From Escherichia coli (GTDB taxonomy: Bacteria; Pseudomonadota; Gammaproteobacteria; Enterobacterales; Enterobacteriaceae): a DNA stretch of 64,000 nt. The notes under the pieces were generated by a model. It made no database searches. It saw only the letters and a program-made list of their open reading frames with translations, and had not been told where the DNA came from. The stretch is from NCBI GenBank assembly GCA_902500005.1, contig GCA_902500005.1_3678.1. The stretch is one strand, 5' to 3'. The position numbers and the translations under genes were made by a program. Below are positions 1 to 64,000 of the stretch, one piece after another. Each line of letters starts with the position of its first letter. Position 1 is the stretch's first letter.

Positions 1-250
1 GCTGCTGGCTAGGTCTGTGCGGGTATTCAGAGACAATACCTCAAATAGACATTGTTGTAGAAGCCTGTATGAAGCTACTGCAAAAGCACCACTTCATCAA
101 TGGGGATAATGTTTTAAACGGCTGCTGGGCAGTTTCTGATCCGGTGGGCTATCACTCTGGCGAAATCCTTCGCGGTCTGGGCCTTTATGCTCAATACCGT
201 GGATTGTACCTTTAACATAGGGGGCTGTTTGCCCCCTTTCAGGAGAAAGA

Positions 251-3200
251 ATGGCTGATATTAAAGTTGTCAGAATTGAATCTCTTCCTGCCACTACCGC
301 AGTGACAGAGGATGATTACCTGGTTGTTCAACAACCAGACCTGACCCGTCGTGTAAAAATTGGCGATGTTGTCCATGTGGATGGGACTGTTTCTCATGTA
401 ATCTCCTTTAAGGAAGGTGGTAAGTTAAACGGCCCAATGGATTTTGCCTATTTCGAAGAGGAAGATCTCTACCTGCGTTGGAAAGGCGAATTTCCACACA
501 CTGTTCCTGCACTATCTTCACCGTACTCCGATGGTGGGATTACTGACGCTGCATGGATGGTATATACTGACCCGTCCCTAAGGGAGGAGCTGGAATCTAC
601 CATTGGCGCATCTATGATCATGACAGCCGAAGGGCAGTCTGTCCAGGATGTAATGGATGTTACTGTTCAGACAGCTAACGATGCTAAAGCACTTGCACAG
701 CGTGTAGATTTTGGTACGGTGCACACTGTAGGTGATGTTATTCACCTTGATAACTTTGTGGGTCCTGCAGTTATTGAAGAGGGAAGAACCACCAACTACC
801 CTTCTGTAGCAGCTGGTGAAAAATTTCTGAACGGTGTGGTATCTCGTCGTGATACTACAACTGTTGATGGTATTTTCCGTGGCGCTACATCCGGAGCCAT
901 GTATACCATCGCAGTAACCAACGGTGTAGCAACAACAAAAAGAATAGCACTTCGTGATGAATTTAAACGCCTGGAGGCAAACAACCCAACAAGAACAGTT
1001 ATCCGTGCTGGAGATGATTTAAACACGGCAGGGTACTTGCAGCTTGACGCAACAGGCCGTTGGGGCATGTGGAACCAACAAACAGCCTCGTGGCAGCCTC
1101 TTGCTATAGAGCAAGGCGGTACGGGGGCCAGAGATGCCGCAGGTGCACGCATTAACTTAGGGGCTTTCTATAAGCAACGTGCAGCTCTTGAGTCAAATTT
1201 CAATATCAATAACTTGACTGGTAATCAGGATGGTGTATACTACCAGCCGATGACTGCTTATGCAACTGAGGCAAATGGTTACCCTGCAGGTTCTGGTGCT
1301 GGTCACTTGATTGTTTGGCAGAACAATGCTAACGGCGGTACAGGTTGTCGTCAGGAATACTATCCATTCTCTAACGTGGATGTTTGGTATTTGAGAACCT
1401 ATCAGGCCAACACAAACCAGTGGACTGCATGGCAGCCAATGGTCAGACCTCGTAACGATGATACCTTTAGATCGCACATCGGTCTCGGGTCTAGAAACTC
1501 CCCTACCTTCGGGCACCTTTACCTGTCTCAAAGTTCTGCTGATGTTAAGTCAGCATCAGGTATTGTTAACGGGGACAAATACAGCGCTGACGGTGTCCTT
1601 GAGCATGGATATAGGATCTACTCTGAGGTAAGAAACGACAATAAGGCTTGGTTGACAATCCACCTGCACAAAGGTGCAAAAGGATCTGAAACCCATAGAT
1701 ATTTAGGTTTCCGCGAAGACGGCGTGTTAGACTGTCCTAAATACATGCAGGTTGGGGATCTTACTGGTCAGCTGACAAACTGGGGACTTGGAGAGTGGAT
1801 TCGTAGTTCAGGAGCAGAAAGAGGCTTCTGGGGGTCCAAGAAAGCCGCCAAGATGGTTATCTGGGATGGTGGGATGGACGAATCCGGTAACGGCACTCTG
1901 GAATGGGGTGTTTATAACAACCGGAAGGCCAAGTGGGAACCTCTACCTCAAGCCGCAGGTGGCACCGGGGCTACAACTTTAGCAGATGCTCAGAATCTGT
2001 TCAAAGTTCCTATAGCAGCAGGTGTAAAAGACTTCTTAACACTGCCAAGAACTGCAGGAATGGAAGATGGGAAATACTACCCAATCATCGTTAGAACAGA
2101 TCCGTATTACGCCCCTTCGACAGGTACAGATATTACTATAGTCACCAGGTCTTCATCTGGAAATGACCCTATGAACTGTGCCACCCTGCAGTGTCACTAT
2201 AGAACTGGCGGCTGGACGGACAGGGGAGACTCTTTCTACGGGGTAGTAAATTTCTACCAGAATGAAAAAGCACTTCTTGGGATGGTTGCTCCAACAAGGG
2301 GTAAACAAGAGTATGTTGCTTTCTATGTAGAGGCTCGTGCTTTCCCTGTCAGCATATACGCAAGTAGAAATGTTGTCGAAGTGTTTACCAGAGAGCAAGA
2401 TTATCAAGTCGGCTCTGTAACAAACAATCAGGATGGGGTTAAGTTCGTTGCACCTCTTCAATCAGCAGATTTGAATCTTGCTATTCTTGGAGATAACAAC
2501 ACCAATACCAGACCTATTGTTGACTTCAAAGGTACTTCAGGATTCTACACTGGTGGCGGCACACAGTGGCACTATATAGGTTCTGCTGAACGCTATGCTG
2601 TGATGAGCAAAATGAATATGCCAAAAGTCGAGCTATGGGCAGACGGTCTTGACTATTTGTGCTACGGCAGTCCTAGAAAGGCGTTATTCTCTAATGCAGG
2701 ATTCCAGTGTGCATCCGATGGGACAGAGGATCTGACTAACGGTACGTTTACCTCTAAATGCGGTAATGGTGCTGGTCTCAAAGGTCAGGCAGAGTTCAGA
2801 TCTACTCCGGAAGCGGGTCAAGTTATTGTTCGCGATGTTGTAGGCACAGCTCATAGATTCTACAACTTCAACAAGGATGGTACTTTCTCAGCACCAGGTG
2901 GTTTTGTATGCCACACAGGTGCAGACTGGAACAACCAGTTCGGGAATAACAACCCTTCTAAAATAATGGCAGGCAATGTCAACGGACCTGAAGGATCGAT
3001 GGTTGTTGGTGGGTTGTCTGTGGCATTTTCTGGAAACTACGCTTTCCAGATGGCAGGTCGTTTAGATCAGCTGTACACTCGTTCCATAGAGCAGGGAAAC
3101 CACAGAGCGTGGAACAAAGTTATTCAGCACCGTGGTCAAGGGTTGGGAACTAATGACCTTAACGACTACAAGGCAGATCGTGAAGGGATTTACCATCAAG

Positions 3201-4690
3201 AGGCAAATGCCAACGCCACAGCGGAAAGAAATTACCCACCAGGGCAGCAGATGGCTGGTACGCTGATCGTTCTTAGAAACTCCGCTAACGAAGGAACAGG
3301 TTGTATCCAGATATATAAAATGTATCTTGGTGGAACATGGGAAAGGTATTACAATAACCTTGGCAGCGGAATGGCTTGGAGCCCTTGGAAGAGAACAAGC
3401 TTCCCAGAAAACACCACCGCTCCAGTTATGCCTGACTTGTGGTTGCCTTTAACCTCTAACCTAAAACCTGCACTGGGTGAAGGTGAGATGGTCTTCTCCA
3501 GACCTTCTACAGCAACCTATTTCACTAAGCGTGGTGTTATGGCTGTTGCACAAGCAAACCAACCACGTTTTGAAAGAGATGGTCTGCTTATTGAAGGGCA
3601 AAGGACAAACCTAATGCTTAACAGTGAAGACCCTAGTAAATGGGGAGCCAGTCAACAGATTACTGTTGGTGGTACTGTGACAAACACCAACGGCACAAAA
3701 GGTGCAAGATTTACAGTAAACACTGCATCCGGTGTGGAAACAACAGCGTTAAACCTTGCTACAGTTCCAGCCACCAGAGGTGCCGATGTAACAGGTGCTG
3801 AGAAATTCTGTACTGGGTCTATTATTGCAAGGGGAGGTAAAGCGAACCAGAGATTACGTATAAGATTCGACATGTACGACGGATCCACCACAACATTTCA
3901 AGGTGATGCTTATGTTAACCTGTCAACACTTGAAGTTAAAACAACAGGTGTTGCAGCGGGGAGAATTAAAGTAAAAGCTGAGAGATGGCAAACAGCCGGA
4001 CCTGCTTGGATAAGGGTTGTTGCTACGTTTGAGGCAGTGTCCTCTGACAGGAATATCGGTTGCCAGTTCCAGATTGCCCCGCCGGAGAGTTCTCAACATG
4101 CCGTAGGGGATTGGGTTGACGTTGCAATACCTCAGTTTGAGTTGGGATCTTGTGAGTCCTCGTTTATCCCTACAGGGTCTTCACCTGTAACCAGGGCGGC
4201 AGATCTTTGTAAATTCCCAATGACGGATAACCTAGCGCCCAGACCATTCACTATCGCCGCTACGGTTGATGCCAACTGGAGAGGCTGGGGCAAAGCTCCT
4301 AACGCAGCCCCTAGGGTTATTGATACAGAGGGTCATCAATCCGGTGCTGCATTTATCATGGGGTTTGGCTCTGCAACAAATATTGCGGAGGACGGTTATC
4401 CATACTGTGATATTGGAGGGTCAAACAGACGTGTTTACGAGATGGCTAAAGCCCGTAAATTGAAAATTGGGTTCAGGATAAAAGATGACGGTAAAACCTG
4501 CTCTTTTGCTAACGGACTGGTGAGCACGGAAACGCAGTCTTCTTGGGAATTCCTAGCAGGAGGCGCTTTCATCCGCATTGGTGGTCAAACGGCGACAGGT
4601 GAAAGACACTTATTTGGTCATATTAAGGACATAAGAGTTTGGAACTCTGCACTGACAGACACCCAGCTTATGATGGAGAGTGTTGAATAA
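251..4690 (+). CDS. long tail fibre / receptor-binding protein (1479 aa) with internal repeats and C-terminal LamG-like domain
   Basis: ATG 7 nt after AGGAG; Gly/Thr/Asn-rich; two copies of a ~50-aa motif (…ANGGTGCRQEYY… / …ANEGTGCIQIYK…); C-terminal …HLFGHIKDIRVWNSALTDTQL resembles LamG/ConA-like jelly-roll motif. Confidence 0.65.
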   Translation: MADIKVVRIESLPATTAVTEDDYLVVQQPDLTRRVKIGDVVHVDGTVSHVISFKEGGKLNGPMDFAYFEEEDLYLRWKGEFPHTVPALSSPYSDGGITDAAWMVYTDPSLREELESTIGASMIMTAEGQSVQDVMDVTVQTANDAKALAQRVDFGTVHTVGDVIHLDNFVGPAVIEEGRTTNYPSVAAGEKFLNGVVSRRDTTTVDGIFRGATSGAMYTIAVTNGVATTKRIALRDEFKRLEANNPTRTVIRAGDDLNTAGYLQLDATGRWGMWNQQTASWQPLAIEQGGTGARDAAGARINLGAFYKQRAALESNFNINNLTGNQDGVYYQPMTAYATEANGYPAGSGAGHLIVWQNNANGGTGCRQEYYPFSNVDVWYLRTYQANTNQWTAWQPMVRPRNDDTFRSHIGLGSRNSPTFGHLYLSQSSADVKSASGIVNGDKYSADGVLEHGYRIYSEVRNDNKAWLTIHLHKGAKGSETHRYLGFREDGVLDCPKYMQVGDLTGQLTNWGLGEWIRSSGAERGFWGSKKAAKMVIWDGGMDESGNGTLEWGVYNNRKAKWEPLPQAAGGTGATTLADAQNLFKVPIAAGVKDFLTLPRTAGMEDGKYYPIIVRTDPYYAPSTGTDITIVTRSSSGNDPMNCATLQCHYRTGGWTDRGDSFYGVVNFYQNEKALLGMVAPTRGKQEYVAFYVEARAFPVSIYASRNVVEVFTREQDYQVGSVTNNQDGVKFVAPLQSADLNLAILGDNNTNTRPIVDFKGTSGFYTGGGTQWHYIGSAERYAVMSKMNMPKVELWADGLDYLCYGSPRKALFSNAGFQCASDGTEDLTNGTFTSKCGNGAGLKGQAEFRSTPEAGQVIVRDVVGTAHRFYNFNKDGTFSAPGGFVCHTGADWNNQFGNNNPSKIMAGNVNGPEGSMVVGGLSVAFSGNYAFQMAGRLDQLYTRSIEQGNHRAWNKVIQHRGQGLGTNDLNDYKADREGIYHQEANANATAERNYPPGQQMAGTLIVLRNSANEGTGCIQIYKMYLGGTWERYYNNLGSGMAWSPWKRTSFPENTTAPVMPDLWLPLTSNLKPALGEGEMVFSRPSTATYFTKRGVMAVAQANQPRFERDGLLIEGQRTNLMLNSEDPSKWGASQQITVGGTVTNTNGTKGARFTVNTASGVETTALNLATVPATRGADVTGAEKFCTGSIIARGGKANQRLRIRFDMYDGSTTTFQGDAYVNLSTLEVKTTGVAAGRIKVKAERWQTAGPAWIRVVATFEAVSSDRNIGCQFQIAPPESSQHAVGDWVDVAIPQFELGSCESSFIPTGSSPVTRAADLCKFPMTDNLAPRPFTIAATVDANWRGWGKAPNAAPRVIDTEGHQSGAAFIMGFGSATNIAEDGYPYCDIGGSNRRVYEMAKARKLKIGFRIKDDGKTCSFANGLVSTETQSSWEFLAGGAFIRIGGQTATGERHLFGHIKDIRVWNSALTDTQLMMESVE

Positions 4691-5022
4691 TGAATACTTT
4701 TACCCTTGGGTTTACTGACAGGGAGGATTTTAACGGTTTCATGGACGAAATCGGCTTTTACGAGAATGAGGTGTTGCAAAACACCCTTCTTGTAGAGGTT
4801 GTCGGGTTCATTTACACAGAGACTGGAGACACTTATGAGGCCGAAGATGAATTTGGCAACATGGTTGTCTACCCGGTTTGCGAGAAAAGTGAATTGTTTT
4901 ATGTTAACGTTCTGGCTCTGGACGAGGATGCAGAAAACATCGTCTCTAAAAGCGGAAAAGTTGTAGATCCGATAAGGTTGAACATGTTCGACCCATCAGT
5001 ATCCACCTTGGAAGCACTTTAA
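4690..5022 (+). CDS. hypothetical protein (110 aa), translationally coupled to fibre gene
   Basis: ATG overlaps upstream stop (TAATG); followed by terminator hairpin. Confidence 0.45.
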   Translation: MNTFTLGFTDREDFNGFMDEIGFYENEVLQNTLLVEVVGFIYTETGDTYEAEDEFGNMVVYPVCEKSELFYVNVLALDEDAENIVSKSGKVVDPIRLNMFDPSVSTLEAL

Positions 5023-5028
5023 AGTATT

Positions 5029-5056
5029 GCCCTCGCTTCGGCGGGGGCTTTTTGTT
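5029..5056 (+). terminator. rho-independent terminator (GCTTCGGC-loop hairpin + T-run)
   Basis: gccctcgcttcggcgggggc followed by tttttgtttg. Confidence 0.55.
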
Positions 5057-5120
5057 TGTATTGCGTATTAACTTAAAATCTGGTAAAATAACTATCATGA
5101 TTGTTTAACCTGGAGGCACA

Positions 5121-5711
5121 ATGTTTTTATGGGAAAGGCCTAGATACCTTCCGGATATTAGATTGGAGCTGCTGGCAGATATTGTTATGTTTAAAAGTCC
5201 GTTTACAGGTAAAACGCAAAAAGTAACCTATGCCACACCTAATTGGAAAGGCACTTTGACAGTTTCCAATATCAGCGAGTCACAGTTGCTGGAGCTTAAG
5301 AGCTTTGTTGATCAGGTGTATAGAGATGGAAACATCTTTCTTATTAAAACTTACGGTCACTCAGTTACAGCTAATGAGCCAATCGCCCTTGGGCCTACTG
5401 GTAACGACGATTTTTTGAAGACGGTTGGGTGGGAGCCAAACAGAGACATAGCTAGAGCTGGGGATAAAATATCTGTCAATGATGAATTGAAAGTGGTAAC
5501 AGCTCCAGTGCGTAGCGATGGTGTTGGGTCTGCTGTTATAAGCATATCTCCAAGACTTAGAAAACCTATTGCCGCAGGGGACACTATGAAGATAATAACT
5601 CAATCCCCGAAGGGTAGGTTTCATATCAGAGATATTTATAAAATTAAGCAAAAAGTCGATGCTATGCAAAAAGGTGATAATATAGTTATCAACTTCTTTG
5701 AGGATTTCTAA
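5121..5711 (+). CDS. putative tail-tip associated protein (196 aa)
   Basis: ATG with GGAGG RBS; position immediately upstream of gpK-like/gpJ-like genes. Confidence 0.45.
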   Translation: MFLWERPRYLPDIRLELLADIVMFKSPFTGKTQKVTYATPNWKGTLTVSNISESQLLELKSFVDQVYRDGNIFLIKTYGHSVTANEPIALGPTGNDDFLKTVGWEPNRDIARAGDKISVNDELKVVTAPVRSDGVGSAVISISPRLRKPIAAGDTMKIITQSPKGRFHIRDIYKIKQKVDAMQKGDNIVINFFEDF

Positions 5712-5712
5712 G

Positions 5713-6264
5713 ATGATCAGAGCGCCATTAGATAATTTATTTCTTGAAAAGCTGGAGCTTGATGGTGTTGAGATCTTAATTGCTGCAAAGCTGGAGCTAC
5801 CGACAGGAACTGTCAGGGTGTGCTCAGGCACTGGTGTTGTAGTAATTGAGGGGCAACATTTTATAGGGATAGGTGGATCAGCAACGTTAACTGCTGTGTC
5901 TGAGAAAGATGCCACCAACTTCGGATCTGTGGTAGCGACATTGAACGGGTTTGATCCTAAGTATGTGGGTGATCTGCTAAAGACTGAGTATTCTGGTTGT
6001 CGTGCCACGTTGTACATTACCGCTATGGAGAATGGTCTGCCTGTTACAACTAATGGCTTGTTTGACGGCCTTATAACAGATATGGCTATTCAGACAGGTG
6101 AGAATAGCGCTTTGTCCATATCCATCTCTTCCATCTTTAACAGTTGGTTAAGAGGTTTTCCTTATCGGTACACGGAGGAAAGCCACAGCTCAAGAAACGA
6201 TAATGACAGATTTTTTAAATATGTGGATCAGGTGGCGAGCCGCCCGATCATTTGGGAGGTTTAA
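5713..6264 (+). CDS. putative tail-tip assembly protein (184 aa)
   Basis: Track start 5698 is TTG; in-frame ATG at 5713 sits 7 nt after GAGGA and 1 nt after upstream stop. Confidence 0.45.
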   Translation: MIRAPLDNLFLEKLELDGVEILIAAKLELPTGTVRVCSGTGVVVIEGQHFIGIGGSATLTAVSEKDATNFGSVVATLNGFDPKYVGDLLKTEYSGCRATLYITAMENGLPVTTNGLFDGLITDMAIQTGENSALSISISSIFNSWLRGFPYRYTEESHSSRNDNDRFFKYVDQVASRPIIWEV

Positions 6265-6689
6265 TGAGCACACACCCTCGTTTAGTGGATTGGCAAGAAA
6301 GATTGTGGAAAGTGTTTGACGAAGAGGCCACCATACCTTTTGAATGGGGATTCCACGATTGCTGCACCTTTGCAGCTAAGTGTGTTGATGCCCAATACGG
6401 AACAGATTTTCTTTCTAACTTCGAAGGAACGTATAAAACAGAGTTGGAAAGCAAAAGATGGTGCATGCTCCGTTTCAAAACCACACACCTGCCTACTATT
6501 TTTGATCTCTTTATGACTCGACTAGATACTCCTAAACAGGTTCAGCGTGGCGATATTGTTATCTTCGAAGGTCTGAACGGGCTCACCGCTGGTGTGTTCT
6601 GGAACAACCAGATTTGGGCGAAAGGTGATAAAGGGGTCTTTATGTTCGACATGAAAGATTCTATAGTTGTTGATGTCTGGAGGTATTAA
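6264..6689 (+). CDS. NlpC/P60-like tail-tip protein (similar to C-terminal half of lambda gpK)
   Basis: FEWGFHDCCTFAAKCVDAQY…GDIVIF matches lambda gpK FEHGVTDCYTLFRDAYH…GDVLL (recalled from memory); ATG overlaps upstream stop. Confidence 0.55.
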   Translation: MSTHPRLVDWQERLWKVFDEEATIPFEWGFHDCCTFAAKCVDAQYGTDFLSNFEGTYKTELESKRWCMLRFKTTHLPTIFDLFMTRLDTPKQVQRGDIVIFEGLNGLTAGVFWNNQIWAKGDKGVFMFDMKDSIVVDVWRY

Positions 6690-9600
6690 TGCCAATTGCA
6701 ATGATTGATAACATCGTTGCTTCTGCAAGATCTTCAAGTTATGACTGGAACGCATCCAAGGCAGCTCTGGCTGACAGCCTGAACACTGTTACCACCAGAA
6801 CTCTGGATAAGATTTTTGAGGGCAACAAATCTTACAGAAGTCAGCAAGATAGACAAAAGCTTCTCAGATCTTCTGCTGCACCCTGCTCTGTAGTGTATGG
6901 GAAGACACGCACATCCGGATTGCTTGCGTTTTTGGAGCAGGATAGCGACAGAACCCTCCATTGTGCTATTGTTCTTGCCAATCACCCTCTGGAAGGTATA
7001 GAAGATATACTTATCGACGGTAATCCTATTTCCTCGTATGGAGATCTGGTATCGTGGGAGCTACATAACGACAGAAAAACATCTGACCCTTTCATGGGTA
7101 CACACTGCCCATCATGGTCACCCGACATGATAGGTAGAGGGATCAGTTGGCTACGTGCCAGCTTCAGGTTTGACCCTAACAAGTTTCCTTTTGGGTTGCC
7201 AAACGTTACACTTGTCAAGGTTGGTAAAAAATGCTATGATCCTCGTATCAGTAAAGAGGTGTATACCAATAACGCGGCCTTGGTGATCCTAGACTATTTA
7301 AGAACGTACCTTAAATGTCCTGACGAAACCATTAACTGGGAGTCCTTCAAGGAGGCTGCCAACATATGCGACGAGGCGGTAAAAAACGCTGACGGAACCA
7401 GTGAGCGACGTTACACCATTAACGGTGAGTTTGACATGGATGAGGCCCCAGCAAGCATTATGGCAGAAATGCTGAAAGCTTGTGGTGCAGATCTCAGCTA
7501 TGTAGCTGGTAAGTATGGTTTGCTGGTTGGTGCATACTATGGCCCGGCAACAATGACACTGAGTGAGGATTGTGTCTGTGGTGAGGTCAAGATCTATCCG
7601 GAAGCCTCATTTGACAAAAGATCCAACACAATAACTGGCAGATTCACCAGTCCTACCAAAGGGTATTCTGAAACAGATTTTCCATCAGTGTTTGTCCCAG
7701 AGTGGATAGAGAAGGATGGAGAAAGAAAGATAATCGATATAGACTATCGCTTTGTTACCAGTCCTTATCAAGCTCAGCGTGTTTCTGCAATCTTCCTAAG
7801 ACGTGCCAGAGCTGGCAGGATTATTGAAGTCACCTGCAATATGCGAGGTTTCAAATTTAAACCTGGTCGTTACGTTACAATGGACCTCCCAAGTATTGGT
7901 ATAGTGGGCCAAGAAATGAGGGTTCTTGAATGGGAGTTCACCAAAAAGGGCGGTGTCAAGGTAAAACTTCGTCAAGATGCTAAAGAGTGGAATGATGCCA
8001 CAGGGCAACTTCCGGATTCCGGCGATGTAGATATTCCGATATCCCCGTCCGGTGTAGCTCAGCCGCAAAACTTCAGATACTCCGTTCTCCAAGCTGGGGA
8101 AGTAACTCACGGTGTTTTGGCTTGGGACAACGTTGGAACTTACGCTCAAAATATTGTGCAGGTAAGAAAGAACGGAGAGATTGTTTGGACAGCACAGACA
8201 GTTGAGCAGTTTGTCAAAGTAGAAGGCTTGACCAAAGGGTCATACACAGCAACCGTGGTTGCAACATCTTATAAAGGTGGTGTATCTCCGGAAGCATATT
8301 GTGAGTTCAACATTCAGGCACCTGAAGCTCCTGTTTCTGTGGAGGTTAAACAGGGATACTTTGCTATTACCCTGATCCCGCACAGCAGAGACTTGGCTAG
8401 TGTAAGCACCCAGTACGACTTTTGGACATCTGGGATGACAAGATTGCCAGATACCAGTGATGCAACCGTTACTTCAAAAGCCACTCGTATGGGTGTTGGT
8501 TCAACTTGGACATCTGAAGGTCTGCAGAACGATAAGATTTATTACTGGTATATCAGGACAACAAATGCTTTTGGTTCATCTGCTTTTGTGGAGTGTGCAG
8601 CCCACTGTTACACATCCATAGAAGATCTTATGCCACAGATTGATGCTGAGTTCAAAAAGACAGAGACTTATAAAGAGCTTACCGCCAATCTTGATAATGC
8701 AGTCAAGGAAATGGATAAAAATGTTGGTGCAGTCAATGACCGTGTTACTAGCATTTTTGAAGAGCTTGGGGATACAATAGAGGGTGTTGTCAGAGAGACG
8801 ACAGAAAAATTTACAGGGGTTAATGGAGAAATTTCTGCCCTTAACAGTAAGCTGGTAGCAGCTCAGCAATCATTTGACGATAAACTTGCAGCAGAGTCTG
8901 GTAGGCTTGGGTCACTAATCGAGACAACAAATAGATCAACCGTTGATCTTGTTAATCGTAAAACTCAAGCATTGAGTGAGCAAATAACTGCAACTCAAGG
9001 TACTCTGCGGGAAGAGTTGAAGAACACTGAGAGCAAACTTAACTCCTCTATTCAAGAAACCAACAAGGCAACAACAGATCTGCTAAATAAGACAACGGAA
9101 GCTATTAAGCAGGATCTGGTGGCAGCTACAGGGAAGATCACCAAGCTGGAAGATGATGTGCAGAAAGAGGTTGCCAATCTGCAAGCATCTATTCAAGAAA
9201 CTAATAGTACAACAGTCGATCTTGTTAATAATACAGCCACAGCGATCCGTCAAGAACTTACCTCTGCAAAACAAGAAATTGTTGACGAAATGGGTAATAT
9301 TGATGAGCTCAGGGCTACAGTATCTAATACCTCTAAAGCTGTAACAACACTTGATGGTAAAATAAATGCTCAGTGGGGAGCTAAGATTCAGGTAGACTCT
9401 GCAGGGAATAAGTATGTTGCAGGTATCCAGCTGGGCATGGAGGGGTCTGGAGGACAAGTTCAATCCTACTTCATGGTTAGTGCAAACAATTTTGCGGTAT
9501 ACAACCCTGGAAATGGAACAGCAACCCTTGCTTTCGCAATCAAGAACAACCAAGCGTTCTTGAAAGACGCTTTTATAGAGAATGGCACGATCTCCTCTGC

Positions 9601-10288
9601 CAAGATCGCACAAGAAATTTCGTCAAACAACTACGATGGCAACGGGTACCATAAATACGGTTGGTACATTAACAAGAACGGGCACGCCCAATTTATGGAT
9701 GTGTGGGTGAAAGGCAACATCAACGCCAGTTCTGGTAACTTCACAGGGGCAGTTAACGCCACCAGTGGTACCTTCCGTGGTGATGTTTATGCCAATAATG
9801 GTAGCTTTAGAGGCACCATAGATGCAACCGGAGGTACCTTCCGTGGTCGTGTAGAAGCTTCTGTTATCCGTGCTAACCAGTTCGAAGGTGCGATTGTTGC
9901 ACACAGGACTTACGGAGATTGTGCTCCAGTATATAACTCCCAGCAAAGGGTTTGCCGTTGGAGGTGGAGATACGTAGATAACGTTTCAGGTCAGGGTAAG
10001 AACGTAACATTCTTCTTTAAACTGAATGGTACTCTTGCCAGCTCCCAACTGAATGCATGGATAGCTGGTCATCAGATCCTTGCTGGCAAGAAGTATTTTA
10101 ACGACAACAACGGCATGTGTGCGGTAGGGATAACAGGTCTGGGTGAACAAACTATAGACATTGTTATCGAGATTTACACACCGTGGTCAACGTCGAGCGT
10201 GACAGGTGTCACAATCTCCTGTCCCACTGTGATCGTTAGTCGTTCTAACTCAAGCTTCCAGGGACCTTGGAACGAGTCTCACGACTAA
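6689..10288 (+). CDS. central tail fibre / host-specificity protein, lambda gpJ-like (1199 aa)
   Basis: Segments …APEAPVSVEVKQGYFAITLIPH…YYWYIRTTNAFGSSAFVE… and …KYVAGIQLGMEGSGGQ…FMVSANNFAVYNP… closely resemble lambda J FN3/C-terminal regions (from memory); internal coiled-coil repeats. Confidence 0.8.
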   Translation: MPIAMIDNIVASARSSSYDWNASKAALADSLNTVTTRTLDKIFEGNKSYRSQQDRQKLLRSSAAPCSVVYGKTRTSGLLAFLEQDSDRTLHCAIVLANHPLEGIEDILIDGNPISSYGDLVSWELHNDRKTSDPFMGTHCPSWSPDMIGRGISWLRASFRFDPNKFPFGLPNVTLVKVGKKCYDPRISKEVYTNNAALVILDYLRTYLKCPDETINWESFKEAANICDEAVKNADGTSERRYTINGEFDMDEAPASIMAEMLKACGADLSYVAGKYGLLVGAYYGPATMTLSEDCVCGEVKIYPEASFDKRSNTITGRFTSPTKGYSETDFPSVFVPEWIEKDGERKIIDIDYRFVTSPYQAQRVSAIFLRRARAGRIIEVTCNMRGFKFKPGRYVTMDLPSIGIVGQEMRVLEWEFTKKGGVKVKLRQDAKEWNDATGQLPDSGDVDIPISPSGVAQPQNFRYSVLQAGEVTHGVLAWDNVGTYAQNIVQVRKNGEIVWTAQTVEQFVKVEGLTKGSYTATVVATSYKGGVSPEAYCEFNIQAPEAPVSVEVKQGYFAITLIPHSRDLASVSTQYDFWTSGMTRLPDTSDATVTSKATRMGVGSTWTSEGLQNDKIYYWYIRTTNAFGSSAFVECAAHCYTSIEDLMPQIDAEFKKTETYKELTANLDNAVKEMDKNVGAVNDRVTSIFEELGDTIEGVVRETTEKFTGVNGEISALNSKLVAAQQSFDDKLAAESGRLGSLIETTNRSTVDLVNRKTQALSEQITATQGTLREELKNTESKLNSSIQETNKATTDLLNKTTEAIKQDLVAATGKITKLEDDVQKEVANLQASIQETNSTTVDLVNNTATAIRQELTSAKQEIVDEMGNIDELRATVSNTSKAVTTLDGKINAQWGAKIQVDSAGNKYVAGIQLGMEGSGGQVQSYFMVSANNFAVYNPGNGTATLAFAIKNNQAFLKDAFIENGTISSAKIAQEISSNNYDGNGYHKYGWYINKNGHAQFMDVWVKGNINASSGNFTGAVNATSGTFRGDVYANNGSFRGTIDATGGTFRGRVEASVIRANQFEGAIVAHRTYGDCAPVYNSQQRVCRWRWRYVDNVSGQGKNVTFFFKLNGTLASSQLNAWIAGHQILAGKKYFNDNNGMCAVGITGLGEQTIDIVIEIYTPWSTSSVTGVTISCPTVIVSRSNSSFQGPWNESHD

Positions 10289-10296
10289 CCTTTAAA

Positions 10297-10324
10297 GCCC
10301 CGCTTCGGCGGGGTTTATTTTTAT
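10297..10324 (+). terminator. rho-independent terminator
   Basis: gccccgcttcggcgggg hairpin + tttattttt. Confidence 0.55.
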
Positions 10325-10393
10325 GCTCAGATTGACTATTGTTACAAAATTTGGTAAAATACCTTGTAGAGATTTTCATACCGGAGGAGTGAC

Positions 10394-11884
10394 GTGGCTA
10401 AGTATGGATTGACAGAGGCTGGTTTCGTTATACCAACCCTAAATGACCTAATCGTTGAAACTAAGCAAAGCCTGATCCGTGCTTTTGGCGAAAACTTCAA
10501 CGTACAGAGTAACTCCGTTGCAGATAAGCTGACCACTATCTTCAACGAGCGAGAGTATCAACTTATTCTTATGGCAGCATCTGTATACGCATCACAGACG
10601 CTGTATGGGGCAGAAGGTATCTACCTAGATGAGCTTCTTGGAAGACAGGGTATTTACCGAAGAGGCCGTTCTAAATCATCAGGTACCTGCCAGTTGACAA
10701 TCAACACAACTGTGCCGTACAATATGATTTATGATTCCAAAACTTATACGCTGGACAGTGGCAACTTTGTTCTTAGCAACGATGTGCAAGTAGCAGGGAA
10801 TCTTATTGCTCACAGAATAAATGCTCCAGACCTAAGGATTGGGAAATACAACTTCCAAATTACCAACCAGACAGATGGAAGTATCAAAACAAAAAGCCTG
10901 GTTTTAACAGATAAATCTCTGGACTCTTCTGATTTGCCAAGCTTTTACGGAGAGATTAAGCAATTCATTGTCGATAATACAACCCTGTTGAACGACGATT
11001 TGATTCAGATCGATATGTTGACAGGAACGTTGTGGATAGGGTACAATTCGAATCTTGATCAAGTTGGACTTAACAGTAGGGTAGATTTCAGAGTATCCCC
11101 GATTGTAGGGGAAAGAACTATCACACTGGATGTTATCGCTAACGAGGCTGGTGAGCTGTCAAGAGAAGCAGAAACCGTGACAACAATGTCACCTACTCCT
11201 AGTGGATTTATCAAGCTTACCAACCGAGAAAGATTCAATGAGGGCAGGGATGTTGAGAAAGACTCAGAGTATCGCTTAAGAGCTTCCAGCACAAAACAGT
11301 TAACATCTAAGGCTACCCGTCCTGCAATCCTTAGCGCTGTAAGCGAGGTGAAAGGTGTTGAGAAAGTGAGAGTGTTCTCCAACAACACCGATAAAACTGA
11401 TGCTAAAGGTATACCTCCTTACAAGTTCCAAGTGGTTGTGTTTGGTGGTGCAACGGAAGACATTTGCCAAGCACTTTACCAAACTATAGCCTGTACGAAC
11501 AGGACTTATGGTAATATTTTCTACGATGTCACTACATCTGACGGTCAAACTGAAAGAATTTATTACTCCAAGGCAAACACCTACCGCCTAGATGTAAGAA
11601 TTACCTACTCCGGTGCTGCGCTTTCTACAACCGAAAAAGATGCCATTATAGAGGCTCTTTTGCAGGTTGTTAACGGACTGGATGTTGCAGATACGTTGTA
11701 TAATATCCAATTGGTAGGTGCTGCATCTGCTGCTGTGTCAATAGGCAGATTTAATAGGCTGGTAATTCAAGTTAAATCCGTAGGAGCTTCTGATGAAGCT
11801 TACACTACAAACGATATTGTTGCGAACATGACCGAGGTGTTTGACCTCGACGAAAGTAATATAACTTTCCAACAAACTATTTAA
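10394..11884 (+). CDS. tail/baseplate structural protein (496 aa)
   Basis: GTG start 5 nt after GGAGG; N-terminal region resembles baseplate-J-like proteins (weak, from memory). Confidence 0.45.
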   Translation: MAKYGLTEAGFVIPTLNDLIVETKQSLIRAFGENFNVQSNSVADKLTTIFNEREYQLILMAASVYASQTLYGAEGIYLDELLGRQGIYRRGRSKSSGTCQLTINTTVPYNMIYDSKTYTLDSGNFVLSNDVQVAGNLIAHRINAPDLRIGKYNFQITNQTDGSIKTKSLVLTDKSLDSSDLPSFYGEIKQFIVDNTTLLNDDLIQIDMLTGTLWIGYNSNLDQVGLNSRVDFRVSPIVGERTITLDVIANEAGELSREAETVTTMSPTPSGFIKLTNRERFNEGRDVEKDSEYRLRASSTKQLTSKATRPAILSAVSEVKGVEKVRVFSNNTDKTDAKGIPPYKFQVVVFGGATEDICQALYQTIACTNRTYGNIFYDVTTSDGQTERIYYSKANTYRLDVRITYSGAALSTTEKDAIIEALLQVVNGLDVADTLYNIQLVGAASAAVSIGRFNRLVIQVKSVGASDEAYTTNDIVANMTEVFDLDESNITFQQTI

Positions 11885-11895
11885 GGCGGCGAGAT

Positions 11896-12582
11896 ATGGC
11901 AGAGATTAAGTCGGATGTTAACCACATCCACACTCTGCCAGATTTTGTTCAGGGAGGTCTTGACTACCTGCCTGGAGATTTTCTGGCTGAGAAGGTTAAT
12001 TTAGTCACATTCTTAACCGTATACCTTAAAAGGTTGGAGGATGTTGATAAGATGCTGGTAGGTTTGGCTGAAGGAAGATTGCTTAACAATGCCAGCGGAA
12101 GATACCTTGACGAAGTTGGTAATCAACTTGGTATTCTTAGGAATGGACTTTCAGATGCTGATTTTCGTGCCACACTAATTATTCAGCAGGCCGCAGCATC
12201 AAGGGGCGGGACTCGCGAAGATGTCATCTCCACCTTGCGACAATTGTTCGGAAGAGACAATTTCGATACGTGGAAAGGAGACAACTTCAGGTTTGACATA
12301 AATATTAGAAAAACTTGCTTTGACATATTGCAGTCTATCGATCAGATCTTAGATATGCTACCATTGCCTTGTCATTTGCGTCTTACAGAATCGCAAGGGC
12401 AAGCTTTTGGTTTTGAAGGGGACTCTACAGCTCTTGGCTTCGGATCAGTATGGGAAGAAAACCAGTTTGGAGTTGGTGGGCTGGCTACTTTGCTGTATGT
12501 TCCTGACGTAAGACCTGATTGGGACACCACAACCATTTATTGTGAAAGTATTACAGTAAACGCAACTAGACAGGAGGGTTAA
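11896..12582 (+). CDS. tail structural protein (228 aa)
   Basis: ATG start; position between structural genes. Confidence 0.45.
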   Translation: MAEIKSDVNHIHTLPDFVQGGLDYLPGDFLAEKVNLVTFLTVYLKRLEDVDKMLVGLAEGRLLNNASGRYLDEVGNQLGILRNGLSDADFRATLIIQQAAASRGGTREDVISTLRQLFGRDNFDTWKGDNFRFDINIRKTCFDILQSIDQILDMLPLPCHLRLTESQGQAFGFEGDSTALGFGSVWEENQFGVGGLATLLYVPDVRPDWDTTTIYCESITVNATRQEG

Positions 12583-14654
12583 TGGCAACAGCTGTTTTTA
12601 AACCTTACCGTGATTACTCTACAATGGCTGCACGGTTTCATTACCGAACAGTTCAGGATACTGCCGTTCCTGGTAGGGATTATGATCATGTCGAGGGCGA
12701 TGTAACTATCCCAGTTGGGGCAACCAGTATTGAGATCCCCGTGGAAATTGTTGACAAATTACCCAACAGGTTGCCAAGAAGCTTCTTTATGGAGTTTTCA
12801 TCAAAATCTCAAGGGGTGATGATTGGAACACAAAGGGCGAAATGTACAATAGTTTCAGATGAGAATCTTGACAGGATATCTTGGGATACTGTTGAGGAGA
12901 GAATGTTTCACCCAAGATATTGGGTTACAACCACTCAGCAGACTGAAAGTACCTGTATTGTTGCAGATAACAACTGTTGTATTAACCGTTTAGTGTCAAG
13001 AACATATGGAGGTATGGCTGGGTGCATTTGGGAAACAGTTGACAAGTATGACCATTTCGGTATTGGGTTTGATGATCACTATGAGATGAGAAACACCAAG
13101 CTTTGGTTCAGAATGTCAATAACCAACGCCAGCAACTTCTCCACTCCTGAAAAGATGATTATGACTGTAGACCTTGTTGATGGCACAATCATCTATGTTC
13201 CTTTAGCTCAATATGCTGTCAGCATCTCAGAGGATAAGAATGTTGCAGAAATTCATATTGATTTTGAGGACTGCGTCGGGATGGACCAGAACAACAACAT
13301 GATGGGTGTTGATCCTCGGCAGGTGAGAAGGATTTTAATACCGCTTATGCCTAAAGACTGGGTAAGTAATAGCACAGACCCGAGAACGGAAAATGTAGAG
13401 TGTGAGTTGCGCCTAGATCTGCTTCAGCCAGACACAGGCTGGAAAATGATGCAACTTAACAATATCCAGGTGAGAGAGCACGATGTTGGGATCTGCACCG
13501 CATATGACGATATGTGGAACGTGTCTCCTTTAAGGGTGTTGAACAATATCAAGCGTCTGGGCTATACCGGAACCATAAACCATTATGTTGGTATGAGTCA
13601 TTATTATGACTACACATGGTCAGGAACCCAATGGTCTATAAACAGAACAGGAGCGCTAAACGCTGCAGCTTATAAATGGCATGATGATTTTATGTACAAT
13701 GCCAAACGACATAACTTCGACGTTATGCAATCTGTAAGTTTTGAGCTTTTCAGCGATGCCTGCCCGTTGGAATGGACCCAAAGAGACTGGAACGATAACT
13801 ACGCTAAAACAGGGTATACACCTTGTAGCTACCTCCTGTCTCCAACCATTGAAGAGGGTATGAATTTCCTTACTGCAGTATTTAAGAATTTTGCATCAGC
13901 CGCTATGAGAAACAACCTGCCAGTGATTATGCAGGTTGGTGAACCGTGGTGGTGGTACAATACCGATACTCGTAGACCTTGTATTTATGATTACCCTACA
14001 AAACAGGCGTTTTATGATGAGACAGGCGAGTATGCATTAGATATTGGGACTATTGACGATCCTAAAACTGGCGGTGTTTACGATAAGTATGTAGCATTTT
14101 GTCGTGGTAAGCTTGGCGCTCGTATTGCGGCTATTTCAAAGGCAATAAAGGCACACGCTGCATCAGCTCAGATGACAGCTCTGCTGTTTTTCCCAACCAT
14201 TATGGAAACCGAGCTTACGCAAAAGCTTAACCTTGCTGACCAATATAAAAAGGAAGCAGGTGCTCTTGATTTCTTCTGCACCGAGTGCTACGATTGGGTG
14301 ATGCAGGGAGGTATTGAAAAGGCAAAAGAGTCTGTAAACATACCTATCGTTAAGTTAGGTTGGCAACCGTCTGAAATACAATACCTTGCAGGGTTCGTTC
14401 CTAGTAAAGAGCTTGCTCCGGTATATGGTTACGACCCAACCAGGAATTACCAAGAATTTTTATGGAGATGTATTTGCGGAAACATGGCAACTATAGAGTA
14501 TAGATATCCTGAGGTAAAACAGTATGTGTGGGCATACCCGCAAGTAATGTCTGACAGCATCACTGTTACCGCTAGAGATTCTACCGTGCTTCATATGGGG
14601 CAGGTTGCTCTGAAAGGGTATGTAGAAGATGTTGTCCCGCCAGACTTCTCATAA
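12582..14654 (+). CDS. putative tail spike / receptor-binding protein (690 aa), possible carbohydrate-active domain
   Basis: ATG overlapping upstream stop, AGGAGGG RBS; N-terminal Calx-beta/Ig-like motif (GDVTIPVGATSIEIPVEIVD); Trp/Tyr-rich C-terminal region. Confidence 0.45.
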   Translation: MATAVFKPYRDYSTMAARFHYRTVQDTAVPGRDYDHVEGDVTIPVGATSIEIPVEIVDKLPNRLPRSFFMEFSSKSQGVMIGTQRAKCTIVSDENLDRISWDTVEERMFHPRYWVTTTQQTESTCIVADNNCCINRLVSRTYGGMAGCIWETVDKYDHFGIGFDDHYEMRNTKLWFRMSITNASNFSTPEKMIMTVDLVDGTIIYVPLAQYAVSISEDKNVAEIHIDFEDCVGMDQNNNMMGVDPRQVRRILIPLMPKDWVSNSTDPRTENVECELRLDLLQPDTGWKMMQLNNIQVREHDVGICTAYDDMWNVSPLRVLNNIKRLGYTGTINHYVGMSHYYDYTWSGTQWSINRTGALNAAAYKWHDDFMYNAKRHNFDVMQSVSFELFSDACPLEWTQRDWNDNYAKTGYTPCSYLLSPTIEEGMNFLTAVFKNFASAAMRNNLPVIMQVGEPWWWYNTDTRRPCIYDYPTKQAFYDETGEYALDIGTIDDPKTGGVYDKYVAFCRGKLGARIAAISKAIKAHAASAQMTALLFFPTIMETELTQKLNLADQYKKEAGALDFFCTECYDWVMQGGIEKAKESVNIPIVKLGWQPSEIQYLAGFVPSKELAPVYGYDPTRNYQEFLWRCICGNMATIEYRYPEVKQYVWAYPQVMSDSITVTARDSTVLHMGQVALKGYVEDVVPPDFS

Positions 14655-14666
14655 TCAGGAGATAAA

Positions 14667-15707
14667 ATGTCAAAACCTAGTTTTCCATTAGAGATTTGGG
14701 CAGAGGAGGATCAGGTTCTGCCTAACACCCACAGACAGAACAGGCTACGCCCGATTGATGATTTGTGGAGAAAAGGTTGGGATCTTGGTCAAAAGCCCTC
14801 ATGTGAAGAACTTAACTATATTTTCAATATGCTCGGGACTTGGGCAAAATACATTGCTGACGAGCAGATCCCAGCTCAAGAAGGCCGTTATCTGGTACGT
14901 GATAATAACTTGAGCGATCTTTTGAACATTCCTGTTGCCCGTAGAAACCTTGGGATTATCACTAAGGAAGAGGCAGACGCCAGGTATGTAAAAGTTACAG
15001 GTGATACAATGACAGGCCCCTTGGGGTTGCAACGTATCAACTTTAAAGCTGCCGAGACAGATAAGGCTTGGATAGAGACAACTATTGGCCCAGATAAGAC
15101 AACCCTCGACTTTGGGTTAAGTGATAATACCGGGTCGTTTGATGATGGTGGTACATCTACAGTAGATGCGTTTCGTTGGAGATTCCAGCCAACTCAGCCG
15201 GATATTAATCCAGAGTTCACTTTGATGTACCTTAACGCGATCACGGCTAATCGTGCGCTGTTGAAAGTGGTAGGCAATGTTGAAGTTGTCGATAACATGA
15301 GGTGCAATAACCTTACTATCAGCAATACAGCAACATTCACCAACTGTAATGTGGCCAGTCAGTTGACGGCTGGGTCAGTATATGTTAATGGTGGTGCAAG
15401 TTGTGACAGTATGGTTGTAAGAAGCCAGCACTGTGTTGTCGGTAACAGAAATGTGGTGCGCTCCGTGAATGGAGTGACGGCTAACGGTAACGGTGATGTA
15501 ACGATCACTATCCCGCAGACAGGTGTGCAAGACATCAGAATCGGTGCAAGACTTGTGGACGGCGTTTCTGAATCTCCAATCCGCAACGGCTACGTTGTCA
15601 CAGGCTGGCATTTCGGTGACAAAAAAGAGATGCGTGGTTCAACCTACTGGGCAGGACCTTTACAAAAACTTGTAAATGGTCAATGGATCACTGTTAATTA
15701 TGCATAG
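14667..15707 (+). CDS. tail fibre protein, paralog A (346 aa)
   Basis: Paralogous to 16722..17765 along its length; C-terminal …QKLVNGQWITVNYA shared. Confidence 0.6.
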   Translation: MSKPSFPLEIWAEEDQVLPNTHRQNRLRPIDDLWRKGWDLGQKPSCEELNYIFNMLGTWAKYIADEQIPAQEGRYLVRDNNLSDLLNIPVARRNLGIITKEEADARYVKVTGDTMTGPLGLQRINFKAAETDKAWIETTIGPDKTTLDFGLSDNTGSFDDGGTSTVDAFRWRFQPTQPDINPEFTLMYLNAITANRALLKVVGNVEVVDNMRCNNLTISNTATFTNCNVASQLTAGSVYVNGGASCDSMVVRSQHCVVGNRNVVRSVNGVTANGNGDVTITIPQTGVQDIRIGARLVDGVSESPIRNGYVVTGWHFGDKKEMRGSTYWAGPLQKLVNGQWITVNYA

Positions 15708-15721
15708 ATCGGAGGACTAGC

Positions 15722-16306
15722 ATGAAAATACTTCAAGAGTTTAAACTTTACCAACCGGGATCTGGCGAATACCACTCCAACAAGGAAACCAAGGAGCTGA
15801 CCCCTCAAGAGGTCGAGGATTACACCGCATACACTGGGTATTTTTTACGTAATGATGATGGTGATTGGTATGTGCAGTCACGAACATTACGACAAGAAAA
15901 TCCAGGGTGTATCTTCCTACTTGTTGACGAGAAGGGAATTCTTAAGACATCTACAGAAGAACCTGATGCCTTATGGCCTGCTCCAGGTCTTCGTGTGGTT
16001 ATCGCCAAAAAAGAAGAGGTACCAGAAAACATTATGCTTCACCACGACGCTTTGCGTTTAGTTGGTGATGAATTTGTCACAGACAATGAATTCTTTGTTC
16101 AACAGGCAGAGGGTGTCATAGAGACAGAACTTGCTTGGGCTACTGCTAGAATTGGTGCCTATCAAGACATGATTGACCTTGAATATGATCTTACTGATGA
16201 CCAGAAACGTAACATCAGAGATTTGAAAATGTACAGGGTAAAACTTCTTGAAATAGATACATCTAAAGCCCCTGACATTTTCTTCCCGGAGCGACCTACC
16301 CTCTAA
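15722..16306 (+). CDS. hypothetical fibre-associated protein (194 aa)
   Basis: ATG with GGAGG RBS; between the two fibre paralogs. Confidence 0.45.
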   Translation: MKILQEFKLYQPGSGEYHSNKETKELTPQEVEDYTAYTGYFLRNDDGDWYVQSRTLRQENPGCIFLLVDEKGILKTSTEEPDALWPAPGLRVVIAKKEEVPENIMLHHDALRLVGDEFVTDNEFFVQQAEGVIETELAWATARIGAYQDMIDLEYDLTDDQKRNIRDLKMYRVKLLEIDTSKAPDIFFPERPTL

Positions 16307-16317
16307 GAGGAGGTGTT

Positions 16318-16632
16318 GTGGAGTTGGATTTGGCGGCATTGTACGGTATCTGCATGGGTACCGTTGTCCCGATCTGTGTATGGGCTTTCAACCAGTGGCA
16401 CACCAAATGGAAAGGCATTTCCAAGAGGTTGGATGAGCTGGAGAAAGACCTCATCTTAGTGAAAAACAGTATGGTTACAAAAGATAAACTTGATTCCGTT
16501 ATAGAGACCCGGTTAAGCAAGCTAGAGGCCGATATTAACGACCTTAAGCAGGATGTCAGGACAGATGTCTCCGGCATCAGAGCCGATGTACAAAAGATTT
16601 TGCACATGCTCGTAGAGCATAGTAAAAGGTAA
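16318..16632 (+). CDS. small membrane/coiled-coil protein (104 aa)
   Basis: GTG start after GAGGAGG; hydrophobic N-terminus then heptad-like region. Confidence 0.4.
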   Translation: MELDLAALYGICMGTVVPICVWAFNQWHTKWKGISKRLDELEKDLILVKNSMVTKDKLDSVIETRLSKLEADINDLKQDVRTDVSGIRADVQKILHMLVEHSKR

Positions 16633-16721
16633 ACAAAGGTCAGAACGGAAAGGACTCCGTTCTTGCATTTTGTTCCCTAAAGTGTTAAAATAGTCCTAAG
16701 GAATTTTCTCAGGAGAACGTG

Positions 16722-17765
16722 ATGACTAAACCAGTTATCCCTCTTGATATTTGGGCCAATCAGGATGTTGTGCTTGAAAATACGGGAGAGTTGAATAAGT
16801 CTCAACCAAAAAAAGAAGAGAGATTGAAAGGTTGGGATATGACACAAAGAGTGGCATGTGAAGTTGTTAACTTTGAACTTCACATGCTTTCTGCGTGGTT
16901 AAAGCATTTAACAGAAGATGTTGTCCCAGGATGGGATAATAGATTCTTAAGGGTCACTAATAATCTAGCAGACGTTCCAGACAAAGCTGCTGCACGTCAA
17001 GTTCTCAATGTATACTCGCCTGAAGAAATGGACGATCTGTATGTTGACAAGTCTGGAGACATAATGACTCAGACTCAAACTTTAGGCCTTCAAAGAATCG
17101 AGTTTGCATCTGCGTCAACAGACAATGCGGCAATATATACCACCATAACTCCAGACAAGACGACGATGGATTTCTGGATTATGGACAACATCGGTGGTGC
17201 TGACGGCACAGACCTTGATGATCCTTCTCACCAAATAGACGGGTTCCGTTGGAGATTTCAACCTTCTGGTGGGCAGCCTGTGTTTTCGGCTATGAAGCTC
17301 AATGCTATAACTGCCAACCGTGCAAGACTGGCCATCCAAGGAAATCTTGAATGCAACGATGCAAAAAGTTCCTCTGCAAATGCCAATGCGGTCACGATAC
17401 CAAGAGCCACTGTTAACGGACAACAATCCTGCGGAAGCGCTCAAATAGGTGGAAGAGTTGATTGTAACGATGAAACAGTCAGGGGTCAATATGCAACAGT
17501 TGGTGGAAGAAACGTGGTCCGCAGGGTAAATGGTAACGGCGCAGACAGTAGTGGTAACCTTACTATCCCTATGCCCAGCAGAGGGGTTGATGATGTAAGG
17601 ATAGCAAACCGTTTCAAAACCACCTACAGAGAGTCAAGAGTCTACCCTGGACATGTGATGTGCTCTGGTAACTACGCTTATAAACACCCTTATCAAGGTG
17701 ATTACTGGACAGGTGCTATCCAAAAACTTGTAAATGGTCAATGGATCACTATATCTTATGCTTAA
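16722..17765 (+). CDS. tail fibre protein, paralog B (348 aa)
   Basis: ATG 6 nt after AGGAG (track start 16719 is GTG); paralog of 14667..15707. Confidence 0.6.
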   Translation: MTKPVIPLDIWANQDVVLENTGELNKSQPKKEERLKGWDMTQRVACEVVNFELHMLSAWLKHLTEDVVPGWDNRFLRVTNNLADVPDKAAARQVLNVYSPEEMDDLYVDKSGDIMTQTQTLGLQRIEFASASTDNAAIYTTITPDKTTMDFWIMDNIGGADGTDLDDPSHQIDGFRWRFQPSGGQPVFSAMKLNAITANRARLAIQGNLECNDAKSSSANANAVTIPRATVNGQQSCGSAQIGGRVDCNDETVRGQYATVGGRNVVRRVNGNGADSSGNLTIPMPSRGVDDVRIANRFKTTYRESRVYPGHVMCSGNYAYKHPYQGDYWTGAIQKLVNGQWITISYA

Positions 17766-17776
17766 AAAGAGGGTAA

Positions 17777-18043
17777 ATGAAACTAACTCAGTTTTTATGG
17801 GGACTGGTTGCGGCATCTGATGACCCTACGAAAGTGTCCCAAACTAAGCTATGGTCGAACATAGGCATGGCGGTGATGACTGGGGTGTTTATTCATATGG
17901 GGTATAATGATACGCTTCCTGAATGGTATGCGTGGATATACGCGCCTTCAGTAGCTTGCCCCCAGCTTATTAGCAAATTCATCTCGCTCCGGTGGGGTTG
18001 CCAGCACCCTGACCACGTTAAAAACGAAGAGCAAAAAGCTTAA
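17777..18043 (+). CDS. small hydrophobic protein (88 aa)
   Basis: ATG start; three hydrophobic segments. Confidence 0.4.
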   Translation: MKLTQFLWGLVAASDDPTKVSQTKLWSNIGMAVMTGVFIHMGYNDTLPEWYAWIYAPSVACPQLISKFISLRWGCQHPDHVKNEEQKA

Positions 18044-18052
18044 GGAGAAATC

Positions 18053-19798
18053 ATGGCGCAAGACATGACAAGCTTTGAGCAGGCGGTAGATCAAGTAATT
18101 GTTGATTCTGAACGTTTGCACTTGGTTGTCAACGGTAACGCTGTGGATGAAGTTGTCGTAGAGGATGGGACCACCATCCCTACGGTACGAAAAGCCATGC
18201 TTGACAACCTTTATTTTAAAACGCCACCGATCCCTTGGGCGTATGGTGCATCCACAACAGTTTTTAACCAGCTGTACGAGTTTAAAGGGGACACAGGCCC
18301 TCAGTGGTGGTACGCTCCCGCAGCATCAAAATCTAACCCGGTTAGAATGCCAGCAGATCCTTCACAATCTCCAAACTGGAGATTATATACCGACTCTGCA
18401 GTAATGGCAAAATACTACGCAAAACTTAACAGCCCGAGGTTCGAAGGTGACCCACGAGTACCTACACCTCCAATGGACGATAAGTCAGAGTCCATAGCAA
18501 ACACAGAGTTTGTTGTTGACTATGTTGATAGCATATTTAAAGCCATGGAGGGGATGAAAGTTACTGTAGGGTCTTTGGTGGTAAAAGGTCTTACAGAACT
18601 CGCTAACACTATAGTTGGTGGCACCCTTACCTTACATGGACCTGTTAATGGGGCAGATTCTACTGCACGCTTTAGGAATCTAATCCTCACGGCAAATACT
18701 TCTACACTTACTTTTGCGTGGAGCGATCCTAAGCATGCAGACTGGAGAAGTACAGAGCTGCAACCTCATGAAGTGTCCACCCACAGGGTTATAGCTGACA
18801 CTATAACTTCTGGGAAACCAGTGGCTAATAATAACGATGTGCATTTTGATGGTCTGGGTAATAACTTTTTTGACTACGTGTACATTCGTGGTAATGCCAT
18901 GAAGGCAGCAACCGAACCGACATTGCAGGTAGATGGGACCACCAGGGTTAAGAACCTTGAGGTGACAGGTACCGTTACAGGGATAACATACTCTGTCGAT
19001 GGCACCATGATCTACCCTAGCTATATTGAAAGCACTGGTGATGCATTGATAAATGGCGATTTGGAGGTTGGCGGGTCTGTAGTTATTCGAGGTACGGCCT
19101 CTATCCAAAACATAGCTCTGAATACCTTAAGAGTCAATGAGCGTGCAACTTTTGAAGGAGAAGGGCTTACAGCCAACAAAGGTGTAATTACCGAGCTGAC
19201 AACAACCACTTTAACTGCAACAACTGCAAACTCTGAAAACTGCAACGTTACCCGCAACTTGCAGGTAAATGGAGATGTCAGTTTAAACGCAGCAGGGACT
19301 GGCACCACCTCTGTTCACAACCTTGAAATATCCGGCACGGTGACTGGGTGGTTGCCTGACTTCTCTAATGTCAACTTTGTCTGTAATGGCATTAACTCCA
19401 GTGGCAAGATAACCACCTCTCAAGAAATTGAGGCGGGTAAAACCATTACTGCCCCTACTTTCCACGCAGGAAAGGTAGATTTTGATTTAGAGGAGGTTGA
19501 CGCGTCCAGTGGGACATGGACACCTAACGGGCAGGCCAGTATGTATGTTGTTCACGCGAAAGGGGATTTTACAATAGGACAGTGGCCTGGGACATCAGCG
19601 GAAGATAAACCTTATCCATTCACTGCGGTTATCTATGTAATTCAGGATGCTGTAGGTCACAACGTGACTTTGCACGATAAGTATGCTATCCTGTCGGCAA
19701 CACCTGTTATTAACAACAAGGCTAACAGTGTTACCTTGCTGCAATTAACGTATTGTGGTGTTGGTGATATCGTAGACGTAGTAATTGCACAACGTTAA
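18053..19798 (+). CDS. tail fibre/spike protein (581 aa)
   Basis: ATG after AAGGAG; repetitive T/G/N-rich beta-rich composition typical of fibre proteins. Confidence 0.5.
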   Translation: MAQDMTSFEQAVDQVIVDSERLHLVVNGNAVDEVVVEDGTTIPTVRKAMLDNLYFKTPPIPWAYGASTTVFNQLYEFKGDTGPQWWYAPAASKSNPVRMPADPSQSPNWRLYTDSAVMAKYYAKLNSPRFEGDPRVPTPPMDDKSESIANTEFVVDYVDSIFKAMEGMKVTVGSLVVKGLTELANTIVGGTLTLHGPVNGADSTARFRNLILTANTSTLTFAWSDPKHADWRSTELQPHEVSTHRVIADTITSGKPVANNNDVHFDGLGNNFFDYVYIRGNAMKAATEPTLQVDGTTRVKNLEVTGTVTGITYSVDGTMIYPSYIESTGDALINGDLEVGGSVVIRGTASIQNIALNTLRVNERATFEGEGLTANKGVITELTTTTLTATTANSENCNVTRNLQVNGDVSLNAAGTGTTSVHNLEISGTVTGWLPDFSNVNFVCNGINSSGKITTSQEIEAGKTITAPTFHAGKVDFDLEEVDASSGTWTPNGQASMYVVHAKGDFTIGQWPGTSAEDKPYPFTAVIYVIQDAVGHNVTLHDKYAILSATPVINNKANSVTLLQLTYCGVGDIVDVVIAQR

Positions 19799-19806
19799 TA
19801 TATCTA

Positions 19807-19832
19807 ACCGCTCCTGACGGGGCGGTTTTCTT
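19807..19832 (+). terminator. putative terminator/attenuator hairpin
   Basis: ccgctcctgacggggcgg hairpin + ttttctt. Confidence 0.35.
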
Positions 19833-19846
19833 ATCTGGAGAACACA

Positions 19847-22800
19847 ATGCTTCCAATCCCTTTGCTAAAACTTGGTCGTCATTTCCTCGATAAGAGGGGT
19901 GGAATTAAGGAACTTGCTGTTCTGTCATACCCAATAGACAACAGTGATGGTACAAGCAACACAGTATCCTATGTAAATAGCTTAGCTATACTTTTTGATG
20001 ATGGTCAGCTTAATATTACTGGCTATAACAAGTTCGGAGAGTGCCGCACTGGGGATCGTAGCCCTATAAACTATCCGAGCGAAACAGCCTGGAATGTTGA
20101 TCATGTGTGGAGAGCAGACCGCGCGTTTGTGATCCGGACTTTTGATAACCAGTTTTTCTACATCGGCTGCACTGCAGGTCTTATCGGATCCACTGCGGCA
20201 GGCGGTAATGATGTTTGCGTAAACGAGTGGACACCACTCCCAGAGCAGATTGTTAAAGGATTGCACCTTGACACCCACCCAGAACGCCTTATTGAGGTGA
20301 TGGGCGGTATTAACAACACTGTCTGGGTTATTGCAGAGGCAGAAGGTACTGGCATACTTAACCTGTATGGATCTGGTAACAACACCTACGGATCTTTGCA
20401 TGTAGATAAAAATCAGCATGCAACCCCTGTAAAGATTGGTGAGACATCGGAAAATCCTGAAACAGGCCCTTGGAAAAACCCAAGCATCAACTGTGAGGTG
20501 CATGACAACTCTGTTATTTTCGGTGGTCCTAGGGGTTTCTGGATTGCTGGATACGACTTTCTGAGAAATAACAGTAGAAACGACCTTGTTTGGCCTCCTG
20601 TGCAGATTACTCGTAACGATTTGAGGGGCATTCCTGCAGATGAGGAGTGGAAAGGGTTTATGTGTGGTCCTAACGGGGCAGTAATTGCTACACAGAGGAT
20701 GCATAGACCCGATGACCAGCAGCTTGTTAACGTATTTTATGGTCAAAACATTTGGGGAGATGATACATGGCGGGAACTGAATATCACCTACACCCATGAG
20801 GTAATGATGGCTCGTGGGTACGGCACAAGTGGCATTTTCTTCAATAATGGCACTAAGCAGTATCGTGGGTTCTCTCGCAACTTATGTAATGATATTGGTG
20901 CACAATCTGCAAACAATAGTCCTAGGGCCGATTTTATCCACTATCAAGCTCTTGCTACAGCTAAATATGTTGAGCAACGCCTGCCAGTCAGCTGGACAGA
21001 GAGTGTTTATTTCCAAGGCATCCACAGAGAAGGTTTCTTAGGGACCTTTACTGTTGTTAATGGTAAACTTTGGTGGTCAGGTATCCCAAGGGGAAGTTTT
21101 ACAGGCTCTAATAACCTGTTTGGCGGCAGACTTAATAGTCAGGGGTTCACAGAGGTTCCTGAGAATTGGTATAAAAATGTCCCAGTAGACAGTTGGGGCG
21201 TTGATGATATTTTCGACGTTAATGGTGTTAGCAGTGTTAGCAATATCTACATTGGTGACACGGTCAAGATGAAATTGAAGCCTCAGCCAGAGGGAGCTAC
21301 GTTCATCATTGACAAGATTGAACTGGTGAATGCTGCAGGTACGGTTGTTACAGATGCAAATTACCAATTCTCCACCAACTGGAACCACGGCGGGGCCAAC
21401 GAAGTTGTTGTTACCCAGTATAACAGAAATGTTAACAGACGTGGCCTGTACTCTGTAAAAATAACCTATCATGACAAGCATGGCACAGGCAGAACTCACA
21501 CGACAAGGACTTTGAACTGGAACACCATAGTTCCTGCGTATCCGTCCAACGGCAAGTGGCATACCGTTGGTAGAAACAAGCAGTTCCATGTTAACGATAC
21601 TGTATACTTTGGGCTGAATGGGACCCAGCCTGCAGTAGAAGGGGATACATCGTATATGGTCAGACTCCACAGAATGGATGCTGGATCAGTCACTTATGAT
21701 GTGACCCAAGAGATCTACGATCAAAGACGCGCCACGTATGACAATATTGTGAAAACACAAGCCTTGTGGGAGTTCAATCCTAATGGCAAGGGTGGTAAAA
21801 TGTTGCAGGTTAATGAGCAGAACGGAACGTCGTTGACTGTTCACGAACACCCAGACCCTTGGCCTGATCCTGGAAAACCTCACCCGGGAGCTCGTACACT
21901 GAAAATTGTCAGCCATGATGCAGGATATTTCGGAATACGCTGGGAAGCTACAGTAAGATATGTCGACGGGACAACAAACAACATAGGGATTACACTTGGC
22001 GGCACTAGTGAAGATAGCTCGCTGAAAATTGCCTACACGCCCAGAGGTATCTCTATTGATAATATGGATGTTGTTCGCAATGGTTACGGCGATGTGAATG
22101 TCAAAGTTACTCTTGGCGAACATCTTGGTGGGGAAAGGATCATCATGTATGCCTTTGATCATGATCCACGCACCAATGGAACTTATGCAAATCAGGCATG
22201 GAGTTACCTGATAAATGCACCTGAGCCGAATACTAAAGAGTTCTACTATGGTATGAAGCGAGATGTGTGCAAGAAAACAGGAACACATGACTGGATTGCT
22301 ATCTGCGTTAAAGATGAGCGCACAGCTTGGGATGAGCCTGTTAACAGATGGTTCATAGGTATTCCTACCAGAAGTGATAAGTATGTCGCAGAATATATTG
22401 TATGCATGGGCGGTACCAACCTAAACATGTGTTGGAACGAAGATGTAAACAAATACTCTGATTATGACTATATGAGGGATTACTCTTGTAATTTGTGGTT
22501 TAACCAAACTACAGGTTACCCTCCAAGACAGGCGAGAGTAAACCCTGCAATCTTCACAGACACGCAGGTTTTCTTGACAAAACAGGCCAACGAGGTTCAG
22601 ACCTTCAAGAATAAATACGATCCTAACAAGTGGTTCTACAACTGTTACGGCGCATTTTTCTGGGGACCTGGTGAGTTACCTGGTGGGGGATCTTGCTTGA
22701 ATGAGGCAACTTACGCAAGTGACTACATCATGGGGCAGGTCAAGAAGTATAAGATAATCCCCGGTCCTGAGACTTTGGGCAATGCCGTTGACCCTTATAT

Positions 22801-25483
22801 CATCATGACTGCACTGAGATCAAACATGGATGGGACATCCATGTCCATGCAAATTCCGGTAACAAACGGATACAAACGTGTTGTGATGATCATTAAGTGC
22901 GACCTGATAGGTAAACAAGTTCTTGCAGAAAACGGGACATCCACACATCCTTTTGAGATCGCTCTGCACTATCAGTTTGCTGACTCACCTTTTGCAGGGG
23001 ATAAGAGAATATCTGATACAGACGCACAGCGTTGTAAGAAAGTATTGTTGGGTGCAGGTTGGTGGTGGTATGAGTTTGATTTAACAGACAAATTCACCGA
23101 CACGTCTAAAGTTGTAACAGGACTTCGTCTAGACCTTGGCGAGAACATGCACAAAGCTGTTTGTGATGGCACCTATGGTGACCCTACAATATACCTAAAA
23201 TATGTTTCTTTTGAGCATCCGGAAGATGTTGTCTACGGTCCAAAACTGAGATTGTTTGGCAGCTGGATTGCAAAAGATAGGGTAGGCATGGGTAAGAAGG
23301 TAAGAGGGTTCTTGGTTGATGCAGGAACAGAAGACATGCTGGTTAATGCAGTATGGCCTGAATTACCTGGGACTCAGTGGGACAACTCAGCCAAATCTAT
23401 AAACTGGTTTAACATTCATAGGGCCATGTGGACCACTAACTGCTACTTGTGGAGAGAGCTTAACGATCAGGCCTTTGGATTCAGCGATGGTAGAAGGATG
23501 GCGATCATTTGCTGGACAACACTGCAAAGATGTTATGACCATGACTATGAGATTGGGGGCAGGGCATGGAAAAATATCAGGGATAGAATCATAACCAATT
23601 TTGCAGACGACAACGGTGGTGGAGCACATAACTTTGGCACAAGCCGACTCATCCATTTGAACGGATCCTCAGCCTACAAGAAAGAAGGTTACTCTGGGTC
23701 TATGATCGAGTGGGGTCTGGTGAAAGATGCTCGCGTATTGATGGGCCAGCAACTTGCTGCCGCAATAGGTCCCAGCGCAGTGCAGTCGGTTAAACCAGCG
23801 TGGTTCGATATTCCATTGTGGTCACCCGGAACACCGGGAACTGCTGCAATCAACCCTACCACTGGGGATCTAGAAATCTCCTGGGAGGACTTGAAGCAGG
23901 TCGGTGGTTGGGACAAAACAGGGTACCAGGTTCAGTGGTGGAGAGCTGATGGATCTTTAGCTGCTGATGAGTTTGTTAAGGACAATTTCTACACTATGTC
24001 CTCTGCAAAAGCACAGCAATTATTTGGTCAGGCAACTCCGTCAACGATCACCATGTCTATGTGCTGTAAAGACAACAGGACTGGAGCTTTGGGGCCAAGG
24101 GTTGCTAAAGTTTTCTCAGGTATTAAATGGAATCTACCTGTCCAAAGTATTTCATGGAAGCAAATAGGTGATAACAAGCTGCTGGTTACCCCTGCCTGTC
24201 AGTTCAACGCAACTCTTAACGTTGATCCTGCTGTTGCGGCAAACTCAGCTAAAGCTTCTGACTTCTCTGTGTCTAACACTGCTATGGCAGATGTGAGGAA
24301 GATTGACACGCTGAACGCCAGAATTACCTGTAAAAACACTTATGGCACATTCCAAATCATCAACAACTTCACAGATGCTGATTCTAAGGTAGTGAGGACA
24401 GCAAGCCAGACTCTGAGTTTAGGAACTCTGGCCTATGCGGCCCTGATCACCGAACAGTCGGCAACACTCCAAGGAGGTGGTGTAGGCAAGTCCATTACAA
24501 CACCTGTGTGGAAGCCAAATGAGTGGGTTGTGTTTGATTTGACTGTGGACTTCTCCAGCGATAATAACTGGACATGGGTAAGGAATTGCTTGTCACAACT
24601 GATGGGTGGTCCAAGCTCCGTTAGTGATAGCTACGACTCCACTGACCCGAGTGTGTTTCAGGTGGGTAAAACTCACCCGGAGACTGGAGCAACGTTGCCT
24701 GACAGGAAGTATGCTTTGGTTTGCATCTCTTACGGGAAGGCAGATGTCACCTTCTCAGGGACACACACTTATAACGGAACCTACAACTTCTCAAGGAAGT
24801 ATAGTCTCAAAGCAGGGAACATTATAGACGAGGTTGGTGTGCTGTATAATCCGGGCAACGGCATAGGGATTGTGGGTGGTAAACTGCAGATGCAGGAACC
24901 TTCTATTACCCCTTCCAACGTATCCGGGATTAGAAAGACTTGGGAAAGTAGTAATACCAACATTGCAACAGTGGATGCCACCACAGGACTGGTAACATTT
25001 AAAGCTACTGGGAATGTCACCATAAAGTTTGTAGTTACAGATGATGCAGGGCGCAAAACGTCTTCAACATCTTTTACTGTCAAACAGATGGCACCACAGT
25101 GGAGAATGTGGATAGGTACAGCAACAAACGGGGCATACCCTAATCCGGCAGGTACTTCTGGTATGAAGACTTTCTCTACAAGCAAACCGATGGAGTACGG
25201 CAGCGGTCCTAAGGTAGGGCAGATGGTGTACTTTGGTGCGTATATTCCTGAAATTATAGGGCTTCCGAGAAGTCAGCTTCAGTTGCTGTTTGGGGCTGGT
25301 GTTGACGATCTTGCCACTTTCGGGTATAGCGACAACATCGAGGCTGCAAGGAGTTCAGGATGGGTAGGGTTCAGAATGGAGTCTGGAAAGGAAGGCAGGA
25401 TTCTAGGGACAGCCTCTATAGGTGTTATGTTCCCTGGTGACCAGCAGTATCGTCTAGAAGCCTACGCAACCTTTTCTCGTTAA
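19847..25483 (+). CDS. giant tail fibre/adhesin-like protein (1878 aa) with Big_2 Ig-like domain
   Basis: ATG start; Big_2-like segment …SSNTNIATVDATTGLVTFKATGNVTIKFVVTDDAGRKTS… near C-terminus. Confidence 0.6.
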   Translation: MLPIPLLKLGRHFLDKRGGIKELAVLSYPIDNSDGTSNTVSYVNSLAILFDDGQLNITGYNKFGECRTGDRSPINYPSETAWNVDHVWRADRAFVIRTFDNQFFYIGCTAGLIGSTAAGGNDVCVNEWTPLPEQIVKGLHLDTHPERLIEVMGGINNTVWVIAEAEGTGILNLYGSGNNTYGSLHVDKNQHATPVKIGETSENPETGPWKNPSINCEVHDNSVIFGGPRGFWIAGYDFLRNNSRNDLVWPPVQITRNDLRGIPADEEWKGFMCGPNGAVIATQRMHRPDDQQLVNVFYGQNIWGDDTWRELNITYTHEVMMARGYGTSGIFFNNGTKQYRGFSRNLCNDIGAQSANNSPRADFIHYQALATAKYVEQRLPVSWTESVYFQGIHREGFLGTFTVVNGKLWWSGIPRGSFTGSNNLFGGRLNSQGFTEVPENWYKNVPVDSWGVDDIFDVNGVSSVSNIYIGDTVKMKLKPQPEGATFIIDKIELVNAAGTVVTDANYQFSTNWNHGGANEVVVTQYNRNVNRRGLYSVKITYHDKHGTGRTHTTRTLNWNTIVPAYPSNGKWHTVGRNKQFHVNDTVYFGLNGTQPAVEGDTSYMVRLHRMDAGSVTYDVTQEIYDQRRATYDNIVKTQALWEFNPNGKGGKMLQVNEQNGTSLTVHEHPDPWPDPGKPHPGARTLKIVSHDAGYFGIRWEATVRYVDGTTNNIGITLGGTSEDSSLKIAYTPRGISIDNMDVVRNGYGDVNVKVTLGEHLGGERIIMYAFDHDPRTNGTYANQAWSYLINAPEPNTKEFYYGMKRDVCKKTGTHDWIAICVKDERTAWDEPVNRWFIGIPTRSDKYVAEYIVCMGGTNLNMCWNEDVNKYSDYDYMRDYSCNLWFNQTTGYPPRQARVNPAIFTDTQVFLTKQANEVQTFKNKYDPNKWFYNCYGAFFWGPGELPGGGSCLNEATYASDYIMGQVKKYKIIPGPETLGNAVDPYIIMTALRSNMDGTSMSMQIPVTNGYKRVVMIIKCDLIGKQVLAENGTSTHPFEIALHYQFADSPFAGDKRISDTDAQRCKKVLLGAGWWWYEFDLTDKFTDTSKVVTGLRLDLGENMHKAVCDGTYGDPTIYLKYVSFEHPEDVVYGPKLRLFGSWIAKDRVGMGKKVRGFLVDAGTEDMLVNAVWPELPGTQWDNSAKSINWFNIHRAMWTTNCYLWRELNDQAFGFSDGRRMAIICWTTLQRCYDHDYEIGGRAWKNIRDRIITNFADDNGGGAHNFGTSRLIHLNGSSAYKKEGYSGSMIEWGLVKDARVLMGQQLAAAIGPSAVQSVKPAWFDIPLWSPGTPGTAAINPTTGDLEISWEDLKQVGGWDKTGYQVQWWRADGSLAADEFVKDNFYTMSSAKAQQLFGQATPSTITMSMCCKDNRTGALGPRVAKVFSGIKWNLPVQSISWKQIGDNKLLVTPACQFNATLNVDPAVAANSAKASDFSVSNTAMADVRKIDTLNARITCKNTYGTFQIINNFTDADSKVVRTASQTLSLGTLAYAALITEQSATLQGGGVGKSITTPVWKPNEWVVFDLTVDFSSDNNWTWVRNCLSQLMGGPSSVSDSYDSTDPSVFQVGKTHPETGATLPDRKYALVCISYGKADVTFSGTHTYNGTYNFSRKYSLKAGNIIDEVGVLYNPGNGIGIVGGKLQMQEPSITPSNVSGIRKTWESSNTNIATVDATTGLVTFKATGNVTIKFVVTDDAGRKTSSTSFTVKQMAPQWRMWIGTATNGAYPNPAGTSGMKTFSTSKPMEYGSGPKVGQMVYFGAYIPEIIGLPRSQLQLLFGAGVDDLATFGYSDNIEAARSSGWVGFRMESGKEGRILGTASIGVMFPGDQQYRLEAYATFSR

Positions 25484-25495
25484 CAAAGGGGTAAA

Positions 25496-25527
25496 TAAAA
25501 AGGGGCCAAACGGCCCCTTTCTTTTTA
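25496..25527. terminator. bidirectional rho-independent terminator between convergent blocks
   Basis: aaaaa-aggggccaaacggcccct-ttcttttt: hairpin flanked by A-run and T-run. Confidence 0.65.
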
Positions 25528-25530
25528 TAG

Positions 25531-25731
25531 TTAGTAATACTCCCAACATGCCCCATCTTCAGACGGCTTGACGCGCTTACCTTTATGGTCAACATAGGTA
25601 TAGCCACAACCTTCACAAATAACAGGTGCTGCATAGCCTTCCTTCCACTGATCCTCAGTGATCAGACCTTCCAAATCTTTGCAGTCAAAGCCAAACAACT
25701 CTTCAGAGCAATCTTTACAAAAATCAGCCAT
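25531..25731 (-). CDS. small zinc-ribbon protein (66 aa)
   Basis: ATG with GAGGA RBS; CKDC…CEGC cysteine pairs. Confidence 0.4.
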   Translation of the reverse strand: MADFCKDCSEELFGFDCKDLEGLITEDQWKEGYAAPVICEGCGYTYVDHKGKRVKPSEDGACWEYY

Positions 25732-25734
25732 TTC

Positions 25735-26142
25735 TCAGTCCTCGCATTTAACAAATTTTTCTATAGATCCACCAAGCACAGCTTGTTGTTTGATGGCACT
25801 TTCTTCATCATAGTGGATAGACTTATGTTCCGTACCTCCAAACTTACCTGTGTGGAAGGTGTGCACCCAAATCTCTTTAGGAAGGGATTTATTCTCTTCC
25901 TCCACCAACTCCCACATACCCCACAAGTGATCTGTGATATCTCTGATGAAATATCCCTCGCCGAGGTTTGTATTCACACTGTAAGCTGATTCGTGATCTC
26001 CGCAAATATAACGGAAGGCAGTGTACTCTTTACCTGGTGTGAAGTGAGTATCCATTAGTATGGCTGTTAAAGAATAAGGGTCTCGAAAGCCCAAGAACTT
26101 TAGTTTAACAATTTCGACATTTACATCTGCAAGATTATCCAT
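25735..26142 (-). CDS. hypothetical protein (135 aa)
   Basis: Track start 26199 is TTG; in-frame ATG at 26142 preceded by GAGGAG. Confidence 0.4.
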   Translation of the reverse strand: MDNLADVNVEIVKLKFLGFRDPYSLTAILMDTHFTPGKEYTAFRYICGDHESAYSVNTNLGEGYFIRDITDHLWGMWELVEEENKSLPKEIWVHTFHTGKFGGTEHKSIHYDEESAIKQQAVLGGSIEKFVKCED

Positions 26143-26303
26143 GACGATCTCCTCTGTTTGGTTGGTGAGAATTATATATAGATCTGGTGGTGGTGTCAAG
26201 CTTAATTTTAAGAGATCTGAGAGGGTATTTTATTCAGGAAGGCAATCGCACAGGGTGGAGAAATTTATGAAGGCACAGGCCTCGTTTGAGGCCTTAAATT
26301 CTA

Positions 26304-26684
26304 TTATGACACTTTGACATAGCGCTCTGACAAAGCTGGGAAGCCAAAAGTAGTGCCTATACTACCATAGGCTATCCACCATTGGAGTTCATCGTGACAC
26401 CATTTTCCGATCAGGAAGGTGCTGGGATAGCGGGTCAGTATTTTGGCATAAGCTTTAGGATCTGCATCTTCTGGGATAATGATGCTTGGAATATCTTTGT
26501 TATGACCACAGCAGCAGTTTAGCGTTTTCAAACCTGCTGCCCACAAACTCATGATAGGCTTAGCCATACACTTATCAAGGCACACACGTTTTTTGCCGTC
26601 ACGAAGATTTTTAGGCACATCAACGATAACATTTGGATGCTTGGCACCTTTCACTTTCCAATTATAGGATTTACACTTGCACAT
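26304..26684 (-). CDS. Cys-rich hypothetical protein (126 aa)
   Basis: ATG with GGAG RBS; CKCK…CLDKC…CCCGH cysteine clusters. Confidence 0.4.
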   Translation of the reverse strand: MCKCKSYNWKVKGAKHPNVIVDVPKNLRDGKKRVCLDKCMAKPIMSLWAAGLKTLNCCCGHNKDIPSIIIPEDADPKAYAKILTRYPSTFLIGKWCHDELQWWIAYGSIGTTFGFPALSERYVKVS

Positions 26685-26910
26685 TTAATCAGTCTCCGTC
26701 TAGAAAGCCGCACTATACGTTTTTGAGGTATACTTTACTTAAAGTCTTTATCACCTGCCACGATTGCATGAATCCACTCATTGTGATGCTCAATAGCGGT
26801 GAGATGTAACATGATGTAGTGATCGTCATTGCCAAACATGATATGATAGGCTTTGGCAGCATTTTGATATAACTTCCACATCAGGTAATGATATCTTCGC
26901 CTCATGGCTC

Positions 26911-27381
26911 TTACTCCGGTTCAGGATCTGGGTAATCTTCAATAATAAAGGGCCATCCGTTCCGCTTAGCCTCAGACTTATACTCAATCTCCTTCATTGC
27001 AAACTCTAACTGATTCTTAGCCGGAATACATGCCGGAGAATCATCAATCCAGATATCTGGGTAGATATCAAACTGCGCCAGGTAGGCTGCCTTCTGAACA
27101 CCACCTGTGTAGAACACACCAACATCGAGCTCCTTGCGCCAATACTCAATGTCTACATTGTCTTGAGTAATGAATCGGAAAGTCACAAGGTAGACTGTCC
27201 ACCCCTCCTTCTTCAGATCCCTGATCAGGCTGGAGAAGATGAAAGGGCTCGCATTAAACGTTCCATCAAAGTCGATGGCAATGATGTGCGTGCCGTGGCG
27301 AGTCTCATATGGATTGCTCGTGGTAAGATTGCTGTAATTAAAAGGGACTTCTTCCCCGCAGTAGCTGTAGTCCATATTCAC
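26911..27381 (-). CDS. HAD-superfamily phosphatase (possible nucleotidase / 3'-phosphatase)
   Basis: HAD motif I HIIAIDFDGTF near N-terminus; GTG start overlapping upstream stop (alternative ATG at 27375). Confidence 0.55.
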   Translation of the reverse strand: MNMDYSYCGEEVPFNYSNLTTSNPYETRHGTHIIAIDFDGTFNASPFIFSSLIRDLKKEGWTVYLVTFRFITQDNVDIEYWRKELDVGVFYTGGVQKAAYLAQFDIYPDIWIDDSPACIPAKNQLEFAMKEIEYKSEAKRNGWPFIIEDYPDPEPE

Positions 27382-27653
27382 ACCTTCTCGTTGATAAATT
27401 TACGGGCGGTTTGGTGAGTTGTTTCTGCTGTCTTCAGAATGATATTAATTTTATCGTCAAGATCATTCATCTCGGCAGTTAATTCAGGAATCTCTCCGGC
27501 ATGCATGGTGAAATCATACATAGACATGCCCAAGATCTCATTGATGCGGCGGTTGCATTCTGCAGCACGCTGGTTCATTTTCCAAGCTAACACCAAAGCC
27601 TCCTGCGTAGCCTCTAGTGCAAAATCTAATACGTCGGCCTCTTCTTTCGTCAT
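27378..27653 (-). CDS. hypothetical protein (91 aa)
   Basis: ATG with AGGAGAG RBS. Confidence 0.4.
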   Translation of the reverse strand: MTKEEADVLDFALEATQEALVLAWKMNQRAAECNRRINEILGMSMYDFTMHAGEIPELTAEMNDLDDKINIILKTAETTHQTARKFINEKV

Positions 27654-27710
27654 CTTAGTCTCTCCTGTTGTATTGTTGGTAGGTGTATGAATACCTTATA
27701 ACTCACCTTT

Positions 27711-28277
27711 TTATTCAAACTGCAATAGTAAGTCCACCACCGCGCTAGGTCTGTCAACAAATTCCCCAGGTCCACATGCCCACAGAGGGTATCCGTCTAC
27801 ATACCGCCAAATCCAACCTGCAGTGTGGAGTTCGAGCAGGGCAGTACCGTCCTTACTGTCAACCACTCTTTCCCACAGTGTCGGGCAGCGAAGCTTGAGG
27901 ATCGGATCCCCTCCCTTATACCCATCCATGTAGATACCCATTGCAAAGTTCAGCATCATCTTTTTGTGCACTGATCTTTTACTGAGGGTACTCATCACTT
28001 CCTCTTTGTGAATGTTTGTAAGCTTCTCCTTGGCTACCCGCAGATCGTTGCAACCATTGTTCAGCAGATCTTCCAGACACTTGATCCGAAGGTCGTGAAT
28101 GTCTTTGTCGTGTACCGTTGGCACAGGGTCGTAGCGGTATAGCACTGTTGATACAAGGTTGCTCGGGTGTGGGTCTGACAGCAACCCATAACCCCAATAC
28201 TCTTCTGTATCTGAAAGGACAAGACACCCAATGTCTCTGTCAAGCTTTCCTGTGTTGTAAGCCACATTGACCGCCAT
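27711..28277 (-). CDS. hypothetical protein (188 aa)
   Basis: ATG with GGAG RBS. Confidence 0.4.
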   Translation of the reverse strand: MAVNVAYNTGKLDRDIGCLVLSDTEEYWGYGLLSDPHPSNLVSTVLYRYDPVPTVHDKDIHDLRIKCLEDLLNNGCNDLRVAKEKLTNIHKEEVMSTLSKRSVHKKMMLNFAMGIYMDGYKGGDPILKLRCPTLWERVVDSKDGTALLELHTAGWIWRYVDGYPLWACGPGEFVDRPSAVVDLLLQFE

Positions 28278-28279
28278 GA

Positions 28280-28525
28280 CTATAGCTCCACTAGCAAAGT
28301 GCTTTCAAAGTGCCGTTCATGCAAACCGTTGTAAGGGACCACTTCTACAACGCCATCACGGACATATGGGGCCATCATGGTGGTATAATCTCCAAACGGG
28401 TTGGTATTGTCACTAACCACAACCACCTTCTGCCCTTCCTTGGCAGAGTGCCAAATAGATCTGCACTTCATCAGGTGTTCGAGAGCTCCAGGTAAAATTT
28501 TGTTACGTTCTTTACGGGTCTTCAT
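28280..28525 (-). CDS. hypothetical protein (81 aa)
   Basis: ATG overlapping upstream stop (ATGA). Confidence 0.35.
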   Translation of the reverse strand: MKTRKERNKILPGALEHLMKCRSIWHSAKEGQKVVVVSDNTNPFGDYTTMMAPYVRDGVVEVVPYNGLHERHFESTLLVEL

Positions 28526-28971
28526 AACAGATATAGCTCCTTATGAAAGTGGTCTTTTAATTTCTCACTGAGAAACTTCTTGATACCTTCCTCTAAAGTG
28601 TTTTCGATGTAGTCCAGCTTAACTGCTTCGATGGACATATCATAGATTGCCAGCTCTAAGCTGTCAAGTCCCATCATAGCATGAACCATAAGATTTTCAT
28701 CTTCAGATACATTCAGGGGACTTCCTATAACATCTGGAGGCAGAATAGTTTCCCAATTATTCTGGGTGGTAGTTCTCCCGCCATCTACTTTACGGCGCAG
28801 TTCGAATGTGTTCTTAGTGTAGAACACTTCATAAGAAACGATACGACTGTCACTCTCATAATAAACGAAGTTCAGGTAGGAGCCTAGCCGCAGTCGGCAA
28901 ACTTCCACCCCAAACCATTGTTTCTTATAAGAATTCAGGCTAATGCTGTCGCATTCACGTTTGCTCAACAC
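28522..28971 (-). CDS. hypothetical protein (149 aa)
   Basis: GTG start 6 nt after AAGGAG. Confidence 0.4.
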   Translation of the reverse strand: MLSKRECDSISLNSYKKQWFGVEVCRLRLGSYLNFVYYESDSRIVSYEVFYTKNTFELRRKVDGGRTTTQNNWETILPPDVIGSPLNVSEDENLMVHAMMGLDSLELAIYDMSIEAVKLDYIENTLEEGIKKFLSEKLKDHFHKELYLL

Positions 28972-28987
28972 GGCTATCTCCTTTTTG

Positions 28988-29221
28988 TTAATCTTCGTAA
29001 ATCAGGATTTCTGCTTTAGGTTTTCGTGCTTTCAGGTCCAGCTCTATCCAGTGCACCATAGCTGTTTCAAGAAAAACAGCTTGGATGCATCCGTCCTCAG
29101 CGTGCCCCACCAACATAACGAGATCTTCACCTTCGTCATCTGCATCACGAACATAAAGAATCTCTCCAGATTCGAAGTCTTTCACAACCTGATTGCTAGA
29201 TAATTTTCTAATTTTTGCCAT
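28988..29221 (-). CDS. small paralog family member 4 (77 aa)
   Basis: Fourth gene of tandem, translationally coupled array; shares G(E/T)(I/V)… and acidic patches with the other three. Confidence 0.45.
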   Translation of the reverse strand: MAKIRKLSSNQVVKDFESGEILYVRDADDEGEDLVMLVGHAEDGCIQAVFLETAMVHWIELDLKARKPKAEILIYED

Positions 29222-29222
29222 A

Positions 29223-29486
29223 TCAGAAACCCTCTAAAAAGCTCTTGTAGAAAACAATCTCAGTATCCACACCAGTCACAATCTTGTCGTTCCTGATTTC
29301 ATCGGTAAGATAGGTGTCAAAACGCAGAACCTGTGTGGTGTTGTCACACATCCACTCAGCTGTGACCATTGCGAAAATCTTAGCATCTTCATTATCTGGT
29401 GTGAATGTTACCACCTCACCGCACTTAAACTTTTCGATAGGCTGAGTGTTAGCTTTCGGTTCTGCGATAGTGATTTTTGTGGTCAT
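29223..29486 (-). CDS. small paralog family member 3 (87 aa)
   Basis: …KCGEVVTF… / …VTGVDTEIVF… align with members 1 and 2. Confidence 0.5.
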   Translation of the reverse strand: MTTKITIAEPKANTQPIEKFKCGEVVTFTPDNEDAKIFAMVTAEWMCDNTTQVLRFDTYLTDEIRNDKIVTGVDTEIVFYKSFLEGF

Positions 29487-29749
29487 TATTCTCCTCCTTC
29501 TTTTGAATAGCTTGTCTCTCCAAGGATGGTAATTTTGGTGTCAAGCTCTGTAACTTTCATGTTTGGCGGCAGATCGTACAACTCATTATTTTCTAAATCG
29601 AACCCCCACACACAATGTTCTCCTGTTTTGACAATCATAACTATGTTTTGAATGCCGTCTCCGTCGCAACTTACCACGGTCCCACACGGAAAACTGTCTG
29701 CACGCTTTTTGTTCTTCACCTTAGAATTGAATACAATGCTGGTAGCCAT
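29486..29749 (-). CDS. small paralog family member 2 (87 aa)
   Basis: MAT…K.KK…GTVV…IVK…FDL…LP…VTELD..ITILGE shared with member 1. Confidence 0.5.
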   Translation of the reverse strand: MATSIVFNSKVKNKKRADSFPCGTVVSCDGDGIQNIVMIVKTGEHCVWGFDLENNELYDLPPNMKVTELDTKITILGETSYSKEGGE

Positions 29750-30012
29750 TATTGTTCCTCCACCATAACTTCGCCAAGAATTTCTATGCAGGCATCCATT
29801 TCTGTAACAACCAAACTGTGAGGTAGTTCTACAAACACCTTTCTGAACAGATCAAATACCCCAACATATATGTTTGCAGGATGTGATTTTACAACAAGTG
29901 CTGTATTCACATCCCCAAGTTCATCAACAAACATCACCACAGTGCCTGGAGCTACTGAGGACAGATACTTCTTAGTTTTACGGTTTGATGCAAATTTTAA
30001 CTCTGTTGCCAT
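29749..30012 (-). CDS. small paralog family member 1 (87 aa)
   Basis: ATG after GAGGAGG; same length and motifs as member 2. Confidence 0.5.
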   Translation of the reverse strand: MATELKFASNRKTKKYLSSVAPGTVVMFVDELGDVNTALVVKSHPANIYVGVFDLFRKVFVELPHSLVVTEMDACIEILGEVMVEEQ

Positions 30013-30027
30013 AAATAACCTCCTCTC

Positions 30028-31488
30028 TTACTTAGCGTACTCGATTAATTCCACAGTTTTCCCAAAGCTCGGGATATAATTTTTATTATACCCCTCAGTG
30101 AGGACCCATAGAGTATCGTACTTTTTCCACTTGTTGTCAACAACCTTTTGTTCAAAGTTATGCTCAAAGTATAGGTCGGTCAGGACGATGACATCTTTTG
30201 CATTAGGTATGTTGGCATCCAGATACTCGAACACGCAAGCAGCTGTTGTGCCCCATGTTGAGTGGACCTCATAGTTGATCATCTCATCTATGTTACCGCG
30301 AGTGTATACTTTAACCTCTCCAACCTCAGTTGACCAACAGAACATTGTAACCTTAAACTCTTTATACAGATTGCACAATCCGGTGATTTCATTGAACATT
30401 TTCTTTAAAGTTCTTTGAGAGATCGAGCCAGAAACGTCTAAAGCTACAACAATATCTATGGTGTTTTCCGGATTACGACCAGGAACAATAACGTGCTGGT
30501 TCTTGTTTATAGCCCCAACTTTTCGCATTGTGCTGGTCAAAGACCCAGATCGGCGACCAGGTTTTCTGTAGGTCAGTTCAGCCTTTCGTTTAGACAACAT
30601 GCGTTGCTTAATGATGTCTATATAGTTGATTACAGGCTTACCCCTGTTCTTGACAAACTCACGCACCGCCTCAGGGCAACGACCTCCGGAAGCTTGCATT
30701 GCTGCCTCCAGCATATCACCAGAGTCCTGCATGGCCTGATCTTTATCAGATTGACTGATTACAGGTTGTGGCTGATCATACCCCATAGCCTTTCCAAGAT
30801 TATCACTGGTGCCACCGTTCCCACTCATGTGATCATCGGTTTGTCGCTTATCACTTTGAGAGTTCTCACCTTTACCGTTCTTACTTTTACCGTTATTCTG
30901 ATCTCTTTGCTTATCAAGAACTGCATAAACGTTCTCAGCAATCCATCCATGAAACTTCATGTCGCAGTAGCAGCTGGCTAAGAAGCCAAAAGGCTTACCT
31001 TTCATGAACGTAGTGCTTTTCCCCTTCGGGAAGAAAACACAAGGAGGTTTGCTAAAGTCAACCACAAGGCCTGTGTTGATAACGTGATCACAAGCAATAT
31101 TGAACAGTTCCGGCTCAAAGCTTTTACCACGGACTAGGTGATCACAGATAATATGCCCCACCTCATGTGACAGAAGGAAGGCCACCTCTTTCACAGATTT
31201 TGGGGAATAGAAAACTTCAGCCATCTCAAACTGCTCGTCAGTTAGAGAAGCCTTAAGAATAGCCTTGCGCTCATCAGCCAATCCCATAATGAACTCAGGA
31301 CTGTAATAGATGCGTTTATGGTCGGTTGCCATGGTGGAGCACCATGTGTGGTTTTCTACGAACTGCAACCCTGACAGTAGTGTGCCATAAAACGGCAGCT
31401 TTTCAAGGAGATACATACGTGCAGCCTGCAACATTCTCAGGGCATCATCTTTTTGTGAGGCAATGATTTCTGAACTTCTGCTATCCAT
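30028..31488 (-). CDS. metallopeptidase-domain + von Willebrand A domain protein (DUF2201-like)
   Basis: HExxH motif (SHEVGHIICDH) in N-terminal half; vWA MIDAS motif (VVALDVSGS) in C-terminal half; ATG at 31488 after GGAG (track start is TTG). Confidence 0.65.
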   Translation of the reverse strand: MDSRSSEIIASQKDDALRMLQAARMYLLEKLPFYGTLLSGLQFVENHTWCSTMATDHKRIYYSPEFIMGLADERKAILKASLTDEQFEMAEVFYSPKSVKEVAFLLSHEVGHIICDHLVRGKSFEPELFNIACDHVINTGLVVDFSKPPCVFFPKGKSTTFMKGKPFGFLASCYCDMKFHGWIAENVYAVLDKQRDQNNGKSKNGKGENSQSDKRQTDDHMSGNGGTSDNLGKAMGYDQPQPVISQSDKDQAMQDSGDMLEAAMQASGGRCPEAVREFVKNRGKPVINYIDIIKQRMLSKRKAELTYRKPGRRSGSLTSTMRKVGAINKNQHVIVPGRNPENTIDIVVALDVSGSISQRTLKKMFNEITGLCNLYKEFKVTMFCWSTEVGEVKVYTRGNIDEMINYEVHSTWGTTAACVFEYLDANIPNAKDVIVLTDLYFEHNFEQKVVDNKWKKYDTLWVLTEGYNKNYIPSFGKTVELIEYAK

Positions 31489-31521
31489 TAAAACTCCAGA
31501 AGGGGCCAATGGCCCCTGTCA

Positions 31522-32562
31522 TTATTTAACGTGTTTGAAAATACCTGCCAACTCGGTCATTGTCATGCGGGTGGTCTTCATAAGATCTGTCATAGCTTTC
31601 TCCATAATTGGAGATACTACCATAAAGTTTCCTTTAGTGAAACCTTTATTCCAGTCGGTCACCAACAGGGGTTTAAGTCCAGCTCCAAGACGTTCACCAG
31701 TTAAAGCACAGCATTTGCGAATATACGAACTCTTAAATTGGCTGAACGACAGATCAACTTTCATACCTACATCGTAGAACGTTTGGCAATAGAAAGTGTA
31801 AGCTTTGGCAATCTCAACATCATCAGGTAGTGCAGGAACCTCTTCTGTAAGCTCCTCTTCGACCCCTTGAGTCTCTTTTTCCTCTTCATGCACCTGTTGC
31901 GTCATTTCTTCAATCTCTTCTGTGATAGGCTCGTTTACAATGTCGGAAATGTGCTTCTTGGGTGCACGATAAGTAACTTTAGACATCGGTAGCATATCTT
32001 CCTCCTCTTCTTCGTCAAAGAGTGCTAGTTTATCCTCTTCCGTTCCATATTGCAAGATGAAATCTTCAAAAGTATAATCACCTTTCAATTTCTCCATACG
32101 CTCTTCGCTCAGGTGGAGCATCATCTGCTGGACAATTTTTCGATCAGTTTCGTCTTTAATCAAGACTGCAGTCTTTTTATCTACCAGACAGTCCTTTAGA
32201 GAGTTGCATCTCAATCCCACCACACAACAGTTATCAACCGCATAAGGACCTTCATCATCTATCCGCTCCAGAGATGGGTAGAAAGGATTCCCCAGCCCGT
32301 TTTCATCTGTGTGCATGTCAAAAGGTATAAGGGTATAGTCGCATACTCCATCTCCTAAAAGTTTTTTACCAAATAGGAGGTATTCTTCCCATGACAGGTC
32401 GAACTCTATATCTCGTTTCCGTGCGTTATTCTGTTTGCGTCTATATTTTTTGAGCAAGCGCTCTAACTCTTCTGGTGTATAATATTTTTCAAGATTCATG
32501 AGTCGTCTCTCGTGCTCTGTAAGTGAAGAAATCGTATCAATTGTCTCAACAGATGTCAACAT
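31522..32562 (-). CDS. HNH-like (His-Me finger) domain protein with acidic linker (347 aa)
   Basis: …PSLERIDDEGPYAVDNCCVVGLRCNSLK resembles HNH endonuclease signature (from memory); poly-Glu linker; internal Met preceded by GAGGAGG. Confidence 0.45.
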   Translation of the reverse strand: MLTSVETIDTISSLTEHERRLMNLEKYYTPEELERLLKKYRRKQNNARKRDIEFDLSWEEYLLFGKKLLGDGVCDYTLIPFDMHTDENGLGNPFYPSLERIDDEGPYAVDNCCVVGLRCNSLKDCLVDKKTAVLIKDETDRKIVQQMMLHLSEERMEKLKGDYTFEDFILQYGTEEDKLALFDEEEEEDMLPMSKVTYRAPKKHISDIVNEPITEEIEEMTQQVHEEEKETQGVEEELTEEVPALPDDVEIAKAYTFYCQTFYDVGMKVDLSFSQFKSSYIRKCCALTGERLGAGLKPLLVTDWNKGFTKGNFMVVSPIMEKAMTDLMKTTRMTMTELAGIFKHVK

Positions 32563-32572
32563 CAAAAACGTG

Positions 32573-32601
32573 TTGACTTTACTCTAACTCCACAATATAG
32601 T
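32573..32601 (+). promoter_or_regulatory. sigma70-like promoter in divergent intergenic region
   Basis: TTGACT-17 nt-TATAGT, about 40 nt upstream of 32642 gene. Confidence 0.45.
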
Positions 32602-32641
32602 GCACCCATTCGAAAGAAAACTAACATAGGAGCACTTACTT

Positions 32642-33541
32642 ATGGCAAATCTTAACAGTTTTAGTACGCGGTGGAAACAGGACATAACAACCAATCTTTC
32701 AGCTGGGGACATCCTTTCTGCAATTTACGAGGCTTTAGATGATAAAGCTACTTCAAAAGCGGTTTGTACCAACCCATTAATTCCTATAGTGATGAAGGTT
32801 ATTGAGCGTAGATTGGTATCTGGGTCTGATAAGTGGACATATTTAGATAATGAAGGACACACCTATTCCAATGGGTATGTCGATATAAAAGTAGAATACG
32901 CGGTATCATACCGCCGGAGCGGTTCTGTAACTTTCAACTTCTCTGGAGGTTTTCGATCTCTGGCTACCTCACCTTTTGTTTCCTCAGAGGAGAAGTATGA
33001 GCTGCCATTTCTTTGGATGATGGCTAACGCGACAGGAAAAACCCCCGTTAGCATCCGAGTAAAATACAACTACAACGGATCTAGTAAGATCTATGCCGAA
33101 AGTGTCTCAGCAAGTTTTTATTTTGTGATGGGGGATGGAATCCTTAAACATATAAAGATGTGCGATATGCATGATGTTATAAATGAAGTGACTGATAAGA
33201 ATGTTCTAGTGAAAGACCTCAACAATTTTTATACACCCGGAGACTATTACGTCAGCCGTCCACTGTGCATCTTTAATGCCGCACACCCTCTAGGTGAGTA
33301 TTTGATCGCCAATAGCGATATTGCCAATAACCGCTTCGAGGTAGCAAGAGTTCAGAATGAGGTATTGACATCTTGCAAGAGCGGTGATAAGTTTACCGAA
33401 GAAGAGATGGGTGTTTTAGAAATGATGGGATATAAGTGTAGCCTTTGGGTAGATGAGGTGTTTAATGATTGCATCTATGGACAGGATATTTACCCATTAA
33501 AGAAGTATACTGATACAAGTTTAATTTATGCGAGGGTTTGA
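32642..33541 (+). CDS. hypothetical protein (299 aa)
   Basis: ATG with TAGGAG RBS; first gene of rightward block. Confidence 0.5.
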   Translation: MANLNSFSTRWKQDITTNLSAGDILSAIYEALDDKATSKAVCTNPLIPIVMKVIERRLVSGSDKWTYLDNEGHTYSNGYVDIKVEYAVSYRRSGSVTFNFSGGFRSLATSPFVSSEEKYELPFLWMMANATGKTPVSIRVKYNYNGSSKIYAESVSASFYFVMGDGILKHIKMCDMHDVINEVTDKNVLVKDLNNFYTPGDYYVSRPLCIFNAAHPLGEYLIANSDIANNRFEVARVQNEVLTSCKSGDKFTEEEMGVLEMMGYKCSLWVDEVFNDCIYGQDIYPLKKYTDTSLIYARV

Positions 33542-33543
33542 CT

Positions 33544-33816
33544 ATGATGAAGGCATGTGGTAATGTATATTACGTCGGTGAACATGTTCAGGCAGACAGT
33601 GTGTGGAAATCTATTAAGTCCACCACTGACGATGCCTTTCTGAGTGGACTATGTTTCCCCAATCCGGGAGACATCCTCCCTCATCCTGGAGATTTTGTTG
33701 TCAACAAGATGGACGGTTATACCGTGTGCCTGATGGTTGAAAAAATCTTTTTAGACACTAGACACAATCACCGTCTTGTGTTAAAATTTCAAGAATGTAA
33801 AATGACAATTGCCTAA
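33544..33816 (+). CDS. hypothetical protein (90 aa)
   Basis: ATG 7 nt after GAGGG (track start 33538 is TTG). Confidence 0.4.
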   Translation: MMKACGNVYYVGEHVQADSVWKSIKSTTDDAFLSGLCFPNPGDILPHPGDFVVNKMDGYTVCLMVEKIFLDTRHNHRLVLKFQECKMTIA

Positions 33817-33829
33817 GGAGACCTTACCG

Positions 33830-34186
33830 ATGTCTAAAGTTACTTATCGTGCAGCTATTTACTGCAATGAACACCCAATCAATAATGATGGTCACTGCCT
33901 TTTTAAAGAAAATCAATTGGGCTGTATTGTCCTCCCTGATGAAGGGGAAGGTTATCTTATTGCATTGACAGGGTTTGAACCTGAGGCTCTGGAAGCCAAT
34001 CTGGACTACCTGGTAGAAGAGGGTGCTGCAGACCTGGTTGCCAATGGCCTCTCCATAAGCCTTGACGAAGTAGAGCGCTTCATGGGCAATTACCGTGTAG
34101 TGCGTGAGTTTACTATCGAGGTGGAAACTCCGGAGTGGGGTAGCCATGAAACTAATGCCGAAGAAAAAGAAGAGGAGGTAGAATAA
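33830..34186 (+). CDS. acidic hypothetical protein (118 aa)
   Basis: ATG 8 nt after AAGGAG (track start 33809 is TTG); acidic C-terminus. Confidence 0.45.
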   Translation: MSKVTYRAAIYCNEHPINNDGHCLFKENQLGCIVLPDEGEGYLIALTGFEPEALEANLDYLVEEGAADLVANGLSISLDEVERFMGNYRVVREFTIEVETPEWGSHETNAEEKEEEVE

Positions 34187-34443
34187 TGAAAGTGCAGATC
34201 TTGACTAATGCCGAGAAGATGTTTATTGAAGATACACCTTTTGAAGCTGGTGAGCTACAGTTCATTTATTTTGTTGACTTAGATAAGGTGTTCCCTGCAC
34301 TGAATCTTGGTCTGGATGAAGTTCCTCATAAGGTTTTGTGCCAAGTTGTTCGTGCATTAGCGGCAGATGGGGAGTTCCACACCCTTGAAGATGTCCAGAC
34401 CTACGGGTATCTTGAACTACAACGAGAAGAAGAGGTGGACTGA
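34186..34443 (+). CDS. acidic hypothetical protein (85 aa)
   Basis: ATG overlapping upstream stop. Confidence 0.4.
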   Translation: MKVQILTNAEKMFIEDTPFEAGELQFIYFVDLDKVFPALNLGLDEVPHKVLCQVVRALAADGEFHTLEDVQTYGYLELQREEEVD

Positions 34444-34445
34444 TA

Positions 34446-34826
34446 ATGGCCCAGTGGAAGACAACAGTTGACCTTCATGATCAGTGGTTAGGACGCATCG
34501 CTGAAGACGGGAAGCTAGTGGAGTGGGACAATAAGCATGTTAGCGAGTTGGCAAGTATTGTAGCTGGCAAGTTACGCTCCAAGTTCCCTGAACAACTGGA
34601 TCCTGATAGTTCAAAGTTCGATCCTGAGTTAGAGGATGTTGTATACTACTTCGACACCGTTGATGACTACGACGCGTGGTTTGCAGCACGGGAGCTTTAC
34701 CCACAAGGCTCTGCTATGCGCCAGATGGAAGAAGATTATCCTCCGTGTGAGCAATTCAATAGTGCAATGACTTGCCTCTATGATTGGGCAGATAAGAACC
34801 TTGTCTGGATTCGGACTGCATTTTAG
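34446..34826 (+). CDS. hypothetical protein (126 aa)
   Basis: ATG start immediately after upstream stop. Confidence 0.45.
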   Translation: MAQWKTTVDLHDQWLGRIAEDGKLVEWDNKHVSELASIVAGKLRSKFPEQLDPDSSKFDPELEDVVYYFDTVDDYDAWFAARELYPQGSAMRQMEEDYPPCEQFNSAMTCLYDWADKNLVWIRTAF

Positions 34827-34870
34827 TGGGCAGGAATGGCGGCAAGGATGCTGCTTAAGGAGTAGTAGAG

Positions 34871-35140
34871 ATGTTATACCAGCAATATGAACTTCGTGCA
34901 GAAAAAGAGTTAAATTTTGACAAAGATATTCACAGATATTATTATGGGAAAGTTAGAGGGCAAGCAAGAAAGTGTACTCCAACACTCTTTTATGCCAGCA
35001 GACGACTAGCGCCAGAAGAGGCAACAGCAGAAAGGGTTGCGTACAACTGGAGAGTCACGTATGATATTGACAGATTCGATGTGATATCTGTTTTGGAAAA
35101 CTTTGAAAACACTTACACACAAGTAGAGGACTTTTACTAA
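34871..35140 (+). CDS. hypothetical protein (89 aa)
   Basis: ATG with GGAG RBS. Confidence 0.4.
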   Translation: MLYQQYELRAEKELNFDKDIHRYYYGKVRGQARKCTPTLFYASRRLAPEEATAERVAYNWRVTYDIDRFDVISVLENFENTYTQVEDFY

Positions 35141-36324
35141 TGTCAAGAAACGTATTCGAAAGTGGTCAAATCACTGTCCGTGAGTTGCCAGCTATTATTC
35201 AGTTTGCCCAACGTCATAGCCGATCTGTCCTAATTTTGGGACCAATGGGTGTGGGTAAAAGCCAGGTGATGAAGCAGATCGCTGATAATATGTTCGGTGA
35301 GCGAGATGACAACCTTGTTGACGTGCGACTGTCAGATAAAGATCCTGCCGACTTATCTGGGCTACCTATCCCTGTAGAAGCGGATGGAACTACACGTACA
35401 GTGTTTGCAATTCCAGAATTTTGGCCTGCGGATCCTGACTGGAGCGGAATTATCTTTCTGGATGAGCTCACTCATGCAGATAACTACCTGCAAAAGGTTG
35501 CAATGCAAATTATGCTTGACCACAAGTGCGGCACCTATGCATTCCCTAAGGGTTCTGTTTTTGTGGCTGCGGGTAACCGTTCTACAGATGGTGCGGTTCT
35601 TTCGGCGCTCGAAGCCCCTCTGGCTAACCGTTTTATCATTGTAGAGGTTACAAGCAATGCAGAGGTGTTTATTGAGGACTACGCATTCCTTAATGGGGTG
35701 CATTCCTCTGTAATTGGATATTTGAAAAGAGTTCCATCAGCTATTGATAATTATGAGGCTATGGCTGAGATTAATTGTCCATCTTTTGCCACACCACGAT
35801 CTTGGGTTGCTGCATCTGACATCTTGCACGATTTTGACAGCGGTATTATTTCTGACGCTATGGCCCGTGTTCTTCTGCAAGGTGCTATTGGTCACACTGC
35901 AGCGGTAGAGATCTGGACATACCACACCAAGAAACGCAATTTACCGGAAATCGGTCGGATTATGGCAGGTGGCTGCAAAGAATACGTAGGTCCTAAGCAG
36001 CCAGACATTTTGTGGATTCTTGGATCTGAAGGTTGTATCGCTATTCGTAATATGATGGAAAATGCAAGTATCTCAGACGAAGATCTTGTCAGCTGCGTGG
36101 CAAACTTCCTCGATTTCCTTTGGGAAAACTTCAAGGACGAGAACCGAGATTTTGTATTCTCAGTCTTTATGGCGATGATGAAACCTAATGCCTTAGGAAA
36201 TGCCTTGCTTATCGGTAAAGGGCGTGACAAGATTGTTGCTCAGCTGATCAAAGCATACCCAAACCTGATGAAGATTGTAAAAGAGTTTGGTGAAGAGTTT
36301 AGCGCCATTTTGGCTAAAGCTTAA
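35140..36324 (+). CDS. AAA+ ATPase, MoxR/CbbQ (AAA_5) type
   Basis: Walker A ILGPMGVGKSQ; Walker B IIFLDELTHA; sensor-1 VFVAAGNRS. Confidence 0.75.
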   Translation: MSRNVFESGQITVRELPAIIQFAQRHSRSVLILGPMGVGKSQVMKQIADNMFGERDDNLVDVRLSDKDPADLSGLPIPVEADGTTRTVFAIPEFWPADPDWSGIIFLDELTHADNYLQKVAMQIMLDHKCGTYAFPKGSVFVAAGNRSTDGAVLSALEAPLANRFIIVEVTSNAEVFIEDYAFLNGVHSSVIGYLKRVPSAIDNYEAMAEINCPSFATPRSWVAASDILHDFDSGIISDAMARVLLQGAIGHTAAVEIWTYHTKKRNLPEIGRIMAGGCKEYVGPKQPDILWILGSEGCIAIRNMMENASISDEDLVSCVANFLDFLWENFKDENRDFVFSVFMAMMKPNALGNALLIGKGRDKIVAQLIKAYPNLMKIVKEFGEEFSAILAKA

Positions 36325-36334
36325 GGGGGGTTGT

Positions 36335-36715
36335 ATGGCTAAAGTAGGTAAGCGGGGAAACTACCTGGTGGTATTGACCGAGGAGCCGGAGAAGGAGTAC
36401 GAATGCAGCTCCACTTGCGTGATCGATATCCGAGAAAAAGATGTAGATGAAATCTGGTTTAAAATATTGGACGCTTGCGATAGCAGTGATTATTTCTTCA
36501 TTTATGTCAACGATAAGGCTGGATTCTTCCATGACGACGGAGAGTTGCCGTATGAAATCTATGAACTTGTAGAGGCTTGCCATCGTGGAGATGCGGAGTT
36601 GTTTGGCCTACGGCTGAAAAGCGGTAAATTCTTCTATCAAGATGAGTGCATGAATCTTCATAACTTTGTAGAGGGAACTTGCAACGATGGAGAGATTTTG
36701 GCACACTACGATTAA
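36335..36715 (+). CDS. hypothetical protein (126 aa)
   Basis: ATG after AAGGGGGG (track start 36287 is TTG). Confidence 0.4.
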   Translation: MAKVGKRGNYLVVLTEEPEKEYECSSTCVIDIREKDVDEIWFKILDACDSSDYFFIYVNDKAGFFHDDGELPYEIYELVEACHRGDAELFGLRLKSGKFFYQDECMNLHNFVEGTCNDGEILAHYD

Positions 36716-36725
36716 TTTCTAAGAC

Positions 36726-36754
36726 CTCCCCCGCTTCGGCGGGGATTTTCTATT
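36726..36754 (+). terminator. rho-independent terminator
   Basis: cccccgcttcggcgggg hairpin + attttctattt. Confidence 0.5.
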
Positions 36755-36764
36755 TGGAGTCATT

Positions 36765-37265
36765 GTGAAAATTAAGATCTTTGCTATTATTTTGAGCGCA
36801 CTTTTATCGCTGCCTGTTGTTGCAGCACCAAAACAAAAAGTATATCATACTTGCAAGCCCTCAGATACTAAGGAAAACATTCTGGCATGCAATATCTACA
36901 GGGAGGCTAGAGGGGATGGCACGATGGGTATGCTGGCATCAGGGTTTGCCACACTAAACAGGAAATCTCACCCCAAATACCCAGACACTATAAGAAAGAT
37001 TGTCTACCAACCTAATCAGTTTTCGTGGACAAACCACGGCAAAACTTTTAAGGTGACAGAAAAAGATTCATGGGATCACGCTAAAAGTCTTGCAAAGATG
37101 CTTCTAAAGGTCTATAATAACAACCATGTTGCATACATGGCTATGGACATAACAGGTGGAGCAACACACTACCATACAACCAAAGTACGACCGAAATGGG
37201 CAAAAAAGATGCAGAGGACAGCTCAATTCGGGAGTCATATCTACTACAAGGAGCGCAATAAATGA
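36765..37265 (+). CDS. secreted SleB-like cell-wall hydrolase (166 aa)
   Basis: GTG start after GGAG; signal peptide MKIKIFAIILSALLSLPVVAAP; SleB-family motifs (IYREARGDG, ATLNRKSHP, VYQPNQFSWT). Confidence 0.55.
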   Translation: MKIKIFAIILSALLSLPVVAAPKQKVYHTCKPSDTKENILACNIYREARGDGTMGMLASGFATLNRKSHPKYPDTIRKIVYQPNQFSWTNHGKTFKVTEKDSWDHAKSLAKMLLKVYNNNHVAYMAMDITGGATHYHTTKVRPKWAKKMQRTAQFGSHIYYKERNK

Positions 37266-39244
37266 TTGTAAACAGTAATGAAACTAAAGCAGTACTAACC
37301 GGAAATATGGAGGTCACCAGGGGCTCAATTTCTCTGAACAAAGAGACTTTTGGGCTAATCATTAAAGGGATTTACGAAGATAAGGTGCTGGCAAGCTGCC
37401 GTGAACCAATCTTCAATGCTGTGGACTCTCATGTTGAGTCTGGACGGGGTGATGTACCGATCATCATTCACTCCCCTACAGACCTTGAACCATACTTCTT
37501 TGTGCAGGACGTTGGATTGGGCATGTCAGAAGAGATGGTCCGCAACACTTTCATGAACCTCGGGGAGTCAACCAAGCGCAACAGCAACGCTCTGGTAGGT
37601 AATAAAGGTGTTGGTTCAAAGGCTCCGTTCAGCATGGTGGACACTTTCGATGTTATCAGTGTGCACAATGGTGTTGAAAGCACATATCTATTGTTCTTGG
37701 ATCAGGGTATCCCAAACGTTACCAAGATCCGCGAGCGGAAGACTGAAGAGCACAACGGGGTAAAAGTTCAGTTCCATGTTAAGAAAGAGCATGTCCTGAA
37801 ATATCGCACTGCTATTGCGTCATGCCTACGCTATGCAAAGTTTCCGTTTACCGTTACCGACCCTATGACCAGTAAGATGCTGGAAGGTGACAAGGTTGAG
37901 GCGCAGTATCACTACGAGAAGGATGGTTGGAAAATGACCATCCTGAAAGGTTATACCAGCTCTGATGAGAGCCGTGTGGTGATGGGACACCAACCTTACC
38001 GCTCTAAGTTTCTGGAAACATTGACAGACTACCCTGCAATCTGTGTAGAGATCCCTATCGGGGATTGCAATATTAACCCTGGGCGCGAATGGACCATAGA
38101 GGGGCACGACGATGGTGGATTCCAAGAGCGTCTGGAGGCTTTTGTCAAAGAGGGTATCCGTCTTCGTGGGGCAGAAGTTGTTGCGGAATTGGAGACAGCA
38201 AAAACATCCTCAGAAGCACGTGAGATGATGAAGAACAGTGGAGTGTTCGGGCACATCTTCGGTAAGAATTTTATGTGGGACAGATGGGAAGAAACAGGGC
38301 TTGGCGACTTAGGCGATTGTGAAATTTTCGCTGGAGGCTTAAATAAAGGCCGCATAGGCTATGCTCGTTACGGAAAGTCGGAGTTCTTACGAGGTGTATA
38401 CCTTGTATTTAACGACGGAGATGGCAAATATAACCGAAATAAGTGTAACTATTTAAGCGAAATCACCGGACGCAACGTTTTCTATTGCCGGAACACGGAC
38501 CTAGTGAAAGAGTTTAAAGAGGCGGCACACCATCCGTTCTTTGCAGATACTGTCAAATTGTTATCAGAGCTCCCTCGCCGACCTGCGAAGAAAGGTGAAA
38601 CAAAAACTCATTACGAGCCAGGTTATTGGGTTAAAAAGCTTGAGAAGGATGGTTACTTCCGTCGTGAACGTATTACTAAGGCAGAGTTCAAGAAGATTAA
38701 GCACTGCATTCCTTATGAGGGTGATATCCAACGTGGAAGTTGTTGGCTGGGACAGCTGAGTAACATCTACCAGCAAAATTATGACCGTGTGCGTGCGGCA
38801 CTCCAGATTCCTGAAGGGGAAGACCTGTACCTGGTATCAGAATCCCGTCTGCTTTGGACTGATCCTGATTGCCAGTATGTTACAGAGAAAAATGTGGAAC
38901 ATTTGTTGAAAGAGGACGCCTGGAAATTCTTACTGACTCGCGCAGCAAATGAAACTTCATATGACAGCCTGTATAGACAATTAGGGAAAATTATCCCCAT
39001 GCAGGATTTTGGAAATTATCGGCCACATTTCCACAAGTGGGAAGGTAACACCGCGTGGAAGCACAGTGAGCTAAATCATCGTGCCAAAATCTTAATCGCC
39101 AACCGGGTTAAGTGCGGGAAGGCCTATATTGCAAGATTGGAAAAGAAATATCCACTTTTGAAGCATGTGGGCTTGAAATATTGGGACACTCCTGCTATGA
39201 TTGAATACCGTGAACTGATTGATACAAAGAATAACATCAAATAA
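37262..39244 (+). CDS. GHKL-superfamily ATPase (Hsp90/MORC-like), 660 aa
   Basis: Bergerat-fold motifs in order: N-box REPIFNAVDS, G1 VQDVGLGMS, G2 GNKGVGSKAPF; C-terminal two thirds unassigned. Confidence 0.6.
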   Translation: MIVNSNETKAVLTGNMEVTRGSISLNKETFGLIIKGIYEDKVLASCREPIFNAVDSHVESGRGDVPIIIHSPTDLEPYFFVQDVGLGMSEEMVRNTFMNLGESTKRNSNALVGNKGVGSKAPFSMVDTFDVISVHNGVESTYLLFLDQGIPNVTKIRERKTEEHNGVKVQFHVKKEHVLKYRTAIASCLRYAKFPFTVTDPMTSKMLEGDKVEAQYHYEKDGWKMTILKGYTSSDESRVVMGHQPYRSKFLETLTDYPAICVEIPIGDCNINPGREWTIEGHDDGGFQERLEAFVKEGIRLRGAEVVAELETAKTSSEAREMMKNSGVFGHIFGKNFMWDRWEETGLGDLGDCEIFAGGLNKGRIGYARYGKSEFLRGVYLVFNDGDGKYNRNKCNYLSEITGRNVFYCRNTDLVKEFKEAAHHPFFADTVKLLSELPRRPAKKGETKTHYEPGYWVKKLEKDGYFRRERITKAEFKKIKHCIPYEGDIQRGSCWLGQLSNIYQQNYDRVRAALQIPEGEDLYLVSESRLLWTDPDCQYVTEKNVEHLLKEDAWKFLLTRAANETSYDSLYRQLGKIIPMQDFGNYRPHFHKWEGNTAWKHSELNHRAKILIANRVKCGKAYIARLEKKYPLLKHVGLKYWDTPAMIEYRELIDTKNNIK

Positions 39245-39254
39245 GGAGACCAAG

Positions 39255-40460
39255 ATGATTTTCATCTACGAACATTTCAAAACCCGTAAAGAAGCACGAG
39301 ACCGCCGTGCAGAACTTGAGAAGAAGGGTTTCACATGTGCCATTGAGAAAGGCGACACAACCTGGACACTGGCAGTTGGTGCCCCAGAGTTGTTCGATCC
39401 TGACCGTGACAGCGTCTGCTACACCCGTGAGGATTTTGAAACCCGCGAAGAGGCCCGTTTATTTCGATACGGTCTGGAAGATAACGGTAAGTACGCTATG
39501 ATCTTAGATTTAGGCGAAGGTTCCGTTAAACGTTGGGGCGTGGTATACCCACTGTGTGTTGTTCACGGTGTGGGGTTCACTGGGGTAGCAATCAAGTCAG
39601 AAGAACCTTTAGTAGAAGTCAAAGATCCGGTGCTGGAGGTGGTGAGCAGTGTGTCTCAGCAACAGACTCGAAGCATCGAGCCTTTGGTAGTTATTTGTGG
39701 GGAACTCCTCCAGATCACCTGCAACGAAGGCATTTTTGAAATTCGCCGCAGCGAAAGTGAGGAAGTTTACCAGAAAGTCTTCGACCATATCTCTGTTCAG
39801 GAATATGACGAGGCAATTGGTGAAATCCTTGTCTGGTTGGAACGCAAGAATGAGTTCACCACACTTGCAGACAACCTGATCATGAAGGATGGTAAGCTCT
39901 ACTACTACGGTGTAGAGATGCGATCCACCATTGCAAAGAAAATTGAGAAAGATTATGCAGACGGAACACTGGATGACCGCTATGTGAAATTCCTAGTTCG
40001 CCTGCTACGCAATCCTTCTGCAAAATCTGTAAACATGCTCTACGATTTTATGCAGGCCAACGATATCCAGATTGCAGAAGATGGTCGAATCATTTGCTAC
40101 AAAGGGGTTCAGTTTAACGGCAGCAAGTGGGTGGATTGGCACAGTGGTAAAGTTCCACAATACCAGGGTGCTTTTGTATCCATGCCTCGTAACTTTGTAG
40201 AGGATGATCCGGAAGCTGCGTGCTCCTATGGCTTACACTGCGCCAGCAAAGAGTATGCAAAGAGCTACGGCACTGTAATGACTGTTATGGTTGATCCTGC
40301 AGATGTGGTTAGTGTGCCATACCAACACAATAGCGCTAAGTGCCGTGCATGCCGCTATGAGATTGTGGTAGCTCCGGAAGCACGCAAAGATGGAGACCCT
40401 ATTGAATATGTAGTTGATCGTGACGGTAACACTATCGACATTCTTTACGAGGAGGCGTAA
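39255..40460 (+). CDS. hypothetical protein with two N-terminal repeated small domains (401 aa)
   Basis: ATG after AAGGAGACC; residues 1-40 and ~55-95 are internal repeats (…TRKEARDRRAELEKKGFT… / …TREEARLFRYGLEDNGKY…). Confidence 0.5.
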   Translation: MIFIYEHFKTRKEARDRRAELEKKGFTCAIEKGDTTWTLAVGAPELFDPDRDSVCYTREDFETREEARLFRYGLEDNGKYAMILDLGEGSVKRWGVVYPLCVVHGVGFTGVAIKSEEPLVEVKDPVLEVVSSVSQQQTRSIEPLVVICGELLQITCNEGIFEIRRSESEEVYQKVFDHISVQEYDEAIGEILVWLERKNEFTTLADNLIMKDGKLYYYGVEMRSTIAKKIEKDYADGTLDDRYVKFLVRLLRNPSAKSVNMLYDFMQANDIQIAEDGRIICYKGVQFNGSKWVDWHSGKVPQYQGAFVSMPRNFVEDDPEAACSYGLHCASKEYAKSYGTVMTVMVDPADVVSVPYQHNSAKCRACRYEIVVAPEARKDGDPIEYVVDRDGNTIDILYEEA

Positions 40461-41830
40461 TGGAAAAAGGGCAGTATGATGTAGGCACAGATGCTGCCCT
40501 CGTTGCAATCATGAGCGGTGAGAATGTCTTCGTTTCAGGACCCGCAGGTTGTGGGAAGACGTACCTCATCAACATGATCCAGTCAATGTATGGAGACTCT
40601 TGCATAACGGTTGCCCCGACAGGGGTTGCCGCTTTAAACGTTAATGGAGCAACAGCACACCGAACCTTCGATCTTGCAGCAGGTGTGAGCATGGAGTCAG
40701 ACTGGACTGCAATAAGGGCAAAAACAGCAAAGCCTTTGAAAAGCAAGGCATTTACCATCCTAATTATCGATGAAATCTCTATGATCCGTGCTGATAAGTT
40801 TATAGAGATGGATAGGAAACTCCGCTTCCTTCGAAAAAATGACAAACCTTTCGGAGGCATACAGGTCATATTGTTTGGCGATTTTTACCAGGCACCTCCT
40901 GTTGTCTCTTCTATGGAGAAGGAAGCCTACTTCAACTTCTACCATACGGATCTGTGTTGCTATACCGAATCTTGGAAAGAGCTTGACCTCCACAACATAG
41001 CCCTAATAGATCAGTTCCGACAGGAGTCTATTCGATTTGCCACAATGCTCAACTGTGTTCGTGAAGGTCGCCGCATAAAAGAGGTTGTAGCAGAACTTAA
41101 TGCTCGCTGTTACAAAGGTGGTGTACCAACAGATGCTCTCACAATTTGCGCCACCAACAAACAAGCAGAGGAGGTGAACAGAAGGTTCTATGATGCCATC
41201 AACGCCCCAGAGAAGGTATACACTGGTGAAATGAAGGGTAAGTTTCCCTCCACCCTGCCAGTTGAGCAGGAGATGAAGTTGAAAATTGGCATGAAAGTTA
41301 TGATAACCGCCAACGATGTTGACCCGACGCACAAAGTACCTTATTATGTTAACGGAACACGTGCCACAATTGTTAAATTTAAGAACAAGGCAGTGGTGGT
41401 AGAGCTTGAAGATGGAACTCAGGTTGACATAGAGCAGAGGTTGTGGGAGAATAACGAGTATAAGCCATCTCAGAGATACAACATTGCAGAAAGGAAGATG
41501 GAGAAGTTTATAGAGAGGGTAGTGATTGGGTCATACAAGCAACTTCCTCTGAAATCTGGGTATGCCGTAACATCTCATAAAAGTCAAGGACTTACGCTAG
41601 ATTGTTACAACCTAGACCTTGGAAAGAACGGAGCTTTCTCTCCTGGGATGACGTATGTTGCTTTGAGTCGAGTTAAGACAATACAAGGAATAAACTTGTT
41701 GCGTCCACTAAGAGAAGTTGACATTATTGTTGACCCGCGAGTCGTAGAGTTTTACAATACAACATTCCCTGACTTAGACAAAATTGTCAGGAAAGATTTT
41801 GAAACCAGAGCAGAAGAGGGGGACGTATGA
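40460..41830 (+). CDS. SF1B DNA helicase, Dda/RecD/Pif1-like
   Basis: Walker A GPAGCGKTY; motif II IIDEISMI; motif V VTSHKSQGLTLD. Confidence 0.8.
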   Translation: MEKGQYDVGTDAALVAIMSGENVFVSGPAGCGKTYLINMIQSMYGDSCITVAPTGVAALNVNGATAHRTFDLAAGVSMESDWTAIRAKTAKPLKSKAFTILIIDEISMIRADKFIEMDRKLRFLRKNDKPFGGIQVILFGDFYQAPPVVSSMEKEAYFNFYHTDLCCYTESWKELDLHNIALIDQFRQESIRFATMLNCVREGRRIKEVVAELNARCYKGGVPTDALTICATNKQAEEVNRRFYDAINAPEKVYTGEMKGKFPSTLPVEQEMKLKIGMKVMITANDVDPTHKVPYYVNGTRATIVKFKNKAVVVELEDGTQVDIEQRLWENNEYKPSQRYNIAERKMEKFIERVVIGSYKQLPLKSGYAVTSHKSQGLTLDCYNLDLGKNGAFSPGMTYVALSRVKTIQGINLLRPLREVDIIVDPRVVEFYNTTFPDLDKIVRKDFETRAEEGDV

Positions 41831-42168
41831 GTTTGTGGAGAAATATAGTTAACTACGTGTGTGGCAATCCAACTCCTGAAGAGAAGGATGTTGTGATTCA
41901 CGATTTTACTAAAAGATCTCGTGAAAAAGATCTACTGCTGACAAAGGTGACTGATAAAGATCCTGCAGTAGGTGACTGGGCGGGTTTTGCATTTACATCG
42001 GACAAATACACCTTTAACAAAGGTGACTACCTTGTTGTGGATTTTAACGAAGACATCGAGGGTGCTGAACCTTACTATCAGACCCTTATTGTTGCAGGGT
42101 GTGTTGATCTCTCTGCAGGCATGCACAGTTTGATTCTTTTTGAGCTTGACTCTGAAGACCTTGAGTAG
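41827..42168 (+). CDS. hypothetical protein (113 aa)
   Basis: ATG overlapping upstream stop. Confidence 0.4.
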   Translation: MSLWRNIVNYVCGNPTPEEKDVVIHDFTKRSREKDLLLTKVTDKDPAVGDWAGFAFTSDKYTFNKGDYLVVDFNEDIEGAEPYYQTLIVAGCVDLSAGMHSLILFELDSEDLE

Positions 42169-42228
42169 TAAGATGTGAGTCTAAAGGGGAGGCACTCCTC
42201 CCCACAAAAACTAAGGAAGCACTAAACG

Positions 42229-42531
42229 ATGAAACGTTATAAACCATACACTTTTGAAATCGATTTCGAACTTGACGATATGTTTACTGTGGAAGCTCAG
42301 GCAGTTGTCCAGTTGCCAGACCCGGAGTGCCGTGATTCTGATGTTGACTATTACGGATTTAGACAAATTACCGATGTGCATGTTTACCGCAACGGTGAAG
42401 AGGTGGACTTCCACCAACTGCCAAACGATATGCGCCACTCAATTTACAAACGTGCAGCCCGTGAACTAGAGTCCTATCTGGATGCAGCGACGACAGCAGC
42501 TGCATTTGCCGAAGAAGTGGGAGGTTTCTGA
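42229..42531 (+). CDS. hypothetical protein (100 aa)
   Basis: ATG with AAGGAAG RBS. Confidence 0.4.
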   Translation: MKRYKPYTFEIDFELDDMFTVEAQAVVQLPDPECRDSDVDYYGFRQITDVHVYRNGEEVDFHQLPNDMRHSIYKRAARELESYLDAATTAAAFAEEVGGF

Positions 42532-42929
42532 TGATTACAGGTGTGAAGATTCTCCAATACCACTTAACCAAATTGGAAGATGCTGAAAAAGAGCTTGCAG
42601 AAGTTCTGAATAGTGGATATACTTTGCTATCATGCGCCTGCTCAGACACCTACGTTGTGTGGACACTTATCCGGAAGGAAGAGCCTGCAGGGATCTTGGT
42701 GCCAAACCCTAAGATTATTAGTGAGGTGGATGACTATTCCCAGGACGGCCTGCCAGAAGGCTGGGAAGTATGGGAAGGTGGTGAAAACCCTGCACCAGGT
42801 AAGTGGGTAAAATATAAACTACGTAGTGGTGCACAGTACGCTGACTACTCTGATGACCTAGACTGGAGTCATTCTTCACCAGGATCGTCTGCAAGTTCAT
42901 ATGATATCGTTGCTTTTCAGGAAGAATAA
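42531..42929 (+). CDS. hypothetical protein (132 aa)
   Basis: ATG overlapping upstream stop (TGATG). Confidence 0.4.
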   Translation: MITGVKILQYHLTKLEDAEKELAEVLNSGYTLLSCACSDTYVVWTLIRKEEPAGILVPNPKIISEVDDYSQDGLPEGWEVWEGGENPAPGKWVKYKLRSGAQYADYSDDLDWSHSSPGSSASSYDIVAFQEE

Positions 42930-42941
42930 GGAGATAGTGTT

Positions 42942-43424
42942 ATGTCAGATTTTATGTGGAAAGTAGGTTACGCAGCTCCTGAAATGTGTGAGGCTTGCTT
43001 TGTGAAAATAGGCCGCGAGGATATCGACAAAGTGATCCTTAAGTTTCGTGATGTGGCTGTGATCGGCAACCGAGTGCTTAAGCACTTAAAGAATCTGAAG
43101 CTCACCAAAAAGAAATTCTTCGGGCTTTTCGAAGAGAAAGTTGATGCTTGGACCCATTGCATTCAGGAAGCTAAATCTCACTACAGTGCTATCGTTACCC
43201 CAGAACGGGTAGCCAAGATGGAAGGACTCATCAACAGCACAGAGTTTGAGTGTCTGAAAGCTGCACTCGATAGTTATCCGAAATGCCTCAAGCACTTGGA
43301 CAAGTATGTAGAAAAGGATGGGGAAATGTATCTCACCCTGGACGCATATTATGAGATGCAAGAAATTTTAAATTTAGATTTGACATTGGTATCCACCGAG
43401 TATACAATAGGTATCCGGGTTTAA
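42942..43424 (+). CDS. hypothetical protein (160 aa)
   Basis: ATG with AAGGAG RBS. Confidence 0.45.
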   Translation: MSDFMWKVGYAAPEMCEACFVKIGREDIDKVILKFRDVAVIGNRVLKHLKNLKLTKKKFFGLFEEKVDAWTHCIQEAKSHYSAIVTPERVAKMEGLINSTEFECLKAALDSYPKCLKHLDKYVEKDGEMYLTLDAYYEMQEILNLDLTLVSTEYTIGIRV

Positions 43425-43430
43425 CACTAG

Positions 43431-43457
43431 GCCCTGCCCGAAAGGGTGGGGCTTTTT
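43431..43457 (+). terminator. rho-independent terminator (GAAA tetraloop hairpin), copy 1 of 2
   Basis: gccctgcccgaaagggtggggc + tttttg; identical hairpin at 55048. Confidence 0.55.
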
Positions 43458-43475
43458 GCATTAGGAGACAGCAAA

Positions 43476-44240
43476 TTGAAATTTATCTACAAAGAACACT
43501 ACCACAAAGGTGTTGTGTGGAGCCTATTTGACGGATCTGGTGGTGCAGTCATTGACTGGGCAAAAGCTGGGTATCTGTGCCTGTGCTTTAATGCAGAAGG
43601 TGCTGATCACGGCAGTTATGCAGAGGTGATAACCGATCATCCCAACATTCACTATGTGGATTATTGGATTGACCCATGGTTCCCTCAGGAAACTTTTTGC
43701 ATGTACCCAGCTCCAGACTTTATTCTTGCATTTCCTCCGTGCACGCATTTAGCGGTATCAGGTGCTGCACATTTTAAGAAAAAGCTGGCTAAGGACCCCA
43801 TGATCCAAATTAATGCTGTAAGGGATGCTCGGGTTGCGGAAGAGCTGGGAGAGATTTACGATTGCCCGTGGCATGTAGAGAATCCTGTAGGTGTTATGTC
43901 CACACTGTGGCGCAAACCTGATTACCGTTTTCATCCTTCTGACTATGGCGGGTATTTACCGGAAGATGATGTAAACCCATGGTTTCCTGAATTTATAGCT
44001 CCACGTGATGCCTATCCAAAAATAACTTGCGGCTGGATAGGTAATGGATTTATAATCCCGGCCACAAAACCTGTCCCGCAAATAGTTGACGTGGTTAGCG
44101 GGTATTCCATGCAACACGCCAAGCTGGGTGGAAAGAGTGCAAGAACGAAGATGATTCGAAGCCTCACACCACGTGGCTGGGCAAAAGCCGTATTCTTAGC
44201 AAACGAGCCTGTAGTAAGGAGCAGAATTAATGGGAAGTAA
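43476..44240 (+). CDS. compact DNA cytosine-C5 methyltransferase-like protein (~254 aa)
   Basis: Motif I LFDGSGGA (FxGxGG), motif IV FPPCTHLAVSGA (PC catalytic Cys), motif VI HVENPVG (ENV); only in-frame start after the terminator is TTG 43476, 8 nt after AGGAG. Confidence 0.55.
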   Translation: MKFIYKEHYHKGVVWSLFDGSGGAVIDWAKAGYLCLCFNAEGADHGSYAEVITDHPNIHYVDYWIDPWFPQETFCMYPAPDFILAFPPCTHLAVSGAAHFKKKLAKDPMIQINAVRDARVAEELGEIYDCPWHVENPVGVMSTLWRKPDYRFHPSDYGGYLPEDDVNPWFPEFIAPRDAYPKITCGWIGNGFIIPATKPVPQIVDVVSGYSMQHAKLGGKSARTKMIRSLTPRGWAKAVFLANEPVVRSRINGK

Positions 44241-46308
44241 ATTTATGGCATCTGCATACAACCGTTTCGGTGAGCCAAACCCGAAAGCAACTAAGTATAA
44301 AAGTGGGGGAAGTGTGAAACGAGACTATCGTGATGAAAAAGAAGTTGAAACTGTAGAGACTGTTTTAGAAAATACTAAAATTGTCCCTGTCCCACAACAA
44401 AATATCGGTCTGATGGCTGCACAATATTTTGGTGTGCGATCAGCATTATCCCAAGAAGATGGTGTGACAGTCACTGCAACATATTTCCCATATTACGACC
44501 GCTACGGAAATCTGTCCGGTTTCAAAAAGCGTGACTGGACGATTCCTAAAGAGCAAAGAGGCCATTTCTCCGTTGTTGGCATAGTAAAGGCTAACTCTCA
44601 GATGTTTGGTCAAAAGCTGTGTGCATCTTCCAACAACCGTAAGCAGATTAACGTTTGTGAGGGAGAAGGTGATGTTATTGCAGCATGGCAGGCTGCATAT
44701 CAGATACAAGTAAAAGGGATTCTCACCAACGCTAAAGCCCCGGCAAAGGTGAAACAGTGGGCTAAAGAGGTCCAGGACGGGATCGATGCAGTTATCAACG
44801 GTGGTGATCTGGCAGGAAAACCATGCCTGCCTTTTGTTGGAATTAACTGTGGATGTGCAAACGCAGTAGATACTTTTGCAAACAATGAGAAGTTTATCCG
44901 TAGCTATGGAACAGTTGTGCTGGCAATGGATAACGATGCAGCTAACGAGGTAGAGAAGCAAAAACACGTCATTAAAGGTGTTGAGGCCACGCACAATATC
45001 GCAGCATTTTTGATGGCTGATAACGTTTACCACGTAGAATACCCCGGTGAGGTAAACGATCCTGACGGTGTAAAAGATATCCGTGACATGCTAAAGGCTA
45101 AAAAGCTGGAAGATATTGTAAACATGTTCCGGCATCCTGTTAAGTATGTGCCTGATGCTGTGTCGGATTTAGAAGACTTCTCTATCGAATCTTTGCGGAA
45201 AAAGACTTCCAACGGGGTAGATATCAGCGCAGAGTTTCCAAAACTGCAAAAAATGCTAAAAGGCTTGCACAAAGGGACACTCGTAATGCTTACAGGGCCA
45301 TCAGGGGGCGGTAAAACAACTGTAGCTAAAAAACTGGAACATTGTATTGCAAGATACTTGATGGACCCGACATGCCCGAAGGCCGATGACTATGAAGAGG
45401 ATGATCGTCTATGCATGATCCATCTTGAGGAGGACCCAGAGGAAGCAATTAACTCCTTGTATGCAAACCAGCTAGGGTTTGATGTTAAAGAGTTTGTTGA
45501 AGATCCTAGCCAGTTTTTAACTGATCAAGAACACGCAGAGATTCACCAATCATGGGCAAAAGCTGGAAAAATCAAAGTGTTCAAACATTTCGGGTCTATT
45601 CCGGTGGACGAGTTGATTACCAAGCTTAAGCAAATGGTTTGCCTGTACCATTGCCGTTATATTGTGCTGGATCACCTGTCCATGGTAATTTCGGGGCTTA
45701 ATGTTAAGGATGAGCGAAAAGAACTGGACATGGCTATGACCCAGCTGGCTGCGTTTTGTAAGCAGTTCAATGTGTTTATCTTGGTGATCGCTCACCTCAA
45801 ACGTACAGAGATTGTGCCTCCTAAGGACAAGGATGGTAACCCGTTACCTTTCTGGTATCCTGTGCGAAAAGAGAATTTGCGAGGATCGGCTGGGCTTGAA
45901 CAGTTGAGTTGGGTAGTCATAGGTGTCGAGGCCGAAGAAATGGTGGATCGTTCTCGTGGGCGTGTCCGACTGGTAGGTCTTAAAAACCGTCCAGCAAAAA
46001 CTTTAGGTATTGCAGACACTTTGGTTATGGACCCACATACAGGTAAGTTCCATGATGCCAGTAATTGGTACTGGGACAAAGAAATGCAAATGTTTACAGA
46101 TGGAGAAGGTGGGGAGGTTGTTTGGAGACCTCAGGCTATGTTTGAGGATCAGGAGCATGCAGTTGTAGAAACACCTATGGGTAAGGTTGTGGCTGATAAG
46201 GTTGTAACACCCACTGTCAAGCCTATTGACACGCAGGAAGACCTCCAATACGATGATCCATCCTCTGATCCGGTCCCTGGTTTTGAGGATGATGAAACAC
46301 CTTTTTAA
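44230..46308 (+). CDS. DNA primase-helicase (Toprim + DnaB-like helicase, T7 gp4-like organisation)
   Basis: Toprim EGEGD and MDNDAAN motifs in N-terminal half; Walker A GPSGGGKTT and Walker B IVLDHLS in C-terminal half. Confidence 0.8.
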   Translation: MGSKFMASAYNRFGEPNPKATKYKSGGSVKRDYRDEKEVETVETVLENTKIVPVPQQNIGLMAAQYFGVRSALSQEDGVTVTATYFPYYDRYGNLSGFKKRDWTIPKEQRGHFSVVGIVKANSQMFGQKLCASSNNRKQINVCEGEGDVIAAWQAAYQIQVKGILTNAKAPAKVKQWAKEVQDGIDAVINGGDLAGKPCLPFVGINCGCANAVDTFANNEKFIRSYGTVVLAMDNDAANEVEKQKHVIKGVEATHNIAAFLMADNVYHVEYPGEVNDPDGVKDIRDMLKAKKLEDIVNMFRHPVKYVPDAVSDLEDFSIESLRKKTSNGVDISAEFPKLQKMLKGLHKGTLVMLTGPSGGGKTTVAKKLEHCIARYLMDPTCPKADDYEEDDRLCMIHLEEDPEEAINSLYANQLGFDVKEFVEDPSQFLTDQEHAEIHQSWAKAGKIKVFKHFGSIPVDELITKLKQMVCLYHCRYIVLDHLSMVISGLNVKDERKELDMAMTQLAAFCKQFNVFILVIAHLKRTEIVPPKDKDGNPLPFWYPVRKENLRGSAGLEQLSWVVIGVEAEEMVDRSRGRVRLVGLKNRPAKTLGIADTLVMDPHTGKFHDASNWYWDKEMQMFTDGEGGEVVWRPQAMFEDQEHAVVETPMGKVVADKVVTPTVKPIDTQEDLQYDDPSSDPVPGFEDDETPF

Positions 46309-46366
46309 TGTTTAACAAAGAGTGGGAGGGGTAGTACAACCGCCTCCCCTTTAAGGAGAACTGTAT

Positions 46367-48790
46367 ATGAGCATGTGGTCGTTCGATTTTGAGTCATCCG
46401 GTTTGCTGGAAGACCCAGATCTTTATTATCATTGCGGCCTGTTTAAAGAGCTGAATAAGAACCGTTTTATGCTGTTCCTTCCTCTAAATGACCGCACACA
46501 CTACTCCGAGGAGGATATAGAGAAGGCTAAGAACTTTATTCTGGCAAAGAAAACTCTTTATAAAGATTTTGAAGTTCGCATAGCAGATTTTTCGGAGTTG
46601 GAAGGTTGGCTTACAGGAAATTCCGACTGGTCACCAACAGCTTTGAACTGCCATAACTGCTACAGTTATGACTTTATGCTGATGGAGAGATTATCTGGTA
46701 TTCATTTTGATATGTTCCGTGATCCTAAATGTATGGGGACTATCAACGACCACCAGGTTAACCTGTTCGATACGTTGGCGATGAGCCGAATCTTGTGGCC
46801 TGATCGCCCTTTACCAAAAGGTTGTCCGGACTCTGTATTCAACCCGGTTACTAAGAAAATGCAGCCTGTTGGTCCTCACGGCCTTATGGCATGGGGCTAC
46901 GCTCTTGGTAACCAGAAAGTTCAAATTGATGACTGGCGCGATCTTCCGCTGTGGAAGTATGTGGATCGTGTATTCGAGGACGTTATCATCCAGGAGTTGC
47001 TCTGGAAAGAGCTGGTAGCGGAATCAAAAGGTGTATTCTACGGCAAATCTGACATGCAGAACTTTATGTACGATCCTGCCAAAGAGAAGCCAAAAGGGTT
47101 CAAGAAGATCACCTGGAAGAACGCATTACGCCGAGGCATGCTGCAGCACTTCCTGATGGAGCTGCAGGCCCGTCAGGGTGTGTATTTCGACATAGACGGG
47201 GCTATTGCTTTACGTGACCGTTGCGATGCGTGGATGAAAGAAATAGCTGATCGTGTTGAACCACAACTACCTTTAAAAGAGCTGTCAATGTCTCAGCGGC
47301 CCAAGTTCCCTGAAAAGCCGTTTAACCAAGATGGGACAATCTCCAATAATGGTTGGAAATGGTTAAAAGATAAGCTTGGCTATCCTGTAGACATGAGCGC
47401 TTTAGAGTTCAAAGCCCCACCTAAGCGAGCATTTACCTCCACAGGAGATGTCAGTAAAATGGGGATAAAATGGTGTGAAGAGATGGGCTGCAAAGACCCA
47501 GACAAGATGGCTGATTTCTTGAGAGGTTATATTAAGGGCACCTCCACACCACAACCTTTACCTAAAGAGCTGATGGATCAGGCAATAAGCGATCTGCAGC
47601 AGAAGCGAATGCCTGACTGCAAGATACCTATGAAAATCAGCAATCAGGACGATATTAAGCGATACCTGATCAGTGCTGGTTGGCTTCCGACAATGTGGAG
47701 AACTAAGGATGTAACTAAAGACAGCAAGAAGAAAGCTCTACCTGATGCAGATGTTGATGCACGAGTATATGCATATATGGACGAGCTTTTAGAGTCAGAG
47801 TATTGTGACCTGATTATCAACTTCTGGAACAAAACTGATGCTAAGTTCCAGACAACCGTGCACAAGTTCCGAAGCTTTCCTAACTCCGAAAGGATTAAAA
47901 AGGAAGTATTCGGGAAAATACGTAGAAAAGCCAGGGCACTTATTACTTCTCCGCAACTGAAAGATACGTTTGGACACCTATGTCCGAATCTTGAAAAATT
48001 GAACGGAGAGATGGCTAAAGATATCGTCTTGTGGTTATCATTGCGAAACCGCAGATCGGTCCTTGATCCAATTAAGGAGGATAAGGTTGATACTGGTCTT
48101 CTTAATCACCCACGTTTGAAGATTGACCATAAGCTTCCTGCTAAAAGCTCTGGATTAACAAACACTTCCAGACAGAAACACAGTATTTGTGCAAACATGC
48201 CTAAACCATCTCCTAAAGTGGTTATGGGTAAAGAGATGCGTAGTCTGTGGGGTGTTCCTCCAGGATACTTTGAGATCGGTATTGACGGGTCCAACTTAGA
48301 GCAGCTTATCGGGGCTTGGGGTGCCTTTGAGTTCGACAACGGCTTGTATTATGATGTTGTAAGTAACGGGGACGCACACCAAAACAATGCTGAGGCATAT
48401 ACAAAAGTAGCAGGCAGAGAGGTGTCTCGTAACGACGGTAAACCTATCACGTATGGGGTTATGTACGGGGCACAAAAAGATAAAGTTGCAGATATGCTGG
48501 ACATCTCTCCAGAGTTGGGACAAAGGGTGATCGATGCACTTTGGGATGCCAACCCTGGTCTTAAGGGGCGTAAAGAGGATCTGGAGAAATTCTGGGAAGC
48601 AACGGGTAAGAAGTTTATCTACTCTTTTGATGGTCATGCCATCTGGACCCGATCTAAACACTCTTTACTTAATGCATACCAACAGAATGGTGGTGCATCG
48701 CTGTGTGACTTAGTTGGGATACTTATGCACCACCAAATGGTGAAGCGTGGGTGGTACGATGAAGGTGTTCGTCGTATTATCTATTACCAT
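46367..48790 (+). CDS. DNA polymerase, family A, exon 1 (808 codons; 3'-5' exonuclease + polymerase motifs A and B)
   Basis: Exo I FDFESSG; motif A DGSNLEQ; motif B RNDGKPITYGVMYG; ORF stops 2 codons after …IIYYH, just before the expected motif C. Confidence 0.85.
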
Positions 48791-49633
48791 AAATAACATT
48801 GTGGCTTCATAGAGTGATCTATGTCGAATAACCTCTTTAATCGACGGGAAAGCTAAGTTGACTTTTACACCTGAGTATGGTAAAAGCTCAATATGCTAAT
48901 CCGCAGCGAAGACTAAAGGGGTGTAGTTAAAATGGCTAGAACAGCTGATTATCACGGGTATACCGTGTTTGATGATGGAACAATACCTTTATCGAAACGT
49001 GATCATACAACAATGTTTTGTTTTGATAATGGTAGAGGTTACCTTTGCGTAACCATGCTAATCGAGGGGAAGCAGTGCACAAAAGGTGTCCACCACCTGG
49101 TTGCTGAATGCTTTGTATCAAACCCAGATCCTGAAAGGCTCACATGGGTGAACCATAAGGATGGGAATAAGTACAACAATGCATACTGGAACCTGGAATG
49201 GACCACCCCTGGTGGAAATATCAAGCACGCCTATGATAATGACCTCAGAGTAAGGCCAGTTGGTGAGTATAATGCCAACGCTGTGCTGACAGAAGATGAG
49301 GTAATAGAGATTTGCGAACTGTTGCAGAGTGGTCTACGACAATGCGAGATTAGGGATCTTGGATATCCTTATGAGACCGTCAGGGCTATAAAGCAAAGAA
49401 GACAGTGGAAACATATCTCTAAAAACTACACCTGGTAGTAACGTTCAGAGACTATCGAAAGCATAGCGCCAACATAAATTGGTGCGAAGAAGCGAGTAGA
49501 GTAGGCCAGCAAGTGCGGTCGAAATGGGAGGTGCCTTGGTAACAAGGTAGTGAGATAGTCCGATCCATACAGGAAACTGTATGGCTGTGCACGTAATGGT
49601 GCGGGGTAGCTTAACGACCTACCTGAACTATTG
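48791..49633 (+). mobile_element. group I self-splicing intron interrupting the DNA polymerase gene, carrying an HNH homing endonuclease ORF
   Basis: Conserved elements P-like gacgggaaag (48842), Q aatccgcagc (48898), R gttcagagacta (49443), S agatagtcc (49553; P7 gacta/tagtc pairing); 5' exon ends in U, intron ends in G; IGS gtgg (48801) pairs with exon end ccaT; splicing joins …IIYYH to DEYQLQV… restoring motif C. Confidence 0.75.
48932..49438 (+). CDS. HNH homing endonuclease (HNH_3-type), intron-encoded
   Basis: …VHHLVAECFVSNPDPERLTWVNHKDGNKYNNAYWNLEWTT… classic HNH motif; ORF sits between intron Q and R elements. Confidence 0.8.
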   Translation: MARTADYHGYTVFDDGTIPLSKRDHTTMFCFDNGRGYLCVTMLIEGKQCTKGVHHLVAECFVSNPDPERLTWVNHKDGNKYNNAYWNLEWTTPGGNIKHAYDNDLRVRPVGEYNANAVLTEDEVIEICELLQSGLRQCEIRDLGYPYETVRAIKQRRQWKHISKNYTW

Positions 49634-49987
49634 GATGAGTACCAACTTCAAGTCCCTGACACGCCTAAGTATAAGACTGTGTACACCTTCGACACAATTG
49701 AAGAACTGGAAGCATTTAAGGCAGAGCAGGAAGCCAAACTTCATGTGTTCGACGGTCATAAGTACAAAAAGGCACGCAAGGATGAGGACGGAAACGAAGT
49801 GGTTGACAGAGACGGAAACACGGTGTACGATCCTATCCTGAACGATGACGGAAAGCTTGAACTTATCTGGAGCCCTGTGGGTGAAATGGTGGTGCATTGC
49901 TTCTGGCAAGCTTCTAAAATGATGGGAGTCCCGTTCCAGATCACAGGTGAATACTTGTGTGGTCGTAACTGGGGTGATTGTCACTAA
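49634..49987 (+). CDS. DNA polymerase, family A, exon 2 (117 codons; motif C to C-terminus)
   Basis: Begins DEYQLQV (HDE motif completed by exon-1 His); ends …GRNWGDCH, matching T7 DNAP C-terminus …GPNWAICH (from memory). Confidence 0.75.
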   Translation, partial: DEYQLQVPDTPKYKTVYTFDTIEELEAFKAEQEAKLHVFDGHKYKKARKDEDGNEVVDRDGNTVYDPILNDDGKLELIWSPVGEMVVHCFWQASKMMGVPFQITGEYLCGRNWGDCH

Positions 49988-50036
49988 TGTAAACTATCAG
50001 CACAGGGAGGTGCTGTTGAGCAAAGAGGAGACTTTT

Positions 50037-50321
50037 ATGGTAGTAGAGCCAACAAAAACATTTACATCCATGACCATTCCTGTTATTATGCAGGTGGAGT
50101 GTGTTCAGGTATCTCAAGTGTGGCCTGGCACCAAAATCCCAACAGGGCCTGATTTCTTTCAGGTTGGGAAAGTGTACAATGTCTGGAAGGCACCAGATTG
50201 TTACCCTTTCATTAAAGATGACCGTGGGATGCTGTGGTATCTTGGAAATGACTTGACACTGCACCTTGGGAATGCTATTATTGCAGTATTCAGACTTAAC
50301 AAGAAGGAGACCGATCAATGA
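50037..50321 (+). CDS. hypothetical protein (94 aa)
   Basis: ATG 6 nt after GAGGAG; track start 49947 is GTG inside polymerase exon 2. Confidence 0.35.
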   Translation: MVVEPTKTFTSMTIPVIMQVECVQVSQVWPGTKIPTGPDFFQVGKVYNVWKAPDCYPFIKDDRGMLWYLGNDLTLHLGNAIIAVFRLNKKETDQ

Positions 50322-50545
50322 CGACTTTGGTTAAAGCTACCTTTGTAGAAGAAAAGATGACAGACCTGTCATTCTTTAAAGAAGGAAAGACCTACGAGGT
50401 TTATTACGATAAAGCTCGTGCAAACAAAATGATTAAAGACGAGGAAGGGGTTGCCTGGTATATCTCTCACCTGGCAAACGGTGAGTATCATATCTACGGA
50501 ACCACTTTGCTTGCCAAGTTTGTAGTTGTTGAAGAGGACCTATGA
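50318..50545 (+). CDS. hypothetical protein (75 aa)
   Basis: ATG after AAGGAG, overlapping upstream stop. Confidence 0.4.
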   Translation: MTTLVKATFVEEKMTDLSFFKEGKTYEVYYDKARANKMIKDEEGVAWYISHLANGEYHIYGTTLLAKFVVVEEDL

Positions 50546-50736
50546 AAGTAAAGTATCTTGCTGAAGGTATGAATAGGTATTTTACCCTTGGGGAAGAATA
50601 TTGGCCCTTTACAAGCAACGGCGATGTCTACGTGAAAGATAATTTCGGCACGCCGTGGTTTCTGCACTCTAATGGGCTGGGATACTCCATTTACTGTGGT
50701 GCAGTGAACAACACAACCCTTGCAGAGTTCGTTTAG
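50542..50736 (+). CDS. hypothetical protein (64 aa)
   Basis: ATG overlapping upstream stop. Confidence 0.4.
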   Translation: MKVKYLAEGMNRYFTLGEEYWPFTSNGDVYVKDNFGTPWFLHSNGLGYSIYCGAVNNTTLAEFV

Positions 50737-50746
50737 AGGAGGTAGG

Positions 50747-51118
50747 ATGTTAGTAAAAGGTACCCACACAGTCAAACAACGTATTGAAGTTGAGATTGAT
50801 GATTGTGAGCTGAAGCATATTTTACGGTCATGCTCCAACGTTTTGCTCCTTAGTATTCTTCAGGAGCGAGCGGAGAATGAGTTCTTAAATGCATTGGCAG
50901 GCCGTCCCGGTGACTTCTGTGTGCGTAAGCGTGGTGACAACAAGTCATGGTTGTGGGAAATCGATGCCGACTGGGATTACCACAAAAATGAGGGTATAGA
51001 TGAGCCTATTCGTGAACTGACTGAAAACGAAGTTCAGATGTACGAAGATGTTTGCCAGTGGGCAAAAAGTCAACAAACCTACCTTGATCCTTGGTGGATG
51101 ATTGAAAATAGTCGTTGA
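50747..51118 (+). CDS. hypothetical protein (123 aa)
   Basis: ATG after AGAGGAGG (track start 50720 is TTG). Confidence 0.4.
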   Translation: MLVKGTHTVKQRIEVEIDDCELKHILRSCSNVLLLSILQERAENEFLNALAGRPGDFCVRKRGDNKSWLWEIDADWDYHKNEGIDEPIRELTENEVQMYEDVCQWAKSQQTYLDPWWMIENSR

Positions 51119-51143
51119 CAAGAAGTAAGGTTAGATGTAAGAT
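51115..51143 (+). promoter_or_regulatory. sigma70-like promoter
   Basis: TTGACA-17 nt-TAAGAT upstream of 51195 gene. Confidence 0.5.
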
Positions 51144-51194
51144 ACTCCTCACAAACAGAGTATTGATTGTTAAATAATTAAGGAGACCTCTAAG

Positions 51195-51449
51195 ATGAAA
51201 ATCATGTTGAAACCAGAATGCGTTGCAAACGACCGAGCTTTTAAAGATTGCACACTTGGCGCTACTTATGAAGCAGAGTTTTGTGAGAACCCTTTGGTAA
51301 AAGCCCTTTTGGAAGAAGGGGCCCCTCTATCACAAGAAGAGCTTGATGAGCTGGAAAACTCAGCACAGTGCCTTACCTTTAAAGATGATGAAGGAGACTC
51401 TGTCTGGTGCACTGTTAACGAAGTAGTTTTTGTAAAAACTGAACATTAA
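51195..51449 (+). CDS. hypothetical protein (84 aa)
   Basis: ATG after AAGGAGACC. Confidence 0.45.
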   Translation: MKIMLKPECVANDRAFKDCTLGATYEAEFCENPLVKALLEEGAPLSQEELDELENSAQCLTFKDDEGDSVWCTVNEVVFVKTEH

Positions 51450-51452
51450 TAC

Positions 51453-51481
51453 TTGACAACAGCGATAGGACCTAATACAAT
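51453..51481 (+). promoter_or_regulatory. sigma70-like promoter
   Basis: TTGACA-17 nt-TACAAT. Confidence 0.5.
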
Positions 51482-51512
51482 GGTCCTATCAAAACGAAAG
51501 GGGACCACAGCA

Positions 51513-51773
51513 ATGACCAAACAATATCAACGAATTAAAGCCAAGGTTAAGCCAGACTATCTAGAGAAGGACTCTGCTTTTCGGGACTGCACAGCCGACA
51601 AAGTTTACACAGGGGCTGTCCTGTTGAACGATAAACTTGAAGTAGATGTGCTGGGTAAAGAGGCCGTTATCGAGGATGACAACGGTGACTGTGTTTTCTG
51701 CACCACACGAGAGCTAGAAGTCTTAGAATATTTCGGTGAAATCTTCAACTCCTTAGACGACGAGGAAGCGTGA
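51513..51773 (+). CDS. hypothetical protein (86 aa)
   Basis: ATG downstream of promoter; track start 51453 is TTG inside the -35 element. Confidence 0.4.
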   Translation: MTKQYQRIKAKVKPDYLEKDSAFRDCTADKVYTGAVLLNDKLEVDVLGKEAVIEDDNGDCVFCTTRELEVLEYFGEIFNSLDDEEA

Positions 51774-52162
51774 TGAAAAATATTTGGGATATCGATATCT
51801 TTGAAGCCTCTAAGCTTGACGGTGCTGATGGAGTGATTATGGTGTCTGATGGCAAGGCAACACTAACTTCCGGAGATATCATCTATGCCTTGGACGAGCT
51901 GGCGCTTCTGAAATCTACCGGTAACACTTTGGAGGAGCGTCTTCAAGGATTCGCTTTCAAAGAAGGTACAAATACAGCCATGATGTGCACCACACGGACA
52001 GTTCAGGTTGGTAACGGTGTCTATATGATTATTGCTGTGTGTCCTAAATTCAGCAACGTCAACAAAGATGATGCTGACGCGGTCAACGATGTGGTTGTTC
52101 TCTTCGTGGGTGACGCTATGGCAGATCTGATGAATGCAGGAGAAGCAGCAAATGAAGACTGA
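51770..52162 (+). CDS. hypothetical protein (130 aa)
   Basis: ATG overlapping upstream stop (GTGATGA). Confidence 0.45.
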   Translation: MMKNIWDIDIFEASKLDGADGVIMVSDGKATLTSGDIIYALDELALLKSTGNTLEERLQGFAFKEGTNTAMMCTTRTVQVGNGVYMIIAVCPKFSNVNKDDADAVNDVVVLFVGDAMADLMNAGEAANED

Positions 52163-52454
52163 AAACATCACCCCAGCAGGGTTCTTAAAAGTATACCGTG
52201 AACTGCTATATACTACAGAGGACAGTGTTCTAGAGTATCCAGAATATCTTTTGCTGTATAAGTATCTGCAGGAGGCTGGTGAAAATCTGCCAGTTAGTGC
52301 AGAAGGTGGTCCAAACTGGATATACAGCGCATGGAGAAAGGTTGACATTCTCCCAGACCCAGGTAAAGATATGGTAGTTTGGCAGCTTATCAACAACATC
52401 GGGATTCCAATCTTTGATGAAGCTGTTAAAATCTATTTTGAACTTGACGATTAA
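52152..52454 (+). CDS. hypothetical protein (100 aa)
   Basis: ATG after AGGAG; overlaps upstream gene by 11 nt. Confidence 0.4.
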   Translation: MKTENITPAGFLKVYRELLYTTEDSVLEYPEYLLLYKYLQEAGENLPVSAEGGPNWIYSAWRKVDILPDPGKDMVVWQLINNIGIPIFDEAVKIYFELDD

Positions 52455-52471
52455 TATCAGGAGACCTTAAG

Positions 52472-52717
52472 ATGACTGAAGCAGTTGCTCGCGCAGGACA
52501 GAAAGTACGTTGTGTTGAAGTAGGTTTTGGTGGCAAAGGGTGTCAAAACTTGACTCAAGGCAAGGAATATGCTGTTATCTCTGGGGGTGGCGACGAAAGT
52601 ATTGTGTTCGAGGGCCACATCCTGGATGCTGAAAACTTTGAAATCTTTGACGACGATGGGGATCCGATCACCTGCCTGCTGGACGGGAATTGGGGAACTT
52701 TCGAAGTGATTGGCTAA
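52472..52717 (+). CDS. hypothetical protein (81 aa)
   Basis: ATG after CAGGAGACC. Confidence 0.45.
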   Translation: MTEAVARAGQKVRCVEVGFGGKGCQNLTQGKEYAVISGGGDESIVFEGHILDAENFEIFDDDGDPITCLLDGNWGTFEVIG

Positions 52718-52800
52718 CAAATACCTATTGTAATTTACAGAAGGGGATGCTAAAATAGTGTCTCCTTCTATGTTGTTCAAATAAAATCGGAGATTCCATA

Positions 52801-53166
52801 ATGGAACAAATGAACGATCAAGCGTCGGTTGCGATGAACGAGCAAGAACAACCTCAAGAATTTTTCTTAGGGTTAAGTAAAGATCAAGTGTCTCTTCTGC
52901 TAGTGCTTTCTTCTTTCATGGGAAGACTTCAGGAGCTTACACAACAGCCAGAGGCTGAACAATTATTCCAGGCTCTGCGTGAAGAAGAAAAATATCGTCG
53001 TTTGGACTATGCCTTAGGTTGGGTAGCTCAACAACGAGATATGCTGATGGCCCTCTCTGGGACCACAAGTTTTGCAATGGGCCTGTTGGCTCAAGTTCAG
53101 GACAAATTAATTCAAGCAGGGTTTGCACACACGGCAAACACTAACGAAGAACAAGGAGATAAATAA
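52801..53166 (+). CDS. hypothetical protein (121 aa)
   Basis: ATG after GGAG. Confidence 0.45.
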   Translation: MEQMNDQASVAMNEQEQPQEFFLGLSKDQVSLLLVLSSFMGRLQELTQQPEAEQLFQALREEEKYRRLDYALGWVAQQRDMLMALSGTTSFAMGLLAQVQDKLIQAGFAHTANTNEEQGDK

Positions 53167-54437
53167 TGAGCGTTATTCAACAATTCGCTAACCCGATGAA
53201 TCCGCGTGAAACTGTTTTACTAGCTCACGGCATGATTAAACGTGTCAGCATCAAGCCTATCAAAGGTGCTGATCCTACAACAGGTATTAAAACCACTGTG
53301 TGGCAAGGTAAGAAAATTGAATCCAGCCACACCATCTCTTTACTGATTTCTGAACTGGATTCCTCTGATAACCTACTTCAAGGTGGTGAAGAAGTTTGGA
53401 TCAGTATGGGCGATAAGCTGCTTAAACCGGGTCATCAAGACTCTGTCTCTGTTAAAATTGATGACAAGTGGGAAACCGTAACGCCAGGATGGATCGTAAA
53501 TATCCCTTTGAAGGCAAACGAGCATAACGGTAAGACCTACTACAAAGGCTCACTGGCTAAGATGGTTAAGCTGGGTGCAGGAGAGGCTCCAGCAGCGACT
53601 CAGCAGCAAAAACAGCAACAAGGTGCACAATCACAAGGCCAGAAGCAGAAACCTCAGCAGAATGCCAATCAGGACGTTTTACGCATCTATGGTGATGTGA
53701 CTCAGATTGTTGGCAACGTGGTTACTGTTAATGACCACAAGATTGGTGAAGGTGCTATGGTTGTAACTGATGAGCAGCTTAAAGACCTGGTGGTAGGTGG
53801 TCGTGTTGCAGCCATTGTTGACAAAGACACCGGAAACATTATCAGTGGTTTCAAAGCCTATCCTCCTAAGGCAGAGAACGGTACTCAAGGCTCCGGTGGC
53901 AAGCGTAAATCCTCTTACGACCCTATCGGTGTGGAAACGGGGCATAGCATCAATGCGTTGCAGATCATCCTGGATCGCGGGTTTAAGGTAGACGACCCAC
54001 TGGGCGTGGCTAAAACACTGCACGTAGTCACCATTGAGCTTAAGAAAGAGTATGCTCAAGCCACCAACCGAACTGAAGATGAAGTAGGTGCCAGTGTCGG
54101 TAATGCGGTGTTGAACGCTTGTCGCCGTATTGACAAGAAAACGAAAGTTGATGATTTTGCAGTGGCAATTACTGCAGAAGCAAAAGATGTCTTGACTAAT
54201 CTAGCTGAGCCGTTGTACGATTGGATCAAGAACGGTGCTGAGTCCACTGACCATCAAGAACCTCAGGCTGCCAAACAGGAAGCAGCTCCACAGCAAAACA
54301 CTGTAGACGCTCCTCCTGTAAATGATGCGGAAGATGACCCAATGGATCAGAATCCAGCACAGTATGACTTCTGTGATGACATACCTTTCGCTCCGGTGGG
54401 TTTGCAATATGGCAAAAGTAGAATCCACGCATTGTAA
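53166..54437 (+). CDS. putative single-stranded DNA-binding protein (SSB-like acidic tail)
   Basis: Gln-rich low-complexity linker; …DFCDDIPF near C-terminus resembles the bacterial SSB tail DDDIPF but is followed by 15 extra residues. Confidence 0.4.
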
Positions 54438-55032
54438 GAGGTGCATCAAGTGCGGAGAGGTGAAAAACCTCTCCGAGTTCTACAAACACCCAAAGATGTC
54501 TGACGGTCATCTTAATAAGTGCAAAGAGTGTTGTAAGAAGGCCAGCAGGGAGGCTGACCAATTTTCCCACGACTCTTCAGAAAAAGGTGTGATCCGCGTG
54601 TTGTACAAGACTCAAAAGTGCAACAGTAAGAAGAGAGGTCACCCGCCTCCGACTTACACCAAAAAGGAGTTTAAGGAGTGGCTATACCTGAACGGTTACA
54701 AAGAGTTGTATGATCAGTGGGTAGCCAGCGGATACGACAAAAGGAAAAAGCCTTCTTGTGATAGGATAGATGATTTCAAAGGGTACTCTTTTGATAATAT
54801 CCGTTTAACGACCTGGGGAGAAAATAAAGACAAGCAGACGGAGGATATTCTGTTGCATAGAAGCACCAGCGGTAGACGGTGTAAAAATGTAAGGAGGCTG
54901 GACATGAATGGTAACGTTCTTAAAGAATGGGTATCCCACAATTCTTGTAGAAGAGAAACCGGAATATGTGTTGATTACTACATTCATGAAAAAATTCCAG
55001 CTCCCGATGGATACCTCTATGAATACTTTTAG
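54409..55032 (+). CDS. zinc-ribbon nuclease-like protein (possible HNH/EndoVII-type homing endonuclease)
   Basis: CKRCIKCG…H…DGH…CKECC zinc-binding cluster; C-terminal …[14 protein letters not shown]-like tail; ATG 54409 overlaps SSB-like gene 3' end. Confidence 0.35.
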
Positions 55033-55047
55033 CACCTAACTGACATA

Positions 55048-55076
55048 GCCCTGCCCGAAAGGGTGGGGCATTTTTG
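55048..55076 (+). terminator. rho-independent terminator, copy 2 of identical hairpin
   Basis: gccctgcccgaaagggtggggc + atttttg. Confidence 0.55.
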
Positions 55077-55094
55077 TATAAGGAGATCTGAAAA

Positions 55095-55511
55095 ATGACA
55101 TTAGAAGATATCATTGTTAAACCTGAGAACTATGACCAATACAACCTGTCAACTCAATCTGTAGACCTCGGATGCGCCACAGTCAGTGCATGGCTGGTTA
55201 ACGGAAAAGAGCTTGACGAGTGCCTGGAAGCACACATGTCGGTGAATAAATTTCTTGATGAAAATACCCACTGGCTAGAGGGTGCAGGAGTATATGCTTC
55301 ATGGTTGGAGAGTATGGGATTCGACTACCAATCTGAAGAGGGGTGGTGGAGCTATCTGGCTATCTGTCCAGAAACACTACAATGCTTCATGAAATACTCT
55401 GAAGATCTTGAGTACCGGGCGGTGGTTGATAGTGCTATTGCCCGTTATAGCCGTAAACCTTTTTCCCACGACATTAAAACTGTGGAAGAGTTTGTTGAAG
55501 TTTTCTGTTGA
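55095..55511 (+). CDS. hypothetical protein (138 aa)
   Basis: ATG after AAGGAG. Confidence 0.45.
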   Translation: MTLEDIIVKPENYDQYNLSTQSVDLGCATVSAWLVNGKELDECLEAHMSVNKFLDENTHWLEGAGVYASWLESMGFDYQSEEGWWSYLAICPETLQCFMKYSEDLEYRAVVDSAIARYSRKPFSHDIKTVEEFVEVFC

Positions 55512-55537
55512 CACAGGTTGAAAGGTGTGCAATTATA
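55508..55537 (+). promoter_or_regulatory. sigma70-like promoter
   Basis: TTGACA-17/18 nt-AATTAT/ATTATA. Confidence 0.4.
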
Positions 55538-55607
55538 ACTTCATATGACTGGAGGACGTGATGAACGAAGAAAACTGGGATGTATAACTAACAGGAGGCC
55601 ACTGCCC

Positions 55608-55805
55608 ATGATTTATCGAATCCGTGTAAGAGAAGATGCACCAGGCTGTTACTTTGACTGGCGTGGGTGGTGGTTTCTCCACCCAATGGATGGACTCACA
55701 GATAGAATGCTGGATGCTGCCCTTTATACAGATACCGACATAGAGTATAATCTCTATCTGAAGGACGGTATAGATAACGGCCTGTTTGAAGCAATTCCTG
55801 TGTAA
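55608..55805 (+). CDS. hypothetical protein (65 aa)
   Basis: ATG 9 nt after AGGAGG; the track's upstream ATG lies at the predicted transcript start. Confidence 0.35.
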   Translation: MIYRIRVREDAPGCYFDWRGWWFLHPMDGLTDRMLDAALYTDTDIEYNLYLKDGIDNGLFEAIPV

Positions 55806-55873
55806 GAGACTGTGATAGCTATGTTTTATGATCTTCCTGTAGCACCACCACCTGTTGAACCCGGAGAACTAAG

Positions 55874-56299
55874 ATGATCTATGAAATGCCAAAACTGATT
55901 CGTGACGATGCCCAAAACGCTCACACCATTATTATGGGCAAACGCATGGATATTATTTGTCATAAAGATTTCTGGGAAGGAAGTTACTTCACAGAGTATT
56001 TTGGTAAACTGGACAATGGTCTGCTGATCCAGTTCTACACCGATGCGGAAAACAACATTCACTGGGAGTTCGAAACTGAAGATATCCATAAACTTTTCAC
56101 CTTCCTCGGTATTAAGGTTGAGGCCAAGTTTGAAGAAGGTGAGTGCGACGATTGTGGATTCTATGAGGTAACAGATTTCTATCTCCCGAGTGGTGAGAAC
56201 CTTTACTATGAAAGCCACTTCGGTAACTCCAATATGCCACAGTGCTGGACTGAGTTTTTTGAAATTGCGGAAGAGGAGCTGGCATACCGTGATTATTGA
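55874..56299 (+). CDS. hypothetical protein (141 aa)
   Basis: ATG after GGAG. Confidence 0.45.
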   Translation: MIYEMPKLIRDDAQNAHTIIMGKRMDIICHKDFWEGSYFTEYFGKLDNGLLIQFYTDAENNIHWEFETEDIHKLFTFLGIKVEAKFEEGECDDCGFYEVTDFYLPSGENLYYESHFGNSNMPQCWTEFFEIAEEELAYRDY

Positions 56300-56747
56300 T
56301 ACTGTAGAGGGAGATTTAATCTCCCTTTTTAAGAGCGGTGCTGGTCACCTGATCCACGGTTGTAACTGCTTTCACACAATGGGTGCAGGTATAGCGAAAG
56401 ATATTGCCCGTGAGTTCCCTCAAGCACTGGCAGCCGACAAAGAGACTGCTTATGGTAATCTAGACAAGCTGGGTATGTTTTCTTGTTGGGAGCATTTTGC
56501 CAAGAACAGGGTCGTATATGGAATCAACCTGTATACCCAGTTCTACCCAGGGCCCAATGCTGAATACTTCTCAATCATGAAAGGTTTTGAGCGAGTCAAC
56601 GAGGTATTCAAAGGTGTGTCATTGCCGTTCTACATTCCTAAAATCGGATGCGGTATTGGCGGTCTAAAGTGGGAACATGTGGAAGATGTAATTAATCTTG
56701 CAACCACAGATATTGATGTGGTTGTAGTAGAGTACAAAAAGTGTTGA
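56289..56747 (+). CDS. macro-domain protein (ADP-ribose binding/processing)
   Basis: …HLIHGCNCFHTMGAGIAKDIAREFP… and …IGCGIGGL… resemble macro-domain signature motifs; GTG start overlapping upstream stop (track ATG at 56190 lies inside upstream gene). Confidence 0.6.
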   Translation: MIIDTVEGDLISLFKSGAGHLIHGCNCFHTMGAGIAKDIAREFPQALAADKETAYGNLDKLGMFSCWEHFAKNRVVYGINLYTQFYPGPNAEYFSIMKGFERVNEVFKGVSLPFYIPKIGCGIGGLKWEHVEDVINLATTDIDVVVVEYKKC

Positions 56748-56772
56748 CGACCATCTTCTGAGGTGATATAGT
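56744..56772 (+). promoter_or_regulatory. sigma70-like promoter
   Basis: TTGACG-17 nt-TATAGT. Confidence 0.5.
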
Positions 56773-56801
56773 TTCCACAACAACTAAGAGAGGAGAGCAC
56801 T

Positions 56802-57002
56802 GTGGAGACTAAAATCTTAATTCTTGCTGTGGTAGATACAACCGAAGGAGCTATATTCGAATCTGCAGGAGGGTATTTCTACCTACCATACGGAAAAAGA
56901 ACTTCCGAGCCAAGTAAAGATTCAATCCTCAAAGTGTTCCCGTGTGCTTTCTGGCTGGAGATTCTGGTAGAAGATTGCAGAGGATTAGGGAGAAAATTAT
57001 GA
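56802..57002 (+). CDS. hypothetical protein (66 aa)
   Basis: GTG after AGAGGAGAG. Confidence 0.35.
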   Translation: METKILILAVVDTTEGAIFESAGGYFYLPYGKRTSEPSKDSILKVFPCAFWLEILVEDCRGLGRKL

Positions 57003-57193
57003 GAAACAAGAAAGAACTTTACTCCGGTGAGTGGATCAACGATCAACAGGTGGGAGAGGTAACCTGCTTCCGATGTTTTACCAGGTACAATCTTAAAACT
57101 GCACCAAAAAGTGTTCCAAAGACTGACGGTTATTACATAAAAGAACCTCATTGCCCAAAATGTAAATGCCGATTGTACTGGAGCAATCTATAA
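56999..57193 (+). CDS. zinc-ribbon protein (64 aa)
   Basis: ATG after AGGGAG; CFRC…CPKCKC cysteine pairs. Confidence 0.4.
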   Translation: MRNKKELYSGEWINDQQVGEVTCFRCFTRYNLKTAPKSVPKTDGYYIKEPHCPKCKCRLYWSNL

Positions 57194-57197
57194 GAGG

Positions 57198-57225
57198 TTG
57201 ACATCTGAAAACTGCAGTGTATAGT
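57198..57225 (+). promoter_or_regulatory. sigma70-like promoter
   Basis: TTGACA-16 nt-TATAGT. Confidence 0.5.
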
Positions 57226-57256
57226 ATACGCATAAACTAACAGAGAGCGATGTATT

Positions 57257-57448
57257 ATGGTAATTTTTAACCGGGATGGTATCATAGTTAGACAGCACCC
57301 GTTCCTTGAATACTATCAAATTGAGCAATGGTGCTACGGGGATTGCAGTCACTCCTATGGGCAAAGTTGGGGATATCGTACAGTTTTTGAATCCACAGAC
57401 CTTGACAAAGTAAAACAGAAAGTTTTAGAACTTCTTAACAACAAGTGA
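57257..57448 (+). CDS. hypothetical protein (63 aa)
   Basis: ATG start downstream of promoter. Confidence 0.4.
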   Translation: MVIFNRDGIIVRQHPFLEYYQIEQWCYGDCSHSYGQSWGYRTVFESTDLDKVKQKVLELLNNK

Positions 57449-57458
57449 GTATCGTGCC

Positions 57459-57791
57459 ATGGTAACATTGGAAAGACGTAAAGCTATTGCCGCCACACTG
57501 GCAGACATCTTTTGGGATTGTAATTTAAAATCTACCCGAAATTGTGGTGCATCTGTAGATGTATTATTCCCACGGCCTACTATTGTTGCAATGGGCAACC
57601 TGCTCGATGTGGTATATGGAGCATGGGACAAGGAAGGTGGATTCTATATCTGGCAACCTGACTACGGGACTTGGAAAGAGGTTAGTGGTTCTTCGGACTT
57701 CACTCCTGCAGTGGCTAAAATGGATGGCTGGAAAATCTATGTCGGTAACGACATGGAACTGAAAGGCGAAATTGTTTACTGGTTACCTTAA
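57459..57791 (+). CDS. hypothetical protein (110 aa)
   Basis: ATG start. Confidence 0.45.
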   Translation: MVTLERRKAIAATLADIFWDCNLKSTRNCGASVDVLFPRPTIVAMGNLLDVVYGAWDKEGGFYIWQPDYGTWKEVSGSSDFTPAVAKMDGWKIYVGNDMELKGEIVYWLP

Positions 57792-57812
57792 GAAAGTCCA
57801 GGAGATAAAGTT

Positions 57813-58058
57813 ATGAACAAAGGGTGGACATTTGTAGACGGCGTTAAAAACATGCCTCTAGGAAAGTATATTGTAGCCATGGCAGATGAGAATGGCAAGG
57901 TTGATTTCGGAGTTTGCGAGGTTGTTCTTGCAGGATCTGGTGACTATGCTCACAAAACTGGGATAATTAACGGTCATTTCTACTTTGATTACAACCCTGT
58001 TGTGGCGTATATGGCTATGCCAGAGTTCGAGCTCCCAAAGGAAGGTGCAGATGTTTAA
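57813..58058 (+). CDS. hypothetical protein (81 aa)
   Basis: ATG after AGGAG. Confidence 0.4.
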   Translation: MNKGWTFVDGVKNMPLGKYIVAMADENGKVDFGVCEVVLAGSGDYAHKTGIINGHFYFDYNPVVAYMAMPEFELPKEGADV

Positions 58059-58248
58059 GCTTAAATCTGCATGGAACATCGCTGTGGGGGACGAGATCCG
58101 TATCCCAGGTGGAAAGACCATTATGAAAATATCTCGTATCGAGTACGAAGGTGATCGTGTATTTCATATCTTTGCAGAAGATGGTCGAGAAATTTATATA
58201 CAGGCAGGCTCTCACATCTATATTCGTAAGAAAGGGGAGGACAAATGA
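58051..58248 (+). CDS. hypothetical protein (65 aa)
   Basis: ATG after AAGGAAGG; overlaps upstream stop. Confidence 0.35.
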   Translation: MFKLKSAWNIAVGDEIRIPGGKTIMKISRIEYEGDRVFHIFAEDGREIYIQAGSHIYIRKKGEDK

Positions 58249-58574
58249 CAGAGATCATCATTTCAACTGCAGGGTATGTATTCCTGACAATCATTGCGCT
58301 GGCTATTCTGGTGGCGGTGTATGGATTTGTTATCCTTCCTATTCTTGAGACATTTAGTTTGTGTCGGTGTTGGAGAAAAGCTTACGGTCCACAACCATGG
58401 AAGGACTGGCCCCACCTGGTGCGCTTAGCGTTCTCTTATGCTTACGATCACTCCAGTAGTGCATGCATAACCGGATACCACGCCCACAACTGGAGCTGGG
58501 AAGGGTTGAGGAAATGGAATGTTACAAAGACCATACCTCTGCGCATGTACAAACCTAAAAACAAAGACAACTGA
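58245..58574 (+). CDS. small membrane protein (109 aa)
   Basis: ATG after AGGGGAGG; hydrophobic segment YVFLTIIALAILVAVYGFVILPIL. Confidence 0.4.
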   Translation: MTEIIISTAGYVFLTIIALAILVAVYGFVILPILETFSLCRCWRKAYGPQPWKDWPHLVRLAFSYAYDHSSSACITGYHAHNWSWEGLRKWNVTKTIPLRMYKPKNKDN

Positions 58575-58599
58575 TACTTGAAAATTCCTGGCATATCAA

Positions 58600-59110
58600 G
58601 TATAAGGGGGATTTCTAAAATGGATTTCCTCCTTTTGATATTTCACCGGGCTGGATATTTTAAAATTCTTAGAAAATCAGAAAATGGATCGAAAACTAAA
58701 ATGGATTTTTCAGAGTAGGCGCGACAAGCTGAATAACTCATCCTATCGTTTGCACCATATTCCAGACCACCATTATAGATTTCCCACACATGCTAACCTC
58801 CCTCTACTAGAACTTCCTCCACTTACCCTTGACCTTCTATGGTAACAATCTAACCACTATCTTGAAGTTGCGGTGCAGCTTTCCAGGTACTCGATCTACT
58901 TTTCATTTCAGGGCTTGGATTTTCTGAAAATTTTTCTCGATAAATTTCTCAGTACTCGATCTGTTTTTCGTTTTCTGAATCGGATTTTCTGGAAATCGTT
59001 CCGGATCTCGACCTGAAATTTTTGGGGACGAAATCTATTTTTCGTTTTCAGAAATGGATTTTTAAAATTTCTATATGGGAATATTTTATGGGGCACTGTT
59101 TTATAGGAAA
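58600..59110. repeat. ORF-poor AT-rich region with iteron-like direct repeats
   Basis: ~22-nt unit tactcgatct(a/g)ttttc(a/g)ttt at 58888 and 58953 (related copy 59030); 15-nt unit ggattttctg(a/g)aaat at 58917 and 58982; (a)aaatggat variants at 58617, 58681, 58697, 59052. Confidence 0.55.
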
Positions 59111-59206
59111 TTGTTACGGAGGGTAATTAGCATGCTAATTAAATTTATTAAATGCGAGGGATTCTTATTTAGAATTTTGAATGATAATTATTCTCGTTTG
59201 CAGAAT

Positions 59207-59386
59207 AACGGGCAGGCCCGGTGATTGTCTCCCGGCCCCTGCTGCCCCGGCTTGTTATTATAGTATCACACAGGACAAAGAAGGCAAGGATTTTTTGCAT
59301 AAATTTTTAAATGATAATGATAACCGTTCTCATTTTATGAAGCGCCCATCCCCGGTGGTTGTCTCCCCCGTCACCGGTGCCTGCCG
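59207..59386. repeat. GC-rich repeat elements (two direct copies); inverted copy at 63888-63931
   Basis: ggcaggcccggtgattgtctccc (59207) and ccggtggttgtctcccccgtcaccggtgcctgcc (59350); reverse complement at 63890-63931. Confidence 0.5.
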
Positions 59387-59539
59387 TCCTTTCGATAGGT
59401 ATATTATGCCGCCTGGCGGGGCCGCTGTCAACACTTTTCAAAAAATTTTTCTAACCTGATGCGCTAACCGTTGCAACCTGGCGGGGCCAGCCTGGCAGGT
59501 CCGCACTATAAAGTAAACAGCTACAGAAGAGGTACAAAA

Positions 59540-59713
59540 ATGAAAGGTAATGCTACTCGCCTGGGAAATGTAGTGATTAATGATACGGAAGCTATCGCCC
59601 TGGTTGAAAAGGTTATGGCGGGAGCGTTGGAACATAAAGAAGAGTACGAAAAAATGGTGGTTAACCTGGCGGGGGCGGCAGGTGGATTCTATCATAAAAA
59701 TAATTTAAAATAG
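59540..59713 (+). CDS. hypothetical protein (57 aa)
   Basis: ATG after AGAAGAGG; track start 59471 lies in repeat region. Confidence 0.35.
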   Translation: MKGNATRLGNVVINDTEAIALVEKVMAGALEHKEEYEKMVVNLAGAAGGFYHKNNLK

Positions 59714-59716
59714 TCG

Positions 59717-59744
59717 TTGACAACAAGGTTAATCATGGTATTAT
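59717..59744 (+). promoter_or_regulatory. sigma70-like promoter
   Basis: TTGACA-16 nt-TATTAT. Confidence 0.5.
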
Positions 59745-59794
59745 TACCCTACAAGGTGAACAACACCGCACTAACCAGTAAAGAGGATAAATTT

Positions 59795-59992
59795 ATGAAC
59801 GCATACGGGATCAAAGTACGTCGCAACACTCGCCAGGTGGTCACCAATCAAGTGATTTGCCGGGTGGATGTAACCATCAACAACGGGCAAGGCCTTTATA
59901 AATTTCGTCGCGGTCATAGCTATACCCTGCAACAGCTTAATCGTTGCGCCCTGACAAAAGGTCAGATCAACCACTGGTTTAATAAAAAATAA
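59795..59992 (+). CDS. hypothetical protein (65 aa)
   Basis: ATG after AAGAGGA; track start 59717 is TTG of the -35 element. Confidence 0.4.
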   Translation: MNAYGIKVRRNTRQVVTNQVICRVDVTINNGQGLYKFRRGHSYTLQQLNRCALTKGQINHWFNKK

Positions 59993-59995
59993 GTA

Positions 59996-60024
59996 TTGAC
60001 ATACAGTCCGACACCAAATACACT
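59996..60024 (+). promoter_or_regulatory. sigma70-like promoter
   Basis: TTGACA-17 nt-TACACT. Confidence 0.5.
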
Positions 60025-60056
60025 AAAAGCACAAAAGACACTAAGAGGATAAAATC

Positions 60057-60455
60057 ATGAAAACCACTACCTTTAATTTTGATAATGCAGACTTTTCTTT
60101 TTCTGATGTCAAGAACTGCCGCCGTGATCGTGGATTTTACAAGGCTTATAATCTGGTGGGCCTGGACGATGACAATAATTTGCACGAAGTAGCTGAGATC
60201 CGGTATTATGCCGCCGCCAGCGGGAACACTCACTACTGCGTGTTTTGGATTCACGACAACAAGAACAATAAGTACGGTTATACTGGCGGCAAGGCGAGCG
60301 GTCACGGTTACGATAAAGCTAACGCAGCACTTGAGAGCGCATTAAATGCTATGGGGATCACTGCCGACGGCTGGATCTACGAAGAAGAGTTTTTGTCGGC
60401 ACTTGCTGACCACCTGGGCTATAAAAAACACATTGTAACATGCGCCCACGAATAA
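60057..60455 (+). CDS. hypothetical protein (132 aa)
   Basis: ATG after AAGAGGA. Confidence 0.45.
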   Translation: MKTTTFNFDNADFSFSDVKNCRRDRGFYKAYNLVGLDDDNNLHEVAEIRYYAAASGNTHYCVFWIHDNKNNKYGYTGGKASGHGYDKANAALESALNAMGITADGWIYEEEFLSALADHLGYKKHIVTCAHE

Positions 60456-60461
60456 AAATCA

Positions 60462-60489
60462 TTGACACGCTGCAAAATTTAAGTAAACT
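60462..60489 (+). promoter_or_regulatory. sigma70-like promoter
   Basis: TTGACA-16 nt-TAAACT; followed by leader hairpin ggcgggaatgtttcccgcc. Confidence 0.5.
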
Positions 60490-60537
60490 AGACACAAAAG
60501 GCGGGAATGTTTCCCGCCAGCACAAAGGAAAAAGATC

Positions 60538-60933
60538 ATGAATAAGAACGTACGCCGCATCATGAACGAACTGGCAAACGATGAAAAAATTATTGATATG
60601 CATTTGGTCAACATTTGCCGCCGTTGTGTAACATATAACAACCGCGCCGCAAAAGCGCGTGAGATGAACGCAAAAGGCACCTTAAAGCCCTTTCAGGTGG
60701 TTGTAAAATCTATAACTAGCGCAGCAGGCCAGGCGCAGGACCACAACAACGAGAGCGCTAATATTGATCCGTCTTACGTAATGAAACGGATCCGGACTTG
60801 CAAGAATAAAGAGCAGGTATATAACGTCATAGATTGGCTGGACTCCCTGGGCGATGTGGTTTACAATAGGTTTTCTGCAGCTATCGAGATCCAGCTTGAC
60901 AGATTGGACGGGAAAGTACTAAAAACTTATTGA
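60538..60933 (+). CDS. hypothetical protein (131 aa)
   Basis: ATG after AAGGAAAAAG. Confidence 0.45.
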   Translation: MNKNVRRIMNELANDEKIIDMHLVNICRRCVTYNNRAAKAREMNAKGTLKPFQVVVKSITSAAGQAQDHNNESANIDPSYVMKRIRTCKNKEQVYNVIDWLDSLGDVVYNRFSAAIEIQLDRLDGKVLKTY

Positions 60934-60951
60934 GTTTATTTTTAGATGGCC

Positions 60952-60981
60952 TTGACACCAGGGCCATCAATAAAGTAAACT
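60952..60981 (+). promoter_or_regulatory. sigma70-like promoter inside a palindrome (copy 1 of a 45-bp direct repeat)
   Basis: ATGGCC-TTGACACCAG-GGCCAT; -10 TAAACT; 45-bp repeat 60936-60980 = 61557-61601. Confidence 0.5.
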
Positions 60982-61013
60982 AACCACAGTTGAGCGGAAA
61001 AGGAGGCTTAAAG

Positions 61014-61133
61014 ATGAGCACTACACGCCAGCACACAAAGGTAACCATCATCGTTTGCATCATTGGGTACATCCTGGCGCAAATGTTGATGGGTAGCGCC
61101 AACGGTGTCGCAAAATTTTTCTTAAACTTTTAA
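61014..61133 (+). CDS. small hydrophobic protein (39 aa)
   Basis: ATG 7 nt after AAGGAGG; not in ORF track (below its size cutoff); predicted TM segment. Confidence 0.3.
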   Translation: MSTTRQHTKVTIIVCIIGYILAQMLMGSANGVAKFFLNF

Positions 61134-61161
61134 TTGACAAGCTAACTTAAATCGATATAAT
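61134..61161 (+). promoter_or_regulatory. sigma70-like promoter (consensus)
   Basis: TTGACA-16 nt-TATAAT. Confidence 0.55.
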
Positions 61162-61212
61162 AAGCACATAAACGGGAAAACTTCCCAGAACACACAAAAG
61201 GAGAAAAACACC

Positions 61213-61554
61213 ATGACTACTATGACCGCCTCAGAAAAAGCTATGCAGATCGCTGAACTGAAAAAACAGATCGCAGACCTTGAGAATAAGATCGATAACT
61301 TTGAAATCGACGAGGACAAGTACGACGAAAACTATGATGAATGGTTAGACGAGATCTACGGCGAAATTATGATCGGAAACATTTCTTTTCTTCCGTCGCG
61401 TATCCTCAAGGAGCTAGATCCTATCGCTTACCGCTGCGGATTTAGCGACTACATCGACAGCCTGGATATTGAGGACGATGAAGAATACCAGGAATTACAG
61501 ACAGAGTTAGAAGAAGCAAAAGAAGAGCTTGCGGAGCTGGAAGAAAACGAGTAA
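61213..61554 (+). CDS. highly acidic coiled-coil protein (113 aa)
   Basis: ATG after AAGGAG; Asp/Glu-rich (…DEDKYDENYDEWLDEIYGE…DIEDDEEYQELQTELEEAKEELAELEENE). Confidence 0.45.
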   Translation: MTTMTASEKAMQIAELKKQIADLENKIDNFEIDEDKYDENYDEWLDEIYGEIMIGNISFLPSRILKELDPIAYRCGFSDYIDSLDIEDDEEYQELQTELEEAKEELAELEENE

Positions 61555-61572
61555 GCTTATTTTTAGATGGCC

Positions 61573-61602
61573 TTGACACCAGGGCCATCAATAAAGTAAA
61601 CT
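61573..61602 (+). promoter_or_regulatory. sigma70-like promoter inside a palindrome (copy 2 of the 45-bp direct repeat)
   Basis: Identical to 60936-60980 element. Confidence 0.5.
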
Positions 61603-61643
61603 TTATACTGTTAACACTGAACTAATGCATAGGAGTTAAAACC

Positions 61644-61889
61644 ATGGCAGCACTAATCACCAAATATTATGCCCCTACCAACACCAAAAGCGCCCGTATC
61701 ATGGTAAAAGGCTTCGGACGTAAAAAGGTGTACACCTGGGATTATGCCTTAGACACGGAAGACAACTACACCAACGCAATGACCGATTTTATTAATGAAC
61801 TAAATAAGCAGATCTTGACAAGTTATAAAGTGACCGATATTGCTTATATAGGTGAAGGCGGGATCTGTTTTGTAGGCATTGTGAAATAG
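61644..61889 (+). CDS. hypothetical protein (81 aa)
   Basis: ATG after TAGGAG. Confidence 0.45.
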   Translation: MAALITKYYAPTNTKSARIMVKGFGRKKVYTWDYALDTEDNYTNAMTDFINELNKQILTSYKVTDIAYIGEGGICFVGIVK

Positions 61890-61963
61890 TTATTTTTTCG
61901 GTGGTCCTGGTTGCAGGGCCATCTATAAAGATAATTTATTAACACCATGAAAGGAGAAAGTAC

Positions 61964-62317
61964 ATGATCAGCGGGGCAAGTTTTATTATTGGCGCTATTG
62001 CTACGGCTTTAATTGTAAATAAGATCCAGGATAAAAAGGAAAGAGGAAGTACCGCCCTTGCAGAATATCCATTTTGGGCATTCAACGATAACGAAGATTA
62101 TATTATAAAGTATAAAAATAAAGAAGGTGACCAAGTAACACCGCGACCGATCCCGGCTTACAAAATGCAGGAAACACTATACCGCCTGGAGGCGGGGGGC
62201 GCAAAAATTGTAGACTTTTGGGGATACGACCACACAGATCAGGAAGTTATAAAGCGCCGTATCCGGGCTATTCAGGCCAATATTGAAGTTAGCAAGGGGG
62301 GAATATATGAAAATTAA
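61964..62317 (+). CDS. hypothetical protein with N-terminal TM segment (117 aa)
   Basis: ATG after AAAGGAGAAAG. Confidence 0.45.
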   Translation: MISGASFIIGAIATALIVNKIQDKKERGSTALAEYPFWAFNDNEDYIIKYKNKEGDQVTPRPIPAYKMQETLYRLEAGGAKIVDFWGYDHTDQEVIKRRIRAIQANIEVSKGGIYEN

Positions 62318-62504
62318 TTTCGAGAAAATTGTAAAGCGCCCTCATGATTCCGAAGAGCTGCCAGAACGCCGCCAGCGTAACAATAAACTGAATAAGCCAA
62401 AAAGGTTTGGGAAGATCTGGCGTAATCATTATGATCGTAAATTGCCCGGCCTACTTTTGGAACGTGAACGACAGGCAGAACGATACCGCCATAAAGACAA
62501 ATAA
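62307..62504 (+). CDS. basic hypothetical protein (65 aa)
   Basis: ATG after AAGGGGGG (track start 62283 is further upstream). Confidence 0.35.
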   Translation: MKINFEKIVKRPHDSEELPERRQRNNKLNKPKRFGKIWRNHYDRKLPGLLLERERQAERYRHKDK

Positions 62505-62510
62505 CAACCA

Positions 62511-62540
62511 ACGCCCCGCCATTGTGCGGGGCTTTTTATT
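62511..62540 (+). terminator. rho-independent terminator
   Basis: gccccgccattgtgcggggc + tttttatttc. Confidence 0.6.
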
Positions 62541-62661
62541 TCTATCCTACGAATAGCGCCCCTGGTTGGCCCTGTAAGCGCCAAAAAGGCCCCCACCTAT
62601 GCAATCGCCCCTTTAACCTGAAAACATCGCCCAGGGCCGTTTCATGGCGTTAAAAATATCA

Positions 62662-62689
62662 TTGACATCGTCAACAGGTTAGCTATACT
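62662..62689 (+). promoter_or_regulatory. sigma70-like promoter
   Basis: TTGACA-16 nt-TATACT. Confidence 0.5.
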
Positions 62690-62721
62690 AACCACATCAA
62701 AGAGAGAAAGGAGTAAACGCC

Positions 62722-62982
62722 ATGCGTAAATTAAAAAATTTTGATAAAGTTGATGTTATCCTGAATAATTTTTACTACTGCAACAACAAGGCTATTTGGT
62801 GGCGTGATAGTTCCACCGATAAAGTCAGGGCGCGCTTTCTTCAGGGGCACTGGCAAGGCCGCCCAGTGATTAAAATCATGGGGCAATTGGTAGCGTTTAA
62901 AAATTGCCGCCGTGTTGATGACGTTGAGGAGATTTTAAACATTTTGCGCCACAATAATTTAAAAAATAGTGTTGACAAGTAA
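62722..62982 (+). CDS. hypothetical protein (86 aa)
   Basis: ATG after AAAGGAG. Confidence 0.45.
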   Translation: MRKLKNFDKVDVILNNFYYCNNKAIWWRDSSTDKVRARFLQGHWQGRPVIKIMGQLVAFKNCRRVDDVEEILNILRHNNLKNSVDK

Positions 62983-62999
62983 GCCTCAATAAGTATACT
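62972..62999 (+). promoter_or_regulatory. sigma70-like promoter
   Basis: TTGACA-16 nt-TATACT; followed by leader hairpin ggcgggaaaacttcccgcc. Confidence 0.5.
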
Positions 63000-63056
63000 T
63001 AAACACACAGGCGGGAAAACTTCCCGCCACTAACAAAGAAAATAGGAGAAAATATC

Positions 63057-63194
63057 ATGACCACCGTTAACATTACCGCAGGTTACAATTTATCTTTCGA
63101 CGTGCTGACCGACGAACAAAAAGAAAAAGCCGTTGAAATGGTCCGCGAAAGAGAAGAACACAGCGGGGATAACTTTTTTGCAGAAAGAGGATAG
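63057..63194 (+). CDS. small acidic protein (45 aa)
   Basis: ATG after TAGGAG; not in ORF track (below its size cutoff). Confidence 0.3.
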   Translation: MTTVNITAGYNLSFDVLTDEQKEKAVEMVREREEHSGDNFFAERG

Positions 63195-63199
63195 ACACA

Positions 63200-63484
63200 A
63201 TGAAAAAGATGATCGCAGTAGTTGCCCTGGTTGTTGGACTTAATGCGCCTGTAATGGCTAAAGAGCTGGCAAAAGAGGTTGATCTAACGGATATCCATGC
63301 CGTCAATCAAATCGGGGTTACTTATCGCTTATGCCTTGCCGCTAAAACTTTTAATGACGGTACAACAGAGTACTACGGATTCGAGGGTATCCGGTGCGGT
63401 GAGCTTGCTCGCGACCTTAAGGAAGATCCAGACCTGGAGGATCTACCCATAACCGTGAACGGTAAAGCTTACGTTAACCGTTAA
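63200..63484 (+). CDS. secreted small protein with signal peptide (94 aa)
   Basis: MKKMIAVVALVVGLNAPVMA-KE: Sec-type signal with AxA-like site. Confidence 0.45.
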   Translation: MKKMIAVVALVVGLNAPVMAKELAKEVDLTDIHAVNQIGVTYRLCLAAKTFNDGTTEYYGFEGIRCGELARDLKEDPDLEDLPITVNGKAYVNR

Positions 63485-63633
63485 CCGTGAAAAAGATAAT
63501 CATTACCTTGGGGATTGTGGCGGGATCGCTGGCGCTCTTTCCCCTTATGGTTAGATATGTGCTGATCAGTATTGTCCTGGTGGTCAGTGATCTACTAGAA
63601 ACGGTTGGCACCTTGTTTTAAAGAGCGATAAAA

Positions 63634-63825
63634 ATGAATGTTGAACAAGTTAGAAAGGTATTGGCGGTACTGCGTTATCATAATCATAGAAAGGTCATAG
63701 ACGATCCTGATTATGTTGATTCAAGTCTGGAAGAGGATACACTACAAGCCATAAGTAACATGCAAGAATTGCTAAAGCGCATGACAGAGAAAAACCGACC
63801 GGACTACATAGGCGAAAAAATATAA
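63634..63825 (+). CDS. hypothetical protein (63 aa)
   Basis: ATG start. Confidence 0.4.
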   Translation: MNVEQVRKVLAVLRYHNHRKVIDDPDYVDSSLEEDTLQAISNMQELLKRMTEKNRPDYIGEKI

Positions 63826-63841
63826 TCCTTATTAACTAGAA

Positions 63842-63872
63842 AACAGGGCTTGCAATGGTCCTGTTTTTTGTT
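63842..63872 (+). terminator. rho-independent terminator
   Basis: acagggcttgcaatggtcctgt + tttttg. Confidence 0.5.
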
Positions 63873-63887
63873 ATACTTATTACACGG

Positions 63888-63931
63888 CAGGCACCTGGCG
63901 ACGGGGGGGGGGGAGACAATCACCGGGCCTG
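63888..63931. repeat. inverted copy of the 59.2-59.4 kb GC-rich element, containing a G11 homopolymer tract
   Basis: cggcaggcacctggcgacg-G11-agacaatcaccgggcctgcc is the reverse complement of the 59350/59207 elements; G-run 63903-63913. Confidence 0.5.
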
Positions 63932-63958
63932 CCTGTCATATAAGAACTATAAAAACCG

Positions 63959-63987
63959 TTGACATCTGCCAGGTGGTGGGGTAACAT
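63959..63987 (+). promoter_or_regulatory. sigma70-like promoter
   Basis: TTGACA-17 nt-TAACAT. Confidence 0.4.
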
Positions 63988-64000
63988 TTATCTTGAAGGG

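Follow-up and report, generated by a model that had tools for sequence, protein, structure and literature searches.

Gene layout of the locus

The DNA analysed here, which we call the window, is a stretch of 64,000 nucleotides from an Escherichia coli assembly (GCA_902500005.1, contig GCA_902500005.1_3678.1). Its source is a Vequintavirus, an rV5-like E. coli phage with 99% identity to many GenBank phages, and the same stretch is found in more than 100 GenBank phage records at 90-99% identity. Two of its genes, labelled in GenBank as 'putative metallopeptidase / VWA-like domain protein' and 'MoxR ATPase', are the subject of this analysis. The ORF list and the GenBank records agree with the preliminary description that both reading frames are real and lie at 30028-31488 (minus strand) and 35140-36324 (plus strand). 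The two genes and the features around them are as follows.

30028-31488, minus strand: vWA-peptidase gene, 486 aa, two domains (ORF, Pfam)
30424-30438, minus strand: DVSGS codons (D351-x-S353-x-S355), core of the MIDAS metal site (conservation)
31153-31167, minus strand: HEVGH codons (H108-E109-x-x-H112), putative zinc-binding catalytic motif (conservation)
31501-31517, minus strand: GC-rich hairpin GGGGCC-ATT-GGCCCC (terminator-like scan, sequence)
31522-32499, minus strand: Srd-like 'anti-sigma factor' gene (PHROG matches to sigma70 decoy and Srd anti-sigma factor)
32531-32601, both strands: divergent, back-to-back sigma70-like promoters (consensus scan, sequence)
34446-35140, plus strand: two small genes directly 5' of the ATPase gene, 34446-34826 (126 aa) and 34871-35140 (89 aa) (ORFs)
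35140-36324, plus strand: MoxR-class AAA+ ATPase gene, 394 aa (ORF, homologues, fold)
35239-35262, plus strand: Walker A codons GPMGVGKS, aa 34-41 (motif position, conservation)
35449-35466, plus strand: Walker B codons IIFLDE, aa 104-109 (conservation)
36729-36744, plus strand: strong intrinsic-terminator-like hairpin, CCCCGCTTCGGCGGGG followed by a T-rich tail (terminator-like scan)

The pair is transcribed divergently across a gap of 3651 bp that holds seven genes, of which 31522-32499 is on the minus strand and the six in 32642-35140 are on the plus strand, and GC skew changes sign at the strand switch, at about 32.5 kb. Here a minus-strand promoter (TTGACA-17-TACGAT, 32559-32531) stands back-to-back with a plus-strand promoter (TTGACT-17-TATAGT, 32573-32601), and an inverted repeat at 32555-32577 has their -35 boxes as its arms. 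Both are consensus matches only, in a region with 34 promoter-like sites against a shuffle mean of 28.6, and it is their position that suggests promoter function. The leftward operon begins with the Srd-like gene, which adjoins the vWA-peptidase gene on its upstream side. The hairpin between these two genes has a weak minus-strand T tract and holds the ribosome-binding site of the vWA-peptidase gene, and may act as an attenuator or RNA-stabilising element. On the other side of the switch, the stop of the 89 aa gene overlaps the ATPase start (ATGA), and the hairpin at 36729-36744 would, from its sequence, close the rightward operon that contains the ATPase gene. The neighbours of the pair in the window include the Srd-like, rIIA and rIIB genes.

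Domain composition and linkage of the two proteins

The vWA-peptidase reading frame, counted from an ATG with GGAG five bases upstream, matches two Pfam families above their gathering scores, DUF2201_N (about aa 1-335; E 4e-28) and the DUF2201 VWA-like domain (about aa 340-486; E 6e-11). A putative zincin-like metallopeptidase makes up the N-terminal part, with its HEVGH motif in a predicted helix (99-118). Among 23 close homologues H108, E109 and H112 do not vary, and across 29 homologues they are conserved to 90% or more; H117, R120, N130, D134 and N138 of this domain are conserved as well. The C-terminal vWA domain carries a complete MIDAS motif (D351, S353, S355, T414 and D438) that is invariant in 29/29 aligned homologues, down to 19% identity. 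Its profile matches integrin I domains at the DVSGS motif, and its structural model matches integrin I domains, the NorD vWA domain, BchD and the Midasin MIDAS domain. The families, folds and conserved residues thus agree with the vWA partner carrying an N-terminal HExxH domain that was originally described.

The ATPase consists of a core (about aa 1-265) and a helical C-terminal extension. Because its direct Pfam match to AAA_5 is below threshold (E 0.0075; 16.7 bits against a cut-off of 22), we assign it to the AAA_5/MoxR class by transitive homology and fold. Homologues at about 33% identity carry AAA_3/AAA_5 and some distant ones match bpMoxR, the profile matches Midasin (E 2e-10), and the best Foldseek matches of the AF2 model (pLDDT 86.7) are NorQ, CbbQ2, cso-CbbQ and the MoxR protein CHU_0153. 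The earlier designation as an AAA_5 (MoxR/CbbQ-like) ATPase therefore holds for the class, while a direct AAA_5 match does not. Across 50 homologues, Walker A residues G37, G39, K40 and S41 do not vary, and the homologue alignment shows the same for Walker B D108 and E109, sensor 1 N146, R147, the arginine-finger candidate R164, and R220.

We observe that, in loci with enough flanking DNA, nearly every copy of either gene has the other within 10 kb. Anchoring on the vWA gene, the ATPase gene lies within 10 kb in 76/80 IMG/VR loci, with three of the four misses at contig ends, and is present in 76/77 loci with enough flanking sequence. Anchoring on the ATPase gene, the vWA gene lies within 10 kb in 70/80 loci; all ten misses have less than 1.5 kb of downstream sequence, and the partner is found in 70/70 loci with enough flank. 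Gene order across these IMG/VR loci is constant, with the ATPase always upstream of the vWA gene, and the pairwise identities of the two proteins correlate (r = 0.97, 129 loci). The partnership first proposed for the pair is thus matched by a clear co-evolutionary association.

The pair is widespread and already described (N4 gp24/gp25; Iyer et al. 2021). It is adjacent in loci L002-L005 and L007 and in N4, and non-adjacent layouts on one strand are common outside the rV5-related clade. In the split layout, 19/20 loci hold both genes (the exception is L016), at identities down to 39% for the vWA protein and 43% for the ATPase, and the MIDAS and HExxH residues are invariant within this clade. 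The preliminary description was right to see a recurrent phage cassette that is split here, but the split is not unusual, being the fixed layout of the whole rV5-related clade. Every divergent-clade locus has the Srd-like gene immediately upstream of the vWA gene; none was detected in those adjacent-layout loci that were checked.

Phenotypes of the orthologues in phage Bas54

Functional data come from a single preprint, a HIDEN-SEQ study of Escherichia phage MaxBurger (Bas54) (bioRxiv 10.1101/2025.11.20.689424). Bas54 belongs to the same genus and has the same gene layout, and nothing of substance differs, the window representing another Vequintavirus isolate. Its ATPase orthologue, bas54_0063, is a 100% identical protein, and its vWA-peptidase orthologue, bas54_0055, is 98.1% identical, with nine substitutions. 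On K-12, both genes are near-saturated by transposons, at 94% of TA sites (60/64 in bas54_0063 and 81/86 in bas54_0055), and the portal, capsid, scaffold, sheath and tube genes tolerate zero insertions (bioRxiv 10.1101/2025.11.20.689424).

The supplementary sheet for the CFE311 run is headed CFE303, but its command line refers to the 311 sample. In this run, ATPase mutants disappear (log2FC -7.23, q < 1e-5), while mutants in the vWA-peptidase gene fall 4.6-fold (log2FC -2.20, q 0.009) (bioRxiv 10.1101/2025.11.20.689424). The vWA-peptidase phenotype is much the weaker of the two, which counts against reading the pair as a counter-defence module. The Srd-like gene is non-essential and not depleted in CFE311.

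Clean deletion of bas54_0063 makes the phage sensitive to cloned DS-28, which consists of two genes, for a hypothetical protein and a HEPN family nuclease. Enabling growth on a DS-28-carrying host is the demonstrated role of the identical ATPase. The second anti-DS-28 gene, according to the authors, is bas54_0140, which has a 99 aa product and lies outside the window, and not the vWA protein; of the pair, only the ATPase deletion was tested against DS-28, and the vWA-peptidase is not discussed as a partner (bioRxiv 10.1101/2025.11.20.689424). The view of this cassette as functionally uncharacterised is accordingly partly outdated.

A candidate MoxR-vWA module and its alternatives

Cellular MoxR-vWA systems (NorQ-NorD, CbbQ-CbbO, RavA-ViaA, CobS-CobT, BchI-BchD and Midasin) combine the same ATPase fold class with a vWA/MIDAS-fold partner. 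By analogy, they probably share a working principle with the phage pair, in which the vWA protein engages the hexameric ATPase, which pulls or twists it. The families differ, and no NCBIfam or equivalog match was found for the phage pair. The phage partner has a zincin-like domain where NorD and CbbO have their N-terminal regions, and the cellular systems serve in metal insertion or enzyme reactivation, not in protein cleavage.

Among phages, N4 gp24 (ATPase) and gp25 (vWFA) of Schitoviridae belong to the same two families in the same order. They are distant (27% identity, E 3e-28, for the ATPase and 22%, E 2e-20, for the vWA-peptidase) but keep the HExxH (HELWH), the MIDAS motif (DTSGS) and Walker B. 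The N4 genes are neighbours on one strand with 167 bp between them, whereas those of the window are divergent and 3.6 kb apart. The N4 proteins are shorter (352 and 380 aa against 394 and 486 aa); in the window the helical region at the ATPase C terminus is longer, and a disordered insert (about aa 200-228) lies in the peptidase domain. N4 gp24 and gp25 are core genes of N4-like phages. Group 2.2 jumbo phages encode a MoxR AAA+-vWA pair with an N-terminal metallopeptidase, with architecture and pairing as in the window (Iyer, Anantharaman, Krishnan, Burroughs, Aravind, Viruses 2021), and tblastn with the window proteins matches jumbo phages such as PBECO4, K64-1, PA5oct and XaC1.

On balance, we think that the conserved pair probably forms an early accessory module for ATP-driven remodelling, likely proteolytic, in counter-defence. 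The two proteins would be the halves of one MoxR-vWA machine, the same cassette as N4 gp24/gp25 and the jumbo-phage pair, which an inversion in the rV5-related lineage may have placed into two divergent operons. These operons appear to fire from the back-to-back promoters within a host-takeover region marked by the Srd-like gene and nearby rIIA/rIIB; early timing is suggested by consensus promoter matches barely enriched over shuffles. The ATPase would assemble into a hexameric ring, as in NorQ-NorD, CbbQ-CbbO and Midasin, on which the vWA domain would dock while its MIDAS metal site holds a target protein by an acidic residue. The bound complex would then be pulled or twisted through ATP hydrolysis, and the fused HExxH domain would cut the exposed target. 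What the data show are the two genes with their domains, motifs and fold class, their linkage across phages, their dispensability on K-12 and the requirement for the ATPase against DS-28; the physical complex, the proteolysis, the target's identity and the early timing are inferred. The module is accessory and not part of core replication or assembly.

A rather doubtful, though possible, alternative is that the pair is uncoupled in rV5-like phages, with the ATPase countering DS-28 alone or with another partner such as bas54_0140, and the vWA-peptidase serving a separate host-takeover job. The very unequal CFE311 effects point this way, as do the authors' choice of the ATPase and bas54_0140 as the DS-28 genes, the separate divergent operons with a hairpin preceding the vWA gene, and the tie between the Srd-like and vWA genes in the split clade only. 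However, all split-layout loci but one retain both genes, the MIDAS and HExxH residues are invariant there, and the vWA-peptidase is itself significantly depleted in the same host. In the NorQ, CbbQ or RavA systems, moreover, no MoxR ATPase of this fold class is known to work without its vWA partner, which argues against uncoupling.

For jumbo phages, Iyer et al. 2021 proposed virion assembly or processing, by analogy with p618/p892, a MoxR-vWA pair needed for tail development in Acidianus two-tailed virus. N4-like phages share 14 core genes that include gp24/gp25, and in roseophages the two lie close to a second structural module; both points would fit an assembly or maturation chaperone with a processing protease, and a dedicated prohead protease leaves room for further processing. 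Such a role is nonetheless improbable here: the Bas54 genes tolerate insertions on K-12 where structural genes do not, which instead points to a dispensable module relevant on particular hosts, the window genes lie among host-takeover genes behind sigma70-like promoters and far from the structural module, and N4 gp24/gp25 are middle rather than late genes. Less credible still, and in our view very unlikely, is a role like that of NorQD, CobST, BchID and CbbQO, with the pair loading a metal cofactor into some phage or host enzyme, or activating it; the target might be an enzyme of nucleotide metabolism. The nearest structural relatives are indeed metal-insertion or enzyme-activating MoxR-vWA pairs, and adjacent-layout pairs occur near thymidylate synthase, 5'-3' exonuclease or dCTP deaminase genes; yet the conserved HExxH domain is without counterpart in NorD, CbbO and CobT, the equivalog search was negative, the window neighbours include no metabolic genes, and the phenotype follows host defence content rather than nutrition.

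The bacterial vWA-MoxR ternary conflict systems are also built on MoxR and vWA proteins, the latter in some cases with a fused peptidase, and act in host-virus conflict (Kaur, Burroughs, Iyer, Aravind, eLife 2020). Those systems are host defences with a third component (VMAP, FtsH or beta-propeller) and effector domains, whereas the module in the window is on the phage side, with neither a third component nor a PADLOC match seen for it. Since N4-like phages have the pair among their core genes, and it is also common in marine and jumbo phages, its role probably extends beyond countering a single rare E. coli system. The 126 aa and 89 aa genes beside the ATPase are candidate members of the module; both are non-essential and not depleted in CFE311 by HIDEN-SEQ, and most divergent-clade loci have the 126 aa protein, at 27-38% identity, still next to the ATPase.

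The locus and its transcription signals

Both genes of the preliminary description are present in the window, divergently encoded and 3651 bp apart. The 6.3 kb stretch that holds them shows 90-99% identity to 122 phage records in GenBank. With few exceptions, these are rV5-like Vequintavirus coliphages, including rV5_ev146, Murica, LL12, and several BASEL phages. These records label the two products 'putative metallopeptidase / VWA-like domain containing protein' and 'MoxR ATPase'. Between the two genes lie one minus-strand gene (31522-32499), which is Srd-like, and six plus-strand genes (32642-35140).

Genes and transcription signals of the locus
30028-31488, minus strand: vWA-peptidase gene, 486 aa from an ATG with GGAG five bases upstream
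31501-31517, minus strand: GC-rich hairpin immediately before the vWA-peptidase gene
32559-32531, minus strand: sigma70-like promoter from a consensus scan, TTGACA-17-TACGAT
32573-32601, plus strand: sigma70-like promoter from a consensus scan, TTGACT-17-TATAGT
35140-36324, plus strand: ATPase gene, 394 aa
36729-36744, plus strand: strong terminator-like hairpin, after the ATPase gene and one small gene

The strand switch falls where the GC skew changes sign and where the two sigma70-like promoters stand back to back. Because the promoter scan as a whole barely exceeds its shuffled control (34 sites against 28.6 ± 4.6), it is their position that makes these two plausible as real promoters. Their -35 boxes form an 8 bp inverted repeat at 32555-32577 (GTCAACAT ... 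GTGTTGAC), which could be a shared operator in addition to the two promoters. The hairpin at 36729-36744 would end the rightward operon carrying the ATPase. A near-consensus promoter (TTGACA-17-TATTAT, 11 of 12; 34917-34945, plus strand) lies within the 89 aa ORF that immediately precedes the ATPase gene and could give this gene a separate transcript. A perfect sigma70 consensus (TTGACA-17-TATAAT, 12 of 12) is found at 26171-26199 on the minus strand, inside the leftward block of small genes.

Several neighboring annotations deserve comment. Just downstream of the vWA-peptidase gene, two adjacent 87 aa genes (29486-30012, minus strand) are paralogous (39% identity, E 1.5e-12), and a third 87 aa gene at 29223-29486 has no detectable similarity to this pair; all three are coupled through overlapping ATGA stop-start codons. 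The 299 aa product of 32642-33541 is called 'putative alpha 1-3 fucosyltransferase' in GenBank, a label that we judge unreliable, as no Pfam or NCBIfam match backs it; the protein's sole match is to PHROG phrog_12338, a family of unknown function. Among the records matching the locus, sixteen named 'Campylobacter phage' (including search matches H12, H23, H86, and H87; GenBank MG0656xx; host Campylobacter jejuni) are about 99% identical here to rV5-like coliphages, and they probably carry the wrong host or name, or represent contaminant phages.

A divergent MoxR-class ATPase and a putative metallopeptidase-vWA protein

Direct family searches say little about the ATPase. Its match to Pfam AAA_5 is sub-threshold (E 0.0075, 16.7 bits, against a cut-off of 22), there is no direct Pfam match to AAA_3, and none of 30 ATPases of the rV5 clade matches either family at E <= 0.001. 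NCBIfam matches are weak and confined to the P-loop, and a single-sequence search of the PDB returned only Walker A matches, to Clp and p97. Because these direct searches yielded sub-threshold, P-loop matches, the class of the protein is settled through its homologues, its alignment profile, and its structural model. Full-length homologues of about 360 aa (31-36% identity over roughly 85% of the query, E about 1e-44) carry PF07726 and PF07728 (AAA_3 and AAA_5), some also PF20030 (bpMoxR). In the ATPase alignment, AAA_5 and AAA_3 are matched by 20 of the 50 members, all distant ones (best E 2e-9), and the alignment profile matches Midasin AAA domains (E 2e-10). The ATPase has Walker A GPMGVGKS (34-41), Walker B IIFLDE (104-109), and a candidate arginine finger, R164; invariant across the 50 sequences are Walker A G37, G39, K40, and S41, Walker B D108 and E109, sensor 1 N146, and R147, R164, and R220.

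In the model of the ATPase (pLDDT 86.7), helix 2 is followed by a beta-hairpin at 75-90, which separates strand 2 from the Walker B strand, and the sensor 1 strand is preceded by short strands at 129-134. From the secondary-structure string, we read these as a probable helix-2 insert and pre-sensor-1 hairpin, respectively. The best Foldseek matches of the model in the PDB are NorQ, alone and in NorQ-NorD complexes, CbbQ2 (6l1q), cso-CbbQ (5c3c), and the MoxR protein CHU_0153 (2r44). We conclude that the protein is a divergent MoxR-class AAA+ ATPase with an extra helical C-terminal region, for which a hexameric ring and activity are predicted. The AAA_5 assignment of the preliminary description thus fails as a direct Pfam match and stands, as membership in the MoxR class, through homologues, profile, motifs, and fold.

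Both domains proposed for the partner have profile support. DUF2201 ('VWA-like domain') matches above its gathering score (E 6e-11), the protein has the Rossmann-like alpha/beta vWA fold, and the MIDAS residues (DxSxS...T...D; D351, S353, S355, T414, and D438) are invariant in an alignment of 29 homologues with identities down to 19%. The MIDAS site of CbbQ-CbbO and Midasin binds an acidic target residue. The N-terminal domain matches DUF2201_N ('putative metallopeptidase domain') at E 4e-28, with 99 bits against a cut-off of 23, and carries the expected HExxH motif as HEVGH (108-112) in a long helix. Here H108, E109, and H112 are invariant in a closer subset of 23 sequences and at least 90% conserved in the 29; H117, R120, N130, D134, and N138 are also conserved. 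As the N-terminal domain had no structural match in the lists returned and no sequence relative in the PDB, its assignment as a putative zincin-like metallopeptidase is based on the Pfam match and on conservation of the helix bearing HExxH, rather than on a confirmed zincin fold. Proteins of this two-domain family are very numerous: a search of 1.84 billion proteins clustered at 50% identity gives 27,174 cluster representatives at E <= 0.001, of which 7,410 reach E <= 1e-30. We found no experiments on DUF2201_N family members in the literature.

PHROG phrog_1314 and several RefSeq records (N4 gp25, which occupies 2665-3807 of the fetched locus L169, Murica NC_041871, PBECO4, and others) call the vWA-peptidase an 'HNH endonuclease'. 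Domain searches found no HNH domain in the vWA-peptidase, so the label is unreliable and looks like a propagated mis-annotation.

A known phage cassette with a lineage-wide split

The two proteins belong to the phage cassette typified by N4 gp24 (the ATPase, 9938-10996) and gp25 (11164-12306), which BLASTP relates to the window proteins at 27% (E 3e-28) and 22% (E 2e-20) identity. The N4 pair keeps HELWH, DTSGS, and a Walker B LLFLDE, and its genes are adjacent, unlike the split pair of the window. The window proteins match PHROG families phrog_1297 and phrog_1314, and tblastn with both finds matches in N4-like podoviruses, PA5oct, jumbo phages of the PBECO4 and K64-1 type, and many Vibrio and roseobacter phages. 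In N4, gp24 and gp25 are middle genes, and both count among the 14 core genes of N4-like phages. The CRISPRi-ART paper limited its use of EdH4 and N4 to knockdowns of capsid and rII genes and gives no data on this pair, and a literature search for rV5 phages together with MoxR found no papers.

The preliminary description likened the pair to CbbQ/CbbO, NorQ/NorD, and CobS/CobT. The likeness extends to the fold class; we reject membership in any of the three, as neither protein has an NCBIfam equivalog match to them beyond weak P-loop matches, and the window partner has a peptidase-like domain in place of the N-terminal regions of NorD, CbbO, and CobT. In NorQ-NorD, a finger of the vWA domain enters the ring pore and a C-terminal contact is made, and ATP hydrolysis twists and stretches the NorD linker. 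We also rejected a phage-borne defense system, because the phenotype is one of counter-defense and PADLOC returned no match for the vWA-peptidase and only P-loop-level matches (E > 0.002) for the ATPase.

Co-occurrence across phages, the comparative check proposed at the outset, strongly supports the pairing. Outside the family, the nearest homologues are on large phage-like contigs (fetched loci L002-L005), where the ATPase gene is directly followed by a DUF2201_N + DUF2201 gene; the two genes are also adjacent in L007 (ATPase identity 35%), and in L006 (42%) they share a strand with four small genes between them. We searched IMG/VR with profiles of both proteins, taking 80 vWA-anchored and 80 ATPase-anchored loci and a partner window of 10 kb. 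An ATPase gene accompanies 76/80 vWA-anchored loci, the misses being three loci at a contig end and L016, and a vWA gene accompanies 70/80 ATPase-anchored loci, where all ten misses have less than 1.5 kb of downstream sequence. Where the flank is adequate, the partner is thus present in 76/77 and 70/70 loci. Gene order is fixed, with the ATPase upstream of the vWA gene in every pair and not one case of convergent or reversed order. The gap is 300 bp or less in 66/70 of the ATPase-anchored pairs; the vWA-anchored pairs are more varied.

Layout of the 76 vWA-anchored pairs
Same strand, gap of 300 bp or less: 21/76
Same strand, gap of 0.3-2 kb: 14/76
Same strand, gap above 2 kb: 22/76
Divergent, gap of 3.4-5.1 kb: 19/76

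In the window the genes are neither adjacent nor in a single operon, lying 3651 bp apart on opposite strands, an arrangement that the preliminary description called unusual. It is divergent and split as described, and it is shared by 19 rV5-related loci. The divergent loci are exactly the rV5 relatives (vWA identity of at least 39%), and all of them have the Srd-like gene directly upstream of the vWA gene, so the split is an old, fixed rearrangement of one lineage and not peculiar to this genome. No Srd-like gene was detected in the adjacent-layout loci checked. L016 (IMGVR_UViG_3300045988_163358), which has the Srd-like gene, is the only vWA-anchored locus that lacks an ATPase even though its upstream flank covers the full 10 kb; its ATPase may lie further away or have been lost. 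Across 129 non-redundant loci, pairwise identity in one protein is correlated with that in the other (r = 0.97), which we do not count as evidence of interaction because any co-inherited genes would give such a mirror-tree correlation.

Proposed counter-defense and competing readings

A 2025 preprint, HIDEN-SEQ, mapped transposon insertions across phage Bas54 (10.1101/2025.11.20.689424), which locus tags and coordinates identify as Escherichia phage MaxBurger. The window ATPase is 100% identical to bas54_0063, and the vWA-peptidase is 98.1% identical to bas54_0055. Both genes are non-essential on K-12, with 60/64 TA sites hit in the ATPase gene and 81/86 in the vWA-peptidase gene (10.1101/2025.11.20.689424). 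In the 311 sample, taken from a sheet headed CFE303 whose command line names strain 311, insertions in the ATPase gene are lost (log2FC -7.23, q < 1e-5; mean counts 148.7 to 0) and those in the vWA-peptidase gene are depleted (log2FC -2.20, q 0.009; 219.7 to 47.2) (10.1101/2025.11.20.689424). The seven intervening genes are non-essential on K-12 and unaffected in the same comparison (10.1101/2025.11.20.689424). A clean deletion of the ATPase sensitized Bas54 to DS-28 cloned from strain CFE311, as did deletion of bas54_0140 (10.1101/2025.11.20.689424), which encodes 99 aa and lies outside the window. DS-28, from the DefensePredictor study, consists of a hypothetical protein and a HEPN family nuclease. 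The preprint neither treats the vWA-peptidase as a partner of the ATPase nor deletes it (10.1101/2025.11.20.689424). The cassette is recurrent, as the preliminary description had it, and no longer wholly uncharacterized in function, since the identical ATPase is needed against DS-28.

The sheet in question, Data S6 of Extended Data Table 8, is headed 'resampling_K-12_vs_CFE303' and holds the command line and data files of sample 311. The retrieved passages of the sheet that follows it give the same numbers, and the CFE303 table may have been overwritten.

Fold class, motifs, and gene linkage jointly point to a MoxR-vWA machine. In the explanation that we find best, and to which we lean with modest confidence, a target protein would be joined to the ATPase ring by the vWA domain and cut by the fused HExxH domain, and the output in rV5-like phages would be relief from host immunity, an effect demonstrated for the ATPase against DS-28. 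We infer both the complex and the proteolysis. Three points weigh against this explanation: the ATPase shows a much stronger phenotype than the vWA-peptidase, one preprint is the source of the functional data, and so widely conserved a pair probably has a broader target than a single rare system of E. coli. A functional uncoupling of the two proteins in the split lineage would be consistent with the difference in phenotype and with the placement in separate operons. However, every split-layout locus except L016 (19/20) keeps both genes and their catalytic residues, and depletion of the vWA-peptidase is also significant in the host where the ATPase is depleted; we regard uncoupling as rather unlikely.

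Taking a pair of Acidianus two-tailed virus as the analogue, Iyer et al. 2021 suggested that the cassette acts in virion assembly and processing. An assembly chaperone-protease sits poorly with the near-saturating insertion in both genes, where structural genes tolerate none, and with their early, host-takeover gene context, which makes this role improbable for the pair. Metal insertion or enzyme activation would suit the structural relatives of the proteins. It fits neither the defense-dependent phenotype nor the conservation of a peptidase-like domain, and we give this reading very little credence.

Returning to the MoxR-vWA protease, we tentatively suggest, as a possibility short of an expectation, that the pair is an ATP-driven, MIDAS-targeted protease that serves as a general phage counter-defense, removing or pre-empting abortive-infection effectors such as the HEPN system DS-28. 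If so, this would explain its core status in N4-like phages and its frequency in marine and jumbo phages. More speculatively, the MoxR-vWA machine could process a small phage protein, for example bas54_0140, into an active inhibitor.

Overall, this work reads a known cassette correctly and is not a discovery. Both the literature and GenBank annotation already contained the cassette with its domain architecture and pairing, and the phenotype of the identical ATPase has been published. What we add is that the anti-DS-28 ATPase of Bas54 is a member of the gp24/gp25 cassette, that its conserved partner is the metallopeptidase-vWA gene 3.6 kb away across the strand switch, that this partner is also depleted in the same host, and that the split is a lineage-wide layout tied to the Srd-like gene. 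The gp24/gp25-type pair is among the few genes conserved across N4-like phages and recurs in thousands of phage genomes, and the Bas54 result is the first phenotype for its ATPase. An ATP-driven protease acting against host immunity would be a new working mode for MoxR-vWA systems and a new type of phage counter-defense; among such machines, it would be the first with demonstrated protease activity and the first to serve the virus in its contest with host immunity. It could also bear on the choice of therapeutic rV5-like phages for clinical E. coli strains.

The Bas54 data single out one further gene of this region. The DNA helicase bas54_0068, whose orthologue occupies 40460-41830 of the window and which is absent from the preprint's text discussion, is a third conditionally needed gene here, being dispensable on K-12 (66/73 TA sites hit) and strongly depleted in the 311 sample (log2FC -6.32, q < 1e-5).

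Follow-up and report, generated by a model that had tools for sequence, protein, structure and literature searches.

A perfect 29-bp inverted repeat in an rV5-like E. coli phage is very probably the footprint of one templated mutation, which would have occurred in the ancestor of the Murica/FFH2/LL12/pangalan group. The window, that is, the whole 64-kb stretch of DNA analysed here, comes from such a phage (Vequintavirus) and shares 99.6% identity with pangalan and Murica. The 29-mer pair is its sole perfect long inverted repeat. The sequence TACCGATGTCTAAAGTTACTTATCGTGCA occurs at 33825-33853 on the plus strand and at 31963-31991 on the minus strand with 0 mismatches, exactly as the first-pass annotation had claimed, and the two arms are separated by 1,833 nt. 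No third copy was found in the window at up to 3 mismatches, and a wider scan of the window allowing up to 9 mismatches returned the same two sites only. The repeat had been called unlikely by chance, which was borne out by 100 shuffles (0 29-mer matches expected).

Other parts of the initial description were also correct. In each copy, SKVTYRA follows an in-frame ATG, and the internal copy is preceded by GAGGAGG and a poly-Glu run. The arms do flank a divergent promoter region: a consensus scan located a divergent sigma-70-type promoter pair at 32531..32601 between them, consisting of TTGACA-17-TACGAT on the minus strand (32559->32531) and TTGACT-17-TATAGT on the plus strand (32573-32601). 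A promoter annotation at this divergent region is also present in the rV5 and Gotham records.

The plus-strand copy (33825..33853) covers the initiation region of a 118-aa gene (33830..34186, plus strand), a homologue of rV5 ORF8 that matches phrog_12908 and has no assigned function. The reported start at 33830 is the true start of this gene, with the Shine-Dalgarno sequence AAGGAG (33815-33820) located 9 nt ahead of the ATG. The 29-mer takes in the last 5 nt of the spacer between the two and codons 1-8 (MSKVTYRA). Exact copies were found at this place in phages without the second copy (rV5 and at least 30 others), and copies with 1-3 mismatches were found in two IMG/VR relatives (L003, L004). 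All of the rV5-like (Vequintavirus) relatives read carry the ORF8-start copy, either exact or with 1-3 mismatches. In a sister group of 65% identity, the ORF8 homologue begins with MKVVVL, which aligns with Tyr6, and the MSKVT start is therefore restricted to the rV5-like genus.

The minus-strand copy (31963..31991, exact match) lies inside a gene for an Srd-like protein of 325 aa (31522..32499, minus strand), the homologue of rV5 gp11. The 347-aa gene described in the first pass is an artefact of the ORF caller, because its TTG (32565) and ATG (32562) starts precede the -35 hexamer of the promoter that serves this gene; in most records the gene begins with the ATG at 32499 and encodes 325 aa. 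The protein has a Cys-rich domain at its N-terminus and a conserved domain at its C-terminus, joined by a hypervariable acidic linker. In the homologue alignment, the acidic linker is the most variable and indel-rich stretch. AF2 gave a weak model overall (pLDDT 49 with an 11-sequence alignment; 34 and unusable with the single sequence), in which linker residues 167-225 had the lowest pLDDT and were coil only. The minus-strand copy is located in this linker and codes for (L)PMSKVTYRA at residues about 170-179.

The labels of the Srd-like gene conflict between records (anti-sigma factor, HNH endonuclease, anti-termination protein, restriction endonuclease). Its product best matched phrog_3118 ('HNH endonuclease', E = 1.8e-112, residues 3-324); weaker matches were to the decoy-of-sigma70 phrog_4592 (E = 8.9e-13), the Srd phrog_1400 (E = 6.3e-10) and an endonuclease VII phrog, and a Pfam scan of the protein gave no match. 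The RefSeq label 'HNH endonuclease (x2)' hinted at paralogy of the Srd-like and 118-aa genes. The two proteins are assigned to different PHROG families, and no similarity beyond the 8 shared residues was seen by eye.

The first-pass annotation had suggested looking for the 29-mer in related genomes, and this gave a divided answer: the plus-strand copy is present in every rV5-like relative read, but the minus-strand copy in a subset only. The latter was found only in 28 GenBank records and one gut-metagenome contig (L020). At its place, rV5, AlexBoehm, I29, JeffSchatz, slur16, EmilHeitz, L003 and L004 have an unrelated linker that is 12 nt longer (a match of 98 nt versus 86 nt in the window), and this longer linker is kept in rV5 and at least 30 other phages. 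The longer form MSPMQDFKNFMADRAANKHIS is homologous to the linker of the 65%-identity sister group MTPAQELREFMEKRAEKHIK. The presence of the plus-strand copy in all relatives read, the restriction of the minus-strand copy to a subset and the homology of the outgroup linker to the longer form show that the plus-strand copy is ancestral and the minus-strand copy derived. The two copies are thus called donor and recipient below.

Alignment of the derived, ancestral and donor DNA localized the change. A 13-nt core TCTAAAGTTACTT (31971..31983, minus strand) took the place of 25 nt of the ancestral linker, CAGGATTTTAAAAATTTCATGGCTG, which shortened the gene by 12 nt, or 4 codons; judged from this alignment, the core is the sole part that was certainly newly written. 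On its left side, ACCGATG (31984..31990, minus strand) already exists in the rV5-type ancestral linker and provides a 7-nt microhomology with the donor (rV5 recipient TCACCGATG versus donor TTACCGATG). On its right side, ATCGTGCA (31963..31970, minus strand) is part of the ancestral ATCGTGCAGC, which gives a 10-nt microhomology (recipients of rV5, AlexBoehm, I29 and L004 GATCGTGCAGCC versus donor TATCGTGCAGCT). The ancestral linker thus reads ...GATATG TC ACCGATG [25 nt] ATCGTGCAGC C..., and the ORF8 start reads ...T ACCGATG [13 nt] ATCGTGCAGC T.... The swap of 25 for 13 nt together with C->T at the first base of the repeat (plus A->G in some backgrounds) makes the recipient equal to the donor over all 29 nt. 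Because ACCGATG and ATCGTGCAGC existed beforehand in the ancestral linker, a single microhomology-guided event replacing 25 nt by 13 donor nt, in frame, would be sufficient. The microhomology itself needs no special explanation, since shuffles gave about 32 chance inverted pairs with 10 + 7 nt of microhomology within 3 kb per 64 kb.

The patch arose once. Every derived allele fetched (Murica, Gotham, nomine, A51.2, PMBT16, Alma, ECP32 and the metagenome contig L020) has the same junctions and the same private flanking bases (CTA, CCC AAG), and this common junction shows, on the alleles compared, a single origin. Apart from ECP32, whose background is mosaic, the carriers group in one tight clade. 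Comparison of the alleles likewise shows that the two copies have drifted independently after the event: the donor varies as TGCCG in nomine, A51.2 and PMBT16, as TACCT plus GCT in Alma and as TATCA in ECP32, and a donor variant was never mirrored in the recipient of the same phage (the ECP32 recipient reads TACCT). Three untemplated base changes abut the patch, TC->CT to its left and GCC AAC -> CCC AAG to its right, which would have to come from substitutions after the event, from error-prone synthesis or from an immediate ancestor that was not sampled. A patch without these private changes gave 0 matches in IMG/VR and was not found in the JGI/ENA metagenomes, where the 1 match was identical to the window allele. 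A 9-mer at about 32598 was considered as a template for the right flank GTGCACCCA, but about 0.5 such matches are expected by chance.

These data suggest the following course. By chance, the ancestral linker would have formed an imperfect inverted repeat with the ORF8 start 1.8 kb away. In the course of replication, or of recombination-dependent repair, an elongating 3' end just past ACCGATG in the linker could have annealed to the identical heptamer at ORF8 on the other strand, copied TCTAAAGTTACTT-ATCGTGCA there and returned through the ATCGTGCA(GC) microhomology. The outcome would be the in-frame change of QDFKNFMAD to SKVTY within an acidic linker that is disordered and evolves fast, and a perfect inverted repeat of 29 nt; the patch may then have spread by descent and mosaic recombination. 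We infer that the molecular route was either strand-switch template switching or short-patch ectopic gene conversion. The features of template switching are mostly present: one reverse-complement copy reproduces both the substitution cluster and the 12-nt deletion, an imperfect inverted repeat or microhomology was already in place at both switch points, and the donor is unchanged and ancestral while the recipient is derived relative to outgroups. Donor and recipient are usually less than a few hundred nt apart, but here the distance is 1,833 nt, which makes an ordinary intra-fork switch less likely than a recombination-associated one. This 1.8-kb distance was the only unusual feature of the event. 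The patch was probably a tolerated change, whose neutrality we assume.

A later use of the patch was also considered. It seems very unlikely that it was co-opted, either for low-frequency inversion of the 1.8-kb divergent-promoter segment or as an internal promoter or start for the Srd C-domain. If inversion had been co-opted, it would produce a fusion of the Srd N-domain with ORF8 and a free Srd C-domain under the ORF8 ribosome-binding site; if any such co-option were true, a templated micro-mutation would have created a new gene architecture in a lytic phage. The promoter version of this idea, in which the patch and the adjacent TC->CT gave rise to a new signal for expression of the Srd C-terminal domain from within the gene, is highly improbable. 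The candidate is a weak sigma-70-like promoter, TTGACG-16-TATGCT (32018->31991), ending 4 nt before the AUG; a transcript from it could be leaderless or have a short leader, and could give the Srd C-terminal domain an ORF8-type start. It scored 9/12 matches in the scan, and the sixth base of its -10 hexamer is T in the derived allele alone. However, 9/12 is a weak match, the candidate has no extended -10, and 8 such sites were counted in the region versus 6.6 expected by chance.

Inversion of 31992-33824 driven by the 29-bp arms, one of the roles first proposed for the repeat, is very improbable on the genomes compared. The geometry permits it, phage recombination systems are in general able to use short homologies, and inversion in silico leaves two intact in-frame ORFs. 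In one of these chimeras the Srd N-domain would be joined to the body of ORF8; in the other, the Srd C-domain would follow the ORF8 initiation region. But the predicted junction was found in 0 of the 114 related genomes, and all of the full-region matches listed are colinear single pieces. A Pfam and PHROG scan of the six genes in or beside the segment detected no invertase, integrase or other recombinase. The arms are not conserved as a pair, one of them being absent from rV5 and at least 30 other phages. Inversion would also split the N- from the C-terminal half of the Srd-like gene and reverse the fucosyltransferase-like operon.

The 29-mer had also been proposed as a shared translational operator of the T4 RegA type, which would coordinate ORF8 with an internally initiated Srd C-terminal isoform. 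An identical sense 29-mer with an AUG is indeed present in both mRNAs, and the internal copy is preceded by a purine-rich, SD-like run. The comparative data make this reading extremely unlikely, since the internal copy is missing from rV5 and most of the genus, each copy drifts on its own, even in the 5 nt ahead of the AUG, and the patch Met172 is Ala in the sister clade. The motif is thus not conserved across related genomes, and the ORF8 N-terminus is not conserved outside the genus. Of the two copies, only that on the plus strand is annotated as a start and has a well-spaced SD; the minus-strand copy is internal. The suggested internal start fared no better: its ATG is older than the patch and not conserved, and the 14 nt between it and the upstream GAGGAGG (32001-32007) are too many for a good Shine-Dalgarno. 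The same run is 5 nt upstream of the Met169 ATG (31993-31995). Met169 is nearly invariant across homologues (Thr in P0019), but a conserved internal start or an ancient gene fusion at this position was not supported; no split-gene relative was found among the homologues, and the short P0017, P0018 and P0021 look frameshifted or truncated. Pairing between the two mRNAs was rejected, as both transcripts bear the sense copy.

It is hardly credible that the derived linker was imported from an unsampled phage in which it was native, with its identity to ORF8 coincidental or due to older shared ancestry: the region is mosaic among relatives and the three flanking substitutions are unexplained by the donor, but the patch is 29/29 identical to a sequence 1.8 kb off in the same genome (0 matches in 100 shuffles), and no other source of the motif was found in the phage, IMG/VR and metagenome collections.

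Independent drift, the lack of inverted genomes (0/114) and the non-conserved patch Met all argue against a function, and the 29-mer pair is probably a neutral mutational footprint with no sign of a regulatory or inversion role. The first-pass idea of a duplicated translation-initiation module came close to the comparative data, by which the 5 nt ahead of the 118-aa gene and its first 8 codons were copied, inverted, into the Srd-like gene; the functional readings offered beside it were not supported. These results caution that a repeat which is impossible by chance and covers start codons can be a neutral scar rather than a regulatory element, and comparison with close relatives quickly tells the two apart. 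They also provide a clean, polarised natural case of microhomology-guided templated mutation over 1.8 kb, between two genes on opposite strands, in which five to nine linker residues would have been rewritten in one step. To our knowledge, such templated mutations are rarely documented in lytic phages. Events of this kind are a possible source of multi-residue innovation and of spurious 'motifs'.

Among known systems, rV5 gp11 was called an Srd homologue in the rV5 paper (PMC3606486). The 325-aa gene resembles T4 Srd in matching PHROGs annotated as Srd anti-sigma factor or decoy of sigma-70, but its best match is the 'HNH endonuclease' profile and it has no Pfam domain. The 29-mer repeat has nothing to do with the putative Srd function. 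The Gin/G segment of Mu and the Cin/C segment of P1 likewise have short inverted repeats inside coding regions, where inversion would swap protein C-termini in frame. Unlike in these and other Hin-type systems, the six genes scanned here hold no adjoining invertase, no alternative orientation was seen among the 114 genomes, the repeat is of recent origin and lacks conservation as a pair, and the genes on either side do not encode tail-fibre variants. The present case shares with short-patch ectopic gene conversion and MMBIR/FoSTeS a short non-allelic tract, 7-10 nt of microhomology, a kilobase range and possibly nearby untemplated errors; here, however, a clean patch of 13-21 nt is seen with no visible break, rearrangement or copy-number change. 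Template-switch (quasi-palindrome) mutation, described by Ripley's model and generalised in the four-point model of Loytynoja and Goldman (PMC5453318), is also known in yeast coding genes (PMC8604942). In such mutations, as here, an imperfect inverted repeat becomes perfect, one reverse-complement copy explains substitutions and an indel, microhomology is present at the switch points, and several adjacent residues in a coding region are replaced. The classical arms described in the literature are tens to hundreds of nt apart, whereas here they are separated by 1,833 nt, lie in two genes on opposite strands and are accompanied by three untemplated adjacent changes. The event works like a template switch, although not like the classical local one.

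Two exact copies of the 29-mer TACCGATGTCTAAAGTTACTTATCGTGCA are present in the window, at 33825-33853 (+) and 31963-31991 (-). No third copy with up to 3 mismatches was found in the window, a scan at up to 9 mismatches returned the same two sites only, and the 64-kb window has no other long inverted repeat that is perfect. No match to the 29-mer was observed in 100 dinucleotide-preserving shuffles. These results confirmed the first-pass annotation, which had described two exact inverted copies as improbable by chance; the repeat is real and far beyond chance. The plus copy (the donor) takes in the final 5 nt of the spacer behind the SD sequence AAGGAG (33815-33820, +) and codons 1-8 of a 118-aa gene (33830-34186, +), the homologue of rV5 ORF8. 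The minus copy (the recipient) lies in the acidic linker (...EEEEEDMLPMSKVTYRAPKKH...) between the two conserved halves of a 325-aa Srd-like protein (31522-32499, -), the homologue of rV5 gp11. Between the two genes are located a divergent sigma-70-type promoter pair (32531-32601; sources include the rV5 paper, PMC3606486), a gene annotated 'fucosyltransferase' (32642-33541, +) and a 90-aa gene (33544-33816, +).

The window is from an rV5-like E. coli myovirus, genus Vequintavirus. Its 2.9-kb region matches 119 GenBank phage records, with 99.6% identity to pangalan, Murica, CM1 and other phages. A search of relatives for the 29-mer, proposed at first pass, separated the two copies: the ORF8 copy is present in relatives, and the linker copy is limited to 28 GenBank records and one human-gut metagenome contig. 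At least 31 other GenBank records, rV5 included, carry the exact 29-mer at ORF8 only, and their linker is about 73% identical over 98 nt versus 86 nt in the window. Two IMG/VR relatives (L003 and L004, 90-92% protein identity) keep the plus copy with 1-3 mismatches and lack the linker copy; their linker, ...EDMSPMQDFKNFMA(N/D)R(G/A)ANKHIS, is four residues longer. A homologous linker (...MTPAQELREFMEKRAEKHIK) also occurs in the more distant relatives at 65% identity, so the long linker is ancestral and the linker with MSKVTYRA derived.

The ancestor, donor and window were aligned on the Srd coding strand in five columns (left flank, left microhomology, middle, right microhomology, right flank). 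The rV5-type ancestor reads GATATG TC, ACCGATG, CAGGATTTTAAAAATTTCATGGCTG (25 nt), ATCGTGCAGC and C; the donor, which is the ORF8 start, reads GAGACCT T, ACCGATG, TCTAAAGTTACTT (13 nt), ATCGTGCAGC and T; and the derived window allele reads GATATG CT, ACCGATG, TCTAAAGTTACTT (13 nt), ATCGTGCA and CCC. Inverted microhomology of 7 nt and 10 nt was already common to recipient and donor, and 15 of the 29 repeat bases pre-date the event. Shuffled sequence contains about 32 chance pairs of such microhomology per 64 kb (a 10-mer and a 7-mer within 40 nt, inverted, at most 3 kb apart), so the pre-existing quasi-repeat needs no special cause. The 25 nt between the microhomologies were swapped for the donor's 13 nt, a net loss of 12 nt in frame. 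Three changes adjoining the patch have no donor template (TC to CT on the left, GCC AAC to CCC AAG on the right), and no intermediate allele was found in IMG/VR and metagenome searches. We consider it very likely that the repeat arose in a single event, in which the ORF8 start served as template and was copied into the Srd-like linker under the guidance of microhomology; the change was probably neutral and was inherited by one rV5-like sub-lineage.

The junctions and private flanks are identical in all derived alleles fetched, and trees built from the two halves of the Srd gene place these alleles in a tight clade. In ECP32 the derived allele is the same, but its background is mosaic and more divergent. 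TGCCG is restricted to the donor in nomine, A51.2 and PMBT16; Alma has TACCT and GTT to GCT in the donor copy alone; and in ECP32 the recipient reads TACCT and the donor TATCA. Through such independent changes the perfect repeat was lost in 5 of the 28 derived-allele records. Judged from these variants, the arms do not co-evolve and the repeat is not maintained; the shared junctions and flanks give the derived alleles a single origin.

The first-pass annotation had offered several interpretations, and only the footprint of a duplicated initiation module stands. For a recombination or inversion site, inversion in silico gives two in-frame chimeras, which makes rare recombinants between the arms possible. 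No sign of a programmed inversion switch was seen: 0 of 114 records covered at least 80% of the predicted inversion junction, the full-region matches listed were all single colinear pieces, and no recombinase was found by Pfam and PHROG among the six neighbouring genes scanned. A shared translational operator, or an internal start at the patch Met, was not borne out. The patch ATG is older than the patch (ancestral ...CCGATG...), the sister clade has Ala at this position, GAGGAGG lies 14 nt from the ATG, and the MSKVT start of ORF8 is confined to this genus. Met169 is nearly invariant in a linker that is hypervariable elsewhere (motif EE.M.P; the distant homologue P0019 has Thr) and follows GAGGAGG at a good to ideal 5-nt spacing (31993-32007, -); for these two reasons it would be a better candidate for an internal start than the patch Met. 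A weak promoter-like site (TTGACG-16-TATGCT, 32018->31991, -) adjoins the patch; position 6 of its -10 hexamer is T in the derived allele only. The scan found 8 such sites versus 6.6 expected, so as an internal promoter the site is within noise. Pairing between the two mRNAs was dismissed, since both carry the sense copy and cannot pair with each other.

The 325-aa protein matched phrog_3118 (E = 1.8e-112), with weaker matches to the Srd, decoy-of-sigma70 and endonuclease VII phrogs; a Pfam scan found no domain in it. Its rV5 homologue gp11 was named a Srd homologue (PMC3606486). The patch falls in an indel-rich segment, the most variable one in the family, and AF2 modelled residues 167-225 as coil with the lowest confidence (pLDDT 26-32; weak model, mean pLDDT 49). 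The change from nine residues to five is likely tolerated in this segment. The 347-aa length assigned at first pass was revised: this start lies upstream of the -35 hexamer in the gene's own promoter, which makes 325 aa the preferred gene model. Public annotations give 311, 325 or 346-347 aa depending on the start codon, and their putative labels for the protein and its homologues conflict (anti-sigma factor, HNH endonuclease, anti-termination protein, type II restriction endonuclease, hypothetical protein).

Other features were also observed. A VWA-domain 'metallopeptidase' gene (30028-31488, -) and a MoxR-type AAA+ ATPase gene (35140-36324, +) lie on either side of the locus, on opposite strands. 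Proteins of the MoxR and VWA types usually act as a pair, so the conserved split of their genes, one on each side of the divergent promoter, may merit attention. Downstream of the VWA gene, three abutting tandem 87-aa ORFs (29223-29486, 29486-29749 and 29749-30012, -) appear by eye to have a short motif in common (G(E/T)VV, then hydrophobic residues and MV or VV) and may form a small array of paralogous genes. Near-identical terminator-like hairpins of two families, each followed by a T-run, recur at several sites in the window: CCCCGCTTCGGCGGGG (5031-5058, 10298-10325, 36729-36756) and GCCCTGCCCGAAAGGGTGGGGC (43431-43457, 55048-55074). A second long inverted repeat (59205-59239 / 63905-63939) is 35 nt, GC-rich and 89% complementary, with arms 4.7 kb apart. 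No tRNA genes were found across the window. Sixteen 'Campylobacter phage' GenBank records (MG065635, MG065655, MG065654 and others; stated host C. jejuni) show 98-99% identity over the region to the E. coli rV5-like phages described here, and their host assignment looks doubtful.

A 49-nt intergenic direct repeat is present in three copies (60933-60981, 61554-61602, 61888-61936; 98% and 71% identity to the reference copy), each with TTGACA within a GC-rich stem-loop (GATGGCCTTGACACCAGGGCCATC), and is reminiscent of the early-region promoter-stem-loop repeats of other large lytic phages. For the 29-bp repeat, the comparison is with textbook template switching, from which it departs by the 1,833-nt spacer between its arms. 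A spacer of this length favours short-patch ectopic conversion or a long-range, recombination-associated switch over an intra-fork slip. The event is a known kind of mutation, and its 1.8-kb reach is the sole unusual trait.

Follow-up and report, generated by a model that had tools for sequence, protein, structure and literature searches.

What are the two genes, encoding proteins of 660 and 401 amino acids, that lie between a cell-wall hydrolase gene and a helicase gene in the 64,000-nucleotide stretch of DNA analyzed here (referred to below as the window), and what might they do for a phage? A preliminary description, drawn from the sequence alone, had seen in them a GHKL ATPase and a repeat-domain protein and had considered such an ATPase not to be a standard component of a phage replication cluster. 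The pair is, however, already known: these are rIIA and rIIB, the long-known genes that enable phage growth in bacteria with the RexAB suicide defense. rII is also a historic locus, that of Benzer's fine-structure mapping and of the triplet code. Our analysis establishes what the two genes are, that they are coupled in a single operon, and how their domains are arranged, and we are confident that they represent the rIIA-rIIB operon of a Vequintavirus (an rV5-like E. coli myovirus) and constitute an accessory counter-defense module. Recent papers still call rII "poorly understood."

Identity, layout, and distribution of the rIIA-rIIB locus

The two genes and their immediate surroundings are arranged as follows:

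36729..36744, + strand: terminator-like hairpin, CCCCGCTTCGGCGGGG then a T-rich tail
36765..37265, + strand: gene for a SleB/CwlJ-type cell-wall hydrolase, 166 aa (Pfam Hydrolase_2, E = 2e-19)
37262..39244, + strand: rIIA, 660 aa, ribosome-binding site AAGGAG (37248-37253)
39255..40460, + strand: rIIB, 401 aa from its ATG, ribosome-binding site AGGAG (39244-39248), 6 nt upstream
40460..41830, + strand: gene for a Dda/Pif1-like SF1 helicase, 456 aa (Pfam PIF1, E = 1e-32; phrog_325 "Dda-like helicase," E = 6e-112)

The four genes are tightly spaced, and rIIA and rIIB each have their own ribosome-binding site. The stop codon of the sleB-type hydrolase gene overlaps the start of rIIA (ATGA), 10 nt separate the rIIA stop at 39244 from the rIIB start at 39255 on the same strand, and the rIIB stop codon overlaps the start of the helicase gene (TAATG). 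An alternative TTG start for rIIB at 39219 would give a protein of 413 aa, but the ATG is the start used by GenBank records and homologs. A scan for sigma-70 promoters and terminators returned background levels only, with the exception of the strong hairpin at 36729-36744. An annotated terminator occupies the corresponding position in phage EdH4, and the hairpin probably marks the upstream boundary of a sleB-rIIA-rIIB-helicase transcription unit. The hydrolase gene is context and not part of rII, and so is the helicase gene, which is translationally coupled and lies downstream of rIIB; its Dda-like character had been recognized correctly in the preliminary description. The rII locus adjoins helicase, primase, and polymerase genes both here and in N4-like phages.

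The assignments themselves are carried by profile and pairwise searches. Against PHROGs, RIIA matches phrog_612 (RIIA; E = 1e-124) over aa 1-658 of 660, and the C-terminal ~450 aa previously left unassigned therefore fall within the RIIA profile, which matches the whole length of the protein; RIIB matches phrog_609 (RIIB; E = 1e-61). Both proteins are also recognizably related to their T4 namesakes, RIIA with a BLASTP E value of 3e-21 and an hhalign profile E value of 4e-38 (probability 99.95%) and RIIB with a BLASTP E value of 4e-39 at 37% identity and an hhalign profile E value of 2e-33. Homologs of RIIB were already annotated with PF26926, and of the 31 significant structural matches to the RIIB model in BFVD, every one was a named RIIB-type protein or a phage protein without a name, one of them bearing the label "Transposase." PDB sequence searches with RIIA and RIIB yielded noise alone (E >= 0.07). 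In NCBIfam, RIIA had only sub-threshold GHKL-type matches (sacsin, HSP90, and a restriction enzyme) and RIIB had none, and among the PADLOC defense-system profiles RIIA scored at noise level (12.7 bits) and RIIB had no match.

Close relatives of the locus are plentiful. Its DNA is 99.6% identical to that of phage MaxTheCat (MZ501094), its RIIB is 100% identical to the "rIIB protector" of rV5 (DQ832317), and in comparison with EdH4 (MK327930) RIIA is identical at 655 of 660 positions (99%) and RIIB at 391 of 401 (98%). The rII annotation already stands on dozens of GenBank records, including those of most of the near-identical genomes. Homologs of RIIB were found in 2,873 of 50,697 phage records; rIIA/rIIB are present in roughly 5% of phage genomes, and the genes are adjacent and in the same order in Straboviridae, Ounavirinae, Schitoviridae, Stanwilliamsviridae, and Herelleviridae. 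The conservation as a cassette that the preliminary description had suggested looking for is thus borne out across five phage families, and its view of the ATPase as something other than a standard component has to be given up. When a stand-alone GHKL ATPase with an unknown partner is met beside the replication genes of a large phage, rIIA/rIIB should be checked first.

Domain organization of RIIA and RIIB

Three regions can be distinguished in RIIA:

37340..37831, + strand: Bergerat/GHKL ATP-binding domain, aa ~27-190, with the N, G1, and G2 boxes and an invariant S103-T104-K105
37832..38182, + strand: second domain, aa ~191-307, at the position of the GHL ATPase transducer domain, with invariant Y246, R275, and E276 (PGREW motif)
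38183..39241, + strand: C-terminal region, aa ~308-660, mixed alpha/beta, conserved in rV5-like and related phages

The GHKL domain of RIIA has been published previously (PMC7824862). Its three boxes read REPIFNAVDS (aa 47-56), QDVGLGMS (aa 82-89), and GNKGVGSKAPF (aa 113-123), and no variation was seen across 23 homologs in the key residues, namely, E48, N52, and D55 in the N box, D83, G85, and G87 in G1, and G113, G116, and G118 in G2. Together with a Pfam HATPase_c_3 match to aa 50-147 (E = 2e-8, above the gathering score), these motifs confirm the GHKL assignment made from the letters. Also in agreement with that assignment, which had found no Toprim or MutL endonuclease signature, Pfam searches at E <= 0.1 returned no Toprim or topoisomerase family for either RIIA or RIIB and no MutL_C or related C-terminal family for RIIA.

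RIIB is built differently, with two repeats connected by a linker to a conserved C-terminal region:

39255..39380, + strand: N-terminal repeat 1, aa 1-42, a beta-alpha-beta-beta unit in the model
39411..39563, + strand: N-terminal repeat 2, aa 53-103, a beta-alpha-beta-beta unit in the model
39564..39683, + strand: linker, aa ~104-143, variable in length and sequence, model pLDDT < 50
39684..40457, + strand: conserved C-terminal region, aa ~144-401, of which aa 151-373 are common to T4 RIIB

The two N-terminal repeats that had been noted by eye are supported by the model, by a BLASTP match between them (E = 1e-4), and by the motif F-x-[ST]-R-x-[ED]-A-R ... R-W-x-V, which occurs twice per RIIB in most aligned homologs. 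A SPOR domain (PF05036) was considered for the repeats and rejected, since the match (aa 8-42) lies below the Pfam gathering threshold and only 2 of 21 homologs show it. No convincing transmembrane segment was found in RIIA or RIIB; one hydrophobic stretch of 19 residues in RIIB (aa 95-113; Kyte-Doolittle value of 1.69) is not kept by homologs. Both the rV5-like phages and their relatives of ~145 kb would carry tandem SPOR-like beta-alpha-beta-beta repeats where T4 RIIB has its helix-turn-helix (HTH)-like segment.

A search among solved structures found no neighbor for the C-terminal domain of RIIB, a protein that has been classed as a transcription factor (PMC7824862). What is new here is modest: this lack of a solved neighbor and the presence of the repeats in place of the HTH-like segment of T4. 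RIIB might, as one speculative reading, be modular, combining a conserved C-terminal effector domain, its fold without a solved relative, with an exchangeable N-terminal targeting module, so that one RIIA-RIIB machine would be directed to different cellular addresses depending on the phage lineage (DNA as opposed to the envelope or another ligand). If that were true, a modular RIIB together with a GHL-clamp RIIA (E48 and R275) would supply concrete mutants and domain swaps for the 70-year-old rII question.

Function against RexAB and possible modes of action

RexAB abortive infection acts, according to the literature, by membrane depolarization. In EdH4, itself a Vequintavirus, PMC11879866 describes CRISPRi-ART knockdown of RIIA/RIIB as having no effect without Rex and as lowering the EOP on E. 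coli with plasmid-expressed lambda RexAB. The same paper reports that infection of hosts without Rex was unimpaired by RIIA/RIIB knockdown in five phages, EdH4 among them, and that rII modules sharing less than 40% identity are all active against one and the same lambda RexAB; such divergence disfavors a tight protein-protein lock on one defense protein. T4 transposon data are consistent with an anti-Rex role of rII. By analogy with the EdH4 orthologs, from which the phenotype in the literature comes, the pair in the window would be dispensable as long as the host is naive but would be needed for efficient growth where lambda RexAB is present. Among the roles floated in the preliminary description, anti-defense has thus gained support from the EdH4 ortholog (PMC11879866), and topology has received no specific support. 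rII is meanwhile gaining further roles, as the trigger of a bacterial CARD/gasdermin defense, that of Lysobacter, and as a possible counter to QatABCD.

How might the pair work? The catalytic glutamate of RIIA, E48, and all of its ATP-binding boxes are intact, and RIIA may be an ATP-driven, probably dimerizing clamp of the GHL/MORC type, with R275 in the second domain as a candidate gamma-phosphate sensor. It would act jointly with RIIB, a partnership suggested by the adjacent, same-order genes in five phage families, by natural fusions (RB43), by the phrog_609 profile, which covers both RIIA and RIIB, and by the tight spacing of the genes. Within RIIB, the work in common would fall to the conserved C-terminal domain, with the N-terminal module serving as an exchangeable targeting element.

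As to the site of action, our guess, a tentative one, places the pair at membrane-associated phage replication/recombination complexes, where it may prevent the formation or exposure of a RexA-type sensor signal rather than plug the RexB channel directly. To our knowledge, the characterized two-domain GHL relatives all act on DNA, Hsp90 excepted. This precedent, the HTH-like start of T4 RIIB, the transcription factor class of RIIB, the replication-gene neighbors, and the action of divergent modules against the same RexAB point toward the DNA side, but the RIIB repeats are a poor fit with a DNA-targeting role, being not HTH and weakly like peptidoglycan-binding SPOR domains. Moreover, because Rex acts by membrane depolarization, a mechanism on the membrane side is about as plausible. 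RIIA and RIIB would then be peripheral proteins at the inner membrane that block or compensate ion leakage (through RexB or other depolarizing effectors, for example), downstream of sensing. T4 rII proteins were reported to be membrane associated in classical work, the T4 GenBank notes speak of a "membrane integrity protector," and the RIIA/B of one Felix-like phage have been reported to counter QatABCD by authors who proposed a membrane mechanism; the weak likeness of the RIIB repeats to envelope-binding SPOR domains would also fit. This likeness is, however, sub-threshold and confined to those 2 of 21 homologs, and SPOR ligands are periplasmic, whereas RIIB is without a signal peptide. Neither RIIA nor RIIB showed a transmembrane or clearly amphipathic anchor, so any membrane association should be peripheral, and we know of no precedent for two-domain GHL ATPases as membrane or channel regulators. 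Protection on the membrane side is a reading that we entertain with considerable reserve.

Two other ways of looking at the locus fare worse. The PHROG category "lysis," labels of the kind "RIIA lysis inhibitor," the "r" plaque phenotype known historically (for rapid lysis), and the overlap of rIIA with the stop codon of the SleB-type hydrolase gene would suit a pair that sets the time of lysis together with the adjacent cell-wall hydrolase. We consider this very unlikely, since true lysis inhibition in T4 is the province of rI, t, and rIII, the r phenotype of T4 rII mutants depends on host prophage genes (GenBank notes), and in other phage families the rII cassette shows no linkage to lysis genes. 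Knockdown that is harmless on Rex-free hosts in all five phages, as given in PMC11879866, argues in the same direction. The position of rII beside helicase, primase-helicase, and polymerase genes could also suggest a DNA-topology or remodeling enzyme, that is, a topoisomerase-like or MORC-like ATPase subunit partnered by the downstream protein. This idea is largely refuted and scarcely credible now: neither a Toprim domain nor a GyrA/ParC/Topo VIA-like partner was found with Pfam and PHROGs, the partner being RIIB, T4 has rIIA besides a full topoisomerase II (gp39, gp52, and gp60), and the rII genes are dispensable without Rex. For a RIIA-RIIB machine acting against Rex, the testable handles offered by the structural reading are a putative two-domain GHL ATPase, a RIIB core without a solved neighbor, and a swapped N-terminal module; knowledge of the locus is otherwise unchanged.

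Comparison with known systems

The nearest systems are those of rV5, EdH4, MaxTheCat, and other Vequintavirus phages, in which the rII genes differ from those of the window by few substitutions and have the same neighbors (MoxR-like ATPase, SleB hydrolase, rIIA, rIIB, and Pif1/Dda helicase). isim and EdH4 differ in carrying an adenine methyltransferase gene of ~1.3 kb two genes downstream of rIIB, which is absent from the window and lies outside the rII pair.

T4 shares the gene order of rIIA and rIIB and, in published tests, the same conditional anti-RexAB role, although its rII neighbors are different, with topoisomerase II genes, denB, and ndd nearby. Residues 1-311 of T4 RIIA (NP_049616) align to aa 1-307 of RIIA, which is the GHKL plus the second domain, with 28% identity over the first 198 aa, but the C-terminal ~350 aa of the window protein could not be aligned to T4 by hhalign. 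In T4 RIIB (NP_049889) it is the C-terminal part that is shared: aa 87-306 align to aa 151-373 at 37% identity, the hhalign alignment starting at T4 residue 87. The N terminus of T4 RIIB is HTH-like, as judged by eye and from PMC7824862, whereas the clade of the window instead has a pair of beta-alpha-beta-beta repeats, along with a long disordered linker. In the RB43-type RIIA-RIIB fusion (Q56C47, 1,049 aa; phrog_609), a GHKL N terminus and the RIIB C-terminal domain are both present, so that the RIIA and RIIB parts form one polypeptide where the window has two genes 10 nt apart.

Among GHL/MORC-class ATPases (Hsp90/TRAP1, GyrB/ParE, MutL, MORC2/3, SMCHD1, and Topo VIB), a Bergerat fold with N, G1, and G2 boxes is followed by a second domain, and RIIA appears to be organized likewise, with a sequence identity to them of only 11-16%. 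According to Pfam, RIIA is without the Toprim, MutL C-terminal endonuclease/dimerization, CW, coiled-coil, and Hsp90 middle/C-terminal client domains of these ATPases. Its C-terminal half is instead specific to RIIA, and its partner, RIIB, has no counterpart in the GHL/MORC-class systems.

Identity and organization of the rII locus

The 660-aa protein matches phrog_612, annotated as RIIA lysis inhibitor, over residues 1 to 658 (E 1e-124), and the 401-aa protein matches phrog_609, annotated as RIIB lysis inhibitor (E 1e-61). In direct comparisons with the prototype proteins of phage T4, RIIA showed 28% identity over residues 1 to 198 (E 3e-21) and RIIB 37% identity over residues 172 to 371 (E 4e-39), and profile comparison widened these matches to residues 1 to 307 (E 4e-38) and 151 to 373 (E 2e-33), respectively. 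DNA identity of the locus is 99.6% with Escherichia phage MaxTheCat, and 92% or more with the rV5-like genomes covering the whole query. In most of these genomes the genes are labeled rIIA/rIIB or "membrane integrity protector", and several genome records have, in keeping with T4 practice, been linearized with rIIA first. The window's RIIB protein matches the "rIIB protector" of type phage rV5 at 100% identity, and RIIA and RIIB of phage EdH4 are identical to the window proteins at 655 of 660 and 391 of 401 residues. The window is therefore Vequintavirus DNA and the gene pair its rII locus, which is already known and annotated.

Genes and signals at the rII locus (window coordinates, strand)
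35140-36324, +, MoxR-like AAA+ ATPase gene (phrog_1297, E 2e-110; weak Pfam AAA matches)
36729-36744, strong hairpin, then a T-rich tail, upstream of the transcription unit
36765-37265, +, SleB/CwlJ-type cell-wall hydrolase gene (Pfam Hydrolase_2, E 2e-19)
37262-39244, +, rIIA, 660 aa (ORF scan)
39255-40460, +, rIIB, 401 aa from ATG, 413 aa from upstream TTG 39219 (ORF scan)
40460-41830, +, Pif1/Dda-like helicase gene, 456 aa (ORF scan; Pfam and PHROGs)

In line with the preliminary description, the ORF scan gave three co-directional genes, for the 660-aa protein, a repeat protein and a Dda-like helicase. The rIIA start overlaps the hydrolase stop codon (ATGA) and has AAGGAG 8 nt upstream, 10 nt separate the rIIA stop from the rIIB start, and the rIIB stop overlaps the helicase start (TAATG). 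With an AGGAG located 6 nt upstream, ATG 39255 is fixed as the rIIB start (401 aa), the one that GenBank records likewise use. Judged from these junctions, the rII genes and their neighbors are a tightly coupled operon. The hydrolase N-terminus resembles a signal peptide (MKIKIFAIILSALLSLPVVAAP); a secreted peptidoglycan hydrolase is unusual in an early/replication region, overlapping the rIIA start. The MoxR-like gene lies two genes upstream of rIIA, a position kept in phages isim and EdH4. Downstream of the helicase, a ~1.3-kb gene for a Mod-type adenine methyltransferase lies between ORFs of 113 and 100 aa in these two phages (13969-15294 in comparison record L003; 88-1413 in L005), whereas in the window a gap of just 60 nt is left at this site (42168-42229), so the gene is absent there.

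Sixteen unannotated "Campylobacter phage" records (MG0656xx; host C. jejuni; genomes of 128 to 143 kb) are ~96 to 97% identical to the locus; these records look mislabeled as to host, or else coliphage contaminated the samples. In Escherichia phage BP9 (PP488543.1), the match breaks off after 89% of the query, and beneath it, next to rIIA/rIIB, the record annotates an "IS2 insertion element repressor InsA", which suggests an IS2 insertion in or beside rIIB.

Domain architecture of RIIA and RIIB

The Bergerat motifs and GHKL fold first read from the RIIA sequence held up: the motifs are present with key residues invariant in 23 homologs, and Pfam HATPase_c_3 matches residues 50 to 147 above threshold. 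The Pfam search returned no Toprim or MutL C-terminal family, in agreement with the earlier reading.

Comparison of RIIA (relative, followed by two figures each)
TRAP1/Hsp90, 19.2, 298
ParE 43 kDa, 18.2, 270
T6 topoisomerase II ATPase, 17.7, 266
MORC2, 17.6, 259
MORC3, 17.1, 253
MutL N-terminal domain, 17.1, 255

From these relatives, the module common with T4 is a two-domain GHL/MORC-type ATPase, composed of an ATP-binding domain and a domain in the transducer position, and it shows no particular affinity for topoisomerases. The second domain holds invariant Y246, R275 and E276 in the homolog alignment, R275 being a candidate gamma-phosphate sensor. Residues ~308 to 660 are conserved within the clade and do not align to T4.

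The RIIB model (mean pLDDT 72.5) has three parts: beta-alpha-beta-beta repeats at residues 3 to 42 and 53 to 103, a disordered linker of variable length, and a confidently modeled C-terminal domain. The two repeats, anticipated in the preliminary description, match each other (E 1e-4), and their motif recurs in aligned homologs. Several phage proteins of 38 to 56 aa superpose on one repeat (BFVD hits ranked 32, 36, 38 and 45; target-normalized TM-scores of 0.64 to 0.90, with nonsignificant E-values of 0.06 to 0.3), and a free-standing mini-protein form of the repeat may be in circulation as well. The residual value of the locus lies in the structural handles and in the swapped RIIB N-terminal module.

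Conservation and natural fusions of the cassette

The preliminary view that such an ATPase is not a standard component of a phage replication cluster was wrong: by tblastn, the RIIB C-terminal domain occurs in 2,873 of 50,697 phage records, in agreement with a published figure of ~5%. The pair also proved to be conserved as a cassette, with rIIA followed by rIIB in a Streptomyces phage (Stanwilliamsviridae), an N4-like phage (Schitoviridae), a Suspvirus (Ounavirinae) and an Aerococcus phage (Herelleviridae). Escherichia phage RB43 encodes a natural RIIA-RIIB fusion of 1,049 aa (Q56C47, BFVD). The existence of full-length fusions explains why the phrog_609 "RIIB" profile has 1,055 positions and matches the window's RIIA GHKL domain with its N-terminus and RIIB with its C-terminus. 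Such fusions support a physical RIIA-RIIB partnership.

Two further proteins carry RIIB sequence. Metagenomic protein P0103 (330 aa) joins ~60 RIIA N-terminus-like residues (ETFGLIIKGIYKDPLLASCREPIFNAVDAHVEAG) in register to the RIIB C-terminal ~250 aa; it would represent an rIIA-rIIB deletion fusion of natural origin, recalling Benzer's T4 r1589, though it may also be an assembly artifact. In P0036 (498 aa, from a 3.3-kb ENA contig), TPR repeats are joined to an RIIB C-terminal half at 99% identity, probably through chimeric assembly.

Function and proposed mechanism

T4 rIIA/rIIB counteract the RexAB abortive-infection system of lambda. Knocking down RIIA and RIIB by CRISPRi-ART in T4, MM02, EdH4, SUSP1 and N4 caused no defect on E. 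coli free of Rex and lowered the EOP on RexAB-expressing cells (PMC11879866). EdH4 is a Vequintavirus in whose genome we located the rII genes, and its proteins are so nearly identical to ours that essentially the window's exact pair has been tested experimentally. An accessory anti-abortive-infection module countering RexAB is a well-supported function, and among the roles first considered the anti-defense one stands; the topoisomerase-like reading is poorly supported, as is the "lysis inhibitor" reading carried by the PHROGs names. In other systems, T6 RIIB triggers a Lysobacter CARD/gasdermin defense and, expressed by itself, is toxic (PMC10312443), QatABCD is reportedly countered by RIIA/B of a Felix-like phage, and RIIB has been placed among transcription factors (PMC7824862).

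RIIA would work as an ATP-driven, dimerizing clamp acting together with RIIB. Our preferred guess, which we hold to be rather doubtful, places the action upstream of RexA sensing, at replication/recombination complexes associated with the membrane; membrane-side action, downstream, is about equally plausible. Action at replication/recombination complexes is favored because GHL module relatives, Hsp90 excepted, to our knowledge all act on DNA, because the T4 RIIB N-terminus is HTH-like, because rII modules less than 40% identical all defeat the same RexAB, and because the cassette adjoins replication genes in two lineages, the N4-like phage having a DNA helicase and polymerase a few genes downstream of rII, much as in the window.
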